DNA from: Azolla caroliniana
Taxonomy: Eukaryota; Plantae; Polypodiophyta
Assembly: GCA_043228905.1 (NCBI GenBank)
Contig: JBHGNT010000013.1
Span: forward strand, 18,228,001 to 18,292,000
Length of the DNA stretch: 64,000 nucleotides
Direction of reading: 5' to 3'
Shown here: piece by piece, positions 1-64,000 of the stretch
How the letters are laid out: every line of letters begins with the position of its first letter
Numbering within the stretch: position 1 is the first letter of the stretch
Notes under the pieces: model-generated
What the model saw: only the letters and a program-made list of their open reading frames with translations
Told to the model about the DNA's origin: nothing
The model's database searches: none
Made by a program: the position numbers and the translations under genes

Positions 1-245
1 AGCCTTCCGACGTGATGATCCTATGAGGGTAGCTAAGCCTCATATTTATACCTTTTCCTAGGCCCCTTGAATAGATGTGCCTTTCTAAAAGGCTCTCTAT
101 TCATTGGTTGTCTAAATCATGATAGTGCATGCACATATCATTCATTCTATCCAATCATTAGTCCCCTTTTTAATAATAGTGAACATACCCTTCACTAATG
201 TAAATATTAGTGACCTACCCTCACCAACGTTATGTGTACATAACA
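1..245 (-). mobile_element. Probable end of an LTR (element continues left of the window) inserted into the Copia pol
   Basis: Non-coding stretch ending ...cataACA at 245, directly before Copia integrase-RT linker sequence. TATAAATA on the minus strand near 43-50. Partner LTR and TSD not visible. Confidence 0.4.
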
Positions 246-420
246 GTGCCGGTTGCCGGAAACCAAGGACACAGATATCCTCTCAGAGAGAGAATCCCCC
301 CCCCAGAGATTTCCGGATCTAGAGCATGTACTGCTAACTGATGAGGAGGAGCCGGAAAGTTTCAAAGAAGCTAAGAGAGACACCCACAACCGCAAGTGGT
401 TGAGTGCCATGTAGGACGAG

Positions 421-1642
421 ATGGATTCCCTGCATGAGAACCACGCGTATGAATTGGTGGAGTTGCCGAAAGGAAAGAGGGCACTCCGAAACAAGTGGGT
501 GTACAAGATGAAACTGGGAGATGCCGGCAAACCCCCGAGATACAAAGCCAAGATTGTGGTGAAGGGGTTCCAGCAGAAGAAGGGCGTGGACTTCGACGAG
601 ATATTTGCCTCGGTAGTAAAGATGACTTCCATCCGGACGGTATTGAGCATAGCGGCAAGCATGGATCTCGAGGTAGAGCAGTTAGACTTGAAGACGTCGT
701 TCCTTCACGGTGACCTTGAAGAGGAGATCTACATGCAACACCTGGTTTGCCGGTTGAAGAAGAGCTTATACGAACTAAAGCAGGTTCCCCGGCAATGGTA
801 CCAGAAGTTCGACTCCTTCATGACGGATCAAGGATACTACACAGGCCGATCACTTCGTCTTTGTGAAGAAGTTTGAAGGTGGAGACTTCCTGATACTCCT
901 CTTGTACGTGGACGACATGTTGATCGTCGGACGAGACCAAGTCAAGATACAAACGCTGAAGAAGGCTCTGAACTGGACCTTTTCAATGAAAGACTTGGGT
1001 TCGGCAAGACAGATATTGGGGATGCATATCATCCAGGACCGGTCAAAGAAGCAATTGTGGCTGTCACAGGAGAAGTACATGACAAAGGTGCTTCAGCAGT
1101 TCAACATGTTAGATGCGAAACTGGTCGGATTGACACTCCCCCGCAAACTGCAGGTTATCCGGTAAGCAAAGACCGAAGAAGAAGGCAGAGAAGGCGGATA
1201 TGATGAAGATACCATATGGGGACCATATGCCTCTGCCATCGGGAGCTTAATGTACGCAATGGTGTGTACCCGACCGGATATCGGATACGCAATCGGAGTG
1301 GTGAGCCGGTTTATGAGCAATCCCAACGGTAAAATAGATACGCCCGTACTTGAAAGGCACCTCAAGTATGTGTCTCCGATTCGGCTCCGTAAACCCCAAC
1401 TTGGTGGTTTCACCGATTCGGATATGTTAGTTGATGCAGATACCAGCCGGTCAACATCGGGATATGTTATGACATATGCAGGGGGAGCTGTTTCGTGGTA
1501 GTCGAGGCTGCAAAAGACGGTTGCGTTGTCAAACACGGAGGCGGAGTACATGGCGGTTGTGGAAGCCGGCAAGGAAATACTATGGATGAAGGACTTCATC
1601 GAAGAGTTAGGGATCCAGCAAGAGGAATACCGGCTCTATTGC
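421..1642 (+). pseudogene. Copia reverse transcriptase/RNase H, frameshifted
   Basis: ORFs 421-876, 863-1165 and 1250-1501 carry consecutive Copia RT motifs in different frames. Confidence 0.92.
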
Positions 1643-2110
1643 TGTTACCGATTAGGAACACGGTCTACGGTCAGTCCTTCGACCTAGACCTCAAGGTGAC
1701 TGTGTTGCAACGAATGGTACGTCGTAGCGTAATACTTAGTGGGATACCGCCCGTAACCTAGTAGCATATAAGGGAGACGGCTACAACCGACCTCCTTAGA
1801 CAATGCACTAGCAACCACACTGTTACTCACACCTACACTCTTACGACTATGCTATGCCACCAAGACTCACAGACACACAGTAGATTAACAACAGATGCGG
1901 ACAGAGATTAGAGAAGATAGAACTCTATTAAGATACGCCTTTCACATTTAAAATTACACGCTACCTCTATTAGAGGATTTTTGCCCTTTATATATGTAGG
2001 GTCTTTTAGCCGTTCATGCTTCCCCCGTGAACCATTTACATGCATTACAATATTACTATATTCTATATTTCTGCGCTCTTGTCTGTCGGTTACTATTCCG
2101 GCGGACAACA
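1643..2110 (-). repeat. 3' LTR of the outer Gypsy
   Basis: TG...CA termini, direct repeat of 43632-44099, minus-strand TATATAAAGGG near 1985-1997. Confidence 0.93.
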
Positions 2111-3994
2111 CCTGGCATGGCTGTGGGACAGTGCCATGGAACGTCGGACCCACCCCTTTAATCTTCCTGCAAAACGGCCCTGATGTTTGGTTTTGCTCCG
2201 GTGTCCGGGTCCAAGGACGACGTAGGGCCCGTAGGCGCGTCGTTGTGTGGTTCCCCTACTTGCTCGGGAGGGCTTCCCATGGTGTCATTGGCTTCTTGTG
2301 TGGGTGGTCCGGGTTCTGCTGGCTCTTCTATCGCGATGGATTCCTCGTTTGTTCGCGTGCTGCCGGCTTGCATGATCTGGTGAAACAGGTCCTCCTGACT
2401 GTCGCCAAAATCATCTAGTAGCTGCGCGAGTTCCTCGGAATCTTCGTTCGCTAGTGTGCGATAGTCTTGCGCTAGGTCCTTGCGTACTGCCGCAATGCTT
2501 TCCTCATTGAGTTTGTAGAACCCTCGGCCGTCTTTCCTTCGGTTCTTCTCGTCGGCCCCGTACGTATGCAATTCCGCTGGTTGTGCGGCGCACGCCATCC
2601 ATCCTTTGTCTAGCGCTGATTTTAATTGCGTCGTAAACCTCTCCCGATTCTTTTGTAGAAGTATGCGCACATTGTCTGTTATTTCTTGGCAACGGTTGCG
2701 TGCTTCTTCTATGGATTTCTTGAGGTTTTCGATTTCTTGTTTACTAACCGCCACCGCTTCCTCATAAGTGCTCCTCATTCCTGCCAATAGCTGAGATTCC
2801 TTCGAATGTAGTTCTTCCAGCTTTCCCATTTCATTCTTCAGGCGGATTTCTAGCTGATGCCTCTTCTCTTGTTCTCCAACCAGCTGCTTGTCGAACCATG
2901 CTTTCTTTTTGTCTAATAACGCCCGGAGTCCCATAATTGCCACTTCTGATTTTTTCGCTTCCTCGCGTAGTTTGGCGTTTTCTTCTTTCGTGCGGGTGTG
3001 TTGTGCTGCCTCTGCTGCGAGTTTCTCTTCAAGTGTTTTTACTGCCTTTCCGTTGTTGGCCCGGATGTCCTTCTCTCTGTTTGAGGACTGGTGAAGTTCG
3101 GAGCGGAGACGGTCAATCTCTGATTCCGCCAGTTGCACGACCCATTTTGCTTTCGAGGCAATGGCGGTCTAGGCTTCAATTTCTTCTCTCATGGCCTCAG
3201 CGGCGTTGGCCGTTGGTTGAGCTGCCTGTTGCACCGTAGTCGCGTTACACTCCAACTCCGCGATGCGTGCATTGACCTTTTGTAGCTTGGCTTGGGTCAG
3301 TTTGACAGTCTTCCAGACATTTTTATTTTTAATCGCCATATCCTTGGCACCCATACTGACCTTCGCCAGTTCCCGATGAACTTCGCCAAGGGCCCGCATT
3401 TAATGAGGGTAGTTCCATCCCCATTTGGCATATACCGGTGTTCCTCTGTCTGCTGACTCTGGCTAACAGATCCTCATGGGCCGTGTTCGGAATGTCTGGA
3501 TATGCCAGGACCTCGCTTTCCGCCGTAAATACGCCTTTCCCCCGCTGCAACTGGGCCGTAATGATTGGCCGTGGTTCCTGGATTATTTCAAAGGTGGTGT
3601 TGGGCTCCGTAGCCACGGGGCTGTTGACCACAGTCGCCATCTTTGTGGCTGCAACTGTGTCTTTAACTAATCTGTGCCCATCTTTCCTGTCCAGTCTCCG
3701 CCGTTTCGGCCTCGGGCTTTCCTGTCGTGGTTCGACTTTTGGCTCCTATGCCGCTTCCTCGGTGCGCTCAACCTGCTCTTCCTGTGTTGTTCGCGTGTTA
3801 GGCTAGGCGGATTGGGGTTCATCCTGTCGAATACATGTGTATAATGGACGTATTCATACTATCCCGTTTTTGGCCATTTATGTAATTAGCATAAAGGGTA
3901 GTTGCCCTAAGTCGGTCACTATATATAGTGACCTTGCAACCTTTTTGTAAGGTTGGTTGTTGTATTGTCTCTTTGTGAAATAAGAAGGTCTTTT

Positions 3995-4030
<36 letters not shown>

Positions 4031-4115
4031 ACGACCTACAATCTGTCATACGCAGGTATTCAGCAAGACTCGAATGCTCCTTGATCTTCCGCACTGACGA
4101 CTCGTCTTCAACATC

Positions 4116-4127
4116 TGGTATCAGAGC
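4116..4127 (+). promoter_or_regulatory. Primer-binding site, tRNA-iMet
   Basis: TGGTATCAGAGC two bases after the LTR end. Confidence 0.95.
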
Positions 4128-4781
4128 TTGCACAACATTCGGTCCTTCAATCCGCTGTCGGCCGTCGTCACCGCCTGCACAGCATTCGGTTCTTCACTTC
4201 ATCACGGCCTGCACAGTATTCGCGTCATTCGAAGAAAGAGAGAAGAAGAGCAAAAACGAGGTTTGCACCTCATCGCGTTAGATCCTCTTGCTTGGAGTAA
4301 GCCATCAGGTTGTACTCTGTTCCTTGTGATCGTAACCGCTCGAGGTGAAATCCCCTTGTGCATCATTGACACGATCGTGCTCCATTCGGTTAAACGGCAT
4401 CCGAAAAGGTCATTAAACGCTGCTCGCTGCTCGTTGTAACCACTCGGTGCAGATTGGTCTCAAGACAACAACCCCAATTCGCGCTTCATCCGGCTGATCG
4501 ACATTCGAGAGGATCAGTTGGATCTGTCTCTCTCGTCGTTGCAGCCACCCGAAGCAGAATCGGTCCAGATAATCGGTTTCAATAATCGGTATTCGGCAAC
4601 ATTCGGGAAGACCAGTCGGTTCTGTCCCTCAAGCTACCGAAGTCAATTCGAGCAAGTTCCGAAGCCGAACCGACTCGGGTTCAAATCCAACTAGAACGAT
4701 ATCGGGTGAGCCAACCGGCTGCACCCCAACAAGGTTCGAAGTCAACTCCGAACCGAGCTTCGTCAACCGAAACCGAATTTG

Positions 4782-7700
4782 ATGGCATCAACATCCGGCT
4801 CGTCAGAAATGAGTCTACGAAAGTTCGATGGATCGAACTTCAACTTCTGGAAGGAGCAAATGCAGGACTATCTCATAGTCAAGGGGCAAATCGATCCCAT
4901 CGAAAATGAAGAACCTCCAGAAGGATACAAACCAATTGAGTGGCAGAAGCTGGACAGAATTGTCCGCGCCACGATTCGGATGCACCTATCGGAATCGGTA
5001 TACTTTACGGTGCAATCGTGTACGACAGCATTCGAACTGTGGAAAACACTGTCGGACACTTACGAAAAGAAGGTCGCCGCAACGAAGATGTTTCTGATCC
5101 GGCGCCTCTACAACTTGCGGATGAAAGAATCCGATTCGGTTCAAGCACACCTCAATGAGTACGAAAGCATAAGCTCCCAAATCTCGTCACAGGGGACGGC
5201 AATCGAGGATGAACTCAGAGCAATGATACTCATGAGCAGCCTTCCCTCATCATGGGAAACTTTCGTCACAACCGTGTGCAACGCGTCAACCACGGCTGTT
5301 AAATACTCCGAAGTCACGAGCGCAATCCTGACCGAAGCAGCTCGGAGAAAGTCTTTCGCCAAAGACTCAACAGACAACGCTTACGTAGTACAAGGTTCGA
5401 CAGACCGATCGAATATACGAGGAAGAGATTCCTCACGGCCGCCGAACAATCAGCGAAGACGGAGCCAGTCACGGGATAACCGAATCTGCAACTATTGCAA
5501 GAAACCCGGACACATCAAAGCCGACTGCCGCGCACTCAAGAACAAGAACAACAAGAAGAGTGGCCGGCATGAGGAGCTCAATTACGTCAGCTTCTCAGCT
5601 GATGTACTACCGGACGACCCGAATATACTATCAATCGAAAATCCAGTCGGATCAGAAGTTCTACTCACGACTGAAGAATCGAGCACATGGCTCTTAGATT
5701 CGGGCGCGTCATTTCACGTGACTCCTCATTGATCCCAATTTCGGCAATATACGATCCGTCACTCCGACTCAGTTCGAGTCGGTAACTCGCAACACTGTGA
5801 CATCATCGGAATCGGCACAGTAGAGCTCAACCTTGCAGGTGGCTCTACACTTGTACTCCACAATGTCCGACATGTACCCGAGCTCTCAAGGCCATTGATC
5901 TCAGTCGGACAACTAGATGAAGACGGCATTCGTGCCGGTTTTTCTTCGGGAGGGTGGACACTCCACAGGGGGAACCTCCTGCTTGCTAGAGGACCCAAGA
6001 TACACTCCCTGTATCCGCTACATGTTACGCTCAGAGAGGGTAACCTGTTTTTGGTGGATATTCCTGTGTCATCATTATGGCACCGAAGATTAGGACACCT
6101 CAGCAAGGCCGGCATCACGCACCTATCTAGAGCCGGATACATCCCCAAACTCTCCTTCTCGGACCATCAATTCTGCGAGCATTGCCAGTATGGCAAACAA
6201 GCAGCCGCATCACACCCGACATCAGCACCCAGAGAAACGAGACCTCTTGATTTGGTCCACTCGGACGTCTGTGGCCCAATGCCGCATCAGTCTCTCGGCG
6301 GTGCCTCTTACTTCGTCACTTTTATTGACGATTCGACTCGAAAGGTGTGGGCTTATCCAATTCGCACCAAAGACCGGGTCTTCTCGATCTTCACCGATTG
6401 GCTCGCTATGGTAGAAAATCAAACCGACCGAAAGCTGAAATGCTTTCGGACAGACAATGGGGGAGAGTTCAAATCAGAAGAATTCGTCAAATTCTGCCGA
6501 CAACGCGGCATCCGACGTGAATTTACGGCACCACACAGCCCGGAGCAAAACGGGATTGCCGAACGCATGAATCGGACAATCCAAGAACGGATAGTTTCCA
6601 TGCTTCAACACTCCGGACTGTCGGATGGCTTCTGGGCAGAGGCTCTACTCACGGCAGTACACATAATCAATATGTCGCCAAGTAGACCTCTAGGACTTCA
6701 AATTCCTTAGGAACTATGGATCGGCAGTAAGCCGAATTACGACAAGCTGAGGATCTTCGGATGCGAGGCGTACGCCCTTATTCCGAAAGATGATCGCCGA
6801 AAACTTGCACCTCGGTCCAGGAAATGCATTTTCCTTGGATATGGATCCGACGGCGAAATGGGATACCGACTCTGGGACCCCGAACGCAGACAAATCGTTC
6901 GAAGTTCGGACGTTGTGTTCAACGAGTCGGCTATGAATCCATCAGTCGAAAAACCGATCGAAGTCCGAAGGGTAACATTCTCCGATGTGCCGACCCTTCA
7001 AGAAGGCCCTGCTCTCAACACACGGTCAGCTTCACGGGTAGCTGAACCTTACACTACCGACTCGGACAACTCCGACTCGGCACAGCAGAACAATCCGCTT
7101 TCGGACCATCCGACCTCGATACCTGATGCGACCAGTCCAATCATACCTCGACGATCCGAGAGACTGTCGCAACCTCCGGAGAGGTATTCTCCTGGAATTT
7201 TCTTCACCGACGCCGGCGAACCGACGTCTTACGAAGAAGCATCGACATCTGTCGATTCCGCCACCTGGCATCTGGCGATGGAGTCGGAAATGCACTCCAT
7301 TGGGGCAAACAAGACCTGGGATCTGGTCGAATTACCTAGGAACCGACGTGCTCTTCCTTGCAAGTGGGTCTATCGACTCAAAGAGACGTCTGATTCGACC
7401 ACCCCAAAGTACAAGGCCAGATTAGTTGCGAAGGGCTTCCGACAAGAATATGGCGTCGACTTCGACGAGATTTTTTCACCAGTGGTGAAAATGACAACCC
7501 TTCGTTTTCTACTCGGCGTAGTGGCAGCCGACAACTTGGAGCTGATTCAGCTAGATGTCAAAACAGCCTTCCTCCATGGTGATCTCGAGGAGGAAATCTA
7601 TATGGAGCAGCCAAAAGGCTTCGTGGCAACTGGCCAAGAACATCTAGTCTGCCGACTCAGGAAGAGTCTATACGGCCTCAAACAGGCACCACGACAATGG

Positions 7701-8795
7701 TACAAGAAGTTCGACGACTTCATCCAATCGATCGGCTTCTCCAAAAGCGATGAGGACCATTGTCTCTTCACCAACACAGCTCAAGATGGATCACCCATCT
7801 TCCTCATCATTTACGTGGACGACATGCTAATTTCTGGGCGCCACGCGGGCGAACTTGCCGATCTCATTCGGCAACTGCGGTTGAAGTTTGCCATGAAGGA
7901 CCTCGGTCCGGCACGACACATACTCGGCATGAAGATTAGTCGGCATCGCGATAAACGACATCTTTTTCTGTCTCAGACCGACTATATCCGACGTGTCTTA
8001 GAACGCTTCAACATGCAATCAGCCAAATCTGCTTCAACCCCGCTCCCTATGAATCTTCGGCTCTCTCAGCGAGACTGCCCGACATCCGGTCCGGAGGGGG
8101 CAGATATGAAGTCGGTACCGTATGCACCGGCAGTCGGCTCCCTTATGTACCTGATGGTCGCGACACGGCCTGATATCTCTCATGCCGTAGGAGTCGTTAG
8201 CAGATTTATGCACAATCCTGGCCGATCGCATTGGAACGCAGTCAAGCATGTGTTCAGATATCTGGCTGGCACAAAAGACCACGGCATTCTTTTCGGTCCG
8301 AACCGAACCTCAGGCGTAGTCGGTTACACCGACTCGGACTTCGCCGGCTATATAGACAGTCGGAAATCAACAACCGGATACTGCTTCAAATTCGGCAATG
8401 GAGCAATCTCGTGGAAGTCGAAACTTCAGGAGTGCACAGCGACCTCAACGACCGAAGCAGAATATGTAGCTGCGTCCGACGCAGCAAAAGAAGCTTTGTG
8501 GCTCGGTCGGCTGGCGCACACGTTTCGACAAGTCGACCATGACTCGGCTCCAGTTGTCTACAGCGACAGTCAAGGTGCTGTTGCCTTGTCGAAAAATCCG
8601 GTTCACCACAACGCCTCCAAACATATCGACGTTCGATATCACTTCGTTCGGGACTGCGTCATCTCAGGGAAAATCGGTCTAGAGAAAATATCCACAACCG
8701 ACAATGTCGCAGATGGAATGACCAAGTGTCTTTCGGCAGACCGTTTTCGGTCTCTTCGGCATCAGATGGGCGTAACGACAAACCAGTCCGGTTAG
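4782..8795 (+). pseudogene. Copia A gag-pol with two in-frame stops
   Basis: Zn knuckle CNYCKKPGHIKADC, protease WLLDSGAS, integrase HSDVCGP/TDNGGEF, RT YVDDML, RNase H. TGA at 5730-5732 and TAG at 6708-6710, where copy B has CGA and CAG. Confidence 0.95.
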
Positions 8796-9161
8796 ACTCG
8801 GACACAGAGCAGGATGGTTCCCGACAACCGACATCAGTTCCTTAATGATCGGCTTCAACTGTCCCGACCCGACCAGTTCGGTCTTCTGCCTTCGGACCCT
8901 GCCGACTCGAACAAAGCTGATATGTCCGAGAACCTAAGTCTATACCTGTAATCTTAGATAACCCATGTATACGCCCATTACGGGGGAGTGTCGAATACAT
9001 GTGTATAATGGACGTATTCATACTATCCCGTTTTTGGCCATTTATGTAATTAGCATAAAGGGTAGTTGCCCTAAGTCGGTCACTATATATAGTGACCTTG
9101 CAACCTTTTTGTAAGGTTGGTTGTTGTATTGTCTCTTTGTGAAATAAGAAGGTCTTTTGTG

Positions 9162-9192
<31 letters not shown>

Positions 9193-11039
9193 ACGACCTA
9201 CAATCTGTCATACGCAGGTATTCAGCAAGACTCGAATGCTCCTTGATCTTCCGCACTGACGACTCGTCTTCAACACATCCTCCCACTCTGTGGTGGCTAA
9301 CTCCGCTAACCTTCGCTTCGCGGATCGTGGCGGCGGCATGGGTTTCCTGGGCTGCGGTGCCGGCAGACCTCGGGGTGGAAATAATATCGTCAGATACTGT
9401 TGTATGATAGGCCTGAGCTTTTTGCTTCCTTGATACGCGTGCAGGCCTTCCCGTAATGCTGGCCCCGTAATGACCCCCCAATCGACCGTACACCCTTCAA
9501 AGGTATCAATGATGATACCTGCCTTCTGCTTGGGCATCACATATGCGTTTACGTGTACGCATCCGACCTCCAACAAGAATGTGGTGATTTCGTTGAAAAA
9601 GGGGTATGGGATCTCATTCGTTCTATATGCCTTGGCGGATGAAGAATATGGACCGAAATATCTCTACAAAGATTCCGCAGGAGGAATTTCGAAGTGCCTT
9701 TCACTCAGTGATGATAGGTCAAGCTTTTTTTGGATGGATGTGTTGGTGACCATGTCGATATTGACCTTCCTAGCGATGTCCAGGGCTTCAGGGTGGGGAG
9801 GTGCCTCGGCGACTCTGATGTATCCATCCAAGCGTTTCTCCACGAGTCATTGACGCAAGGCGGCAGAAATGGGTATCGGCATAGTCGGATTCAGCTCGTG
9901 GCTAATGGGTGAGGATTGCTGGCTATGGCGAACTTGGGCTCTGTAATAGGATGGAGAAGCAGGGGAGGAAGGGGAGCGATGAGAGCGATGAGAGTTAGAA
10001 GGTCGGTTTCTGTATTGTGCAGAAAACCTTCTATTTCCTTCTTTTTGTGCCCTAGGGTTCATTGGTCGGTGAGCTATCGTGGTGCCGCGTGTTCTTGGCC
10101 TAGAAGTTTGTGCATGTCGTAAGTCCTTTTAATAGCATCGCTATCTTCTTCTTCTTCTTCTTCTTCTTCTTCTTTTTTCGTAATGGTTACATACACTATT
10201 ATCTTTACACAATAGTACAAATGGGGCCCTATACTTAGTCCGCGGTGTCGTGAAGATTTCGGGCCACAGTGAGAAATCGGAGAATGTTGGAAGGATTGGC
10301 AAGGTGCACCATGTGCACCCACCCTTGTACAAAATTAGCATAGGGGCTAGGGGGGGTGCCTTTGTGGCGCCGGATAGGCAATAAAGTTGGGACAGAGGAT
10401 CCATGTAATAAGGGATTTATCCCACTTTGTAACGTTCCTCCCTCCCTGGGCTATAAAAGGAAGGGAGGGGTCTCTTGTAAAGGGTTGCCCATTTTGAGTT
10501 AGGAAGGGTATACCACTTAGGTCTAGGGTTTGGTAATTTTCTTGGTCTTCATCTTATTCTTAGGGTTTCTACTTTGGTCATTCTACCTATTTCGTTTAGG
10601 GTTTCATTTTGGGTTTTCTTCTTCTTTGTCTTATGGGGTTTGATTCCTGCTTCTTGAGTGGAGGTTTAGTACTTCGTCTCGTTCTTCATCTTATGAGAGA
10701 TCATGGGGGATTTAGGGTTTCGGGTTTCTTTATGTGATCTAGGTTTCATAAGCTTGGGGTTTTGGGTTTACCTTCTTCTTGGTCGAGTTAGTGTTTTGGT
10801 TTGGGGTTTCTACAACAACGGCTCTTCGGCATTCCGGTGGCGGCACTGGGAGGTTCGGTTTCCTATCCTCGATGGAGACCGTTTCGCATGGCGGCCGGTT
10901 CGAGAAGGGAGGGCGAAGTAGCACAGGAACTCTCTGTTGGGAGATAGGTCCCTCCGGATGGGAAGGGAGAAGAACAGTGCTGATGAGCAAACTCGGCCGA
11001 GACCGAAACCGGATGAGGAGTACCCGACTTCAGAGAGCT

Positions 11040-11064
11040 GGGTGAAAGCATGCGAGTGGAAACA
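11040..11064 (+). repeat. Left terminal inverted repeat
   Basis: gggtgaaagcatgcgagtggaaaca. Confidence 0.92.
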
Positions 11065-11392
11065 ATTAGCTATGTCCTTGACATAGGTAATTAGCTATGC
11101 AAAAAGCTACCATTGATAAATAGTCATTTTAGTAAAAAGCCATCATTAATAAATTAAGTATGCAAAAAACTACCATTGAAAATACTAGAGTGTTTTAATT
11201 ACATATGTAAATGAGTGCCATAAATGTGCAACATAAATTGATGTGTGCACCATAAATGTCTACCATAAATTATATATCGAATTCCTAGGTCCATTATGCA
11301 TGATCCTTTGCCACATCACGTAGGCCATCTCTAGTTGAGTATTGTGGGTTAGTTGCTACCACTGTTGCTAAACCCTATCGAGTCCACCTGCC

Positions 11393-12075
11393 GCCACTCT
11401 ACACTGAGGGGCCGCTACTGTGCGTTCCAAGCATCATCAAAGAGCTGCTCAATCTGACGGGGTTCTCTTCTCTGTGACACTCTACACTCAGGGGCCACTA
11501 CTGTGCATTCCAAGCATCATCAAAGAGCTGTTCAATCTGACGGGGTTCTCTTCTCTGTGCCACTCTACACTCAGGGGCCATTACTGTGCGTTCCAAGCAT
11601 CATCAAAGAGTTGTTCAATCTGACGGGGTTCTCTTCTCTGTGCCACTCTACACTCAGGGGCCGCTGCTGTGCGTTCCAAGCATCATCAAAGAGCTGTTCA
11701 ATCTGACGGGGTTCTCTTCTCTTTGCCACTCTACACTCAGGGACTGCTACTGTGCGTTCCAAGCATAATCAAAGAGCAATTCAATCTGACGGGGTTCTCT
11801 TCTCTTTTCCACTCTCACTCAGGGGCCGCTACTGTGCGTTTCAAGTATCATTGGTAACTGTTCAATCTGACGGGGTTCTCTTCTCTGTGCCACTCTACTC
11901 TCAGGTGCCTTCTATGTGCGTTCCAAGCATCATCGGTAACTATTCAATCTGACGGGGTTCTCTCCTCCATTGCCATCATTCTATACTCAGTTGCCGCTAC
12001 TGTCAAGTCCCAGATTGCTTCCACATTTCGATTTGACGGAGTTCACTCATCCAACGGCAACATTCTACACTCAGT
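11393..12075 (+). repeat. 83-bp tandem repeat, about 7-8 copies decaying 3', upstream of the transposase
   Basis: Unit ccactctacactcaggggccgctactgtgcgttccaagcatcatcaaagagctgttcaatctgacggggttctcttctctgtg. Spurious ORFs start every 83 nt (11420, 11503, 11586, 11669, 11752). Confidence 0.95.
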
Positions 12076-12298
12076 TGTTGCCATTGGTCGGTCTTGGATC
12101 GCCTCCTCAACTGTTGGATCCAACGGAGTGAAATCCTCTACTGTTCGGTCTTGGATTGCAATAACTTTTCTGTCTATTGATTATCTTGTGTATTGTTGTG
12201 TCTAATCTTGTGTATTGTGTGGAATATTTTTGTGTATTGTTGTTGTCCATAGCCATCTTTAATACTTGTTTTTTTTTCTGGAAATTTAGGGTTTTAAC

Positions 12299-15200
12299 AT
12301 GTCCAGCCAAATGGAAGGGGAAGAAGGGTGTTTAGAATTACCCCTCAATGATCATAAGGATAGGGATGATGTTATCAGGACACAACAAGCCATACGAAAC
12401 TATTGGGCAGAAAAAAGAAGGAAACATCGTCAATTGTTGAAGGATACGAAAGCCACACTCAGTAAAGGTAAGGATAGTTTAGCTGAGAATGTAAGTAATG
12501 CGACTACCATCATAGAGAGAAAAGTTGTAGACTATTTCAATGTTCAAACCAAGCACATCAACAATGAAGAAAAGAAGGTAGTACTTTATGGAATATGTAA
12601 TGATCCATCGATAAAGGACTTAGTTGATTGTGATGGTCTTAATGCAAACATATCATCTATTTTAGTAAATAATCTTCGTAATAGTTTCGTATCCATGAGC
12701 AGGTCAGAAGATGATCTTGTCTTAAAAAGGTCTAGTCTAATGATGTTACTTAATAGTGATGTTGACGATATAAACATCAGTGAGCTATCTAAGGTAATTG
12801 GTGTTAGTAGAAAAACAGTGTACAATACAATGAACCGTATAATTTCCTCGGGTGAAGGAACTAGTCTACTAAAGCTAACTACAAGATGTAAGCCAATGAC
12901 ACCCATAACATTTGAAATCAAGGATGTAATCACAATGTTTTGGACTAATGAGAGTAGGGTTTCACCCAATAAAAAGGATTTATGCAGGAAACGTGTTGGA
13001 AGAAATCAATACGAGGAGCATCCCATTCATCTTCTTGATGTACCTCAGGTATTTACATTTATCTCAACATTTGTTTTGACTCTACTCGGAAAGTTAATTA
13101 GCTCAGTTAGCAGAAAAGCTAATTAGCTTATCAGTTACATTTACCTCAGTTAGCTACTAGGATAGCTACTACATAGGTAACTGGCTACTCTCAATAGCTA
13201 CTACCATGATAGCTAATTAGCTATTCTCAATAGCTAATTTAGGTACTACCAGATAATTAGCTATACTGGTAGCTAGTTAGCTATCATGGTAGCTAGTTAG
13301 CTATTTCGTTATTACCAGCTAATTAGCTACTAGGAAAGCTAATTAGCTACCATGATAGCTAATTAGCTACCATGATAGCTAATTAGCTACTATGATAGCT
13401 ACTACATAGGTAACTGGCTACTCTCAATAGCTACTACCATGATAGCTAATTAGCTATTCTCAATAGCTAATTTAGGTACTACCAGATAATTAGTTGTACT
13501 GGTAGTTAGTTAGCTATCATGGTAGCTAGTTTGTTATTTCGTTATTACCAGCTAATTAGCTACTAGGAAAGCTAATTAGCTACCATGATAGCTAATTAGC
13601 TTACTAGGATAGCTTATTAGCCACCGTGATAGCTAATTTGCTACTAGACCAGCTAATTTGCTACCATGATAGCTAATTAGTTAGGACAGCTAATTAGCCA
13701 CCATCATAGCTAATTAGCTACTAGACCAGCTAATTAGCTATCATGATAGCTAATTAGCTACTAGACCAGCTAATTAGCTACCATGATAGCTAATTAGTTA
13801 CTAGGACAACTAATTAGCCACCATGATAGCTAATTAGCTACTAGACCCGCTAATTAGCTACCATGATAGCTAATTAGCTACTAGACCAGCTAATTAGCTA
13901 CCATGATAGCTAATTAGTTACTAGGAAAGCTAATTAGCCACCATGACAGCTAATTAGCTACTAGAATAGCTAATTAGTTACCATGATAGCTAATTAGCTA
14001 CTACTACAGCTAATTAGCTACCATGATAGCTAATTAGCTACTATGACATCTAATTAGCTACCATGATAGCTAATTAGCTACTAGGACAACTAATTAGCTA
14101 CTAGGATAGCTAATTAGCTACCATGATAGCTAATTAGCTACTAGGACAACTAATTAGCTACCATGATAGCTAATTAGCTACTAGAATAGCTAATTAGCTA
14201 CTAGAATAGCTAATTAGCTACTAGGATAGTTAGCTAGTTACGAGAATAACTAATTCCCCTTTATTACGCAGGTTGATTTATTTATTAGGTTCAAACGAAT
14301 GCATCCAACTATCAAAGTTCAACTACGAACATTCGAGTCTCTTAAGCCACACTTTGTGAGACGCTTAAAGGATCGATACACATGTTGTTGCATTTACCAT
14401 GTATAGATGGGTTTTCTGAAGGACTCTGTTAATCTACTACGTCACCATAGCGCATCCCTAACTAATACAGTTTGCACATGTGGGTGCCCAATCTGTCGAT
14501 CAAGCCCGCAAGAGGAGTGTAAATCATCTGAGCACGTTATCTTTTCCATGAGTTATTTATTAGATTCAATATTGTGTCCAAGAGAAACTGATGCTATCTT
14601 CCATATTCATAAATGTGTTATGGGTTTATGTCAAGATTGTGGCCCTACTAGATTTAGGTGGTGTCCAAATGAATTGAGTAGTGAAATATTGATCTCTGTG
14701 AAGTTATTTGAGTCAGTGAACACCAATTTCGAAGGAAAGGTGTGTAAAAGAAAGGATCTAGTTCGGGAGATGCTTAAACCAAGGGATTTGGTGTCTCTGT
14801 TTGTAGTATCTCTAGGAAAGTTCATTAAACACAACTTCATTTATTCATGGCAGGCCCATCAGTTTAAGACTTGCATATCTGATTTCCCAAATGATGTAGT
14901 AGTCTCAGTAGTAGATTTCGCAGAGAATTATACTTTCAAGCAACAGAATGAAATTCAATCTATGCATTGGTGTTCAGTTCAGGTAACCATTTTTGTGCAC
15001 ATAACATATTTTCGAGTTTCAGGTGATGCTAAAAAAGTAATTCATTTCTTTATTTCCGATGATAAGAAGCATGATAGCTTGTTCGTCCAACACTGTTTTA
15101 AGTTACATTGGCAGTGGTTATTAGCTCAACATTTGGAGCTTACTCAACATTGGGTCTGGTCTGACGGAGCTGCGTCACAATTCAAGGCTCGAAGTCCATT

Positions 15201-16099
15201 TTATTTTGTGGGGAGGTATCCTGCTATAACAGGTTTGGAGATGAGATGGATTTTTTTTGGGTCTGGCCATGGTAAAGGTGAACATGATGGTGCAGGGGTT
15301 GTTATAAAGCGGGCACTTACTCATGAACAACTAAAGACAGATGGTGTGCACATGAATTGTGCATCACATGTAGTTGAATTTTTAAGAACAAATATGTCAA
15401 CGAGTGCCACAGGTGTTTATTCCTCGCAAGTCCGAGATATCAAACGTGAATTTTGGGAAGTGAAGATAGATGACGTAAATAGGGAGAAGACCTGGGAGTG
15501 CCAAGGAATTCCCGAATTGCGATCTCTACATGCTGTTCGCGGTTATTCCAGGTTGGATGGTCATTGTATTGCGGTTAGAGAATTGACTTGTTTTTGCTTC
15601 CATTGTGTGTAGGGAAATTGGAGATATTGTCTAAACAAAGCATACATTCAGAATTGGGAGTATCACACTCTGAATGATAAGGAAGCAGTTGATGGAGAAA
15701 CAAGGCAAAATGCTGACTTCACATATGAGGGACTTGGAGATACTTTGAGTGATGTCCTGAACGTTGGGGATAACTTCGCTGTAAATGCTGAAGAAGGCAA
15801 TTCAGAGGGTGCTGATTTCTATATATTAAAGTGCACGGTTAGTAAACAGTGTGCAAGGCAGAATATTGTAGATGCATGGGGAAATTTTGTATCTGCCGGG
15901 ACATTCTACATATGCAAAACTAGATGACTACGAATATGTGTACAGGCTGTTAGAAGACAAACCAGCGGCGTATATGTACTCTCATTTGGTCAGGTGCATC
16001 AACATCCCAATGTCAGAGTACAATAGCTGCTCCGGTTTATACACTGTTGGTGCTAATGTGTATGAATGTATTTACAATAGTATGCCATGGAATTTGTAG
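12299..16099 (+). pseudogene. Sola2-like DDD transposase, 2 exons (12299-13048 and 14272-16099)
   Basis: GT at 13049 and AG at 14270-14271 join HLLDVPQ|VDLFIRFK...LKPHFV...CCCIYH in phase 0. Motifs VDFAENY, EIQSMHW, SDDKKHD, WSDGAASQFK, GHGKGEHDG. HTH-like ISELSKVIGVSRKTVY in exon 1. TAG stops at 14404 and 15610, frameshift near 15915. Confidence 0.85.
13115..14255. repeat. Intronic satellite of the palindrome TAGCTAATTAGCTA (~20-bp period)
   Basis: Dozens of gatagctaattagctaccat / ctactag units filling transposase intron 13049-14271, with a higher-order duplication (13161 vs 13394). Confidence 0.95.
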
Positions 16100-17503
16100 C
16101 TACAAGTAGCACTTACCATGTTCTCTTGTAAAACAAACATGTATTTCGCGAAAACAGTTAAATAAATTCGTTTGGAATCAATTTCTTGTATATAGTCTGC
16201 TTTCTGTGTTTCTTTCTCAATAAAATCATGTCTTTTTTGTTAAGTTTTAAGTTATAAGTTATAGCGAAATAGTCATCAGTAGCTAATTAGCTGTACAAAT
16301 GCAGCTAATTAGCTGTCAATAGCTAAATAGTCATCAATAGCATGAAATCAACAATCTGCAACATATTCCTCAAATTACACAGTAGATAAGTACAGTGGGA
16401 ACAAGTAATTAAATTCTTCATTGAATAATGCCATCTCTTTACATATTTATAAATTACCATTGGAAATGTCAACAAATCTCCTATAAACAGCTAAGCTCTT
16501 GCTAGTCAGTGGAACGAGTCTACATATATTATCCGCATATCAAGCTCGGTATGGAGTTCATAACCATGCACCTAGTTGGCAGCTCACTGTTTGCACCAGG
16601 TACTGTTCAGGCATTTCCTCGGGTAGAATGAGACAGCATCTCCGAATATTGAAGTAGTGCCGGAAATGTTCTGTATCCAAAATCAATGTATTGTTGGCAT
16701 TATATTCAGGCCAAGTAGCCCAAAAATCAGAAAGTCTCTTGAATCTTGCAGCTTCCATTTGCTCACAATTTTCTCGTTGTCGAGGTATTCCTCGCGGATG
16801 CATGGAATGAGGCGGGACCTCGGGGGTCTTGTACCAAAGAGCAAGAGAGAAAGGAGAAGGGAAGAGACCCGCTAGGTGCGAGCGTGGATCCACAGGGACA
16901 TGGCCCTTCGACACGAAGACGCGAGCGGGAAACCAACACAGAGAGACACGAAGGAATGTATGTATATATTAACAGAGACAAACAACAAAACACGGAAGCA
17001 ACAAAAACACGAAGTCGGTTACAACCGAACAGGCCGGCGAACAGATGCCGATGCCTGTTCGTAAACGCACAGAAAGACAGGAGCAGGTTGGAGGTGCTGC
17101 CGGAAGCACTCGGGCATTCCTCAGAGCAGCGCGAGCCTCCCGAAACCTGCACAGAAGGAAGCTATGGAGTTTGCGAACCAGAGAGAGAGAGAGAGAGAAG
17201 CCTTCGTACGCAACCGACAGCACTTCGTCCTCGACTCTCCGCGATCCCTCCTCTTTCGCGTCTCCCTCCTTTTATAGGCAGGGAAGGAGCCGTTTCCCCC
17301 CCCCCCTAACTTCCTACCCACCGAATCTACCTAGGATCTCCTATGTACAACTTAAGGCGCACGTGCATGAAGAGTCGGTTTCTACGCTCCGGTGCACGGA
17401 TTCCGCTCGTGGACGGTTTTCTTCACGACATCCGCCCCCACCTAACCGTGCATCCACCGGCATGCGCCAAATTGTGTTGGGACGGAGAAAACCGGTCCAG
17501 CCT

Positions 17504-20500
17504 TCATTCCCCGCCCGTCGGTTCTTCCTCGGTTTCGGATCGTTCGTCGTCCCGGTCCAGGCTAACCGGATCCGGCTCGTTGTCGTGACCCGCTTTGACC
17601 CGCTTCCCCGCTACCGGTATCGCCATTCGCGTACCGTCGAGTTCCGCCAGATGGTACGTCCCGTTGTCGTTGGCGCTTTGTACCACGTAAGGCCCGAACC
17701 ACCTTCTTGCGAATTTCCGTGTCGCTCGGTGCTGGTTGTTAAGGCTGCTGTCGTAGACTAGCACCCAGTCGCCTTCCTCGATCTTCTTCGGTCGGCGCCA
17801 GTGCGTTCGGTCGAACCGGGCTTTGTTCCTCATCCTTGCTTCCCAAAGCTTCTCCGCAGCCTGCTCCACGTCCTCCGGTCTTCGCTCGAGTTGTCGTATA
17901 CGCGCCGCCAGCAGTTCCTCCCTGCTCATCTCGTTTCTCCAGTCCACGGTTGCCCACGAGGAGATCGTACGTTCCATTGGCATGACCGGCTTCTGCCCAA
18001 ACATGAGTTCTGCCGGCATGAATCCGGTTACCGAACTATGCGTAGTTCGGTCCGCCCACAACGCGTAAGGCAATAGCCGCGGCCAGTTCCCGACTTGTCC
18101 TCCGCATGCCCGAACTAACGCCTTGACGATCGGTCTGTGTCCGCGCTCCACCTTCCCATTCGCCTCCGGATTGTACGCAGTGGTAAGCGAGAGCTCGACT
18201 CCTAGCCAGTCGAACAGCTCCTCGGCCTCTTCAGCGTCCAACTCACCGCGATCAACCACGATCTTCCCGACGCACCCGTACTGGCATATCACGTCCTCGA
18301 TCATGAACCGACATACGGCCGCGGTCGTTTTGTTCTGAAGGGCTCGGCCTTCCACCTGGTTCGTCAGATCTTCCCAAGCCAGGACCAGATACCGCATCTG
18401 TCCTACTCCCATCGGCATCGTCACCAGGTCTACCATCCATTTGAAGTGGATGGTCGGAGGGTACGTAGGGTGAAGCTCGTCCCGATGTCGAACTATGGAG
18501 TGCATCTGACAGCTCTCGCAAGTTGTCACGAATCGATGCACGTCCCGGTACAGTCCCGGCCACCAGTACTTCCCCTTTATCTTCTCGAACGTGGCCCACG
18601 TTCCACGGTGTTCAGCCCAAGGGCTGTCGTGGTAGGCCGTCAGCAGCTCCTCCTGTTCTTCCTTCATCGCCACCACCCGGAGCGGGACGCCGTTCCTCTT
18701 CTTCGGGTGCTTCCATAAGTATCTGTCCCGGAGAAAGAATCGATAAGCTTTCTTCTGGATCCGGTTGGCCTCGTCCTTCGTCCATGACGCATCCGGCGTC
18801 ATTGTCCTCAGAAACCTACCGATCTGGAGCCACTCGCCATCGTACTTGCTCTCGTCGAACCCGTTAAGTGCCGGAGTGCTCGTCCCATCGGTCGTCACGT
18901 ACGCCGCTTCGAAGAAGTCCACGCCGACTTCTTCGTCCTCCGAAACCATGCCGCCCTCGTCATCAAACCTCGCCCTTGAAAGCATGTCGGCCATGGCATT
19001 CTCCTTTCTGGAAATGTGCCGTATTTCCGGATCCAGGGACTTGATGTAAGCTATCCACCTGAGCATCGCCAGGTCCGGTGTCGCGCATCCGGAAACCATG
19101 CCGAGAATTGGCAGGCAATCCATCTCGACGATCACTTCCGTCCCGATCAGGTAGTCTTTGTCGGCCTTTACTGCCGAAACGATACCCCAGAGTTAGCGTT
19201 TAAACTGGGCGTACCCTCGCTGTCGCTCACTGAGGACCTTCGCGCCGAATCGGATCGGGAACCGAATGCCGTCCCCGTCTTCTTGGTTGACGACCCATCC
19301 GATCCCGGTCGGACTCGTATCCACCGTTATGTATACCGGGGTACCCTTCTCGTAGACAGCCTTCCGGAGCGCCGGTGCTGCCGCAAGAGCTTCCTTCAGC
19401 TTCCGGACCGACTGCGTGTGCTCGTCTCGCCACTCGAACTTTCGCCCTTTCTTCAGCAACCCGTATAGCGGCTCCGCAACGTGGGCGTAATGCGGGATCC
19501 ATATGTGGTAGAATGCGCATGCCCCGAGGAACCTCCGAACTTCCGTAACCGAGCTACAATCGGTCTTCATCACGGAGATGGCTTCTACCTTTGCCGGAGA
19601 CGGCTTCCGGCCATACGGTCCACATAGGTGCCCGACCACCAGGATTTTTGACTGCCCGAAGGCCGATTTCTCCCCGGAGAAAGTGAGCCTCGCATCCTCT
19701 AGCCTTTGTAGCACCTTCTCGCAGTCGCCGATGTGAGTTGCCACGAATCGCCGGCATCTGTCCGGCCCGACTGTCTCGTCCTTCTCTTCCACCGGGCACC
19801 CTTTGATAGGGATGTCGTCTAGAAACGGCATGGTGATGTCCGGGATGCAATCCCTCAGTACCTTGTTCATTGCATTCACCATGTGGGCCACCGAGTTGGT
19901 CCCTCCTTGCGGCAGGGTACACATTCGCACTAGGCCGAGGGGGGTTCGCATCGTCGTAATGTCTCTGCTCTCCACGGCTAGCTGGAACTGGTCGTACCCC
20001 GAGTACAGATCACCGACCGAGTAAATCGACCTTCCGGCGAAGGCCTCTGCGAACTCGTCTATGGTCGGTCCGATTCCTGCGTTCCGAATGGTCACTCTGT
20101 TGACCGACAGCAGGTCCTGAATGAAGCGCAATGTTCCGTTTTTCTTTGGTACGGTAAACCATCGATTCGAGTATGGCGCACTCGACGGTTCGAGAATACC
20201 CATATCGACTTTCTGCCTCAGTAGCCCCATCAACTCCGGGATGTGAGCTCTTGGTACCGGAATCAGCTTGAGATTCCACGGCACATGCGGTACTGTGAAT
20301 ATCACCATCGGCTCCACGATCGTCGGGTCTACGCACCCGATTTCTTCCGGCGAGAATGCGAAGGCTTTCCCGTGCCTTCCGAGCATTTTCCGAAACCGGT
20401 CTTCCTCCACAGGCAGTAGGAACCCGCCCCCACCGATCCTAAGCTCCCGGAGCGTCCCGTCGGTGAAGGTGTGTCCTATGCAGGTCGGGTCTCGTAAACA

Positions 20501-23114
20501 GGGGTCCGACGCCACCCCTCTGATTCGGGACTCGCTGCCCTCCGGCAAGGGTGCCACGACTGGCCTTACCTTCCGGTCCACAGTCTTGTACTTCGTGCTA
20601 ACTCGGGCCGTCCGATCTGACCCGAGCCCCTGACTGAAGTTCGCGATGACTTCGTACATCTCTTCGGAACATACCGGTATCGTCCGGTCTTCGTTAAGGT
20701 CTTCTCCGGCTACCTTCCTCAGCATTCCCAAGGTGTCGTCGAAGGAGACCGCCTCCACGGCTCCGCTGATTTCCTCGTCCGGGCCGAGAACTCCGCACGC
20801 TCGAAGTCGCACTTTCGCCCTTGTCTTTTCTCGGCCGACGATGCCGACTATCATACACCCTCCCTTGTTGGAGAAGCAAAATTTCCTACCTATCGTACAG
20901 TCGTGGGGTCTTTCCCGAGTGTCCAGACTGTCTCGGCCCCACGCCTTGGCAGCCCTCTCTAAAAATCCTCCCGGTTCTCGCCACCGAGGGATTCGCGGTT
21001 CCTCTCGTGGTTCGGTCTCACGGTCAGAAATTGGACCGAATGGCGCCCGTCCTGGCTTTTGACCCTTGCGTAGGCCGAACTGTTGTCTAGCACCTTGGTC
21101 TCCATTCGAGCCGCTGTGATGTATGGTTCCCCTAATATGACCGGGTGCGAGGACGTCTCCTGTACGAAGAACTGCTAGTCAATCTCGACGTCGCCGATCT
21201 TGACTCGCACGTTCAGGCAGGCCCCATGCAGTTCCTCGGTGGCGCGCGTCGCGCCGCCCATATCTTCCACCCGTGCTTGGTGTTGATCGGCCACTTCCCC
21301 TTCTTATAGAAGTCCATGGACATCAGGTTTATTTCCGAACCGTGGTCCACCAGTGCCACCACCGGTTCCTGAACCTCTCCGATCTTTACCGGGGTCTCTG
21401 TGGTCGCTCGGGCCCAGTGTGGCCTCGAATAGTGGCTCTCCGCCCACTCATCTGCCAACGCCGAGTCGTCGATGTGCGTCGTCCGCACCTCTACCGGTCT
21501 TTCCGGATCCGTCTCCGTCGACAGCCTCTTCCGTTTCACCAAGTCTACAATGGAGTCGTGGAACTCCTTCTTGGCGATCCCTAACACCTCTCGCAATGTC
21601 AGCTCCACTTTGCTGTCGAGGATCCGTTCTTCTACGACCTTTCGTAGGTCCGTAGTCCTTTCTATCTCCGTCCCCAGTCGGTATCCGCCCTTCCTGGGGT
21701 TATCTTGCGAGCTGGACCCGCCGGCATCGTTCCGTCGTTGCCCGAATCGGGTCTCGTATCGTTGTGAGGGCCTGGCCGCTCCGGCTTTCCCCACTCGCTT
21801 GTCTTCTACCAGAGCCTCGTAGTTCTGGCAGGCGGCTTCTAGGAAGCCTGTCTTCTCCTCGACCGGATCGCTCCACCCCGTTATTTCCCGGACCCGTTTC
21901 TAAGCACGGTCCGATTCATCCTTCTTCAACTGTGCGCCGGCAAGACCTTCCAGCATTGCCGACCAGAATCCGTCTTTGCCCTCCTTTCGGGCCTCGCTGC
22001 CCCCGACCCGAATGCCGGCCGACGCCGAGTAGTGGATGGCCTCCTCGTGTCGGGCCGCTGCCTCTTCCATCAGTCTCTTCATACCTCCTCGTCCGTCGTT
22101 TCGGTTTAGGGTCCTTCTGGTGTCGCCGGCGTGCACCCGGCCTTCCCACAGGTACACCACCCGGTTCCTCAATGCTTCTGCGAAATCGCCGCAGTCCTTC
22201 CGGATGTGGCCGACCTCGTCGCACCACATGCACCTGTTCCCTACTGCCGGCCGTCGGTCACGAGCCGGTTCACCGCCTTCCCTTCGAGTCTGGGCGATCT
22301 GGAGATCCTTTATCGCCCGCGTCAACTCCTCCAGCGTTGCTCCTCCGGACGAGCCATTGACCATGCCGGTCGAAGCCGGACCGGTTTTGAGCCATTCCCG
22401 GGTCTCTTCCCTTCGCACTTGCGGTGCCGGTTCAAGCCTCCTTGTTGTGACAGAGCCCGCACCTGCCGCCCCGTTGGCAGCCAATTCTCGCCGTTTATCG
22501 AAACGGCCACAGACTCTCTTAACCGCAGCCCAGTCGGCTGTCAGCCCGTCCTCGGTCTCCAGCAGGGAGCCGACTTGGTCCCGGTCCCGCTCATCCATCG
22601 ACTTGACGAACAGTAGGACCCGGCTCGTATCCGGAACGGTTCGGTCAAGCGCCGAAAGGCGCGCAAAGCGTTCTTCGAACTCCAGGAGGAGTGCCGTCGC
22701 GTTTCCTCCCTTGCCGGGGGACTCCACCCATTCCATGAAGTCCCGTTTCGAACGCCGGAGCGCGTCGTCCAACCCGTATTTTTCTAGGAGTCGGCCTTCG
22801 AACTCCTCCCAGGTACGGCTCTCCGCCCGTACCTCGAGCACCTCCGCATGGATGCTCGGCATCGCCACTCGAGGAAACCCGGCAAGACGCCTCTCTTCCG
22901 GAATGTCCCGCATCAGCATTTCTGCCCCGTAGGACGCCAAATACTTCGTGGCATCCTTTCCGCTGAACCGGCCGATCGTACCGACGACCGCCTCAATGGC
23001 TCTGTCGAGGGCGCCGGAGCCCTCGCGTGCGCTCAGTATCCGATCCACGGCCGAAGCCATGGCCTCTGCAAGATCCGACCCTTTCATCTTCTGCTCTTCT
23101 GCCGCCTCCTTCAC
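17504..23114 (-). pseudogene. gag-pol of the inner Gypsy copy, with stops and frameshifts
   Basis: ORFs 21900-23114 (gag, CMWCDEVGHIRKDC), 21213-21794 (protease), 19193-20854 (RT/RH), 17504-19135 (integrase with GPY motif, no chromodomain). Confidence 0.93.
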
Positions 23115-23127
23115 GTCGGGTTCACCA
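23110..23127 (-). promoter_or_regulatory. Primer-binding site, tRNA-Trp (second copy at 24961-24978)
   Basis: Plus strand ttcacgtcgggttcacca matches the 3' end of plant tRNA-Trp including CCA, three bases from the LTR. Confidence 0.85.
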
Positions 23128-23756
23128 AGATGTCGAGGTTTTCCTCGCGGATACGTGGAATGAGGCGGGACCTCAGGGGTCCTGTACCAAAGAGCAAGAA
23201 AGAAAGGAGAAGATGCCCACTGCGTGCGAGAGTAGATTCACAGGGACACGGCCCTTCGACGCAAGGACGCGAGTGGGATAGCGACACAGGAAGACACAAA
23301 CGTATGTATGTATTAACAAACAACAAACAACACAACACAGAGTCGGATACAACCGAACAGGTCGGCGAACAGATGCCGATACCTGTTCGTAAACGCACAG
23401 AAAGGCAAGAGCAGGCTGGAGGTGCTGCCGGAAGCACTTAGGCATTCCTCAGAGCAGCGCGAGCCTCCCGAAACCTGCACAGAAGGAAGCTATGGAGTTT
23501 GCGAACCAGAGAGAGAGAGAGAGAGAAGCCTTCGCATGCAACCGACATCACTTCGTCCTCGACTCTCCGCGATCCCTCCTCTTTCGCGTCTCCCTCCTTT
23601 TATAGGCAGGGAAGGAGCCGTTTCCCCCCCCCTAACTTCCTACCCACCGAATCTACGTAGGATCTCCTATGTACAACTTAAGGCGCACGTGCATGAAGAG
23701 TCGGTTTCTACGCTCCGGTGCACGGATTCCGCTCGTGGACGGTTTTCTTCACGACA

Positions 23757-24981
23757 GCGGTCCGTTTCATCTTTCCTCAGTCGTGCGCCGGCGAGGCCTT
23801 CCAGCATTGCTGACCAGAAACCGTCTTTGCTCTCCTTTCGGGCCTCGCTGGCCCCGACCCGAATACCGGCCGACGCCGAGTAGTGGATGGCCTCCTCGTG
23901 TCGGGCCGCTGCCTCTTCCATCAGTCTCTTCATACCTCCTCGCCCGTTGTTTCGGTTCAGGGCCCTCCTGGTGTCGCCGGCGTGCACCCGACCTTCCCAC
24001 AGGTACACCACCCGGTTCCTCAACGCTTCTGCGAAATCGCCGCAGTCCTTCCGGATGTGGCCGACCTCGTCGCACCACATGCACCTGTTCCCTGCTACCG
24101 GCCGTCGGTCACGAGGGGGTTCGCCGCCTTCCCTTCGAGTCTGGACGATCTGGAGATCCTTTATCGCCCGCGTCAACTCCTCCAGCGTTGCCCCTCCGGA
24201 TGAGCCATTGACCATGCTGGTCGAAGCCGGACCGGTTTCGAGCCATTCCCGGGTTTCTTCCCTTCGCACTTGCGGTGCCGGTTCAAGCCTCCTTGCTGTG
24301 ACAGAGCCCGCACCGGCCGCCCCGTTATCAGCCCATTCTCGCCGTTTGTCGAAACGGCCACAGACTCTCTTAACCGCAGCCCAGTCGGTCGTCAGCCCGT
24401 CTTCGGTTTCCAGCAAGGAGCCGACTTGATCCCGGTCCCGCTCGTCCACCTACTTGACGAACAGTAGGACCCGGCTCGTATCCAGAATGGTTCGGTCAAG
24501 CGCCGAAAGGCGCGCAAAACGTTCTTCAAACTCCAGGAGGAGTGCCGACGCGTTTCTTCCCTTGCCGGGGGACTCCACCCATTCCATGAAGTCCCGTTTC
24601 GAACGCCGGAGCGCGTCGTCCAACCCGTATTTTTCTAGGAGTCGGCCTTCGAACTCCTCCCAGGTACGGCTCTCCGCCCGTACCTCGAGCACCTCCGCAT
24701 GGATGCTCGGCATCGCCACTCGAGGGAACCCGGCAAGACGCCTCTCTTCCGGAATGTCTCGCATCAGCATTTCTGCCCCGTAGGACGCCAAATACTTCGT
24801 GGCATCCTTTCCGTTGAACCGGCCGATCGTACCGACGACCGCCTCAATGGCTCTGTCGAGGGCGTCGGAGCCCTCGCGTGCGCTCAATATCTGATCCACG
24901 GCCGAAGCCATGGCCTCCGCAAGATCCGATCCTTTCATCTTCTGCTCTTCTGCCGCCTCTTTCACGTCGGGTTCACCAAGA
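23757..24981 (-). pseudogene. Truncated second gag copy between LTRs
   Basis: Closely similar to 21905-23130, cut at ...KDETDR by the middle LTR, TAG stop at 24450. Confidence 0.9.
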
Positions 24982-27069
24982 TGTCGAGGTATTCCTCGCG
25001 GATGCGTGGAATGAGGCGGGACCTCGGGGGTCTTGTACCAAAGAGCAAGAGAGAAAGGAGAAGGGAAGAGACCCGCTAGGTGCGAGCATGGATCCACAGG
25101 GACACGGCCCTTCGACACGAAGACGCGAGGGGGAAACCAACACAGAGAGACACGAAGGAATGTATGTATATATTAATAGAGACAAACAACAAAACACGGA
25201 AGCAACAAAAACACGAAGTCGGTTACAACCGAACAGGCCGACGAACAGATGCCGATGCCTGTTCGTAAACGCACAGAAAGACAGGAGTAGGTTGGAGGTG
25301 CTGCCGGAAGAACTCGGGCATTCCTCAGAGCAGTGCGAGCCTCCCGAAACCTGCACAGAAGGAAGCTATGGAGTTTGCGAACCAGAGAGAGAGAGAGAGA
25401 AGCCTTCGCACACAAACCGACAGCACTTTGTCCTCGACTCTCCGCGATCCCCTCCCCTTCTCGTCTCCCTCCTTTTATAGGCAAGGAAGGAGCCGTTTCC
25501 CCTCTACTTCCTACCCACTAAATCTACCTGCCTAGGATCTTCTATGGACAACATTCGAGAAGAGCCGGTTCCTACGCTCCTGTGCACCGATTCCGCTTGT
25601 GGACGGTTTTCTTCACGACATCGTGCCCATTGACCTTTAAAACGACTTCGCCATTTTGGGAAGAATCTTGCCAAACACTTCCACACATTTGATTTTGGTT
25701 TTTCACTCCAAATAAACAAATCAAAGTATTCCACAGCCCACTCTAGAAACTGATTCGCATCCCTCCTTGGCTGCATATATCTCACACTCATCAAGACTTT
25801 ATCAAGCTCCAAGATCAAGGCTCTTCTTTCGACTTCTAGTGGTTTAGGTTTCCATTCCTGAAACTGAGCCGTTGTTACACCATTTTCTGGTAGGATACGA
25901 TCAATCTCAATCAGCTCAGGTTCGGCCGACACAACTGGCGTCCTTTTCCTCTTTAAACCCCTAGTCGACTGTGTTGGGCCTGGCTTCACATTCTGGTGCT
26001 CTTGTTTTGTCGACTTAGTTATCAATCCTTGGATTACCTCGGTGCATGTAGCTATTGATCTGCTCGATATCAGTCCACTGGTATCACATGCTGCATCTAC
26101 CTGCAACACCAAGTCATCCGTGCTACATGCTTGATCAACTTGTGTGACCAGATCACTTGTGTCAGTTGCTACATCTACTTTCAAGATGGGGCCCTTTAAA
26201 CATGCCGCAACATCAACAGTATCCACACTGCCATTGGCCTTACGAGCAATAGAATCAAACCCTTTAGACTCTGCAACATCAGAAAACACCAACATATTCA
26301 CACTCACAAAGTAACTAATAGTCTCACAAAACAATATCCTGAACATCAAAGAGTTTCAGTCATAGAACAACACTCTTCAAATTATCTTGGAAAAACATCA
26401 TAGAGTTCCATTACATAATGTGGATCAAGCAACAACCAATTTGAGGTTTTACTTGTCCAACAGGATAGTAAAACTTCATAAAACCCTAGCAAAATCCCTA
26501 AGCTAACAATCATATCCAACTAAACAGTATTTCGCTCCACTACTTCTGGGCCCCTTGACCGAGTAACTGGTCTTGTTCACGATCGTGGCCCCTTCTTCAG
26601 CCTTTTTCTGGTTGGTTCCCCATTTAGGCTTGCTTCTTTCACCCAATGCGCAAGTGTGTCCTCCTCCGACAACCTTCCCATCGCCTCAACAGCTAATTGC
26701 ACATCAGCCGTTTCTTGAACTAGCTTTTCAAGTACAGAGGGATCTGTTTGGACATTTTCAGTAGTTGGGCTCGGTGGGGTGGAATCAAGGTCTTGAGACT
26801 CGAAGAAATGTTGCATCAAGTGTTCATAAACACTGTTATTGTGAACCTCAGTTTTACATGTTGTTTCCACTATTTCATGGCATTTCACATCGTTGCCTAA
26901 TTCAGTACACTGTTCCAAAAGAATAGGGTGGAGCTGATCTGAAGGAGATGTGATAGCAGGACTCTTACTTTCAGCCACGTTGGCAGTAGTATCCTCATCT
27001 GTTGCAGCGTCATCAGCACCAGACACATCATGTGCCGTCCTTAATCCACAAGTTTCTACAATAACATGA

Positions 27070-28125
27070 CAGCTATTTAGGATAGCTAATTAGCTACTTT
27101 ACTAAACTATGGTAGAAGCTAGGATAGCTAATTAGCTAGTACGATAGCTAATTAGCTAGTATGATAGCTAATTAGGATAGCTAATTAGCTAGTATGATAG
27201 CTAATTAGGTACTTTACTCAACTATGGTAGTAGTTAGGATAGCTAATTAGCTACTATGGTAGCTAATTAGCTACTTTACTCAACTATAGTAGTAGCTAGG
27301 ATAGCTAATTTAGCTACTTTACTCAACTATGGTAGTAGCTAGGATAGCTAATTAGCTACTTTACTAACTATGGTAGTAGCTAGGATAGCTAATTAGCTAC
27401 TTTACTAACTATGGTAGTAGCTAGCATAGCTAATTAGCTAGTAGGATAGCTAATTAGCTACAATGAAAGCTAATTAGCTACTTTCTCAACTATGTAGTAG
27501 CTAGGATAGCTTATTAGCTACTAGGATAGCTAATTAGCTGCCAGTAGCTAATTAGCTACTAGGATAGCTAATTAACTGCCAGTAGCTAATTAGCTACTAG
27601 GATAGCTTATTAGCTACTTTACACAACTATGGCAGTAGCTAATTAGCTACTATGATAGCTAATTAGCTACTATGATAGCTAATTAGCTAGTAGGATAGCT
27701 AATTAGTTGCCAGTAGCTAATTAGCTACTAGGATAGCTAATTCGCTAGTAGGATAGCTAATTAGTTGCCAATAGCTAATTAGCTACTAGGATAGCTAATT
27801 CGCTAGTAGGATAGCTAATTAGTTGCCAGTAGCTAATTAGCTACTAGGATAGCTAATTAGCTTTTTTACACAACTATGGTACAAGCTAATTAGCTTGTAC
27901 CATAGCTAATTAGCTACTAGGATAGCTAATTAGCTGCTAGTAGCTAATTAGCTACTAGGATAGCTTATTAGCTACTTTACACAACTATGGCAGTAGCTAA
28001 TTAGTTGCCAGTGGCTAATTAGCTAGTAGGATAGCTAATTAGCTTTTTTACACAACTATGGTACTAGCTAATTAGCTAGTACCATAGCTAATTAGCTACT
28101 AGGATAGCTAATTAGAAAAGACTAA
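27070..28125. repeat. Second intronic TAGCTAATTAGCTA satellite
   Basis: Fills intron 27056-28150 of the accessory gene. Splicing joins KLT-E-TCGLRTAHDVSGADD in frame. Confidence 0.95.
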
Positions 28126-29499
28126 GCTTATTAGCTACAGTATGGTATACCTGTTAGTTTTCTCCACTCATTTGGTAGAGCTGTACTGCAATCTCCCAAA
28201 CAGAATGCAGCAATTCGACAGGCATGTTGAAAACAAAGCAGATGGTATGTGTGGTTGCATGGTTGTAGGTGAACCAACAAAGACGCAGTTTTCTCCTCCA
28301 CACCTAACCCGCAAACGATGCAACGTGCTTGAACTGTCAATAAATCATTTTCTGGTTCTACTTCATTTGGTAAGGGAGCAAGAATGTTGAGGTCCAAATC
28401 CCGTCTGGTCCTTACCATTCCCTCCACAAAATGTAGCTGCTTCTTAAGGCAGCTAACTACCTATTCTTGATGAATGTATTGTTCCTTCAACGCAATAGAG
28501 AAATTTACCGATTAATTATTCTTGTTGTTGAAAGATACACCAACTTTGCTCAGGAATCGTTAACTTACTTGAAGCTTATCCAAATTGTAGTCTGCAACAG
28601 TATTCACACCTAGAAGGTCCAGGTTCATTGAAAGAACCTGGATCTCTATTTGCAGTTCTATTTTACGCTGGGGATCCAGTGGCCCCTCTAATTCAAGCTT
28701 CTGTTGCGCAACCTATTCCAGATAATGCTTGATTAGCACATTTTACCCGTTATTTATAACACAATCACATACCAACAAAACAATAGTTACCTGAATCTTA
28801 TTTCTAATTGTTGTAACAACGGAAGTAACTTTGCTCTCCATTGCAGAAGCCATTGTGGCTTTCTCTAAATCAGTCTTAAAAAATGCCAATGTCTCACAGG
28901 CTTCATGGACATTTTTTAGCATATAGCTAACCAATGTCTCACCTGTATCATCGACATTGGCTTTCTTTGGGTGTCGGTGTGGTGTATGCCCCCGGTCTTG
29001 CTGGGAGTCGGCAGTTGCATCAACAGCTGCCATGCTCCAAAATCTGTCTCTTTTTTGTGCCAAGGTCCCCATCTTTCGACATCTTTTTACCGATGCCTCA
29101 CCATAGACTGCCCAAGCTACCCTATACATTTCAGGGTCTCTGGATTCCTTCGTTGTTTTGCAGTACTCATATGCAAATGCTCTAGCAAATGATTGGGATC
29201 TCCTGATGAACTTTCTGGTGCAGTCTCATGCAGTCATCGTACAAGTCGGCTCGTACATGCTTCAACTTGACCTTGCCTTTGAGTCTAGGCACTGTATATA
29301 CTGTCATCCAGTCTACATCACTGATCAATTTATCACTTAGGACAACAGGGTCAACACCCTCGAGTGACAGACCATAGGTGTTGTGGAAGTCCTCCTTTGT
29401 CTCGCAAAATTTTGCGAAGTTTAGCACTCTCGTATACGGAGGAACGAGCCATCTGAAATATCATTTCAGAAATCAGAAATAGTGCAAAATCAGAATATG

Positions 29500-30032
29500 T
29501 GAGAATCAGAAACCCCAATCAACAACAACAAAAATGGTGCAAAATCTTTAACTTAGCAAATCAGAAACCCTAATCATAATTTGTATTCAGAAATTTGAAA
29601 TAAAAAACCCTAATCAAAATCTGTAATCAAAAGTTTGAAATCAGAAACCCCAATCAAAATCTGTAATCAGAAGTTTGTAGCTAGAAACCTTATTCAGAAA
29701 TTCTAATCAGAAATTTATAATCAAAAACCCTAATCAGAAATTTTAATCAGAAACCCTAATCAGAAATTTCAATCACAAACCCTAATCAGAAATCCTAAGC
29801 AGAAATTTATAAACAAAAACCCTATTAAGAAATTCTAATTTGTAATCAAATTTTGTACCCAGAAACCCTATTCAGAAATTCTAATCAGAAATTTATAATC
29901 AAAAACCCTAATCAGAAATTTCAATCAGAAACCCTAATAAGAAATTTCAATCACAAACCCTAATCAAAAATTCTAATCAAAAATTTATAAACAAAAACCC
30001 TAATCAGAAATTTCAATCAGAAACCCCAATCA
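29500..30032. repeat. Telobox-like AAACCCTAATCAGAAATT repeat array in intron 1 of the accessory gene
   Basis: About a dozen aaaccctaa(t)-like motifs alternating with cagaaatt spacers, inside intron 29453-30077. Confidence 0.85.
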
Positions 30033-30560
30033 TCACTAAAGACAGGATTAAACACAAAAAAAGTAATATAAACACACCTGTTGCTACTCCCCGATTTGCG
30101 AGACATCCTTGTATGGGACTCCAAGGACTCCGCCCTATTCGATTTTGGGGAAATATGAATCGGCACCAAAGTTCAGATAGTAGTCAAAAAGAAAAAACAA
30201 ATGTTTGGGGTTTCTATAACTGAAACATACCTGGACGATGATCGAGCGGGTTCTGTGTTGTAGCTCTCAATCTGCAATGTCGATTTTTTGTTGTTGCGGG
30301 AGCTACGTCTGCGTTCGTGCTCTGAGTACTCCATCTGCGTTCAAAATCAGACTTAGGCTAAACAGGAAATTGATGGCATTGAAGTCGACCTTAGATGATG
30401 GTGATATTCCCCAAGTTCCACTACGTCTGAAACAGAAGTTCAAATATTTGAGTTTTTTCATAAATTAGTTTTTCAAATATTTGATTTTCCCACAAAAAAG
30501 ACTAGCTAAACAAATAGCTAATTAGCTATGGCCATTTTAGTAGCTAATTAGCTATAATAG

Positions 30561-30585
30561 TGTTTCCACTCGCATGCTTTTACCC
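30561..30585 (-). repeat. Right terminal inverted repeat
   Basis: tgtttccactcgcatgcttttaccc. Confidence 0.92.
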
Positions 30586-30589
30586 AGCT

Positions 30590-30845
30590 GGATGGTGCAG
30601 ACCCGATGAGAACCGGATGAGGAGTACCCGGCTACGGAGAGCCGGATGGTGCAGACCCAGTGAGAACCGAATGAGGAGTACCCGGCTAAGGAGAGCTGGA
30701 TGGTGCAGACCCGGTGAGAACCGGATGAAGAGTACCCGGGTACGGAGAGCCGGATGGTGCAGACCCAGTGAGAACCGGATGAGGAGTACCCGGCTACAGA
30801 GAGCCGGATGGTGAAGACCCGGTGAGGAGTGCTCACCGGATGAAG
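30590..30845 (+). repeat. 54-bp tandem repeat in the U3 of the Copia solo LTR
   Basis: ggatggtgcagacccagtgagaaccggatgaggagtacccggctacggagagcc, 4-5 copies, with one more partial unit left of the Sola2 insertion. Confidence 0.9.
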
Positions 30846-31702
30846 AGACATATTCATAAATATGTTTTTTGAGAGTCCATCGTGGCTATATTTGTAAATA
30901 GCCGAAAAGTCATATTAGTATAAATATGACTTAGGGCAAACTTTTAGTAGAAGTAGTTGGCATTCTTGTTTGCGCGAGATTAGAGCGCGTAACAGTGTAC
31001 AGAGAGAGAGAGAGAGAGGAAGAGGTCGCTGCCTCTGTTGTAACCGTCGCCTGTGGCGAAGATCGTGAGCGCGAGGTCGTTGCCTCTGTGAGCTCACTGT
31101 TGTAATTATTGTGACATAGTGATAGTTAGCAGTCAGTGGACTACCGTGGTTTTTCCCTCTCAGGGTTTTCCACGTTAAACATCCTGTGTACTCTTCTCTC
31201 CCTTGTGTCGTGCTTTCATTTCCCGTTTTTTGTGTATGATTCTAAGCTCGGTTGTGGCCGAGCATTGCGTATACGGAGCGTGCAGTTCCTGTCACTCTCC
31301 ATCGTCTTCGGGGCGTGACCAACGATGGACGACGCGGTTCCGGTGGCCCACTTGACTCGCCTTCACCGGTCCCCCATTCTCATCTTGATGTATTAGCCTA
31401 TGGATATGTAATAGCCACCGGAATCGGGGCATGTAAACCGTCTTGTTGTAAAACTCTTGTAATATATATTCATGTTGGTGTATATCTACCTTCCTTGTAA
31501 CATATTTGAGTGGGGTCCATAGTCGCGGTGAACCGTTTGTGAAACCCTACATTCGTTGGAGCTGGAAGCCGATTTCGGACCGAAGCCCACAAAGCTTAAG
31601 GACTCCACCATCCGTCTCCCTAGTCCAAGACCCCCGCGGTCCCACCTAAGATCCTACACGTACTCGCGGAATATTGCGACAACGGATTCTCCAGCTTTGT
31701 CC

Positions 31703-34700
31703 TATCTGGCGGGGAACGGGTTAGGTGGCGTCAATCCCAGATAAGGTTTGAGGCGAAACCCATTCACTTTTTGACGTAACATTTCCTCGGCCAATGGGCC
31801 AAGTTGAAACGTGCCCTGTTCTGCTCCCACTATCCAGTATGGGCCTGTCTAGTGGAATCTTAATTTTCCTGGCATCTGCCCCATGCGTGTTTGGAAAACT
31901 AATAATGCTTTCCCAATCGTAAAGTCTTTTTCACGCGCATGCCGGTGTTGGTCCACGAATGCTTTTCTTCGCCGTTGTTCCTGCTCCAATATGGCCATAC
32001 TGCGTAACCTATTTTCTCCGAGTTCTAGCAGTTGTTCTAGCCGTACTTGTTCGGATTTGCCCTCTAGTAGGCGGGCTCGTACTTGAATCCACAAACTGGG
32101 TACCTGGAATTCGACTGGCATTACGGCCTCCAGACCAAATGCTAGCCTGAATGGCGTTGATTGTATGCTGGTTTTATAGCTGGTACGGTATGCCCATAGC
32201 GCGCTGTGCAATTTGGTATCCCAATCCATTCTTTTCTCATTGACTATCTTTTTGAGGATGGTTTGTAGGGTTTTGTTCGTTAATTCTGCCAAGCCATTTG
32301 CCTGAGGGTAATAGGACGTACTTTTTTTGTGAACCATAGCATAATGTTGAGTCAGTTCGCTGATGACCGTATTGAGAAAGTGACTCCCTTGGTCACTAAT
32401 GAGCTCAATAGGGCATCCGGAACGACATCAGATGTGTTCGTAAAGGAATTTCGCTGTGACTGTTGCGGTATTCTCGCGTAGTGGTTTTGTCATGAACAGT
32501 ACTGAGACAGAGAAGGAATTAGTACTAAACGAAGGATTAGTACTATGAGAGGTGTGCAATCGGGGACATATACACGCTTTTTAAAGAATAACAAACCATC
32601 ATGATATTCGAATTGTCGGTAGTCAATACCTGGTTGTTGAGACTGAGAACAGGATGCCCGAGAAGTATCAATGTGCGTCTGGATGTCTTGAGCAAAACTA
32701 TCCGTCTTCAAGGTTGCACGTATGTCATCGGTAATCCGTGAATCCATCGGGGTGTGAAAAATCCGCGTCGTGTGCAATCGTGTTGGTCCCAAGATTACTT
32801 GCTTTTGATTATCAAATGTTGCATCACCAGGACGAGGTGCAAGATATGAACGCCGTGATAGTTCATCTGCTTTTCCTTGCTGCTTCCCCGGTCGATATGC
32901 TGATACAATTTACAAAAGACGCTTTTCGGGCCAGAGTAAACCTCATGAAACAGTCAATCCACTCCGCGGAGTATATGCTGATTACGTACAAAGCTCCTCG
33001 GAGCAGACAAAACCTCATAAAGTCCTAAGATCATTCAAAAGTGTCAATGGTGGCATTGCTATTATAAGATCTCAGATCTCAGAAAGACGAAAGAATAATT
33101 CAAATTGTGACAAATTTCTTTATCGTAGATCACATGATAAAGAGAATAATTTACCTACCAAAGTCTATAGCTTATCGGCTTCCATTGACGACCTTGCATT
33201 CGGATTAGGATCACATATAATGAAGAGAATATACAATGGTGGCTAAAAGGCTTAAGACTGGCGTTGAACCAATTTGGTTCAAAACAATGCCTTGTGCCTC
33301 CTTTTATAGTGTTTTTAGGAATAATCCTGAAGCTTCTAGAATGTTCCAGAGAGATCTGGAATATACATCAATTTTCTATGATAAAGCATAAATGAAAATA
33401 ATATCCTACAAATTACAATTCATAGTCTAATGGTAAGAGCTCGACCCATGTAGCATAAGGTCATGGGTTCGAGTCTTGCCATATCATGACAGGTTTCGCT
33501 TCTACCCACTTGGTACAGTAATCCGTGGCCCTCAGGATGTACTTATTGCTTGTTCGAGTGGCCGCCGGGCTAAAAGGTCCCACAAAATCTAGCCCCCACT
33601 TTTGGAAAGGATCCAGTGGCAACATTGGTTGGTGTGGCATCCTCGCGACTTCCGTAGACTGGCCCAGTCGTTGACATAAATCGCACTGTCTGCAATATTC
33701 ATACACAACCCTTTGCGTCGTCGGCCACCAAAGTCCCGCTTGCCAGATTTTCCGGGCCGTAACATTGCTCGCGTAATGTCCTCCCGCCGTACCAAAGTGG
33801 GCTTCGCGGAGAACCGCGACCTTCTCATCTTGCCGTATTCCATGCCTCCAGATACCGTTACTGCCTTTGTGGTATAATATGTCTTCTACTAAACAGAAAT
33901 GTCAACTCCGCACGGCTGGTCGTTTTTTCTCATCTATCCGTAATTGGGGTGGTGATAATCCCGTGGTCAGGAAGTAGGTCATTTCCATTAGCCACCGATC
34001 CGGAAAAGTCTTTTCTGTTCGTTTCGCTAGAGTTGCTACCAGCAGAATGTCCGCATCCGGAAAGTCGTCGTCATCCTTCTGCGCCGTTTCTCCATTATCT
34101 AGTCTGCTCAAGAAATTTGCCACTACGTGTTGCGTACCCGGGCGATGCTGAATTACAAAGTCGAATTCTTGAAGCAGTAGCATCCATCTAGCCAATTTCC
34201 CCGTCAACGCTTGTTTCCCTACCAAAAATAGCGGTGTCGAATGATCCACGTGAAACATGAATTTCCACCCTAATAGATAATGCCAGAACTTATTGATGCT
34301 GTATATCATATCCAATGCCTCATGTCTCGTTGTGCAATAGTTACGATTAGCCGTTGACAATTTCCAACTAGCATAGTACACTGGCCGGTACCAATTCGGC
34401 TCCATGAACTGCATTAGCGCACTACCTATTGCTATGTCCGAGCCATCTACAAACACGTGGAATGGCTTCGCCCAAACTGGTGGCTGTACGACAGGTGCCT
34501 GTGTTAGCATTACCTTTAGCGCATCATATGCCTTCTCTTCCGTAGCTGTCCATTGGAAAGGAGTCCGATGAACAGTGGCATGTAACGGCGTGGCGAAGTC
34601 CGGCAAATACCATGAGTGCTTTCGCGTTTGTTGGTGTTTTCGCGTGAGTAATCGCGGAGATTTTATTCGGATCGACCACTATCCCTTCCCTACTGACTAT

Positions 34701-37700
34701 GTGCCCGAGGAGAGGCCCGCTAGTAATGCCGAAGGTGCATTTGGCGGGATTCAGGCTTAAGCGTGTGGTTTGACAACGGTCCAGGCAAAGCTGTAGATGC
34801 ATCAAATGGTCGGTTGTTGTCCCATATACCGCAAAATCATCTAAAATAACTTGCATGAAGGCCGGAATATATTCCCCAAAAATCTCCATGATTGTCCGTT
34901 AAAATGTAGCCGGCGCCGTCTTTAGCCCGAACATCATGACGATTGCGACATAGACTCCCCAGTCCGTGACAAACACCGTCTTCACTTGGTCGTCGGGGTA
35001 CATGAGTACTTGGTTGTACCCATTGAAGCCATCTAAAACGTTGTACATGTCATGCCCTGCGACGACGTCCACTACGCAATCAGTGAACGGTAAAGGGAAG
35101 GCGTCAGTAATGGTTGTACGACGTTCAATTTCCGGTAGTCCACGCATACACGTATTTTGCCATTTTTCTTTGGTACGACCACTATCGGGCTTAACCATGT
35201 AGCTTGTTTGACTGGTCATTTGAATCCAGCCTTGAGGAGTTTGTCAATTTCTTCTTTTACGTGGGCCGTGTAGTTTGGGTTCATACGGTACCGACGCTGC
35301 TGGCCCGGTTTCGTGTCGGTCGCTAAATTGATCTTATGTTGATAGAACTTCGGATCTAACCCTTCATGTCCTCGTGGGACCAAGTGAACACATCTTTATA
35401 CGTCCTGAGTAGTACTATCATTGCGTCTCTTTGATCCGGCAGTAATTCTTTTGCGATGGAGAGGAATTGGGGCTCTGACGCCGTATCCACGTTTACTTCT
35501 TCCAGGGCTAAGGCAGTGACTCGTCGTGAAATTTCCATTTCCCTCTCGAACACTGCTCGTGCTCTGCTTAGTTCTAATATTGACTCCAGGTTTGGTTCGT
35601 AAGCCTCGTCGTGGAGCGTAGCGGGCGTGGCATACTCCGCCGCGGTTTCGATGACGTCAATTTCGAATAGTGGAATGATCCGGGGGTGCTCGTCTAGGTA
35701 TTCCTCTAATTCTGTATCATCTACCCCAACCAACATATTTATATCCTCCGCATATAATGGTGTTATGCCCTTGGGTTGTGCCGCCATTTCCTCTGTTGGT
35801 ACGCGAACCATGGTGTGTTCGCGTCGAAAGCTGATACACTTATGTTGCTAGCTTTGCTTGATATTCGTTGAACGAAGCCACGGTCTGCCCAACAACATAG
35901 GATACGCTCCTAAGGCATCAAGGGCGAGGAATACCGCCGAGATGTCGAAGCGATGTCCTCCCACGATAATGCCTATCTTCTGTATCAAACCCAATGGTTG
36001 TATTGAGCGGGTATCCGCCATGCGAAGCCAAAACGGGCAAGCTTCCCATTCTGAAATTCCCAATTGTTCGCATGTCTTCGCGCTAATTACATTAACGCCT
36101 GAGCCACTGTTGATTACGCATCCTGGGATTTCCTGAACGTGTAGTATCAATTTAATAGCCGGATTTTGGTGATCCACCATTGTTGGACAACGCTGATGTC
36201 CGTAAAATTCGCGGCGACGCTTAACCCCGTTCTGCCCGTTATCCGGTCCTCCACGGCCTGGCGGAATCGTGGGACTAGTTGCAATAGCTTCTCCATGGTT
36301 AGCTTTATCTCACAGCCTGTCAATGCTTGCCATATGGGATCCGGAGATATTCCATCTTCCTCCAATGGCTCCACTGTGTTTGCGGACTCCTTCCGCATGC
36401 GTTCCGTATTTGCCGCGTTTACTTTTTCAACCCATGCTTGGGTTGTCTGACGTATCTCATCTTGCGCGACCCAATCAACATTTTTGGTTTGCTACCGTGT
36501 CGTGACTTGTTGTACTTCCGCTGTTATTGTATTGACGGCAGGCCCCTTGCCTTTGCGTACTGGGCATTGCGTGGCATAATGTCCGAGCTGTTGGCTAACA
36601 AAATAATGGACGCTAGATTCACCCTTCTCGGCAACTGGTGGTGTGTGCCGATCCCCAGGTGTGACTTGCTCCTTCCGGTCCTGATTCGTTTGTCGGAGCG
36701 TACGCGGTGTGTGCTGTTGGTCCCGGCGTGATTCCTGGTGCCGGTCATCATCCGAATTTTCGTCGTACTGTCGTTGGTCCCGATACTGACGATGTTTTCC
36801 GCGAGGTCCATTGAAGCCTCCATGTTTTTTCGTCGGACGGTAATTCTCATAGCGTCGTCCCCCTTTAGTGTTTCTGTGGTTGCCACGGTAATCTTCTTCC
36901 TCCGGCTTGTCTTCCTCGGAATCGTTGTGATTCCGGTGATTCCGGTAGTGCTGGTCATCGCGTGGGTTCCGATCCATATACCAGGGTCGTTCTTCTTGCC
37001 GCCTTTGCTCATTACAGTGAGGGGGATGTTGTGTTTCCACGTTGTGTACTGTGGGTGTGGATTTGTTCAACATATTGTACTCGCACAACTCAACTATGTG
37101 AGCTTTCGAGTGACAGCTTGGGCAGTGGATTTGCATGTTGCATTCAACTGCGGAATGCCCCGAATTTAAGCAAATCGTGCATTGGATCGCCTGGCGAAAA
37201 TGTCGTTCCTCGTCTTGAGGTAACGCTTGTCGTAATGAGGACATGGAAAACCTTTCCTCTTCTCCGTCCAGCTCGAGCTATAGCGCTCGTTCTATGACCA
37301 TATCGGCCGTTTCCCCTTTCACACTATTGTTGTTGAGCGTTGTCCGTATGGGTCGTCGTAATGCTGCCAAAAATGTCTCCCGAGCCTCGTCCTCCGTCGG
37401 GCCCCGTTCTAATCTCCGTCGTAGATTTTGGAAGTTTAAACTGAAATCCGCTACCATCTCGGCGGACAACTGTTTAATCGTGTAAAACTGCCCGAGGATT
37501 TTGCGTTGCGGCACCCTTCGATGAAAAAAACGCAGAAAGGTTGAGTGCAGTTGGTTCAAGGTCTTGATTGCTGGCAGATCCATCTGTGAATGCCAAAACG
37601 CCGCTCTCCCATCCAAGGTTAATCCGAACTCTGTCATTTTGGACTAGTGCGCTACTGCTTCGGAAAGGCTCTACACCATGTGGTTTGCATTCCAGACATT

Positions 37701-37766
37701 TAGGAACAGTCGAATCTGGCTTGCGGCGTCGGTTTCGCCGTTGAAGTAGGGATAAGAAAAGGCCAT
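31703..37766 (-). pseudogene. gag-pol of the outer Gypsy, heavily disrupted
   Basis: gag 37278-37766, Zn knuckles 36492-37244, protease [65 protein letters not shown]. The 5' in-frame part continues at 43352 beyond Copia B. Confidence 0.92.
32488..33491 (-). mobile_element. 1004-bp LTR-bounded insert (solo LTR or deleted chromovirus) within the Gypsy integrase
   Basis: TGTCATGA...TCATGACA termini, TSD GGTTT (32483-32487 and 33492-33496). Removal restores WVEAKP|LRENT. Confidence 0.88.
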
Positions 37767-37778
37767 GCTGGATGCTAT

Positions 37779-37967
37779 TGTCGAATACAAGTGTATAATG
37801 GACGTATTCACACTATCCCTTTGTATAGATCAAGTTTGGGCCATTTGTGTAATTAGCATAAATGGTAGTTGCCCTAAGTCGGTCACTATATATAGTGACC
37901 TTGTAACCTTTTTGTAAGGTTGGTTGTTGTATTGTTTCTATGAAATAGAAAGAGTCCTTTTGTGTGT

Positions 37968-38039
<72 letters not shown>

Positions 38040-41000
38040 ACCATCTTGGTAAACTGTCATACGCAGGTACTCAACTTGAATCGAATGCTACTTGATCTTC
38101 CGCATTAAACGGCCTTTGTCATCAACATCTGGTATCAGAGCGCCTGCACAGTATTCGGTCCTTCAACTCGCTGTCGGCCGTCGTCTCAGCCTGCACAGCA
38201 TTCGGTTTCCTGCGTCATTCGAAGAAGAGAGAAGAAGAAGAAAAACGAGGCTTGCATCTCATCGCGTTAGATCATCTTCGCTTGGAGTAAGCCAGCCGGT
38301 TGTACTCTGTTCCTTGTGATCGTAACCGCTCGAGGTGAAATCCCCTTGTGCAACATTGACACGATCGTGCTCCACTCGGTTAAACGGCATCCGAAGAGGT
38401 CATCAAAAGCTGCTCGCCGCTCATTGTAACCACTCGGTGCAGATCGGTCTCAAGACAACAACCCAAATTCGTGCTTCATCCGGCTGATCGACATTCGGGA
38501 GGATCAGTTGGATCCGTCTCTCTCGTCGCTGCAGTCACCCGAAGCAGAATCGGTCCACACAATCGGTTTCAATAATCGGTATTTGGCATATATATTCGGA
38601 AGCGAACCGGGCTCACTCCGACTCGGCAACATTCGGGAAGACCAGCCGGTTCTGTCCCTCAAGTTACCGGAGTCAATTCGAGCAAGTTCAACAATACATA
38701 TATCCGAAGCCGAACCGACTCGGGTTCAAATCCGACTAGAACGATATCGGGTGAGCCAACCGGCTGCACTCCAACAAGGTTCGTAGTCAACTCCGAACCG
38801 AGCTTCGTCAACCGAAACCAAATTTGATGGCATCAACATCCGGCTCGTCAGAAATGAGTCTACGAAAGTTCGATGGATCGAACTTCAACTTCTGGAAGGA
38901 GCAAATGCAGGACTATCTCATAGTCAAGGGGCAAATCGATCCCATCGAAAATGAAGAACCTCCAGAAGGATACAAACCAATTGAGTGGCAGAAGCTGGAC
39001 AGAATCGTCCGCGCCACGATTTGGTATACTTTACGGTGCAATCGTGTACGACAACATTCGAACTGTGGAAGACACTGTCGGACACTTACGAAAAGAAGGT
39101 CGCCGCAACGAAGATGTTTCTGATCCGGCGCCTCTACAACTTGCGGATGAAAGAATCCGATTCGGTTCAAGCACATCTCAATGAGTACGAAAGCATAAGC
39201 TCCCAAATCTCATCTCAGGGGACGGCAATCGAGGACAAACTCAGAGCGATGATACTCATGAGCAGCCTTCCCTCATCATGGGAAACTTTCGTCACAACCG
39301 TGTGCAACGCGTCAACCACGGCTGTTAAATACTCCGAAGTCACGAGCACAATCCTGACCGAAGCAGCTCGGAGAAAGTCTTTCGCCAAAGACTCAACAGA
39401 CGACGCTTATGTAGTACAAGGTTCGACAGACCGATCGAACATACGAGGAAGAGATTCCTCACGGCAGCCGAACAATCAGCGAAGACGGAGCCAGTCACGG
39501 GATAATCGAATCTGCAACTATTGCAAGAAACCCGGACATATCAAAGCCGACTGCCGCGCACTCAAGAACAAGAACGACAAGTCTCAGAAATCAGACAAGA
39601 AGAGTGGCCGGCATGAGGAGATCAATTACGTCAGCTTCTCAGCTGATGTGCTACCAAACGACCCGAATATACTATCAATCGAAAATCCAGTCGGATCAGA
39701 AGTTCTGCTCACGACTGAAGAATCGAGCACATGGCTCTTAGATTCGGGCGCGTCATTTCACGTGACTCCTCATCGATCCCAGTTTCGGCAATATACGATC
39801 CGTCACTCCGACTCAGTTCGAGTCGGCAACTCGCAACACTCTGACATCATTGGAATCGGCACAGTAGAGCTCAACCTTGCAGGTGGCTCTACACTTGTAC
39901 TTCACAATGTCCGACATGTACCGGAGCTCTCAAGGCCATTGATCTCAGTCGGACAACTAGATGAAGACGGTATTCGTGCCGGTTTTTCTTCGGGAGGGTG
40001 GACACTCCACAGGGGGAACCTCCTGCTTGCTAGAGGACCCAAGATACACTCACTGTATCCGTTACATGTTACGCTCAGAGAGGGTAACCTGTTTTTGGTG
40101 GATATTCCTGTGTCATCACTATGGCACAGAAGATTAGGACACCTCAGCAAGGCCGGCATTACGCACCTATCTAGAGCCGGATACATCCCTAAACTCTCCT
40201 TCTCGGACCATCAATTCTGCGAACATTGCCAGTATGGCAAACAAGCAGCCGCATCACACCCGACATCAGCACCAAGAGAAACGAGACCTCTCGATTTAGT
40301 CCACTCGGACGTCTGCGGCCCAATGCCGCATCAGTCTCTCGGCGGTGCCTCTTACTTCGTCAGTTTTATTGACGATTCGACTCGAAAGGTGTGGGCTTAT
40401 CCAATTCGCACCAAAGATCGTGTCTTCTCGATCTTCTCCGATTGGCTCGCTATGGTAGAAAATCAAACTGACCGAAAACTGAAATGCTTTCGGACCGACA
40501 ATGGGGGAGAGTTCAAATCAGAAGAATTCGTCAAATTCTGCCGACAACGCGGCATCCGACGTGAATTTACGGCACCACACAGTCCGGAGCAAAACGGGAT
40601 TGCCGAACGCATGAATCGGACAATCCAAGAACGGATAGTTTCCATGCTCCAACACTCCGGACTGTCGGATGGCTTCTGGGCAGAGGCTCTACTCACGGCA
40701 GTACACATAATCAATATGTCGCCAAGCAGACCTCTAGGACTTCAAATTCCTCAGGAACTATGGATCGGCAGTAAGCCGAATTACGACAAGCTGAGGATCT
40801 TCGGATGCGAGGCGTACGCCCTTATTCCGAAAGATGATCGCCGAAAACTTGCACCTCGGTCCAGGAAATGCATCTTCCTTGGATATGGATCAGACGGCGA
40901 AATGGGATACCGACTCTGGGACCCCGAACGCAGACAAATCGTTCGAAGTTCGGACGTTGTGTTCAACGAGTCGGCTATGAATCCATCAATCGAAAAACCG

Positions 41001-43217
41001 ATCGAAGTCCGAAGGGTAACATTTTCCGATGTGCCGACCCTTCAAGAAGGCCCCGCTCTTAACACACGGTCAGCTTCACGGGTAGCTGAACCTTACACCA
41101 CCGACTCGGACAACTCTGACTCGGCACAGCCGAATAATTCGCTTTCGGACCATCCGACCTCGATACCCGATGCGACCAGTCCACTCATACCCCGACGATC
41201 CGAGAGACTGTCGCAACCTCCGGAGAGGTATTCTCCTGGAATTTTTTTTACCGACGCCGGCGAACCGACGTCTTACGAAGAAGCATCGACATCTGTCGAT
41301 TCAGCCACCTGGCATCTGGCGATGGAGTCGGAAATGCACTCCATTCGGGCAAACAAGACTTGGGATCTGGTCGAATTACCTAAGAATCGACGTGCTCTTC
41401 CTTGCAAGTGGGTTTATCGACTAAAAGAGACGTCTGATTCGACCACCCCAAAGTACAAGGCCAGATTAGTTGCGAAGGGCTTCCGACAAGAATATGGCGT
41501 CGACTTCGACGAGATTTTTTCACCAGTGGTGAAAATGACAACCCTTCGTTTTCTACTCGGCGTAGTGGCAGCCAACAACTTGGAGCTGATTCAGCTAGAT
41601 GTCAAAACAGCCTTCCTCCATGGTGATCTTGAAGAGGAAATTTATATGGAGCAGCCAAAAGGCTTCGTGGCAACTGGCCAAGAACATCTAGTCTGCCGAC
41701 TCAGGAAGAGTCTATACGGCCTCAAACAGGCACCGCGACAATGGTACAAGAAGTTCGACGACTTCATTCAATCGATCGGCTTCTCCAAAAGCGATGAGGA
41801 CCATTGTCTCTTTACCAACACAGCTCAAGATGGATCACCCATCTTCCTCATCATTTACGTGGACGACATGCTAATCTCTGGACGCCACGCGGGCGAACTT
41901 GCCGATCTCATTCGGCAACTGCGGTTGAAGTTTGCCATGAAGGACCTCGGTCCGGCACGACACATACTCGGCATGAAGATTAGTCGGCATCGCGATAAAC
42001 GACATCTTTTTTTGTCTCAGACCGACTATATCGGACGTGTCTTGGAACGCTTCAACATGCAATCAGCCAAATTTGCTTCAACCCCGCTCCCCATGACTCT
42101 TCGGCTCTCTCAGCGAGACTGCCCGACATCCGGTCCGGAGGGGGAAGATATGAAGTCGGTACCGTATGCACCGGCAGTCAGCTCCCTTATGTACCTGATG
42201 GTCGCGACACGGCCTGATATCTCTCATGCCGTAGGAGTCGTTAGCAGATTTATGCACAATCCTGGCCGATCGCATTGGAACGCAGTCAAGCATGTGTTCA
42301 AATATCTAGCTGGCACAAAAGATCACGGCATTCTTTTCGGTCCGAACTCAACCTCAGGCGTAGTCGGTTACACCGACTCGGACTTCGCCGGCTGTATAGA
42401 CAGTCGGAAATCAACAACCGGATACTGCTTCAAATTCGGCAATGGAGCAATTTCGTGGAAGTCGAAACTTCAGGAGTGCACAGCGACCTCAACGACCGAA
42501 GCAGAATATGTAGCTGCGTCTGACGTTGCAAAAGAAGCTTTGTGGCTCGGCCGGCTGGCGCACACATTTCGGCAAGTCGACCATGACTCGGCTCCAGTTG
42601 TCTATAGCGACAGTCAAGGTGCTGTTGCCTTGTCGAGAAATCCGGTTCACCACAACGCCTCCAAACATATCGACGTTCGATATCACTTCGTTCGGGACTG
42701 CGTCATTTCAGGGAAAATCGGTCTAGAGAAAATATCCACAACCGACAATGTCGCAGATGGAATGACCAAGTGTCTTTTGGCAGACCGCTTTCGGTCCCTT
42801 CGGCATCAGATGGGCGTAACGACAAACCAGTCCGGTTAGATCCGGACACAGCGCAGGATGGTTTCAGACAACCAACATCAGTTCCCTAATGATCGGCTTC
42901 AACTCTTCCGACCCGACCAGTCCGGTCTTCTGCCTTCGGACCCTGCCGACTCGAACAAAACTGATATGTCCGAGAACCTAGGTTTATACCTGTAATCTTA
43001 GATAACCTATGTATACGCCCATTACGGGGGAGTGTCGAATACAAGTGTATAATGGACGTATTCACACTATCCCTTTGTATAGATCAAGTTTGGGCCATTT
43101 GTGTAATTAGCATAAATGGTAGTTGCCCTAAGTCGGTCACTATATATAGTGACCTTGTAACCTTTTTGTAAGGTTGGTTGTTGTATTGTTTCTATGAAAT
43201 AGAAAGAGTCCTTTTGT

Positions 43218-43264
<47 letters not shown>

Positions 43265-43351
43265 CCATCTTGGTAAACTGTCATACGCAGGTACTCAACT
43301 TGAATCGAATGCTACTTGATCTTCCGCGTTAAACGGCCTTTGTCATCAACA
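37779..43351 (+). mobile_element. Full-length Ty1/Copia element B (same family as A)
   Basis: LTRs 37779-38127 and 43033-43351, TSD GCTAT (37774-37778 and 43352-43356), PBS tggtatcagagc 38130-38141, PPT before 43033. Confidence 0.97.
38827..42839 (+). pseudogene. Copia B gag-pol: 1284-aa open frame, but a 19-nt deletion frameshifts gag near 39021
   Basis: Comparison with copy A: cggatgcacctatcggaat is missing. All pol motifs are present downstream. Confidence 0.93.
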
Positions 43352-43612
43352 GCTATGGCGGGCAAGGAAAGACCATCATGCTTTTGTGCTGAGCGCGCTT
43401 CCTGCGTGTCGCCGAGGTATTTGGGGAGTGAGAAATCGTCTTTGTGGTCCCGACAGGTATCACTGAGAGTCGTTGAGGCGGGGTTTCTGTCGTGCGCGCT
43501 CCTCTGCCTGGCGTGTGATGGACCATGTGATTGGTCGATTGTGTCGTGTTGGTTCTCTGGGTCGTCTGCGACTAAACATCCATTCGTCGTTGTTCGTCTA
43601 TGAGGAGACAGA

Positions 43613-43627
43613 TCACCAAGCGTGCCA
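43613..43627 (-). promoter_or_regulatory. Putative PBS of the outer Gypsy (tRNA-Arg-like TGGCACGC)
   Basis: Minus strand TGGCACGCTTGGTGA four bases after the 5' LTR. The match is imperfect beyond 8 nt. Confidence 0.6.
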
Positions 43628-43631
43628 AAAG

Positions 43632-44099
43632 CGTTACCGATTAGGAACACAATCTACGGTCAGTCCTTCAACCTAGACCTCAAGGTGACTATCTTGCAAC
43701 GAATGGTACGTCGTAGCGTAATACTTAGTGGGATACCTCCCGTAACCTAGTAGCGTATAAGGGAGACGGCTACAACCGACCTCCTTAGACTATGCACTAG
43801 CAACCACACTGTTACTCACGCCTACGCTCTTACGACTGCGCTACGCCACCAAGAATCACAGACACACAGTAGATTAACCACGGATGCGGACAGAGATTAG
43901 AGAAGATAGAACTCTATTAAGATACGCCTTTTACATTCAAAATTACACGCTACCTCTATCAGAGGATTTTTTCCCTTTATATACGTAGGATCCTTTAGCC
44001 ATTCACGCTTCCCGCGTGAACCATTTACATGTGTTACAATATTACTATATTCTATATTTCTGCGCTCTTGTCCGTCGGTTACTATTCCGGCGGACAACA
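43632..44099 (-). repeat. 5' LTR of the outer Gypsy
   Basis: Direct repeat of 1643-2110 with scattered substitutions, terminal base mutated (cg for tg). Confidence 0.93.
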
Positions 44100-45237
44100 A
44101 TTGCGACAGTCAAAGTGCCATCCACCTTGCGAAGAACACGACGTATCATTCCAGGACGAAGCACATCCAGCGAAGGTACCACTAGATTTGGGAGGGAGTG
44201 GAAGATCGAGAGTTCATGTTGACGAAGATCCACACGGAGGAGAATGGGTCAGATATGCTGACCAAGGTGCTGACACTCGACAAGTTGGAGGCGTGCCGAA
44301 AGCGAATTGGACTAACCAGACATCCCATGTCGGAGTGAAGGGGGAGTTTGTTACGATCTCAGTTCCTCCAGATGGGATGATGAAGGGCCAGTGAGAACCG
44401 GATGTTGAGTACCCGGCAAGGAAGAACCGGTGAGAACCGGATGATGTAGGCCCGATGAGAACCTCTCACCGGATGAAGGGACATATATGTAAATATGTTT
44501 TTGAGAGCCCATTAGGGCTATATTTGTAAATAGTCCTAAAGTCATATTAGTATAAATATGACATAGGGCAAACACTTTATGATTATGGTGTACTGAGGCC
44601 AGTATTGTAGTATAGAGTTATTGGTGTAACTGTTGTACAAAGTGTGAGAGAGAGAGAGCGATACAGAGTGTGCCTCTGTTCTAACTGCCGTTAGGCAAAG
44701 ATTGAGAGCAAGAGGCCGTTGCCTCTATGTTCCTCTGTTATATTCTCCTTACATAGTGATAGTTGGAGTTTGTGGACTCCCGTGGTTTTTCCCATTTAGG
44801 GTTTTCCACGTAAACATACTGTGTACTCTCTCTCATATTATTTGTGTGTATGTGCATTTACCTTCATTGCCCATTTCTTCTGTGGTTGTGATTCTCACGA
44901 AGTGATTGAAGTCTCGGTTGTGGCCGAGATATATTCCACACACACATATTTCGCGTCAATGTTCTAGTTTTGGAAAACGATGCGCATAGGCGTCTCGTAG
45001 CAATGTGCTGTTGTTGCAAAGTGACACCCGTAAATGACTATCTTCTGCTTGTACATAAAGACCTTTGTCTATCATTCTCTCTCCTAGCTCTTTTTGTTTT
45101 TTTTCGTAAATCAATGTTTGTTATTAAAACAAGATGATAATACAACCCTTGCTATCTTAACTACATCATGAGTAGTGATAATGCATGGGAAACCCTCTCA
45201 AGTGTTGCAAAACTAGATGGCATACCTCTATCTCCTA

Positions 45238-45242
<5 letters not shown>

Positions 45243-45313
<71 letters not shown>
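45243..45313. repeat. (CT)n microsatellite
   Basis: Direct reading. Confidence 0.95.
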
Positions 45314-45321
<8 letters not shown>

Positions 45322-46546
45322 TGGTGAAAGTAGACAATTATATTAATAAGTGTGTGTAGAAAACACTACTTTCAATGGGTTTCACAATAGAGTATGGTCA
45401 CCCACTAACTACATGGGTTGTGGAAAATGTTGAATTGCCAACACACAAGATAAACACTCCATTGAGGAAACAATTTCCATTTGCTCCAATAAAGAAAATT
45501 GCCTCATTAGTTATCCCTTCAACTTTCGTAGATATGATTTGACTCCAAGCCTACCATAAAATACGCATTGGAGACATCCCAATTGTAATGCAATCCCCAA
45601 TACCTTAGAAATAGGAAAACGATCTCTATCTTTGATTTTGGGTCAACCTGTGAATTGTGCAAACACCACTAATTTGGCATTAAATAACATCGTGATAAAC
45701 TTGCCATATTTGAGAAATGTCACTCCAAATCAAAAAGCAATTGGACATTGTATGAAACAATGAGTACTATCTTCCATTTGAACAACTTACAAAAAAAAAC
45801 AATTGCCCGTTCGTAGTCCATGTCGCTTTAGAGCTAATCCCAAAGGCAATTAGATGCTAATCCCAAACTCTCCAAATGTAGACCGCTAGAAGTGGCAATT
45901 TAGAATGCCAACTATGTTTTAAGATTTACCAACATCCAAGACAATAGTTATGTATTTTCTATTCTTGTTTAGCCTTAGATAATAGTCATCGAAGAGACTC
46001 AATAGAGAAATGATACAAAATATTAGTAGCCTACTATGAAAATGGTGTCTAATTCCATAAACACAAATCAATCCAAGGTTGCTCTTCTGTTTGTAAAGGT
46101 AAAGGGCCTTGTATCAATGAATTTTTTTGTAGTTGTTGCCATATAAACCCATAATTGGGTGTGATGCGTGATAATTTTCACTTTCAATAAACTCCAAAAT
46201 TCTTCGAGATGGAGCCTCAACTATATCTCCCGCCTCCTTGACCCCCAAACGAAACAAACAATTAAATTGAGAGTGTAATCTCTCCTTTCAAGAACAACAT
46301 AATAACCAAAAAGACACAAATTGCAAAGAATTGTACAATGATCTTTACTAGATGATGGTTTCCATATACATAACAAGAGCGCTTCTTGCCATGAGACAAC
46401 CAAGGGTTAAACACATGAAGAGGTAGGAATCTTAAGGGAAATACATTTGTTCCATAATTGCCACCATGAATCCTTAATCGTTGTCGTTCCATGTGTTAAA
46501 CCCAAAAGATGTCCATAGTTGTGAGTCTGAACACATGCCTTCCAAT

Positions 46547-49500
46547 TGTAAAGAATCGGATGTGATTCTTGTGTTGCGGAAGAGATGTGTGTTATGTGTA
46601 TGTGTGAGAGGAATTAGAGAAGAGAATAGAAACACAAGATAGATAAACTAGAGAAATGACCGACTTAGTATGAAGTATGAGGAGGGTGCTTTATATAGAG
46701 TCACCCTCTCTCTTCATTAACTTTACAACAACCACTCTCTCTCTTGGGGAATGTGAAGACTCATAGTCATAGGGAATATGTAACTCATTAGTTATGTGTC
46801 ATAGAATATGTTTCTATGACACATAGTTAATGTGTAGAGAGTAGTGGTGTGACTCTTGACCTTTGAGTAATCATAGATTCTCAAAAGGTGTGTTCACACG
46901 TTGTGCTATGTTGAGCTTGATTCTCAACACGCCCCCTCAAGCTCAACTCGGGTCGGTTCCTTTCGATGGATGTCCGCTTCGGCTTGTATCCGGTTCGGAT
47001 GATCTCCGATGTCTGCTTCGGCTTGTACCCGGTTCAGACGATATCTTGTTCTTGCTTGTACTCCCCCTGAAGCTTGGCAAGTCAGGGATCGTCAATCCAA
47101 GGTTTAACATGAATTGCCGAAGCTTGTCGGTTCCTAACTCTTTGGTGAAGATGTCGGTCGTCTGAAGATTCGTATTGATGTGTTGAAGGTCGACATCTCC
47201 GGCCTGTCTGCGCTCTTGAATGAAGTGATAGTGCACTTTGATATGCTTTGTTCATGCGTGGAACACCGGGTTCCGAGCCAAATATATACTGTTCATGTTG
47301 TCGCAGTAAAGGGGAGTCAGATCCTTGATGGGAACGCCCAGATCCTTCAAAATCCTCTTGAGCCATACGACTTCACATGCAGCTATGGCTACGCCTATGT
47401 ATTCCGCCTCCGTACTCGAAAGAGCCACGGTAGGCTGCTTCTTGCTACTCCATGAAATCACTCCACTGCCGAGGGAGAAGACAAATCCGGAGGTTGGTCG
47501 TCGATCGGCTTTGTAGCCAACCTAATCCGCGTCTGTGTACCCTTCGAGTCGTATTGGTGTGGCCGATACGTAGAGAACGCCATAATCCATTGTGCCGCTC
47601 ACGTAGCGCAATCCAAGTGAGTATCACGCGGTGTTTGCATGAATTGGCTAAGGAGACCGATCGGATAACTGAGATCGGGTCGTGTGATCGTGAGGTAGAT
47701 GAGACTCCCGATAAGTTGCCGATACTTGGTCGGCTCACACGCTTTGGTGCCGGAGTTCACATCGAGTTTGAGATTGCGATCAAGCGGGGTTGCCGCGGAT
47801 TTGCACTCAGTCATCCCGAACTTGTATAACAAGTTGAGGATGTAGTGTCATTGAGAGATCAAGATTCCGGCCGGAGTCCGAATTACCTCGATGCCTAGGA
47901 AGTAGTGGAGCTCCTTCATGTCTGTCATCTCGAACTTGTCGGAAAGGAGGGATTTGACCTTATTGATTTCGACGAGATGCTCGCCTCCAATGACTAGGTC
48001 ATCCAAATATAAAATGATGACGATCGAACTTGCGGAATCGCTTCGTATGTAGAGGGAGTTGTCCAATTTTGACATACGAAAGTCGATTTGATGAAGATAT
48101 TGCGTTATCTTCGAATGCCAAGCACGCGGTGCTTGCTTGAGGCCGTAGAGTGGCTTCTTGAGTCGGCATATAGCTTTCGGATGGTTGCTCGAGTTGAAGC
48201 CGAGTGTTTGTACCATGTACACCTCCTCGTCTAATTCGCCTTGAAGAAAGGCGTTCTTGATGTCCATTTGATGGAGGTGCCACCCTTTTGCCGCTGCAAG
48301 TGCGATCATGGTCCGCACCGTCGTCATCTTTGCCACCGGGGAAAAGGTCTGAGCGTATCCTTTGGCTATGAATCGAGCTTTGTAGCGGTTTACGGAGCCA
48401 TCTGCATTATACTTCACCTTGTAGATCCATCTGGAACCAATTGCCTTCTTGTGCGGTGAGTGGGGAACGAGATCCCATGTCTCGTTCTTGCGTAATGCAC
48501 GCATCTCTTCGTTCATTGCTTCGATCCATCGCAGGTCCTTCACAGCTTCGGAAAAGGTTTCCGGCTCTCGTACTGTTGCTACCTTCATCATAAAGGCATA
48601 ATGGTATGCCATATAATCGTTGTAGCCGAATTAGATTACGGGGTTCTTTTCACAGGTGGATCGGCGGAGCTTCTCGTTTGCGGATACTACGACGTTCTCC
48701 GCTCCATTTCTTCGGATCTCAAGGCCTTCGAACTCACTATCGAGGGAGTGAGTAGATTCGTTGCTGTTGAAGTGATCGTCTTCATACTCCGGTATTTTCG
48801 CCTTCCCTTTGTCCATCTTTGAACTCGGCCGAGATGTGCTTTGATCGCTTGGGGGCTCTTGTGGCCCACTAAGCCTTGTCGTAATTGCGCTTTCTTCGAA
48901 CATGCGTGTGAGTTGATCTTCGGCTTCTATCTTTATTTCGGCGAAATCCATGTCGAGCGGAATCGAAGTCGAAGTTGTCTCTGGTGCGTACCAAGATGCG
49001 GACTCGTCGAAAACGACGTCTCGACTTATGCGAGATTTTCGAGTTGAGGGGTTGTAGCACTTGTACCCCTTCTGCTCCAGTGAGTATCCTACGAGGATAC
49101 ATTTCTCCGACTTCGGGTCGAGCTTTTGATGCTTCCCGTTGGGGATGTGCACATACGCAATGGAGCCGTATATCTGAACATATGATAGGTCTGGCTTCTT
49201 TTCGAAGAACTTTTCGTGCGGAGTAAGTTCGTGAACACCCGATGTTGTACACCGATTCATGAGATATACGGCCATGTTAGCCGCTTCTGGCCAGTACGAC
49301 TTCGGCACGTGCTTTTCGTTCATCATGGCCCGTACCACTTCGAGGATGTGCTGATTCTTGCGTTCGGCCACACCATTTTGTTGCGGCGTATGTCGACACG
49401 AAAACTCTCGCTCTGTTCCTTCTTTCCATAGAAACGCCGAAAATTCGTCGGAGAAGTATTCCTTGCCTCCATCCAATCGAAGACATCGTACATGTTAGCC

Positions 49501-51866
49501 CGTGGCTTTCTCGTTCATTCATGAATATTTGGAAGTGTTCGAACACTTCGCTCTTTTGCTGCATCGGGTAGATCCAAGTGTGCTTAGAGAAGTCGTCGAT
49601 GAAGGTCACATAGTATCGGCTTCCGCCAAATGTCATTGTCAGAACCGGACCCCATTCATCGGAATGAATTACGTCGAGTACGCTTTTGCTCACATTCCGC
49701 TGCTTCGGAAATGGGTGCCGATGTTGCTTGCCGAATTGGCAAGCGGCACACACGCCTTCAATCTCTTTCTCCGTGAATGTCGGGAGCCCGATGACGACTC
49801 CTTTCGATTGCATTGCCTTGAGCTTTTGGAGATTTATATGGCCAATCCTCTTGTGCCATAACTCTATGTCGGAATCGGCTTTCACGCCCTTCACGAACGT
49901 GGTCGATTTCATCTCGTGTGAGTCGAGAATGAACATTCGTCCCTCTCTTCGTCCGCGAGCGATGAGTCACCCTCTTTTTCGATGAAGCAACCGCCTTGAT
50001 TAAATCGTACTTGCATTCCTTGCTATTCAATTTGGCTGACGGAGACCAAATTCTTCGTGATAGTTGGTACATGCAAGACATTTTTAATATAAGTTTGCTT
50101 ACCTTCTTCTCCGAACGGAACATTGCCGATGTGCTGAATCGTGTGCGTAGTGTCGTCTCCGGTTTCGACATAGCCGGGTCGGTCCGGCTCTCGAAGTTCT
50201 CGGAACCATTCTTGATGCGACGTCATATGGTTCGAGGCACCGGAATCGACGAACCATACGTCTTCCGAACCAGAGGCAGTAGTTGAAGTAGAGGTCGGCA
50301 TAGAATTCGCTCTATGTTTCATCATGAACATTCCGACGCAATCATCATAATCGGAGTTGATGGCGTAGTTGGTGAGTTGTTGGCTAGTGGAAGCCAACTT
50401 GCGTATCTTCTTACGACATTCTTCTTCGTGGTGACCGATTTTTCCATAATATCCGCATTCGATCAAGCTTTGTCAGTTCGGACCGGAATGGAAGCTCCCC
50501 CTTCTTCCGAAGGTTCCTGGATGGCTTCCGTCTTGATGCCGAAATTGCGAGTTGTTTTCGTAAATCGGGCCTTGTCCGCCTCGTCCGCCACGTCCTTGGC
50601 CGAATCGGCCTCTTCTTGCATGGTCGCGTCCTCTTCCTCCGTCTGAATGCGTGTAAAGGATTTGGCCTTCCGAGGCGTTGTTCCTTGTTCAAGCATGATT
50701 CTCTTCAACCAACAACATGGATTGAAGATCGAAGGAGGGCAAATGCTCCCATGCTAGTACGACGGTTCGCATCGCGCCGAATCGTGGTGCAAGGCCGCCG
50801 AGGCATATTTGCAACATCTCATCATTGTCCACATTGATGTTTATCGAGTCGAGCGAGTCGCAAAGTTCCTCAATCTTCAAGGTGTAGTTTGTAATGGACA
50901 TATCCTGTTCTTGAATGTTATTCAACTCATGGCGGAGTTGAAGCTTTCTCGCAATCGTATTGGCGGCGAAAATCTTTCGTAGATTCTCCCACGCTTCCTT
51001 CGGCGTGTCGGCTTCTCGAATGTAGCCGAGCATGTGGTCGTGAACACATGTCGCCAAGCAATATATCACTCGGCTTGCTGCTTGGGTCGGCGTCTTCCGG
51101 CTTGGGTCGGTTTTCTTTTGCTCCCTTGATGTAACCCCAATAGCCTTGGCCGACAAGGTATTGGTGCATCTTGTACTCCCAAGATGTGAAGTTTTGTCGG
51201 TCCAACTTCTCGCTAGGGAGAGTGCTCCCCATTTGAGTATTCATTGTCGATTAAACTTCCTTTCTTCTTTTCCTTCTCTCTCGAACACGAGCTATGTAGT
51301 GGTACTATGATAGCGATGAGCCGGTTCTTCTTGAACGTCCGCGTAGAGTTCAACACATGATCACGATGAGGCGAGTGGGCTAGATCGAGCTACCAAATCG
51401 CTTTGATACCATGTAAAGAATCGGATATGATTCTTGTGTAGCGGAAGAGATGTGTGTTATGTGTATGTGTGAGAGGAATTAGAGAAGAGAATAGAAACAC
51501 AAGATAGATAAACTAGAGAAATGAAATACTCAAGAAGAAGATGTATATTCACAAGTAGAATGAGAAATGAAAATGTAGCATTACAAGGAGTCACAACTGA
51601 CTTAGTATGAAGTATGAGGAGGGTGCTTTATATAGAGGCACCCTCTCTCTTCATTAACTTTACAACAACCACTCTCTCTCTTGGGGAATGTGAAGACTCA
51701 TAGTCATGGGGAATATGTAACTCATTAGTTATGTGTAATAGAAAATGATTCTATGACACATAGTTAATGTGTAGAGAGTAGTGGTGTGACATTTGACCTT
51801 TGAGTAATCATAGATTCTCAAAAGGTGTGTTCACAAGTTGTGCTATGTTGAGCTTGATTCTCAACG
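46547..51866 (-). mobile_element. Full-length degenerate Ty1/Copia element D
   Basis: LTRs 46547-46929 and 51412-51866, TSD CCAAT (46542-46546 and 51867-51871), PBS tggtatcaaagc 51400-51411, PPT ttgagggggcg. gag, PR (WFVDSGASNHM), INT, RT and RH fragments at 46943-51244. Confidence 0.95.
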
Positions 51867-51871
51867 CCAAT

Positions 51872-52500
51872 AATGAAAATCCACAAGCCATCATATGCAT
51901 AGATAAGTCCAATATTCCAGCTCCCCCAAGCGCTTAGGGGTTGCTAGATGATTTCACACAACCCATGTGATTCTCATCTTAACCCTATTCGTCCACAACA
52001 AATATTGTAGAGGTTGCAAAATAGAATGCAAACCATTCTTTCTTCATGAAAACATTGTTAAGTAATATAATACCATCGGTTCCATAATACATTGTACCAC
52101 CTTCAAGAGTAGGTGAATTGGCCAAGATTGTGACTTCCAGTACATGAACCTCCCTCTCTCTCTCTCCCTCTCTACTAAACGAGAAAACCATACACATTGA
52201 TACATCTTAGAGTCCATCCCATTATGCCATTTGAACTATTTCGTCCATGCGACATAGCTTTCATGCATTGCGATGTACGATGGGGCATCCAAGCACAAGT
52301 AATGAGAGTGGTCAACTATGCATAGTTTGCACTTAAAAAGTTCGAGAGTCTAAGTATCAATCACACTTTGATACAATGCCTTGCTTTTGATCATATTTGA
52401 CTATGCTTTCCACACATCTTCTACAAAATCCAGTCCTTGCACAAATTTCTCTCACAACCACAATGAGCACTCTCAATTGCAACATTTATTGGTAAATTTC
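51872..52500 (-). mobile_element. Degenerate L1-type LINE remnant, probably continuing left of 46546
   Basis: Minus strand at 51880-51985 reads MRITWVV*NHLATPKRLGGAGILDL, matching the LINE at 61495-62324. Boundaries approximate. Confidence 0.6.
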
Positions 52501-52591
52501 TTGAACATCGAGAATTGCAAATCACTTTTACATGTATTACGTGAAATGTAATTTTTTTTGTCTCATATTTTATATTTGACCTCTCGAAGAG

Positions 52592-52631
<40 letters not shown>

Positions 52632-53183
52632 ACTTACTTACACTTAAAACAATCCTATGGATCCTCGATTGGATGTGGAGGACTCACTTGGCCGATCTGT
52701 TGGTCTCGTTTAACCTTGAGGACGGCTTGAGTTCCAAGAATTTCAAAAATGTTGTAAAAGCCTAAAAGTTCTTACATCCATAGAACCTAAAAGAATTTCA
52801 ACACAGGGGACAACTTGTGTATGTACGTGTATGTGTGTACGTGTATTGTGATGACAAGTCATATTGACATAAGGTATACGCACATTTAGGGACATGCACA
52901 TACACTCCCTCCCCTGCCACCATCACTACTACTAAGATGGGGGGAATATTCTCCTCTCGTCGAAACAGCAAGGACACAGAAGTGGGTGACAATGCAGAAT
53001 TTTGACAGCTCCCATTTTCGACATCTCAAAGTCGCTTTGGACATGGGAGGGGGTTTCTGATTTTAAAGCAAGTCCTACATTGATAAAAACAGGGATTGGG
53101 TGTTAAATATTAAGTACTAACTAACTAATATACAGCAGCAGCTTCATTAGTTAGTATTTGGTCCAAAAGCAAAAGAATTAAAC

Positions 53184-54818
53184 ATGAAGTGGTATTGCTG
53201 TCTAAGAGGCAAACCTGAAGAATCAGAACCGGCAGATCAAGATACAAGGGAAGGATCAACAGACCCAAAACCGGTAGATCAATATACAAGAGAACGATCA
53301 GCAGACCCAAAAACGGCAGATCAACATACAAAGGAAGGATCAACAGCCCCAAAACCGGCAGATCAATATACAAAGAAAGGATCGACAGACCAATATACAC
53401 GTAGGGAACAATTGAAGATTATATACAACAAACACTTCCGATCAGCAGATCTGTATAGGACCGTTCGCATCCTGGTAGTGGGACGTTCGGGCTGTGGCAA
53501 GACCACCCTCATCCGCTTGATCGTTGGCAAGGAGGGGCCCTGCAATCAAGCTGTGGCCGACATCGACAAAGAATGGCGGTGCCTGCAGGACGAGGGCCTC
53601 CCAGAGCTTGTCATCCATGACAGCAATGGCATGGACGTGCGTGGTGAAGAGAATCTCCAAACCGTGAAACAGTTCATGGAGGAGCGGCAGAAGAGAAATG
53701 AGGAGTCGGAACGGATCAACCTCATATGGTATGTGTTCAGCGCAGCCGACAACAGATTCGCGGATGATTGCAATCTCATGGGGATCGTCGCGGACAGCGC
53801 CATTCCAGTGCTTCTCATCATGACATACAACGATATCCCTCAATTGGTGGAGCAACACGTTACGGATGACAATGTGAATCGGCTTCTAAAAGACATCAGG
53901 AATGAGAGGAAGAGGGACAAAATCAAGGCTCAAATGGTGAGGATCGGCAACAGAGTAAAATTGAACAAAAACACAAATGAAATCACTGGTCTCCAAGACA
54001 AGCAAGGGCTGAAGGAGATCTCGAAGAAGTCGATGAAGCTTCTGGACGACAAATTGAAGTACACATGGATTGTAGCACAGGTAGTGGATCTAGAGGCGAA
54101 GATGGATGCGAGCATCACACTGATCCTGGAGTCTGCCAAGTCTGCACTACACATCCCAAACCTTCTGGAGGATGATCAGGAGCTGGAACCCATACTGTAC
54201 ATCATACATAGCAATGTATGTAGCATTTGGAGGGTGCCTGAATACCTTAGCTCCTGTCTCTTTTATGAACTGCTACTTGTCGAACGCAATCACGGAATCA
54301 AGGTGACACAGACAGAGAACACGGCCTTCCTGATTCACATGCTGGGAATCCTCATTACAGCCGGGGTAAATCACGATCTCACAAAAAGGCTAAGCCCTGA
54401 AGATGAAAAGAAGGCACACAAGGCAAGCAAGGTAGTGATTACCTACGAGTTACGGCTCCTGTTGGCCATCCTCTTCATCAAGTCCAGGCAAACGAGAGAG
54501 AATCGAAATCTCAACAGCTGGGACACCTCGGCGACTTGGGAACATTACCGAGACTTGTGTGCCGAGTTTATGGATCGGTCCGAGGACCACATGCCCGAGT
54601 CGGGATTGAACCTGATTAATGTGTTTCGGAAATGGACGACCTCACCCGAGACAATAGCGGACCTCATCAGTGACTTCGCAGTCGAGAACTACGAGCTCTA
54701 CCTTATGGACAGACCCTCTAGTCTGAAGTCTCTTCTGGGAATGTCTCATGAGACGAATCCGAGACTACATGAAGAAGTTGATGAAGAGGTATGCCCACCT
54801 ATATATATATATATTTAA
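53184..54818 (+). CDS. TRAFAC-class P-loop GTPase (G-domain/MMR_HSR1-like) with N-terminal 14-aa repeats and a helical C-terminal domain, copy A
   Basis: 544-aa ORF with G1 RILVVGRSGCGKTT, G3 HDSNG, INLIWYVFS strand, G4-position IMTYND. A possible donor GAG|GTATGC at 54789 suggests a further exon. Confidence 0.85.
   Translation: MKWYCCLRGKPEESEPADQDTREGSTDPKPVDQYTRERSADPKTADQHTKEGSTAPKPADQYTKKGSTDQYTRREQLKIIYNKHFRSADLYRTVRILVVGRSGCGKTTLIRLIVGKEGPCNQAVADIDKEWRCLQDEGLPELVIHDSNGMDVRGEENLQTVKQFMEERQKRNEESERINLIWYVFSAADNRFADDCNLMGIVADSAIPVLLIMTYNDIPQLVEQHVTDDNVNRLLKDIRNERKRDKIKAQMVRIGNRVKLNKNTNEITGLQDKQGLKEISKKSMKLLDDKLKYTWIVAQVVDLEAKMDASITLILESAKSALHIPNLLEDDQELEPILYIIHSNVCSIWRVPEYLSSCLFYELLLVERNHGIKVTQTENTAFLIHMLGILITAGVNHDLTKRLSPEDEKKAHKASKVVITYELRLLLAILFIKSRQTRENRNLNSWDTSATWEHYRDLCAEFMDRSEDHMPESGLNLINVFRKWTTSPETIADLISDFAVENYELYLMDRPSSLKSLLGMSHETNPRLHEEVDEEVCPPIYIYI
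53229..53400 (+). repeat. 42-bp coding repeat (PADQDTREGSTDPK, ~4 copies), also at 59187-59358
   Basis: Direct reading of DNA and translation. Confidence 0.9.
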
Positions 54819-56739
54819 CTTTCAAATCAATGTCTCCTTGTACATCTAAGTTTGTCTCATAAATATTCATCACTATGATATATATATATATATATACATA
54901 TGTATATCATGTATGCCAAAGTTGTATGCCTGTTGTTTTCCTTGTTCAAGCACACTTATTGGTCGACTCCAAATGTTTCATTTGTAACAACCAATTATGC
55001 AAGTTTATTTGACTAAGAAATACATAGAAACATGATGAAAACAAAATTTGACTCCCTAGATTCGGTGAATTTGTCTACCCAATGACACTTACTTTCTTAA
55101 CCTTACTTATAATAATTTACATCATGACTACTAAATCTTCTGTCTTGTAAATTAGGGTGCCCGTCACACCAAAGGAAAGAATGTACTCATCGAACAACAT
55201 ATTGAACCGAAGACAAGAATATTGTTTGATCATATGTGTAAGTTATTGTGCTTAATATTGGTTGTATTTCTATAAAGTGCTTACACACATTTGCCTATTT
55301 GTTTTATTTCTCAACATCCAAATTTAATCCAGCCCATAACATATAAATAGATTCCTACTCGGTTATTTGTGGAAAGTATAATTTGGATTAATCTACATGT
55401 GCTAACCTAATTTGTGCAAATAGCAACCTTATATAAGCTTCTACGTAAAATAAATATATCATTCACATGATACTTGTTTTTTATTTATGTTGTAGTGACT
55501 AATAAATGGATTCTACCGAATCAAAAGATGGATGACCACAAACTAAGAGATCTTAAAATATCGTCTCAAGCTATCAAAACCTATCAAGGCATTACGTTCA
55601 CTTATCTTTACCACAATATTTTGAACCAATGGAAAGCATATTCTCCTCGGCTTTCTCAGAGCATAGATTATATATTGCTCCCCTAATATTAAACATATTT
55701 TTGCCAAACATTGTTCAGCTTTATATGTTTGAATTGTTACTTTGCATTGTTGATTTTATGTAATGATTTTACAACCCCATTATTGAAAACCTATATATTA
55801 TAATAAGAATTTAGAATGAAAGCAAAGGGTGATAAATTCAATTAACAAGATCCCGAGTGCTTGGTACTGATGGAAAGATACCATGCACGGGGATGGTCTG
55901 GATGCCCTCAAACCATTCTGCCTCAATGCTTATATTTGGTTAACACATTAGCCACCATTGTTCGTCTTGTTCTTGCTCTTACAAACCCATTCAAAACTAT
56001 TTCTTGTCTTCTATTGATGGGAACATAATGTTCTTTGGTATTAATATTTTATTGTGGATGTTTGGACTCAGTCTCCTTTTCCCAACAATAGACTTGATGT
56101 ATTATGTAAATCATTTACTCTTTTATCATCATTGATATTTATTGTGGATCTTTGGGCTTGGTCTCCTTTTCCCTACAATACACTTTATGTATTATATCCT
56201 TGTTCTTATGCTATTTACAACTTCTTGCATAAACCGTCTCAAGTTTAAATCATATTGTAACATTATGGTGAAAGTTTATGACTTCAAATCTTGTAGTAAC
56301 ATTCGCACTTAAAGGTCTCCAATTTGAATCATACTCTAGACTATGTTGCATTGCTCCTTACCCTAATGTTTCGTAACACTATAGTTTAATGAAATTATTC
56401 TTGTCGAATCGTGTGCTTCATTCATCTCTTGATCCAAAACTAGCCACTTGAGCTTGAACACCCAAACGCAACAATTATCTAAGGCACATCCACACCAACA
56501 TTACAAAAATATATCTTTTAGTTGTGTTTCAATTTAACACATTTCTATAATATAACTTGCAAATTTGTTCCATATAAAGTGGCAATGGTTTAATAAGGAT
56601 TACATATCCTTCAATCTTGGTAAATGATCTAGAAATAGCCAAAGTTATATCTTTGGAGGTTATGTAGACACTCATTTCGACATATGTTACATAACTCTAT
56701 GGAAACATAGGAGAACAACATTGTGAACAATAAGCTCTT

Positions 56740-57100
56740 CGAATATACTTCTTGTGCTTTTTCCAACTTGCCACACTTTGCATACAAGTCAAACAATGCA
56801 ATTCCAAGAACAATATTCTTTTCCAATAATCCTCTCTTCTGAACTTCCAGATGTATCTCTTTCTCCATCTCGAGGCCTTTCAGGTTTCCACAAGCTTTCA
56901 AGCTGGAAACAAAACTTATTGCATTAGGAACTATTCACTCATCACACATTTGCTTGAAACATTTCACGCCTGCATCCCCAAATCCATGTTGGGCATATCT
57001 AGCAATCAAGGAAGTCCAAGCCACAACATTTCGCACCGAAAGCTCTTCGAACACTTCTTATGCCTTCTCAAGCATTCCAGACTTGCAATACATTTTGAAA
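56740..57100 (-). pseudogene. PLS-class PPR gene fragment
   Basis: KACGNLKGLEMEKEIH...LGIALFDLYAKCGKLEKAQEV, with an upstream degenerate motif (ALIARYAQHGFG-like). Flanking 57128-57441 is duplicated at 55251-55597. Confidence 0.75.
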
Positions 57101-58116
57101 GACAAGACTACCGTTTAAGTTATTTTCTTAATATTGGTTTTATTTCTATAATGTGCTTACACACATTTGCCTATTTGTTTCATTGCTCAACATCCAAATT
57201 TTATCTTCCCCATTACATATAAATAGTTTCCTATTTGGTTAATTGTGGAAACTAAAATTTGGATTAATCTACATACTAAGCTTCTACATCAAATATGTAG
57301 TTCACATTATAGTTGTTTTTTATTTATGTTGTAGTGAATAATAAATGGGTCCTGACTCCTACCAAATCAAAAAATGGATGACCGCAAACTAAGAGATTAA
57401 AATATAGTCTGAACCTGTTGAAACCTATCAAGGCATTACGTCTGGCCTCTATCTGCATGTGGTGATGTGTAAGGAATTGAGATTGAGTAGCAGAAAATTA
57501 AACTAGGAAGATGTTTTGTAGAGATGAATAGATAACCTTTACTTGTTCACCACAAGACAAATGAAGCTTCTCGTCTAGTTGATCAATTTACAAAAACTTT
57601 CATTCATGTATTATAAAGAAATAACTTACCTTGTTCAACTTATCAATGGACCAATGTTTAGGGAATGTTTAGGGAACAAGTTCTTCTGGATAGCTATAGT
57701 ACCTAGTTAATAAGTTGGAGTAATATGTATACGCCTAGGTATTGGACTTGGGAGCTTGTAAAGTGTCCCCATTATCGTGATGAACCTTGCAAGTTGTTCA
57801 ACTCATCAATCATCACAAAAGCATTGTTGATCTACAGTTGCGATCGATCTACAAAATTGAGTCATGAACAATAAAAATTAGTGGAGCCTATTTACACTTC
57901 GTCTTCCTCTCAAAAGGCAATGATTAATGGCACTGCTGGAAAGTAAATCTCCTTCTCCATGTTAACATATCCATGGCACGACTCGAGTAATGCTTTTGGA
58001 GTACGGATATCTTGATGATTTTTGAAAGGGGGAAACCATTTGCCAGAATGAAAGTATGTAAGAAAGCAATCAGATAGATTAGAGAGTTCACAGAAAATCT
58101 TAATAATACAATTATC

Positions 58117-59031
58117 ATGTTCGATTTGATCTGTTCTTGCTTTGATTGTACTGGCGAAAGGAAGAAATCGGGAGATCAATGTTGGACAACCCCTCCTCAC
58201 AATGGTCAGAATTCCTCGGGGGATCATCGCCCAGCCCCGTCCGTTCACCATTATGAGAAGAGCCATCCAGGCACGAAGCAAATGACATCGGATTTGGCTA
58301 ATACACTCATTAGCAATTCTGCACAGGCATCTTCATCGAAGACGGTGGAGTATAGCCATTACTTATATGACACAGTGCGAATCCTGGTGGTCGGGCGGTC
58401 GGGTGCTGGCAAGACCACCCTCATCCGGCTCCTGGTCGGCAAAGGCGGCCCCCAAAAGCTCGGCGCCGACGCAGTGGCCGGCACTCAGAACATTGAGGAA
58501 GAATGGGGAGTCCTCAAGACAGAGGGCCTTCCGCAGCTCGTCTTCCATGACAGCAATGGGATGAGTGTACGTGGCAGCAAGAGCCTCACGGAAGTGAAGA
58601 ATTTCATCGATTCACGGAACGATTCGAGCCACTTACCAGATAGAATCCATCTGATCTGGTACATCATCAGCGCAGCCGATAACAGATTCGCAGACGATGG
58701 TGACCTTATGCGTGTGGTGCGGGAGAGCAACATCCCCATGCTGCTCATCATGACCTACAATGATATCCCCGAGGAAGCCCGCAAGCAACATGTCAGTGAC
58801 GACAATCTAGACTTGCTTCTCAAATCGGTCGCGGACGAGAAGGAGAAGTCGAAGATCAAACGACAGATGGTGCGGATCGGTAACAAAGTGAAGATCGATA
58901 AAGATACATGTGAAATAATTGGAGAACCAGACACCCAAGGGCTACGGAACGTGTCGAGGCAGACCGAGATGCTTCTGCACAAGACCGCCAAGTTCACATG
59001 GATCGCGGCGCAAACTGTGGACATAAAGTAA
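58117..59031 (+). CDS. Divergent GTPase paralog B, G domain only (probably 3'-truncated)
   Basis: 304-aa ORF with GRSGAGKTT, HDSNG, IHLIWYIIS, IMTYND. Ends at WIAAQTVDIK where copy A continues for ~240 aa. Confidence 0.75.
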   Translation: MFDLICSCFDCTGERKKSGDQCWTTPPHNGQNSSGDHRPAPSVHHYEKSHPGTKQMTSDLANTLISNSAQASSSKTVEYSHYLYDTVRILVVGRSGAGKTTLIRLLVGKGGPQKLGADAVAGTQNIEEEWGVLKTEGLPQLVFHDSNGMSVRGSKSLTEVKNFIDSRNDSSHLPDRIHLIWYIISAADNRFADDGDLMRVVRESNIPMLLIMTYNDIPEEARKQHVSDDNLDLLLKSVADEKEKSKIKRQMVRIGNKVKIDKDTCEIIGEPDTQGLRNVSRQTEMLLHKTAKFTWIAAQTVDIK

Positions 59032-59141
59032 GTCCTACATTGCCAAAAACAGGGATTGGTGTTAAATATTAAGTACTAACTAATAACATACAGCAGCAGC
59101 TTCATTAGTTAGTATTTGGTCCAAAAGCAAAAGAATTAAAC

Positions 59142-60038
59142 ATGAAGTGGTGTTGCTGTCTAAGAGGCAAACCTGAAGAATCAAAACCGGCAGATCAAGA
59201 TACAAGGGAAGGATCAACAGACCCAAAACCGGTAGATCAATATACAAGAGAACGATCAGCAGACCCAAAAACGGCAGATCAACATACAAAGGAAGGATCA
59301 ACAGCCCCAAAACCGGCAGATCAATATACAAAGAAAGGATCGACAGACCAATATACACGTAGGGAACAATTGAAGATTATATACAACAAACACTTCCGAT
59401 CAGCAGATCTGTATAGGACCGTTCGCATCCTGGTAGTGGGACGTTCGGGCTGTGGCAAGACCACCCTCATCCGCTTGATCGTTGGCAAGGAGGGGCCCTG
59501 CAATCTTGGGGATAAAGCTGTGGCCGGTGTCCAGGACATCCGCAAAGAATGGCGGTGCCTGCAGGACGAGGGCCTCCCAGAGCTTGTCATCCATGACAGC
59601 AATGGCATGGACGTGCGTGGTGAAGAGAATCTCCAAACCGTGAAACAGTTCATCGAGGAGCGGCAGAAGAGAAATGAGGAGTCGGAACGGATCAACCTCA
59701 TATGGTATGTGTTCAGCGCAGCCGACAACAGATTCGCGGATGATTGCAATCTCATGGGGATCGTCGCTGACAGCGCCATTCCGGTGCTTCTCATCATGAC
59801 ATTCAACGATATCCCTGAATTGGTGGAGCAACACGTTACGGATGACAATGTGAATCGGCTTCTAAAAGACATCAGGAATGAGAGGAAGAGGGACAAAATC
59901 AAGGCTCAAATGGTGAGGATCGGCAACAGAGTGAAATTGAACAAAAACACAAATGAAATCACTGGTCTCGAAGACAAGGAAGGGCTGAAGGAGATCTCGA
60001 AGAAGTCCATGAAGCTTGTGGACGGCAAATTGTGTTAA
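59142..60038 (+). pseudogene. GTPase copy C, near-identical to A, truncated by a Copia LTR at 60033
   Basis: Colinear with 53184-54055. Homology stops at aaattg|TGTTAATT. Confidence 0.85.
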
Positions 60039-61490
60039 TTTGTGGGGTTACGATTTTGTTTTCTTTTTCTTTTAATAATATTTATTGTTATTAGTAGGTA
60101 GTAATATAAAACAAAACGAATGTTTTGTTTCTTTAGTAATTATTATTCTTATATTATTTCTTGAAAAAGGGTAAATGTAAGTTATGTTTTTTAGTGTGTG
60201 TAAAGAAAGAAAAAACGAAAGAGGGGGAAAACAAAACAAAACAATCGATTTGTTTTGAGAGATATAAAGAGAAAAGGGTGTAGAAAGGATAAATAGATAG
60301 TGAAAAGGAGAGAACAAAAAATAGCTAAGCTTGTTGCTCAACTCATCTACCTTCCACCTCCACAGTTCAACGTGGGATCTACACGATTACTACTTTGACT
60401 TGTGGGCTTTCTTATCCGGATTTTATTCTCTCTTCTCTTTCACCCATATACTTGTGAATTAGCCTCATTTCTTTGGATTATTGCAACATCTTTGTCGGTA
60501 GTATTTTGCGACATATCTTTACTTTTCTCTAGTGTATCTAGAGATAGAACTTGTACTTGTGTTATATCTCTTTGGTGATAGTGGATTGGTTTTGGACTTT
60601 GTCTCGTGGTTGTTTCCCTCATTGAGGGTTTTTCCACGTTAAATCTTGTGTCATCTTTATTGTGTCATTGTGTGTGCTTAGTCTTTTTATTTTGATCTTT
60701 ACCTCATTATAATCGAGCACAAACGTGACGTGTGTGACACTCTTGCGTGTCTATACCCGCTCAAGCGGTATTAGAGCAGAGGTTATGTTTTTTTTGCTCG
60801 ATTATAAATGAAGGCAAACACATCAACAATGGTTGTTTTAAATGGCACGAACTATCAAAAATGGAAAGGAAAAATGAAAGATTTGGTTTTTGTTAAAAAT
60901 TTGCATTTACCTGTGTTTGCGAAGAATAAAGCTGAAAAGAAAAATGATGAGGAGTGGTGTTTTGAAAACAAATAAGTATGTGGTTTCATTCGTCCATGGG
61001 TAGGAGATAATGTCTTGAATCATGTTGTGAATGAAACAAATGCAAAGATGTTGTGGAATAAATTAGAAACCTTATATGCTTCTAGAACTGGTAACAATAA
61101 GTTGTTTTTACTTAAACATGCAATGCATTTGATTTATAAAGAAAATAACTCTGTTTTTTATCATTTAAATGAATTTCAAGGTTGTTTTGATCAATTGTCT
61201 AGTATGGGTATAAATTTTGAAGAAGTTCTTTCTTTATGGTTGTTAAATATTCTTCCTGAGTCATGGGAAATGTTTAGGGTTACTCTAGCTAGTATGGCTC
61301 CTAAGGGAGGTATGATAATGGAACATGTGAAGAGTGGAATTCTAAATGAAGAAATGTGGTGGAGGACGCAATGAACAACATCAAACTCGGAAGGTTTGGT
61401 TGCTGAAAATAGAGGAAGTAGCCAAAATAAATATTGCTTCAAATGGAAGAAGGAACATAAAGTGTCAAAGTACATGAAATATATGAAGAA
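60033..61490 (+). mobile_element. Old Copia 5' LTR, PBS and gag remnant
   Basis: LTR 60033-60763, degenerate PBS cggtattagagc 60766-60777, gag MKANTSTMVVLNGTNYQKWKGKMKDL from 60808, LLNILPESWE. Confidence 0.8.
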
Positions 61491-61494
61491 TGTA

Positions 61495-62324
61495 AATGAC
61501 AATATTGATTCTGTTGACATATTGTATCATAGATATCCATGGTTGATCTTGTTGACATATATCTCGTAATAATGCAAATCTACGAGCCATCAAATGCCTT
61601 TCCAAATCCAATATTGTTGCGCCACCTAACCTCTTAGGAGTAGCCAAATGGTCCCATGAAATCCATGTAACTCTCATAATCTCTCCCTTCCGCCACAACA
61701 TGAACCGAATAGGTTGTAACATGTTTTGTAATGCCTTCTTAGTCCAAGGTAGTAAACGCAAAAAATATAATAACATGGGTATCAAGATAAATTGCACCAC
61801 TTTGAGTCATACATGAAAGGGCCATAATTGAGACTTCCAATACATAAATTTGTCCTTCAATTTACTACCAATCCAATCAATCAATTGAACATTTGTAACA
61901 TCAACACCCAATGGATAACCCAAATGTTGATAAATTGATCCTCGTGTAACCACTGACCCTCCCCATCCCAAACATTCCAAATCACTCTCTATACAAGAAA
62001 TAAGGCGAGACTTACTCCAATTTATATACAACCCTGAAGCCAAAGAAAATTGATCCCAAGCTTGCATACTCCTTTCAAAATTTTCTTTTGAGGCTTGTAA
62101 AAACACACAATTGTCCACCAGAAGGAAGATGCAAACCCACAATATCACCACTAGCCGCAAGATTTGACAACATTACTAACAAAGGATGCGTAACAAAAGC
62201 AAATAATAATGGGCTTAGTGGACATCCTTGCCACATGGATCTAGTAAGAAACACTTTTGGAGTAACTCCGCCTTTATGCATCACACACGAGGTTGCATTT
62301 TGCCCTAGCAAAAAGATAAGTCGA
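61495..62324 (-). mobile_element. L1-type LINE reverse transcriptase fragment
   Basis: QGCPLSPLLF, SGLYINWSKS, YQHLGYPLG, WDHLATPKRLGG. Confidence 0.85.
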
Positions 62325-64000
62325 TGTTGAAAAAAGCGTGCTCGGCCACAACCAAGGAATGGGATCAACTCACAGAAAAACAGGAAATACAAAATGCACA
62401 AAACAATAGAGAGAAAGGTACACTGGATGTTTTACGTGGAAAACCCTAAATGGGAAAAACCACGGGAGTCCTCAAACTCCAACTATCACTATGAACAGGG
62501 ATGTACACTGGTGAAGCTACAAGGCAACAACCTTGAGCTCACTGTCTTCGCCACAGGCGGCGGCAATACACAGAGGCAACGACCTCTTCGTCTCTCTCTC
62601 TCTCTCTCTTTCTCGGCTGCTCTCACTTCGCATGAGAATTAAGCAACAACGTAAAACTGTTTGCCCTAAGTCATATTTATACACATATGACTTTCGGGCT
62701 ATTTACAAATATGGCCTCAAGGGCCCTTGGCAAACATATTCACAAATATGTCCCCGCATCCGGATCTCTCTCCGGGTACATTCATCATCCGGCTCCGTAG
62801 CCGGGTCTTCGTCATCCGGCTCCGTAGCCGGGGTCTTCATCACCCGTCTCCGTAACCGGGCACTCTTCATCCTCCGGTTTCGTAACCGCAACCGGGCTTG
62901 CCGTCATTCATCTCCGGACATCCCATCCGGAGGGACCGAAATCCCAACAAACTCCCCCTTCACTTCGGCATGGGATGTCTTTCCAGTCCGACCCTCTTCC
63001 GGCACGCTTCCAGCTTGTCGGGTGTGAGCACTTTGGTCAGCATATCTGACCCGTTCTCTTCCGTGTGGATCTTCGACAGCATGAACTCCTGGTCTTCTAT
63101 CCTTTCCCGGATCCAGTGATATCTTCGCTGGATGTGCTTCGTCCGGGAGTGATAGGCCGCGTTCTTCGCAAGGTGGATGGCACTCTGACTGTCGCAGTAG
63201 AGTCGGTACTCCTCCTGCCGGATACCGAGCTCTCTAATGAAGTCCTTCATCCATATCATTTCCTTGCCGGCTTCAACAGCTGCCATGTACTCCGCCTCCG
63301 TGGTTGACAACGCAACCGTCTTCTGCAGCCTCGACTGCCACGAAACAGCTCCCCCTGCACACGTCATCACATACCCTGATGTGGACCGGCTGGTATCTTC
63401 ATCAGCCGACATATCCGAATCGGTAAAGCCGTCGAGTTCGGGCTTACCGGAGCCGAATCGGAGGCACACGTTTGCCGTGCCCTTCAGGTATCGGAGTATC
63501 CACTTGACCGCGTTCCAGTGGTCTTTGCCGGGATTGCTCATGTACCGGCTCACCACTCCGACTGCGTATCCTATGTCCGGTCTTGTACACACCATTGCGT
63601 ACATCAAGCTTCCGACGGCAGAGGCATATGGTACTTTCATCATGTCCTCCTTCTCAGCCTTTGTCTTGGGGCTCTGCTTGCTGGACAACTTGCAGTTTGC
63701 CGGGAGGGTTGACCCGACCGGTCTTGCTTCCGACATGTTGAACCGGTGAAGCACCTTTGTTACGTACTTCTCCTGTGACAGCCACAACTGCTTCTTCTTC
63801 CGGTCTCGGATGATGTGCATCCCTAGTATTTGCCTCGCCGGACCCAGGTCCTTCATTGAGAAGGTACGATGAAGAGCTTTCTTCAGCATCCGTATCTTGC
63901 CCTGGTCCCGTCCGACGATCAACATGTCGTCCACGTACAGGAGGAGTATTAGAGAGTCTCCTCCTTCGAACTTCTTCACAAACACGCAGTGATCGGACTG
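62325..64000 (-). mobile_element. Ty1/Copia element E: 3' LTR plus open RT/RNase H end (continues beyond window)
   Basis: LTR 62325-62949, PPT gaagggggag 62952-62961, ORF 62960-63985 with LLYVDDML, AEYMA, DSQSAIHLA. Same family as the outer Copia. Confidence 0.93.

What the first reader, a model, noticed from the sequence alone, without database searches (positions are those of the whole stretch)
11040..30585. Large two-gene Sola2-type DNA transposon in a land-plant genome
Seen: 25-bp TIRs starting GGG, a 4-bp AGCT duplication, and a spliced DDD transposase (DFAENY / SDG / GHGKGxxDG). Known: GRG termini, 4-bp TSDs and these motifs define Sola2, described mainly from animals and protists as single-gene elements, whereas the reported plant Sola is the moss Sola1. 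Inference: this is a ~10.7-kb plant Sola2 lineage with a convergent two-gene layout that I do not recognise as described. It sits inside a solo LTR, so it was mobile after that Copia inserted.
Basis: partly seen in the sequence, partly recalled or inferred. Interest (0 to 1): 0.85.

Follow-up and report, generated by a model that had tools for sequence, protein, structure and literature searches.

The report
Two-gene plant Sola2 jumping gene
This is a broken copy of a many-copy cut-and-paste jumping gene (Sola2 type) of a land plant, with a second, facing gene also found beside related moss-type transposases; its protein likely binds the element's own repeated palindrome and would help it stay active, which is untested.

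Summary
The element spans 11040-30585, with 25-bp TIRs (1 mismatch) and an AGCT duplication, inside an 810-bp Copia-type solo LTR. It is 10,699 bp once a nested Gypsy is removed. The spliced DDD transposase matches the published Sola2 alignment motif by motif and not Sola1's first-Asp region. This copy is dead (2 stops, a 14-bp loss), but sequencing runs show a high-copy family without these lesions. The facing gene is not a one-off capture. Its FCP1/NIF-like domain recurs facing 2 transposases of 45-49% identity, and its unnamed N-terminal domain recurs downstream and facing in 8 of 20 long related loci. A 14-bp palindrome occurs 40 times, only in the element's non-coding DNA, and relatives carry their own motifs, as in VANDAL/VANC. 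Binding is untested, and the transposase is a rival binder. Novelty is smaller than claimed: Sola2 is reported in cypress and Ectocarpus, Sola in ferns, and 12-13-kb Sola2 elements with a second gene (Fanzor1) are published. This scan already noted the same kind of element on another piece of this genome and in a moss. Verdict: new variant of a known kind.

The parts
10935..11039 (+). 5' part of host Copia-type solo LTR (TG start; CTCTC duplication just outside; ends in the AGCT target copy)
   Evidence: 39 contigs with loose letters before 10935 in run X2
11040..11064 (+). left TIR, 25 bp, starts GGG
11065..11105 (.). left subterminal copies of the palindrome core (AATTAGCTA twice)
11393..12003 (+). 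83-bp tandem array, 7.3 copies, upstream of the transposase; lacks the palindrome
12299..13048 (+). transposase exon 1 (250 codons; weak HTH match, below Pfam cut-off)
13049..14271 (+). transposase intron, phase 0, 20-bp-period array with 16 exact TAGCTAATTAGCTA; same position in L002
14272..16099 (+). transposase exon 2 with Cys/His motifs and the D465-D548-D589 triad; stops at 14404 and 15610 and a 14-bp loss near 15910 in this copy
16100..16557 (.). intergenic stretch between the facing genes; one near-exact palindrome
16558..16777 (-). gene 2, C-terminal half of the FCP1/NIF-like domain and stop
16778..25620 (-). nested Gypsy retrotransposon with three LTR copies and a 4-bp TCGT duplication; splits the NIF exon in frame; not part of the family
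25621..26270 (-). gene 2 last exon, 5' part: low-complexity linker and N-terminal half of the NIF-like domain (ELDKV in place of DxDxT); acceptor tentative
26525..27055 (-). gene 2 exon 5, acidic region ending in a basic cluster; in-frame stop at 26577; donor unresolved
27056..28150 (-). gene 2 intron with 22 exact TAGCTAATTAGCTA
28151..28484 (-). gene 2 exon 4, RING-like Cys/His cluster (zf-RING_2 E 0.008, below cut-off); one internal stop
28569..28712 (-). gene 2 exon 3, helical or coiled-coil segment
28791..29452 (-). gene 2 exon 2: unnamed ~110-aa N-terminal domain, linker, helical segment; frameshift near 29190 in this copy, open in homologue P0269 (91%)
29453..30230 (-). gene 2 intron 1 with a 13-bp-period array holding 11 AAACCCTA
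30231..30334 (-). gene 2 predicted exon 1 (ATG at 30334), in phase with exon 2
30481..30560 (.). right subterminal region with 2 exact palindromes
30561..30585 (-). right TIR; other insertions end at 30585
30586..31294 (+). AGCT target copy and 3' part of the host solo LTR (CA end, CTCTC duplication)

Best explanation
This is a dead copy of a high-copy, 10.7-kb Sola2 cut-and-paste transposon of a land plant, whose family carries a facing second gene that likely encodes a family-specific helper protein, predicted to bind the palindrome arrays in the element's own introns and ends and so to keep the element transcribed or unsilenced. Shown: TIRs, a 4-bp duplication, the spliced DDD transposase, many other insertions, the second gene in other families, and motif arrays confined to non-coding DNA. 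Inferred from general DDE/D transposase biology: the transposase pairs the TIRs, cuts and inserts with a 4-bp stagger. Inferred and untested: the conserved N-terminal domain reads the motif, while the RING-like and likely catalytically dead NIF-like parts recruit host proteins. History of this copy: a Copia left a solo LTR, the Sola2 element inserted into it, then a Gypsy inserted into gene 2 and C-to-T-type stops accumulated. Confidence is about 0.9 for the identity and layout, and about 0.45 for the helper binding the arrays.
For: Sola2 motifs match PMC3627910 Additional file 10. DF.ENY, SDG..QFK and HGK..DG columns are invariant or nearly so in 50 relatives. The transposase has dN/dS 0.22 against L001. 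Family contigs have depth 3650-4554 against 17-44 for the other listed pieces in run X6, for both transposase and intergenic pieces, and the NIF-coding bins are covered in 4 of 4 runs (rough, not a copy number). Gene 2 exon 2 has 16 homologues at 64-91% best local identity, with the N-domain better kept than the linker (97/118 vs 20/33 for P0271; 104/118 vs 14/26 for P0276). NIF scores above the Pfam cut-off in facing ORFs of L004 (55.3 bits) and L006 (27.1). The N-domain is found in 8 of 20 non-redundant loci with 5 kb or more downstream, always downstream on the opposite strand, with no decoy at E<0.01. The profile match to the window family scores 29.95 (E 1.1e-4) against at most 12.4 in 20 column shuffles. 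The palindrome has 40 exact copies, all in element non-coding DNA, and 0 in the rest of the 64 kb. Relatives carry different motifs in introns and flanks. VANC21 binds motifs arrayed in VANDAL introns (PMC5735166 passages).
Against: There are no binding, methylation or expression data. The N-domain link between the window family and the moss-type loci is modest: probability 57%, and not significant by blastp, single-family HMM or profile against one sequence. 12 of 20 long loci show no N-domain. TIRs could not be found around related loci (14 hits vs 13 in the control), so their facing gene is not shown to lie inside an element. L002 (60% transposase identity) has a facing acidic ORF but no NIF hit in 2.4 kb. 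Long loci with the N-domain mostly lack clear motif arrays (top 10-mer 5-7 copies in L019, L023, L024, L031 and L053). The motif also abuts both TIRs, which suits a transposase site.
Confidence: 0.5

Rival explanations
1. The transposase itself binds the palindrome (subterminal sites for end pairing, intronic arrays for self-regulation), and gene 2 is a cofactor that acts through protein contacts rather than DNA.
For: The motif lies directly inside both TIRs. Exon 1 has a weak HTH match. A preprint abstract reports that transposases alone activate cognate copies (10.64898/2026.08.24.746577, abstract only). Gene 2's recognisable parts (RING-like, NIF-like, helical) are interaction-type domains.
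Against: 38 of 40 exact copies are deep inside introns, 22 of them in gene 2's intron, the arrangement described for VANC targets.
Confidence: 0.3
2. Gene 2 is an old passenger or a separate neighbouring element with no role in transposition, and the arrays are slippage products with no binder.
For: No TIRs were shown in related loci. Gene 2's C-terminal content varies, with NIF in only 2 of 58 locus clusters, most of them too short to tell. Tandem arrays can arise neutrally.
Against: The same position and orientation in 8 of 8 N-domain loci and 2 of 2 NIF loci. Open frames and domain-biased conservation across subfamilies. The same motif appears in four separate non-coding parts and never in exons.
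Confidence: 0.12
3. The transposase belongs to another group (Sola1, Sola3, Zator or an unnamed sister group), not Sola2.
For: No Repbase reference could be placed in a tree or scored by HMM. Pfam has no hit for the catalytic ORF.
Against: It matches the published Sola2 alignment from the zinc-binding motifs to the third Asp. The Sola1 profile reads DLqkvlslP at the first Asp. The duplication is 4 bp.
Confidence: 0.05

Closest known systems
Sola2 group of the Sola superfamily (alignment in PMC3627910 Additional file 10, part 1 of 2 read; founding paper Bao et al. 2009 not held, recalled)
   Same: DDD transposase motifs (CxCxxH, DF[AS]ENY..Q.EIQS.HW, SD..HD, SDG..Q[YF]K, HGK..[CH]DG.G...KR), short TIRs, 4-bp duplication
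   Different: Streptophyte branch with a conserved intron, a facing RING/NIF-like partner gene and family-specific palindrome arrays
Fanzor1-carrying Sola2 elements DFa-1/2/3 and PPa-1/4/5 (PMC3627910; passages and supplement rows seen)
   Same: Sola2 transposase plus a second gene, about 12-13 kb, 4-bp duplication
   Different: The second gene there is TnpB-like Fanzor1; gene 2 here has no such match
Sola1-1_Ec32 of Ectocarpus (PMC12477816; passages seen)
   Same: Large Sola element with an accessory gene on the opposite strand, proposed to bind its own element
   Different: Sola1 transposase and ParB-like/amino-methyltransferase cargo; neither is seen here
VANDAL MULEs with VANC anti-silencing proteins (PMC5735166; passages seen)
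   Same: Accessory gene plus family-specific short motif in tandem arrays in introns and upstream DNA
   Different: MULE host, no detected sequence likeness of gene 2 to any Pfam family at its N-terminus, and a palindromic motif; binding and demethylation untested here
Plant Sola records: Sola2 in Cupressus sempervirens (10.64898/2026.07.23.736688, section 7 read); SOLA in Azolla and Salvinia (PMC6786969, passage) and Ceratopteris (PMC6890710, table passage)
   Same: Sola or Sola2 abundant in non-flowering plants
   Different: Counts only in the text seen; no element structure or second gene described there (supplements not seen)

Membership tests
Sola2 | DDD transposase with Sola2 motif series | tested here: met
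   Compared by eye with the published alignment; conserved columns in 50 relatives; D465, D548, D589
Sola2 | First-Asp region unlike Sola1 | tested here: met
   Sola1 profile positions 5-30 read avvsfdlqkvlslPr..., against VVSVVDFAENYTF here; Sola3 profile not read
Sola2 | 4-bp target-site duplication | tested here: met
   AGCT for this copy; other insertions end at 30585/30586, so AGCT is outside the TIR. Other copies' duplications were not seen.
Sola2 | Short TIRs, GRG start (GRG recalled, from no call) | tested here: met
   25 bp starting GGG; the rule is not strict, since Sola2-N1_PPa begins GTT
Sola2 | Tree position or best HMM score among Repbase Sola1/2/3 references | not testable with these tools
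   References could be read but not loaded; the tree of 92 cores has only plant and algal names
VANDAL/VANC system | Family-specific motif in tandem arrays in non-coding parts | tested here: met
VANDAL/VANC system | MULE transposase as host | tested here: not met
   Sola2 motifs; no MULE Pfam hit
VANDAL/VANC system | Accessory protein homologous to VANC | tested here: inconclusive
   No Pfam family for the N-domain; no VANC sequence compared directly
VANDAL/VANC system | Sequence-specific binding and loss of methylation | not testable with these tools
   Needs experiment
Fanzor1-carrying Sola2 | Second gene is TnpB-like | tested here: not met
   Gene 2 pieces give only RING-like and NIF-like matches
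FCP1/NIF phosphatases | PF03031 domain | tested here: met
   Above cut-off in L004 and L006; window half-domain 15.8 bits, below cut-off, but aligns to both
FCP1/NIF phosphatases | Catalytic DxDx(T/V) motif (recalled) | tested here: not met
   ELDKV in the window, DLNGL and DLNGV in L004 and L006; whether the window's E is private was not tested

The most novel reading that the evidence does not exclude
Land-plant Sola2 elements have carried, since before mosses and vascular plants split, a partner gene whose unnamed N-terminal domain is a new kind of DNA-binding module that co-evolves with family-specific intron palindromes. This would be a self-addressed anti-silencing system, independent of VANC, that gained RING and pseudo-phosphatase effector parts in this branch.
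Probability: 0.3. Interest if true: 0.7.

Novelty: new variant of a known kind. Interest (0 to 1): 0.45.

Why it matters
Sequence-specific counter-silencing by DNA transposons is shown mainly for Arabidopsis VANDAL and Spm elements. A high-copy Sola2 family with a short, defined palindrome and a candidate reader would give a direct test of whether this strategy arose again in seed-free plants with large genomes. It would also give a structure for a group that plant genome papers only count. If gene 2 is only a cofactor or passenger, the value is a better annotation of plant Sola2.

Tried and rejected
No whole genome is held, so full-length copies could not be tabulated. Bao et al. 2009 was not held. 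A search for longer, spliced gene 2 proteins found none among 290 candidates (weak evidence). No RNA holder was listed among 22 runs, which says nothing on expression. The first TIR scan of related loci failed its positive control. The second passed it but gave 14 hits vs 13 in the control. The TIR motif and transposase gave nothing in viral or prokaryote collections. The first NIF seed was in the wrong frame and was redone. The N-domain model from the window family was poor (pLDDT 41). The L014-led model was fair (pLDDT 76, pTM 0.71) but had no match in PDB or viral libraries (best Foldseek E 3.5 and 2.6; best VIA Z 3.8). Atlas leads were weak and inconsistent: Transposase_32 at 0.86, SWIM and RteC at 0.91 with low shared features. 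A PMD-like identity was considered and got no Pfam support. PDB sequence searches were empty. Outgroup clades of the tree could not be named: 0 of 10 had organism names. The L001-L003 dN/dS is unreliable (probable frameshift) and NIF dS was saturated. Literature searches showed no paper describing this layout; most subscription papers, Repbase Reports and preprint supplements are outside the library.

Full report
Observation. The element runs from 11040 to 30585. Its ends are 25-bp inverted repeats with one mismatch, starting GGG, with AGCT on both sides. AGCT is its own reverse complement, so I tested the boundary with contigs from other insertions. Of 32 listed pieces laid on 30330-30680, 10 stop at 30585 (9 with 14 to 2061 unlike letters beyond) and 4 stop at 30586. 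None with the TIR continues into this flank. These pieces differ by 5-12 letters in about 90, so they are diverged or derivative copies, and some are the same site seen in two runs. AGCT is therefore a 4-bp target duplication. Other copies' duplications were not seen. The flanks join into an 810-bp TG...CA solo LTR with a CTCTC duplication, 75% identical to LTRs that follow a purine tract in Copia-type elements of the window. A Gypsy (RVT_1, RNase H, integrase) at 16778-25620 has a TCGT duplication and splits gene 2 in frame. Without it the element is 10,699 bp.

Transposase. Exon 1 (12299-13048) and exon 2 (14272-16099) are separated by a 1223-bp phase-0 intron. The acidic triad is D465, D548 and D589. 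Pfam gives nothing for the catalytic ORF. The published Sola2 alignment (PMC3627910 Additional file 10, part 1 of 2) matches by eye from the pre-intron segment through CxCxxH, DF[AS]ENY..Q.EIQS.HW, SD..HD and SDG..Q[YF]K to HGK..DG.G...KR. The Sola1 profile differs at the first Asp (PMC5751038 supplement, one part read). A tree or HMM test with references was not possible. This copy has two stops and a 14-bp loss. In 4 of 4 runs nearly all depth reads C at both stops, and the 14 bp are seen in contigs of 2 runs and in loose ends of 2 runs. L001 encodes an open exon 2, with dN/dS 0.22 against this copy. Family contigs in run X6 have depth 3650-4554 against 17-44 for the other listed pieces, which fits a hundred or more copies as a rough guide only. 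The family is held by runs with four organism codes, and X15 (organism C) covers the right end.

Relatives. One search gave 164 proteins. Named ones come from Ceratodon, Calypogeia, Cryptomeria, Taxus and Klebsormidium nitens, and P0075 is from a K. subtile transcript assembly. In a FastTree of 92 catalytic cores, the window lies in an unnamed clade of 20 (support 0.98), sister to a clade of 34 holding Ceratodon. Calypogeia, Klebsormidium and the conifers branch below (midpoint root, outgroups unnamed). The host is a land plant, probably seed-free; I did not determine it.

Second gene. On the minus strand, five exons splice in frame at GT-AG sites from ATG 30334, apart from one frameshift near 29190 and internal stops. 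The exon 5-6 junction is unresolved. The order is: unnamed N-domain, helical segment, RING-like cluster, acidic region, NIF-like domain. It is a family feature. The NIF-coding end is covered in all four runs at depths like the transposase's, and exon 2 has 16 homologues at 64-91%, with P0269 open across the frameshift. It is also older than the family. L004 and L006 (49% and 45% transposase identity) have facing ORFs with NIF above the Pfam cut-off. A profile seeded with the facing ORF of L014 found its N-domain in 8 of 20 non-redundant loci with 5 kb or more downstream. All were downstream and on the opposite strand, with no decoy at E<0.01; L023 and L031 entered weakly. That profile matches the window family's N-domain at 57% probability (E 1.1e-4, score 29.95), against at most 12.4 in 20 shuffles and 29.5 without L014. 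Pairwise tests were not significant. Against this, 12 of the 20 loci lack the domain, no TIRs were found around related loci, and L002 has no NIF in 2.4 kb. The NIF motif lacks DxDx(T/V) in all three sequences, so it is likely a pseudo-phosphatase (inference).

Motif arrays. TAGCTAATTAGCTA occurs 40 times exactly: 16 in the transposase intron, 22 in a gene 2 intron and 2 beside the right TIR. It never occurs in exons, the Gypsy or the rest of the window. With one mismatch it also appears beside the left TIR and between the genes. Relatives have other motifs in non-coding DNA: L002 has 20 of 20 in the same intron, L006 9 of 9 and L014 6 of 6 in the intron, and L007 10 in the intron and 8 downstream. 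These motifs were picked as each locus's commonest word, so their location is the test, not their count. Older long loci show no clear arrays.

Mechanism. Cut-and-paste by the DDD transposase with a 4-bp stagger follows from the family. For gene 2, I favour a family-specific helper that binds the arrays and keeps the element active (about 0.45), because VANC targets are likewise motifs arrayed in introns (PMC5735166 passages). I noted this idea before reading the earlier scan notes, which repeat it and add no independent support. The main rival is that the transposase binds the motif, which abuts both TIRs (preprint abstract), and gene 2 is a cofactor (0.3). A passenger is less likely (0.12).

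Known versus new. Sola2 is reported as the most abundant class II group in cypress (section read) and in Ectocarpus. SOLA is listed for three ferns and as rare among recently active plant elements (PMC12973397 passages). A review gives 4-bp duplications and sizes up to over 15 kb (PMC10741241 passage). Two-gene Sola2 (Fanzor1) and an opposite-strand accessory gene in Sola1 are published. I found no description of this RING/NIF partner, its N-domain or the arrays in eight searches; Repbase and unseen supplements may hold one. Verdict: a real Sola2 member and a new variant of a known kind, interest 0.45.

Noticed in passing
window 29565-29995: 11 copies of AAACCCTA (plant telo-box, name recalled) in gene 2's first intron, of 15 plus-strand copies in the window; a possible host-factor site.
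   Followed up: no
window 11393-12003: 83-bp tandem array (7.3 copies) upstream of the transposase, unrelated to the palindrome.
   Followed up: no
window 16778-25620: The nested Gypsy has three LTR copies because about 1.85 kb is duplicated in tandem; outer LTRs differ at 29 of 630 aligned bases; duplication is 4 bp.
   Followed up: partly
window 53151-60038: Three tandem ORFs for a P-loop GTPase-like protein (MMR_HSR1 above cut-off in the two scanned), two of them 96% identical.
   Followed up: no
window 3825-9254 and 37779-43327: Two copies of one Copia family, 92% identical; the second keeps a 1284-aa open frame.
   Followed up: no
P0212: A 1203-aa relative of the transposase carries an OTU protease domain above the Pfam cut-off.
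   Followed up: no
L053:21380-21535 and L073:11000-11164: A second transposase exon 1 lies about 10 kb downstream of the first, suggesting clustered or tandem elements.
   Followed up: no
window 26580-26660; L002:7110-7200; L004:4148-4300: The acidic exon of the facing gene ends in a similar short acidic-then-basic stretch in three families (by eye); possibly a nuclear-localisation or docking motif.
   Followed up: no
window 30498-30585: Summed contig depth rises several-fold over the terminal 85 bp, and diverged pieces align only there, a hint of non-autonomous derivatives sharing the ends.
   Followed up: partly
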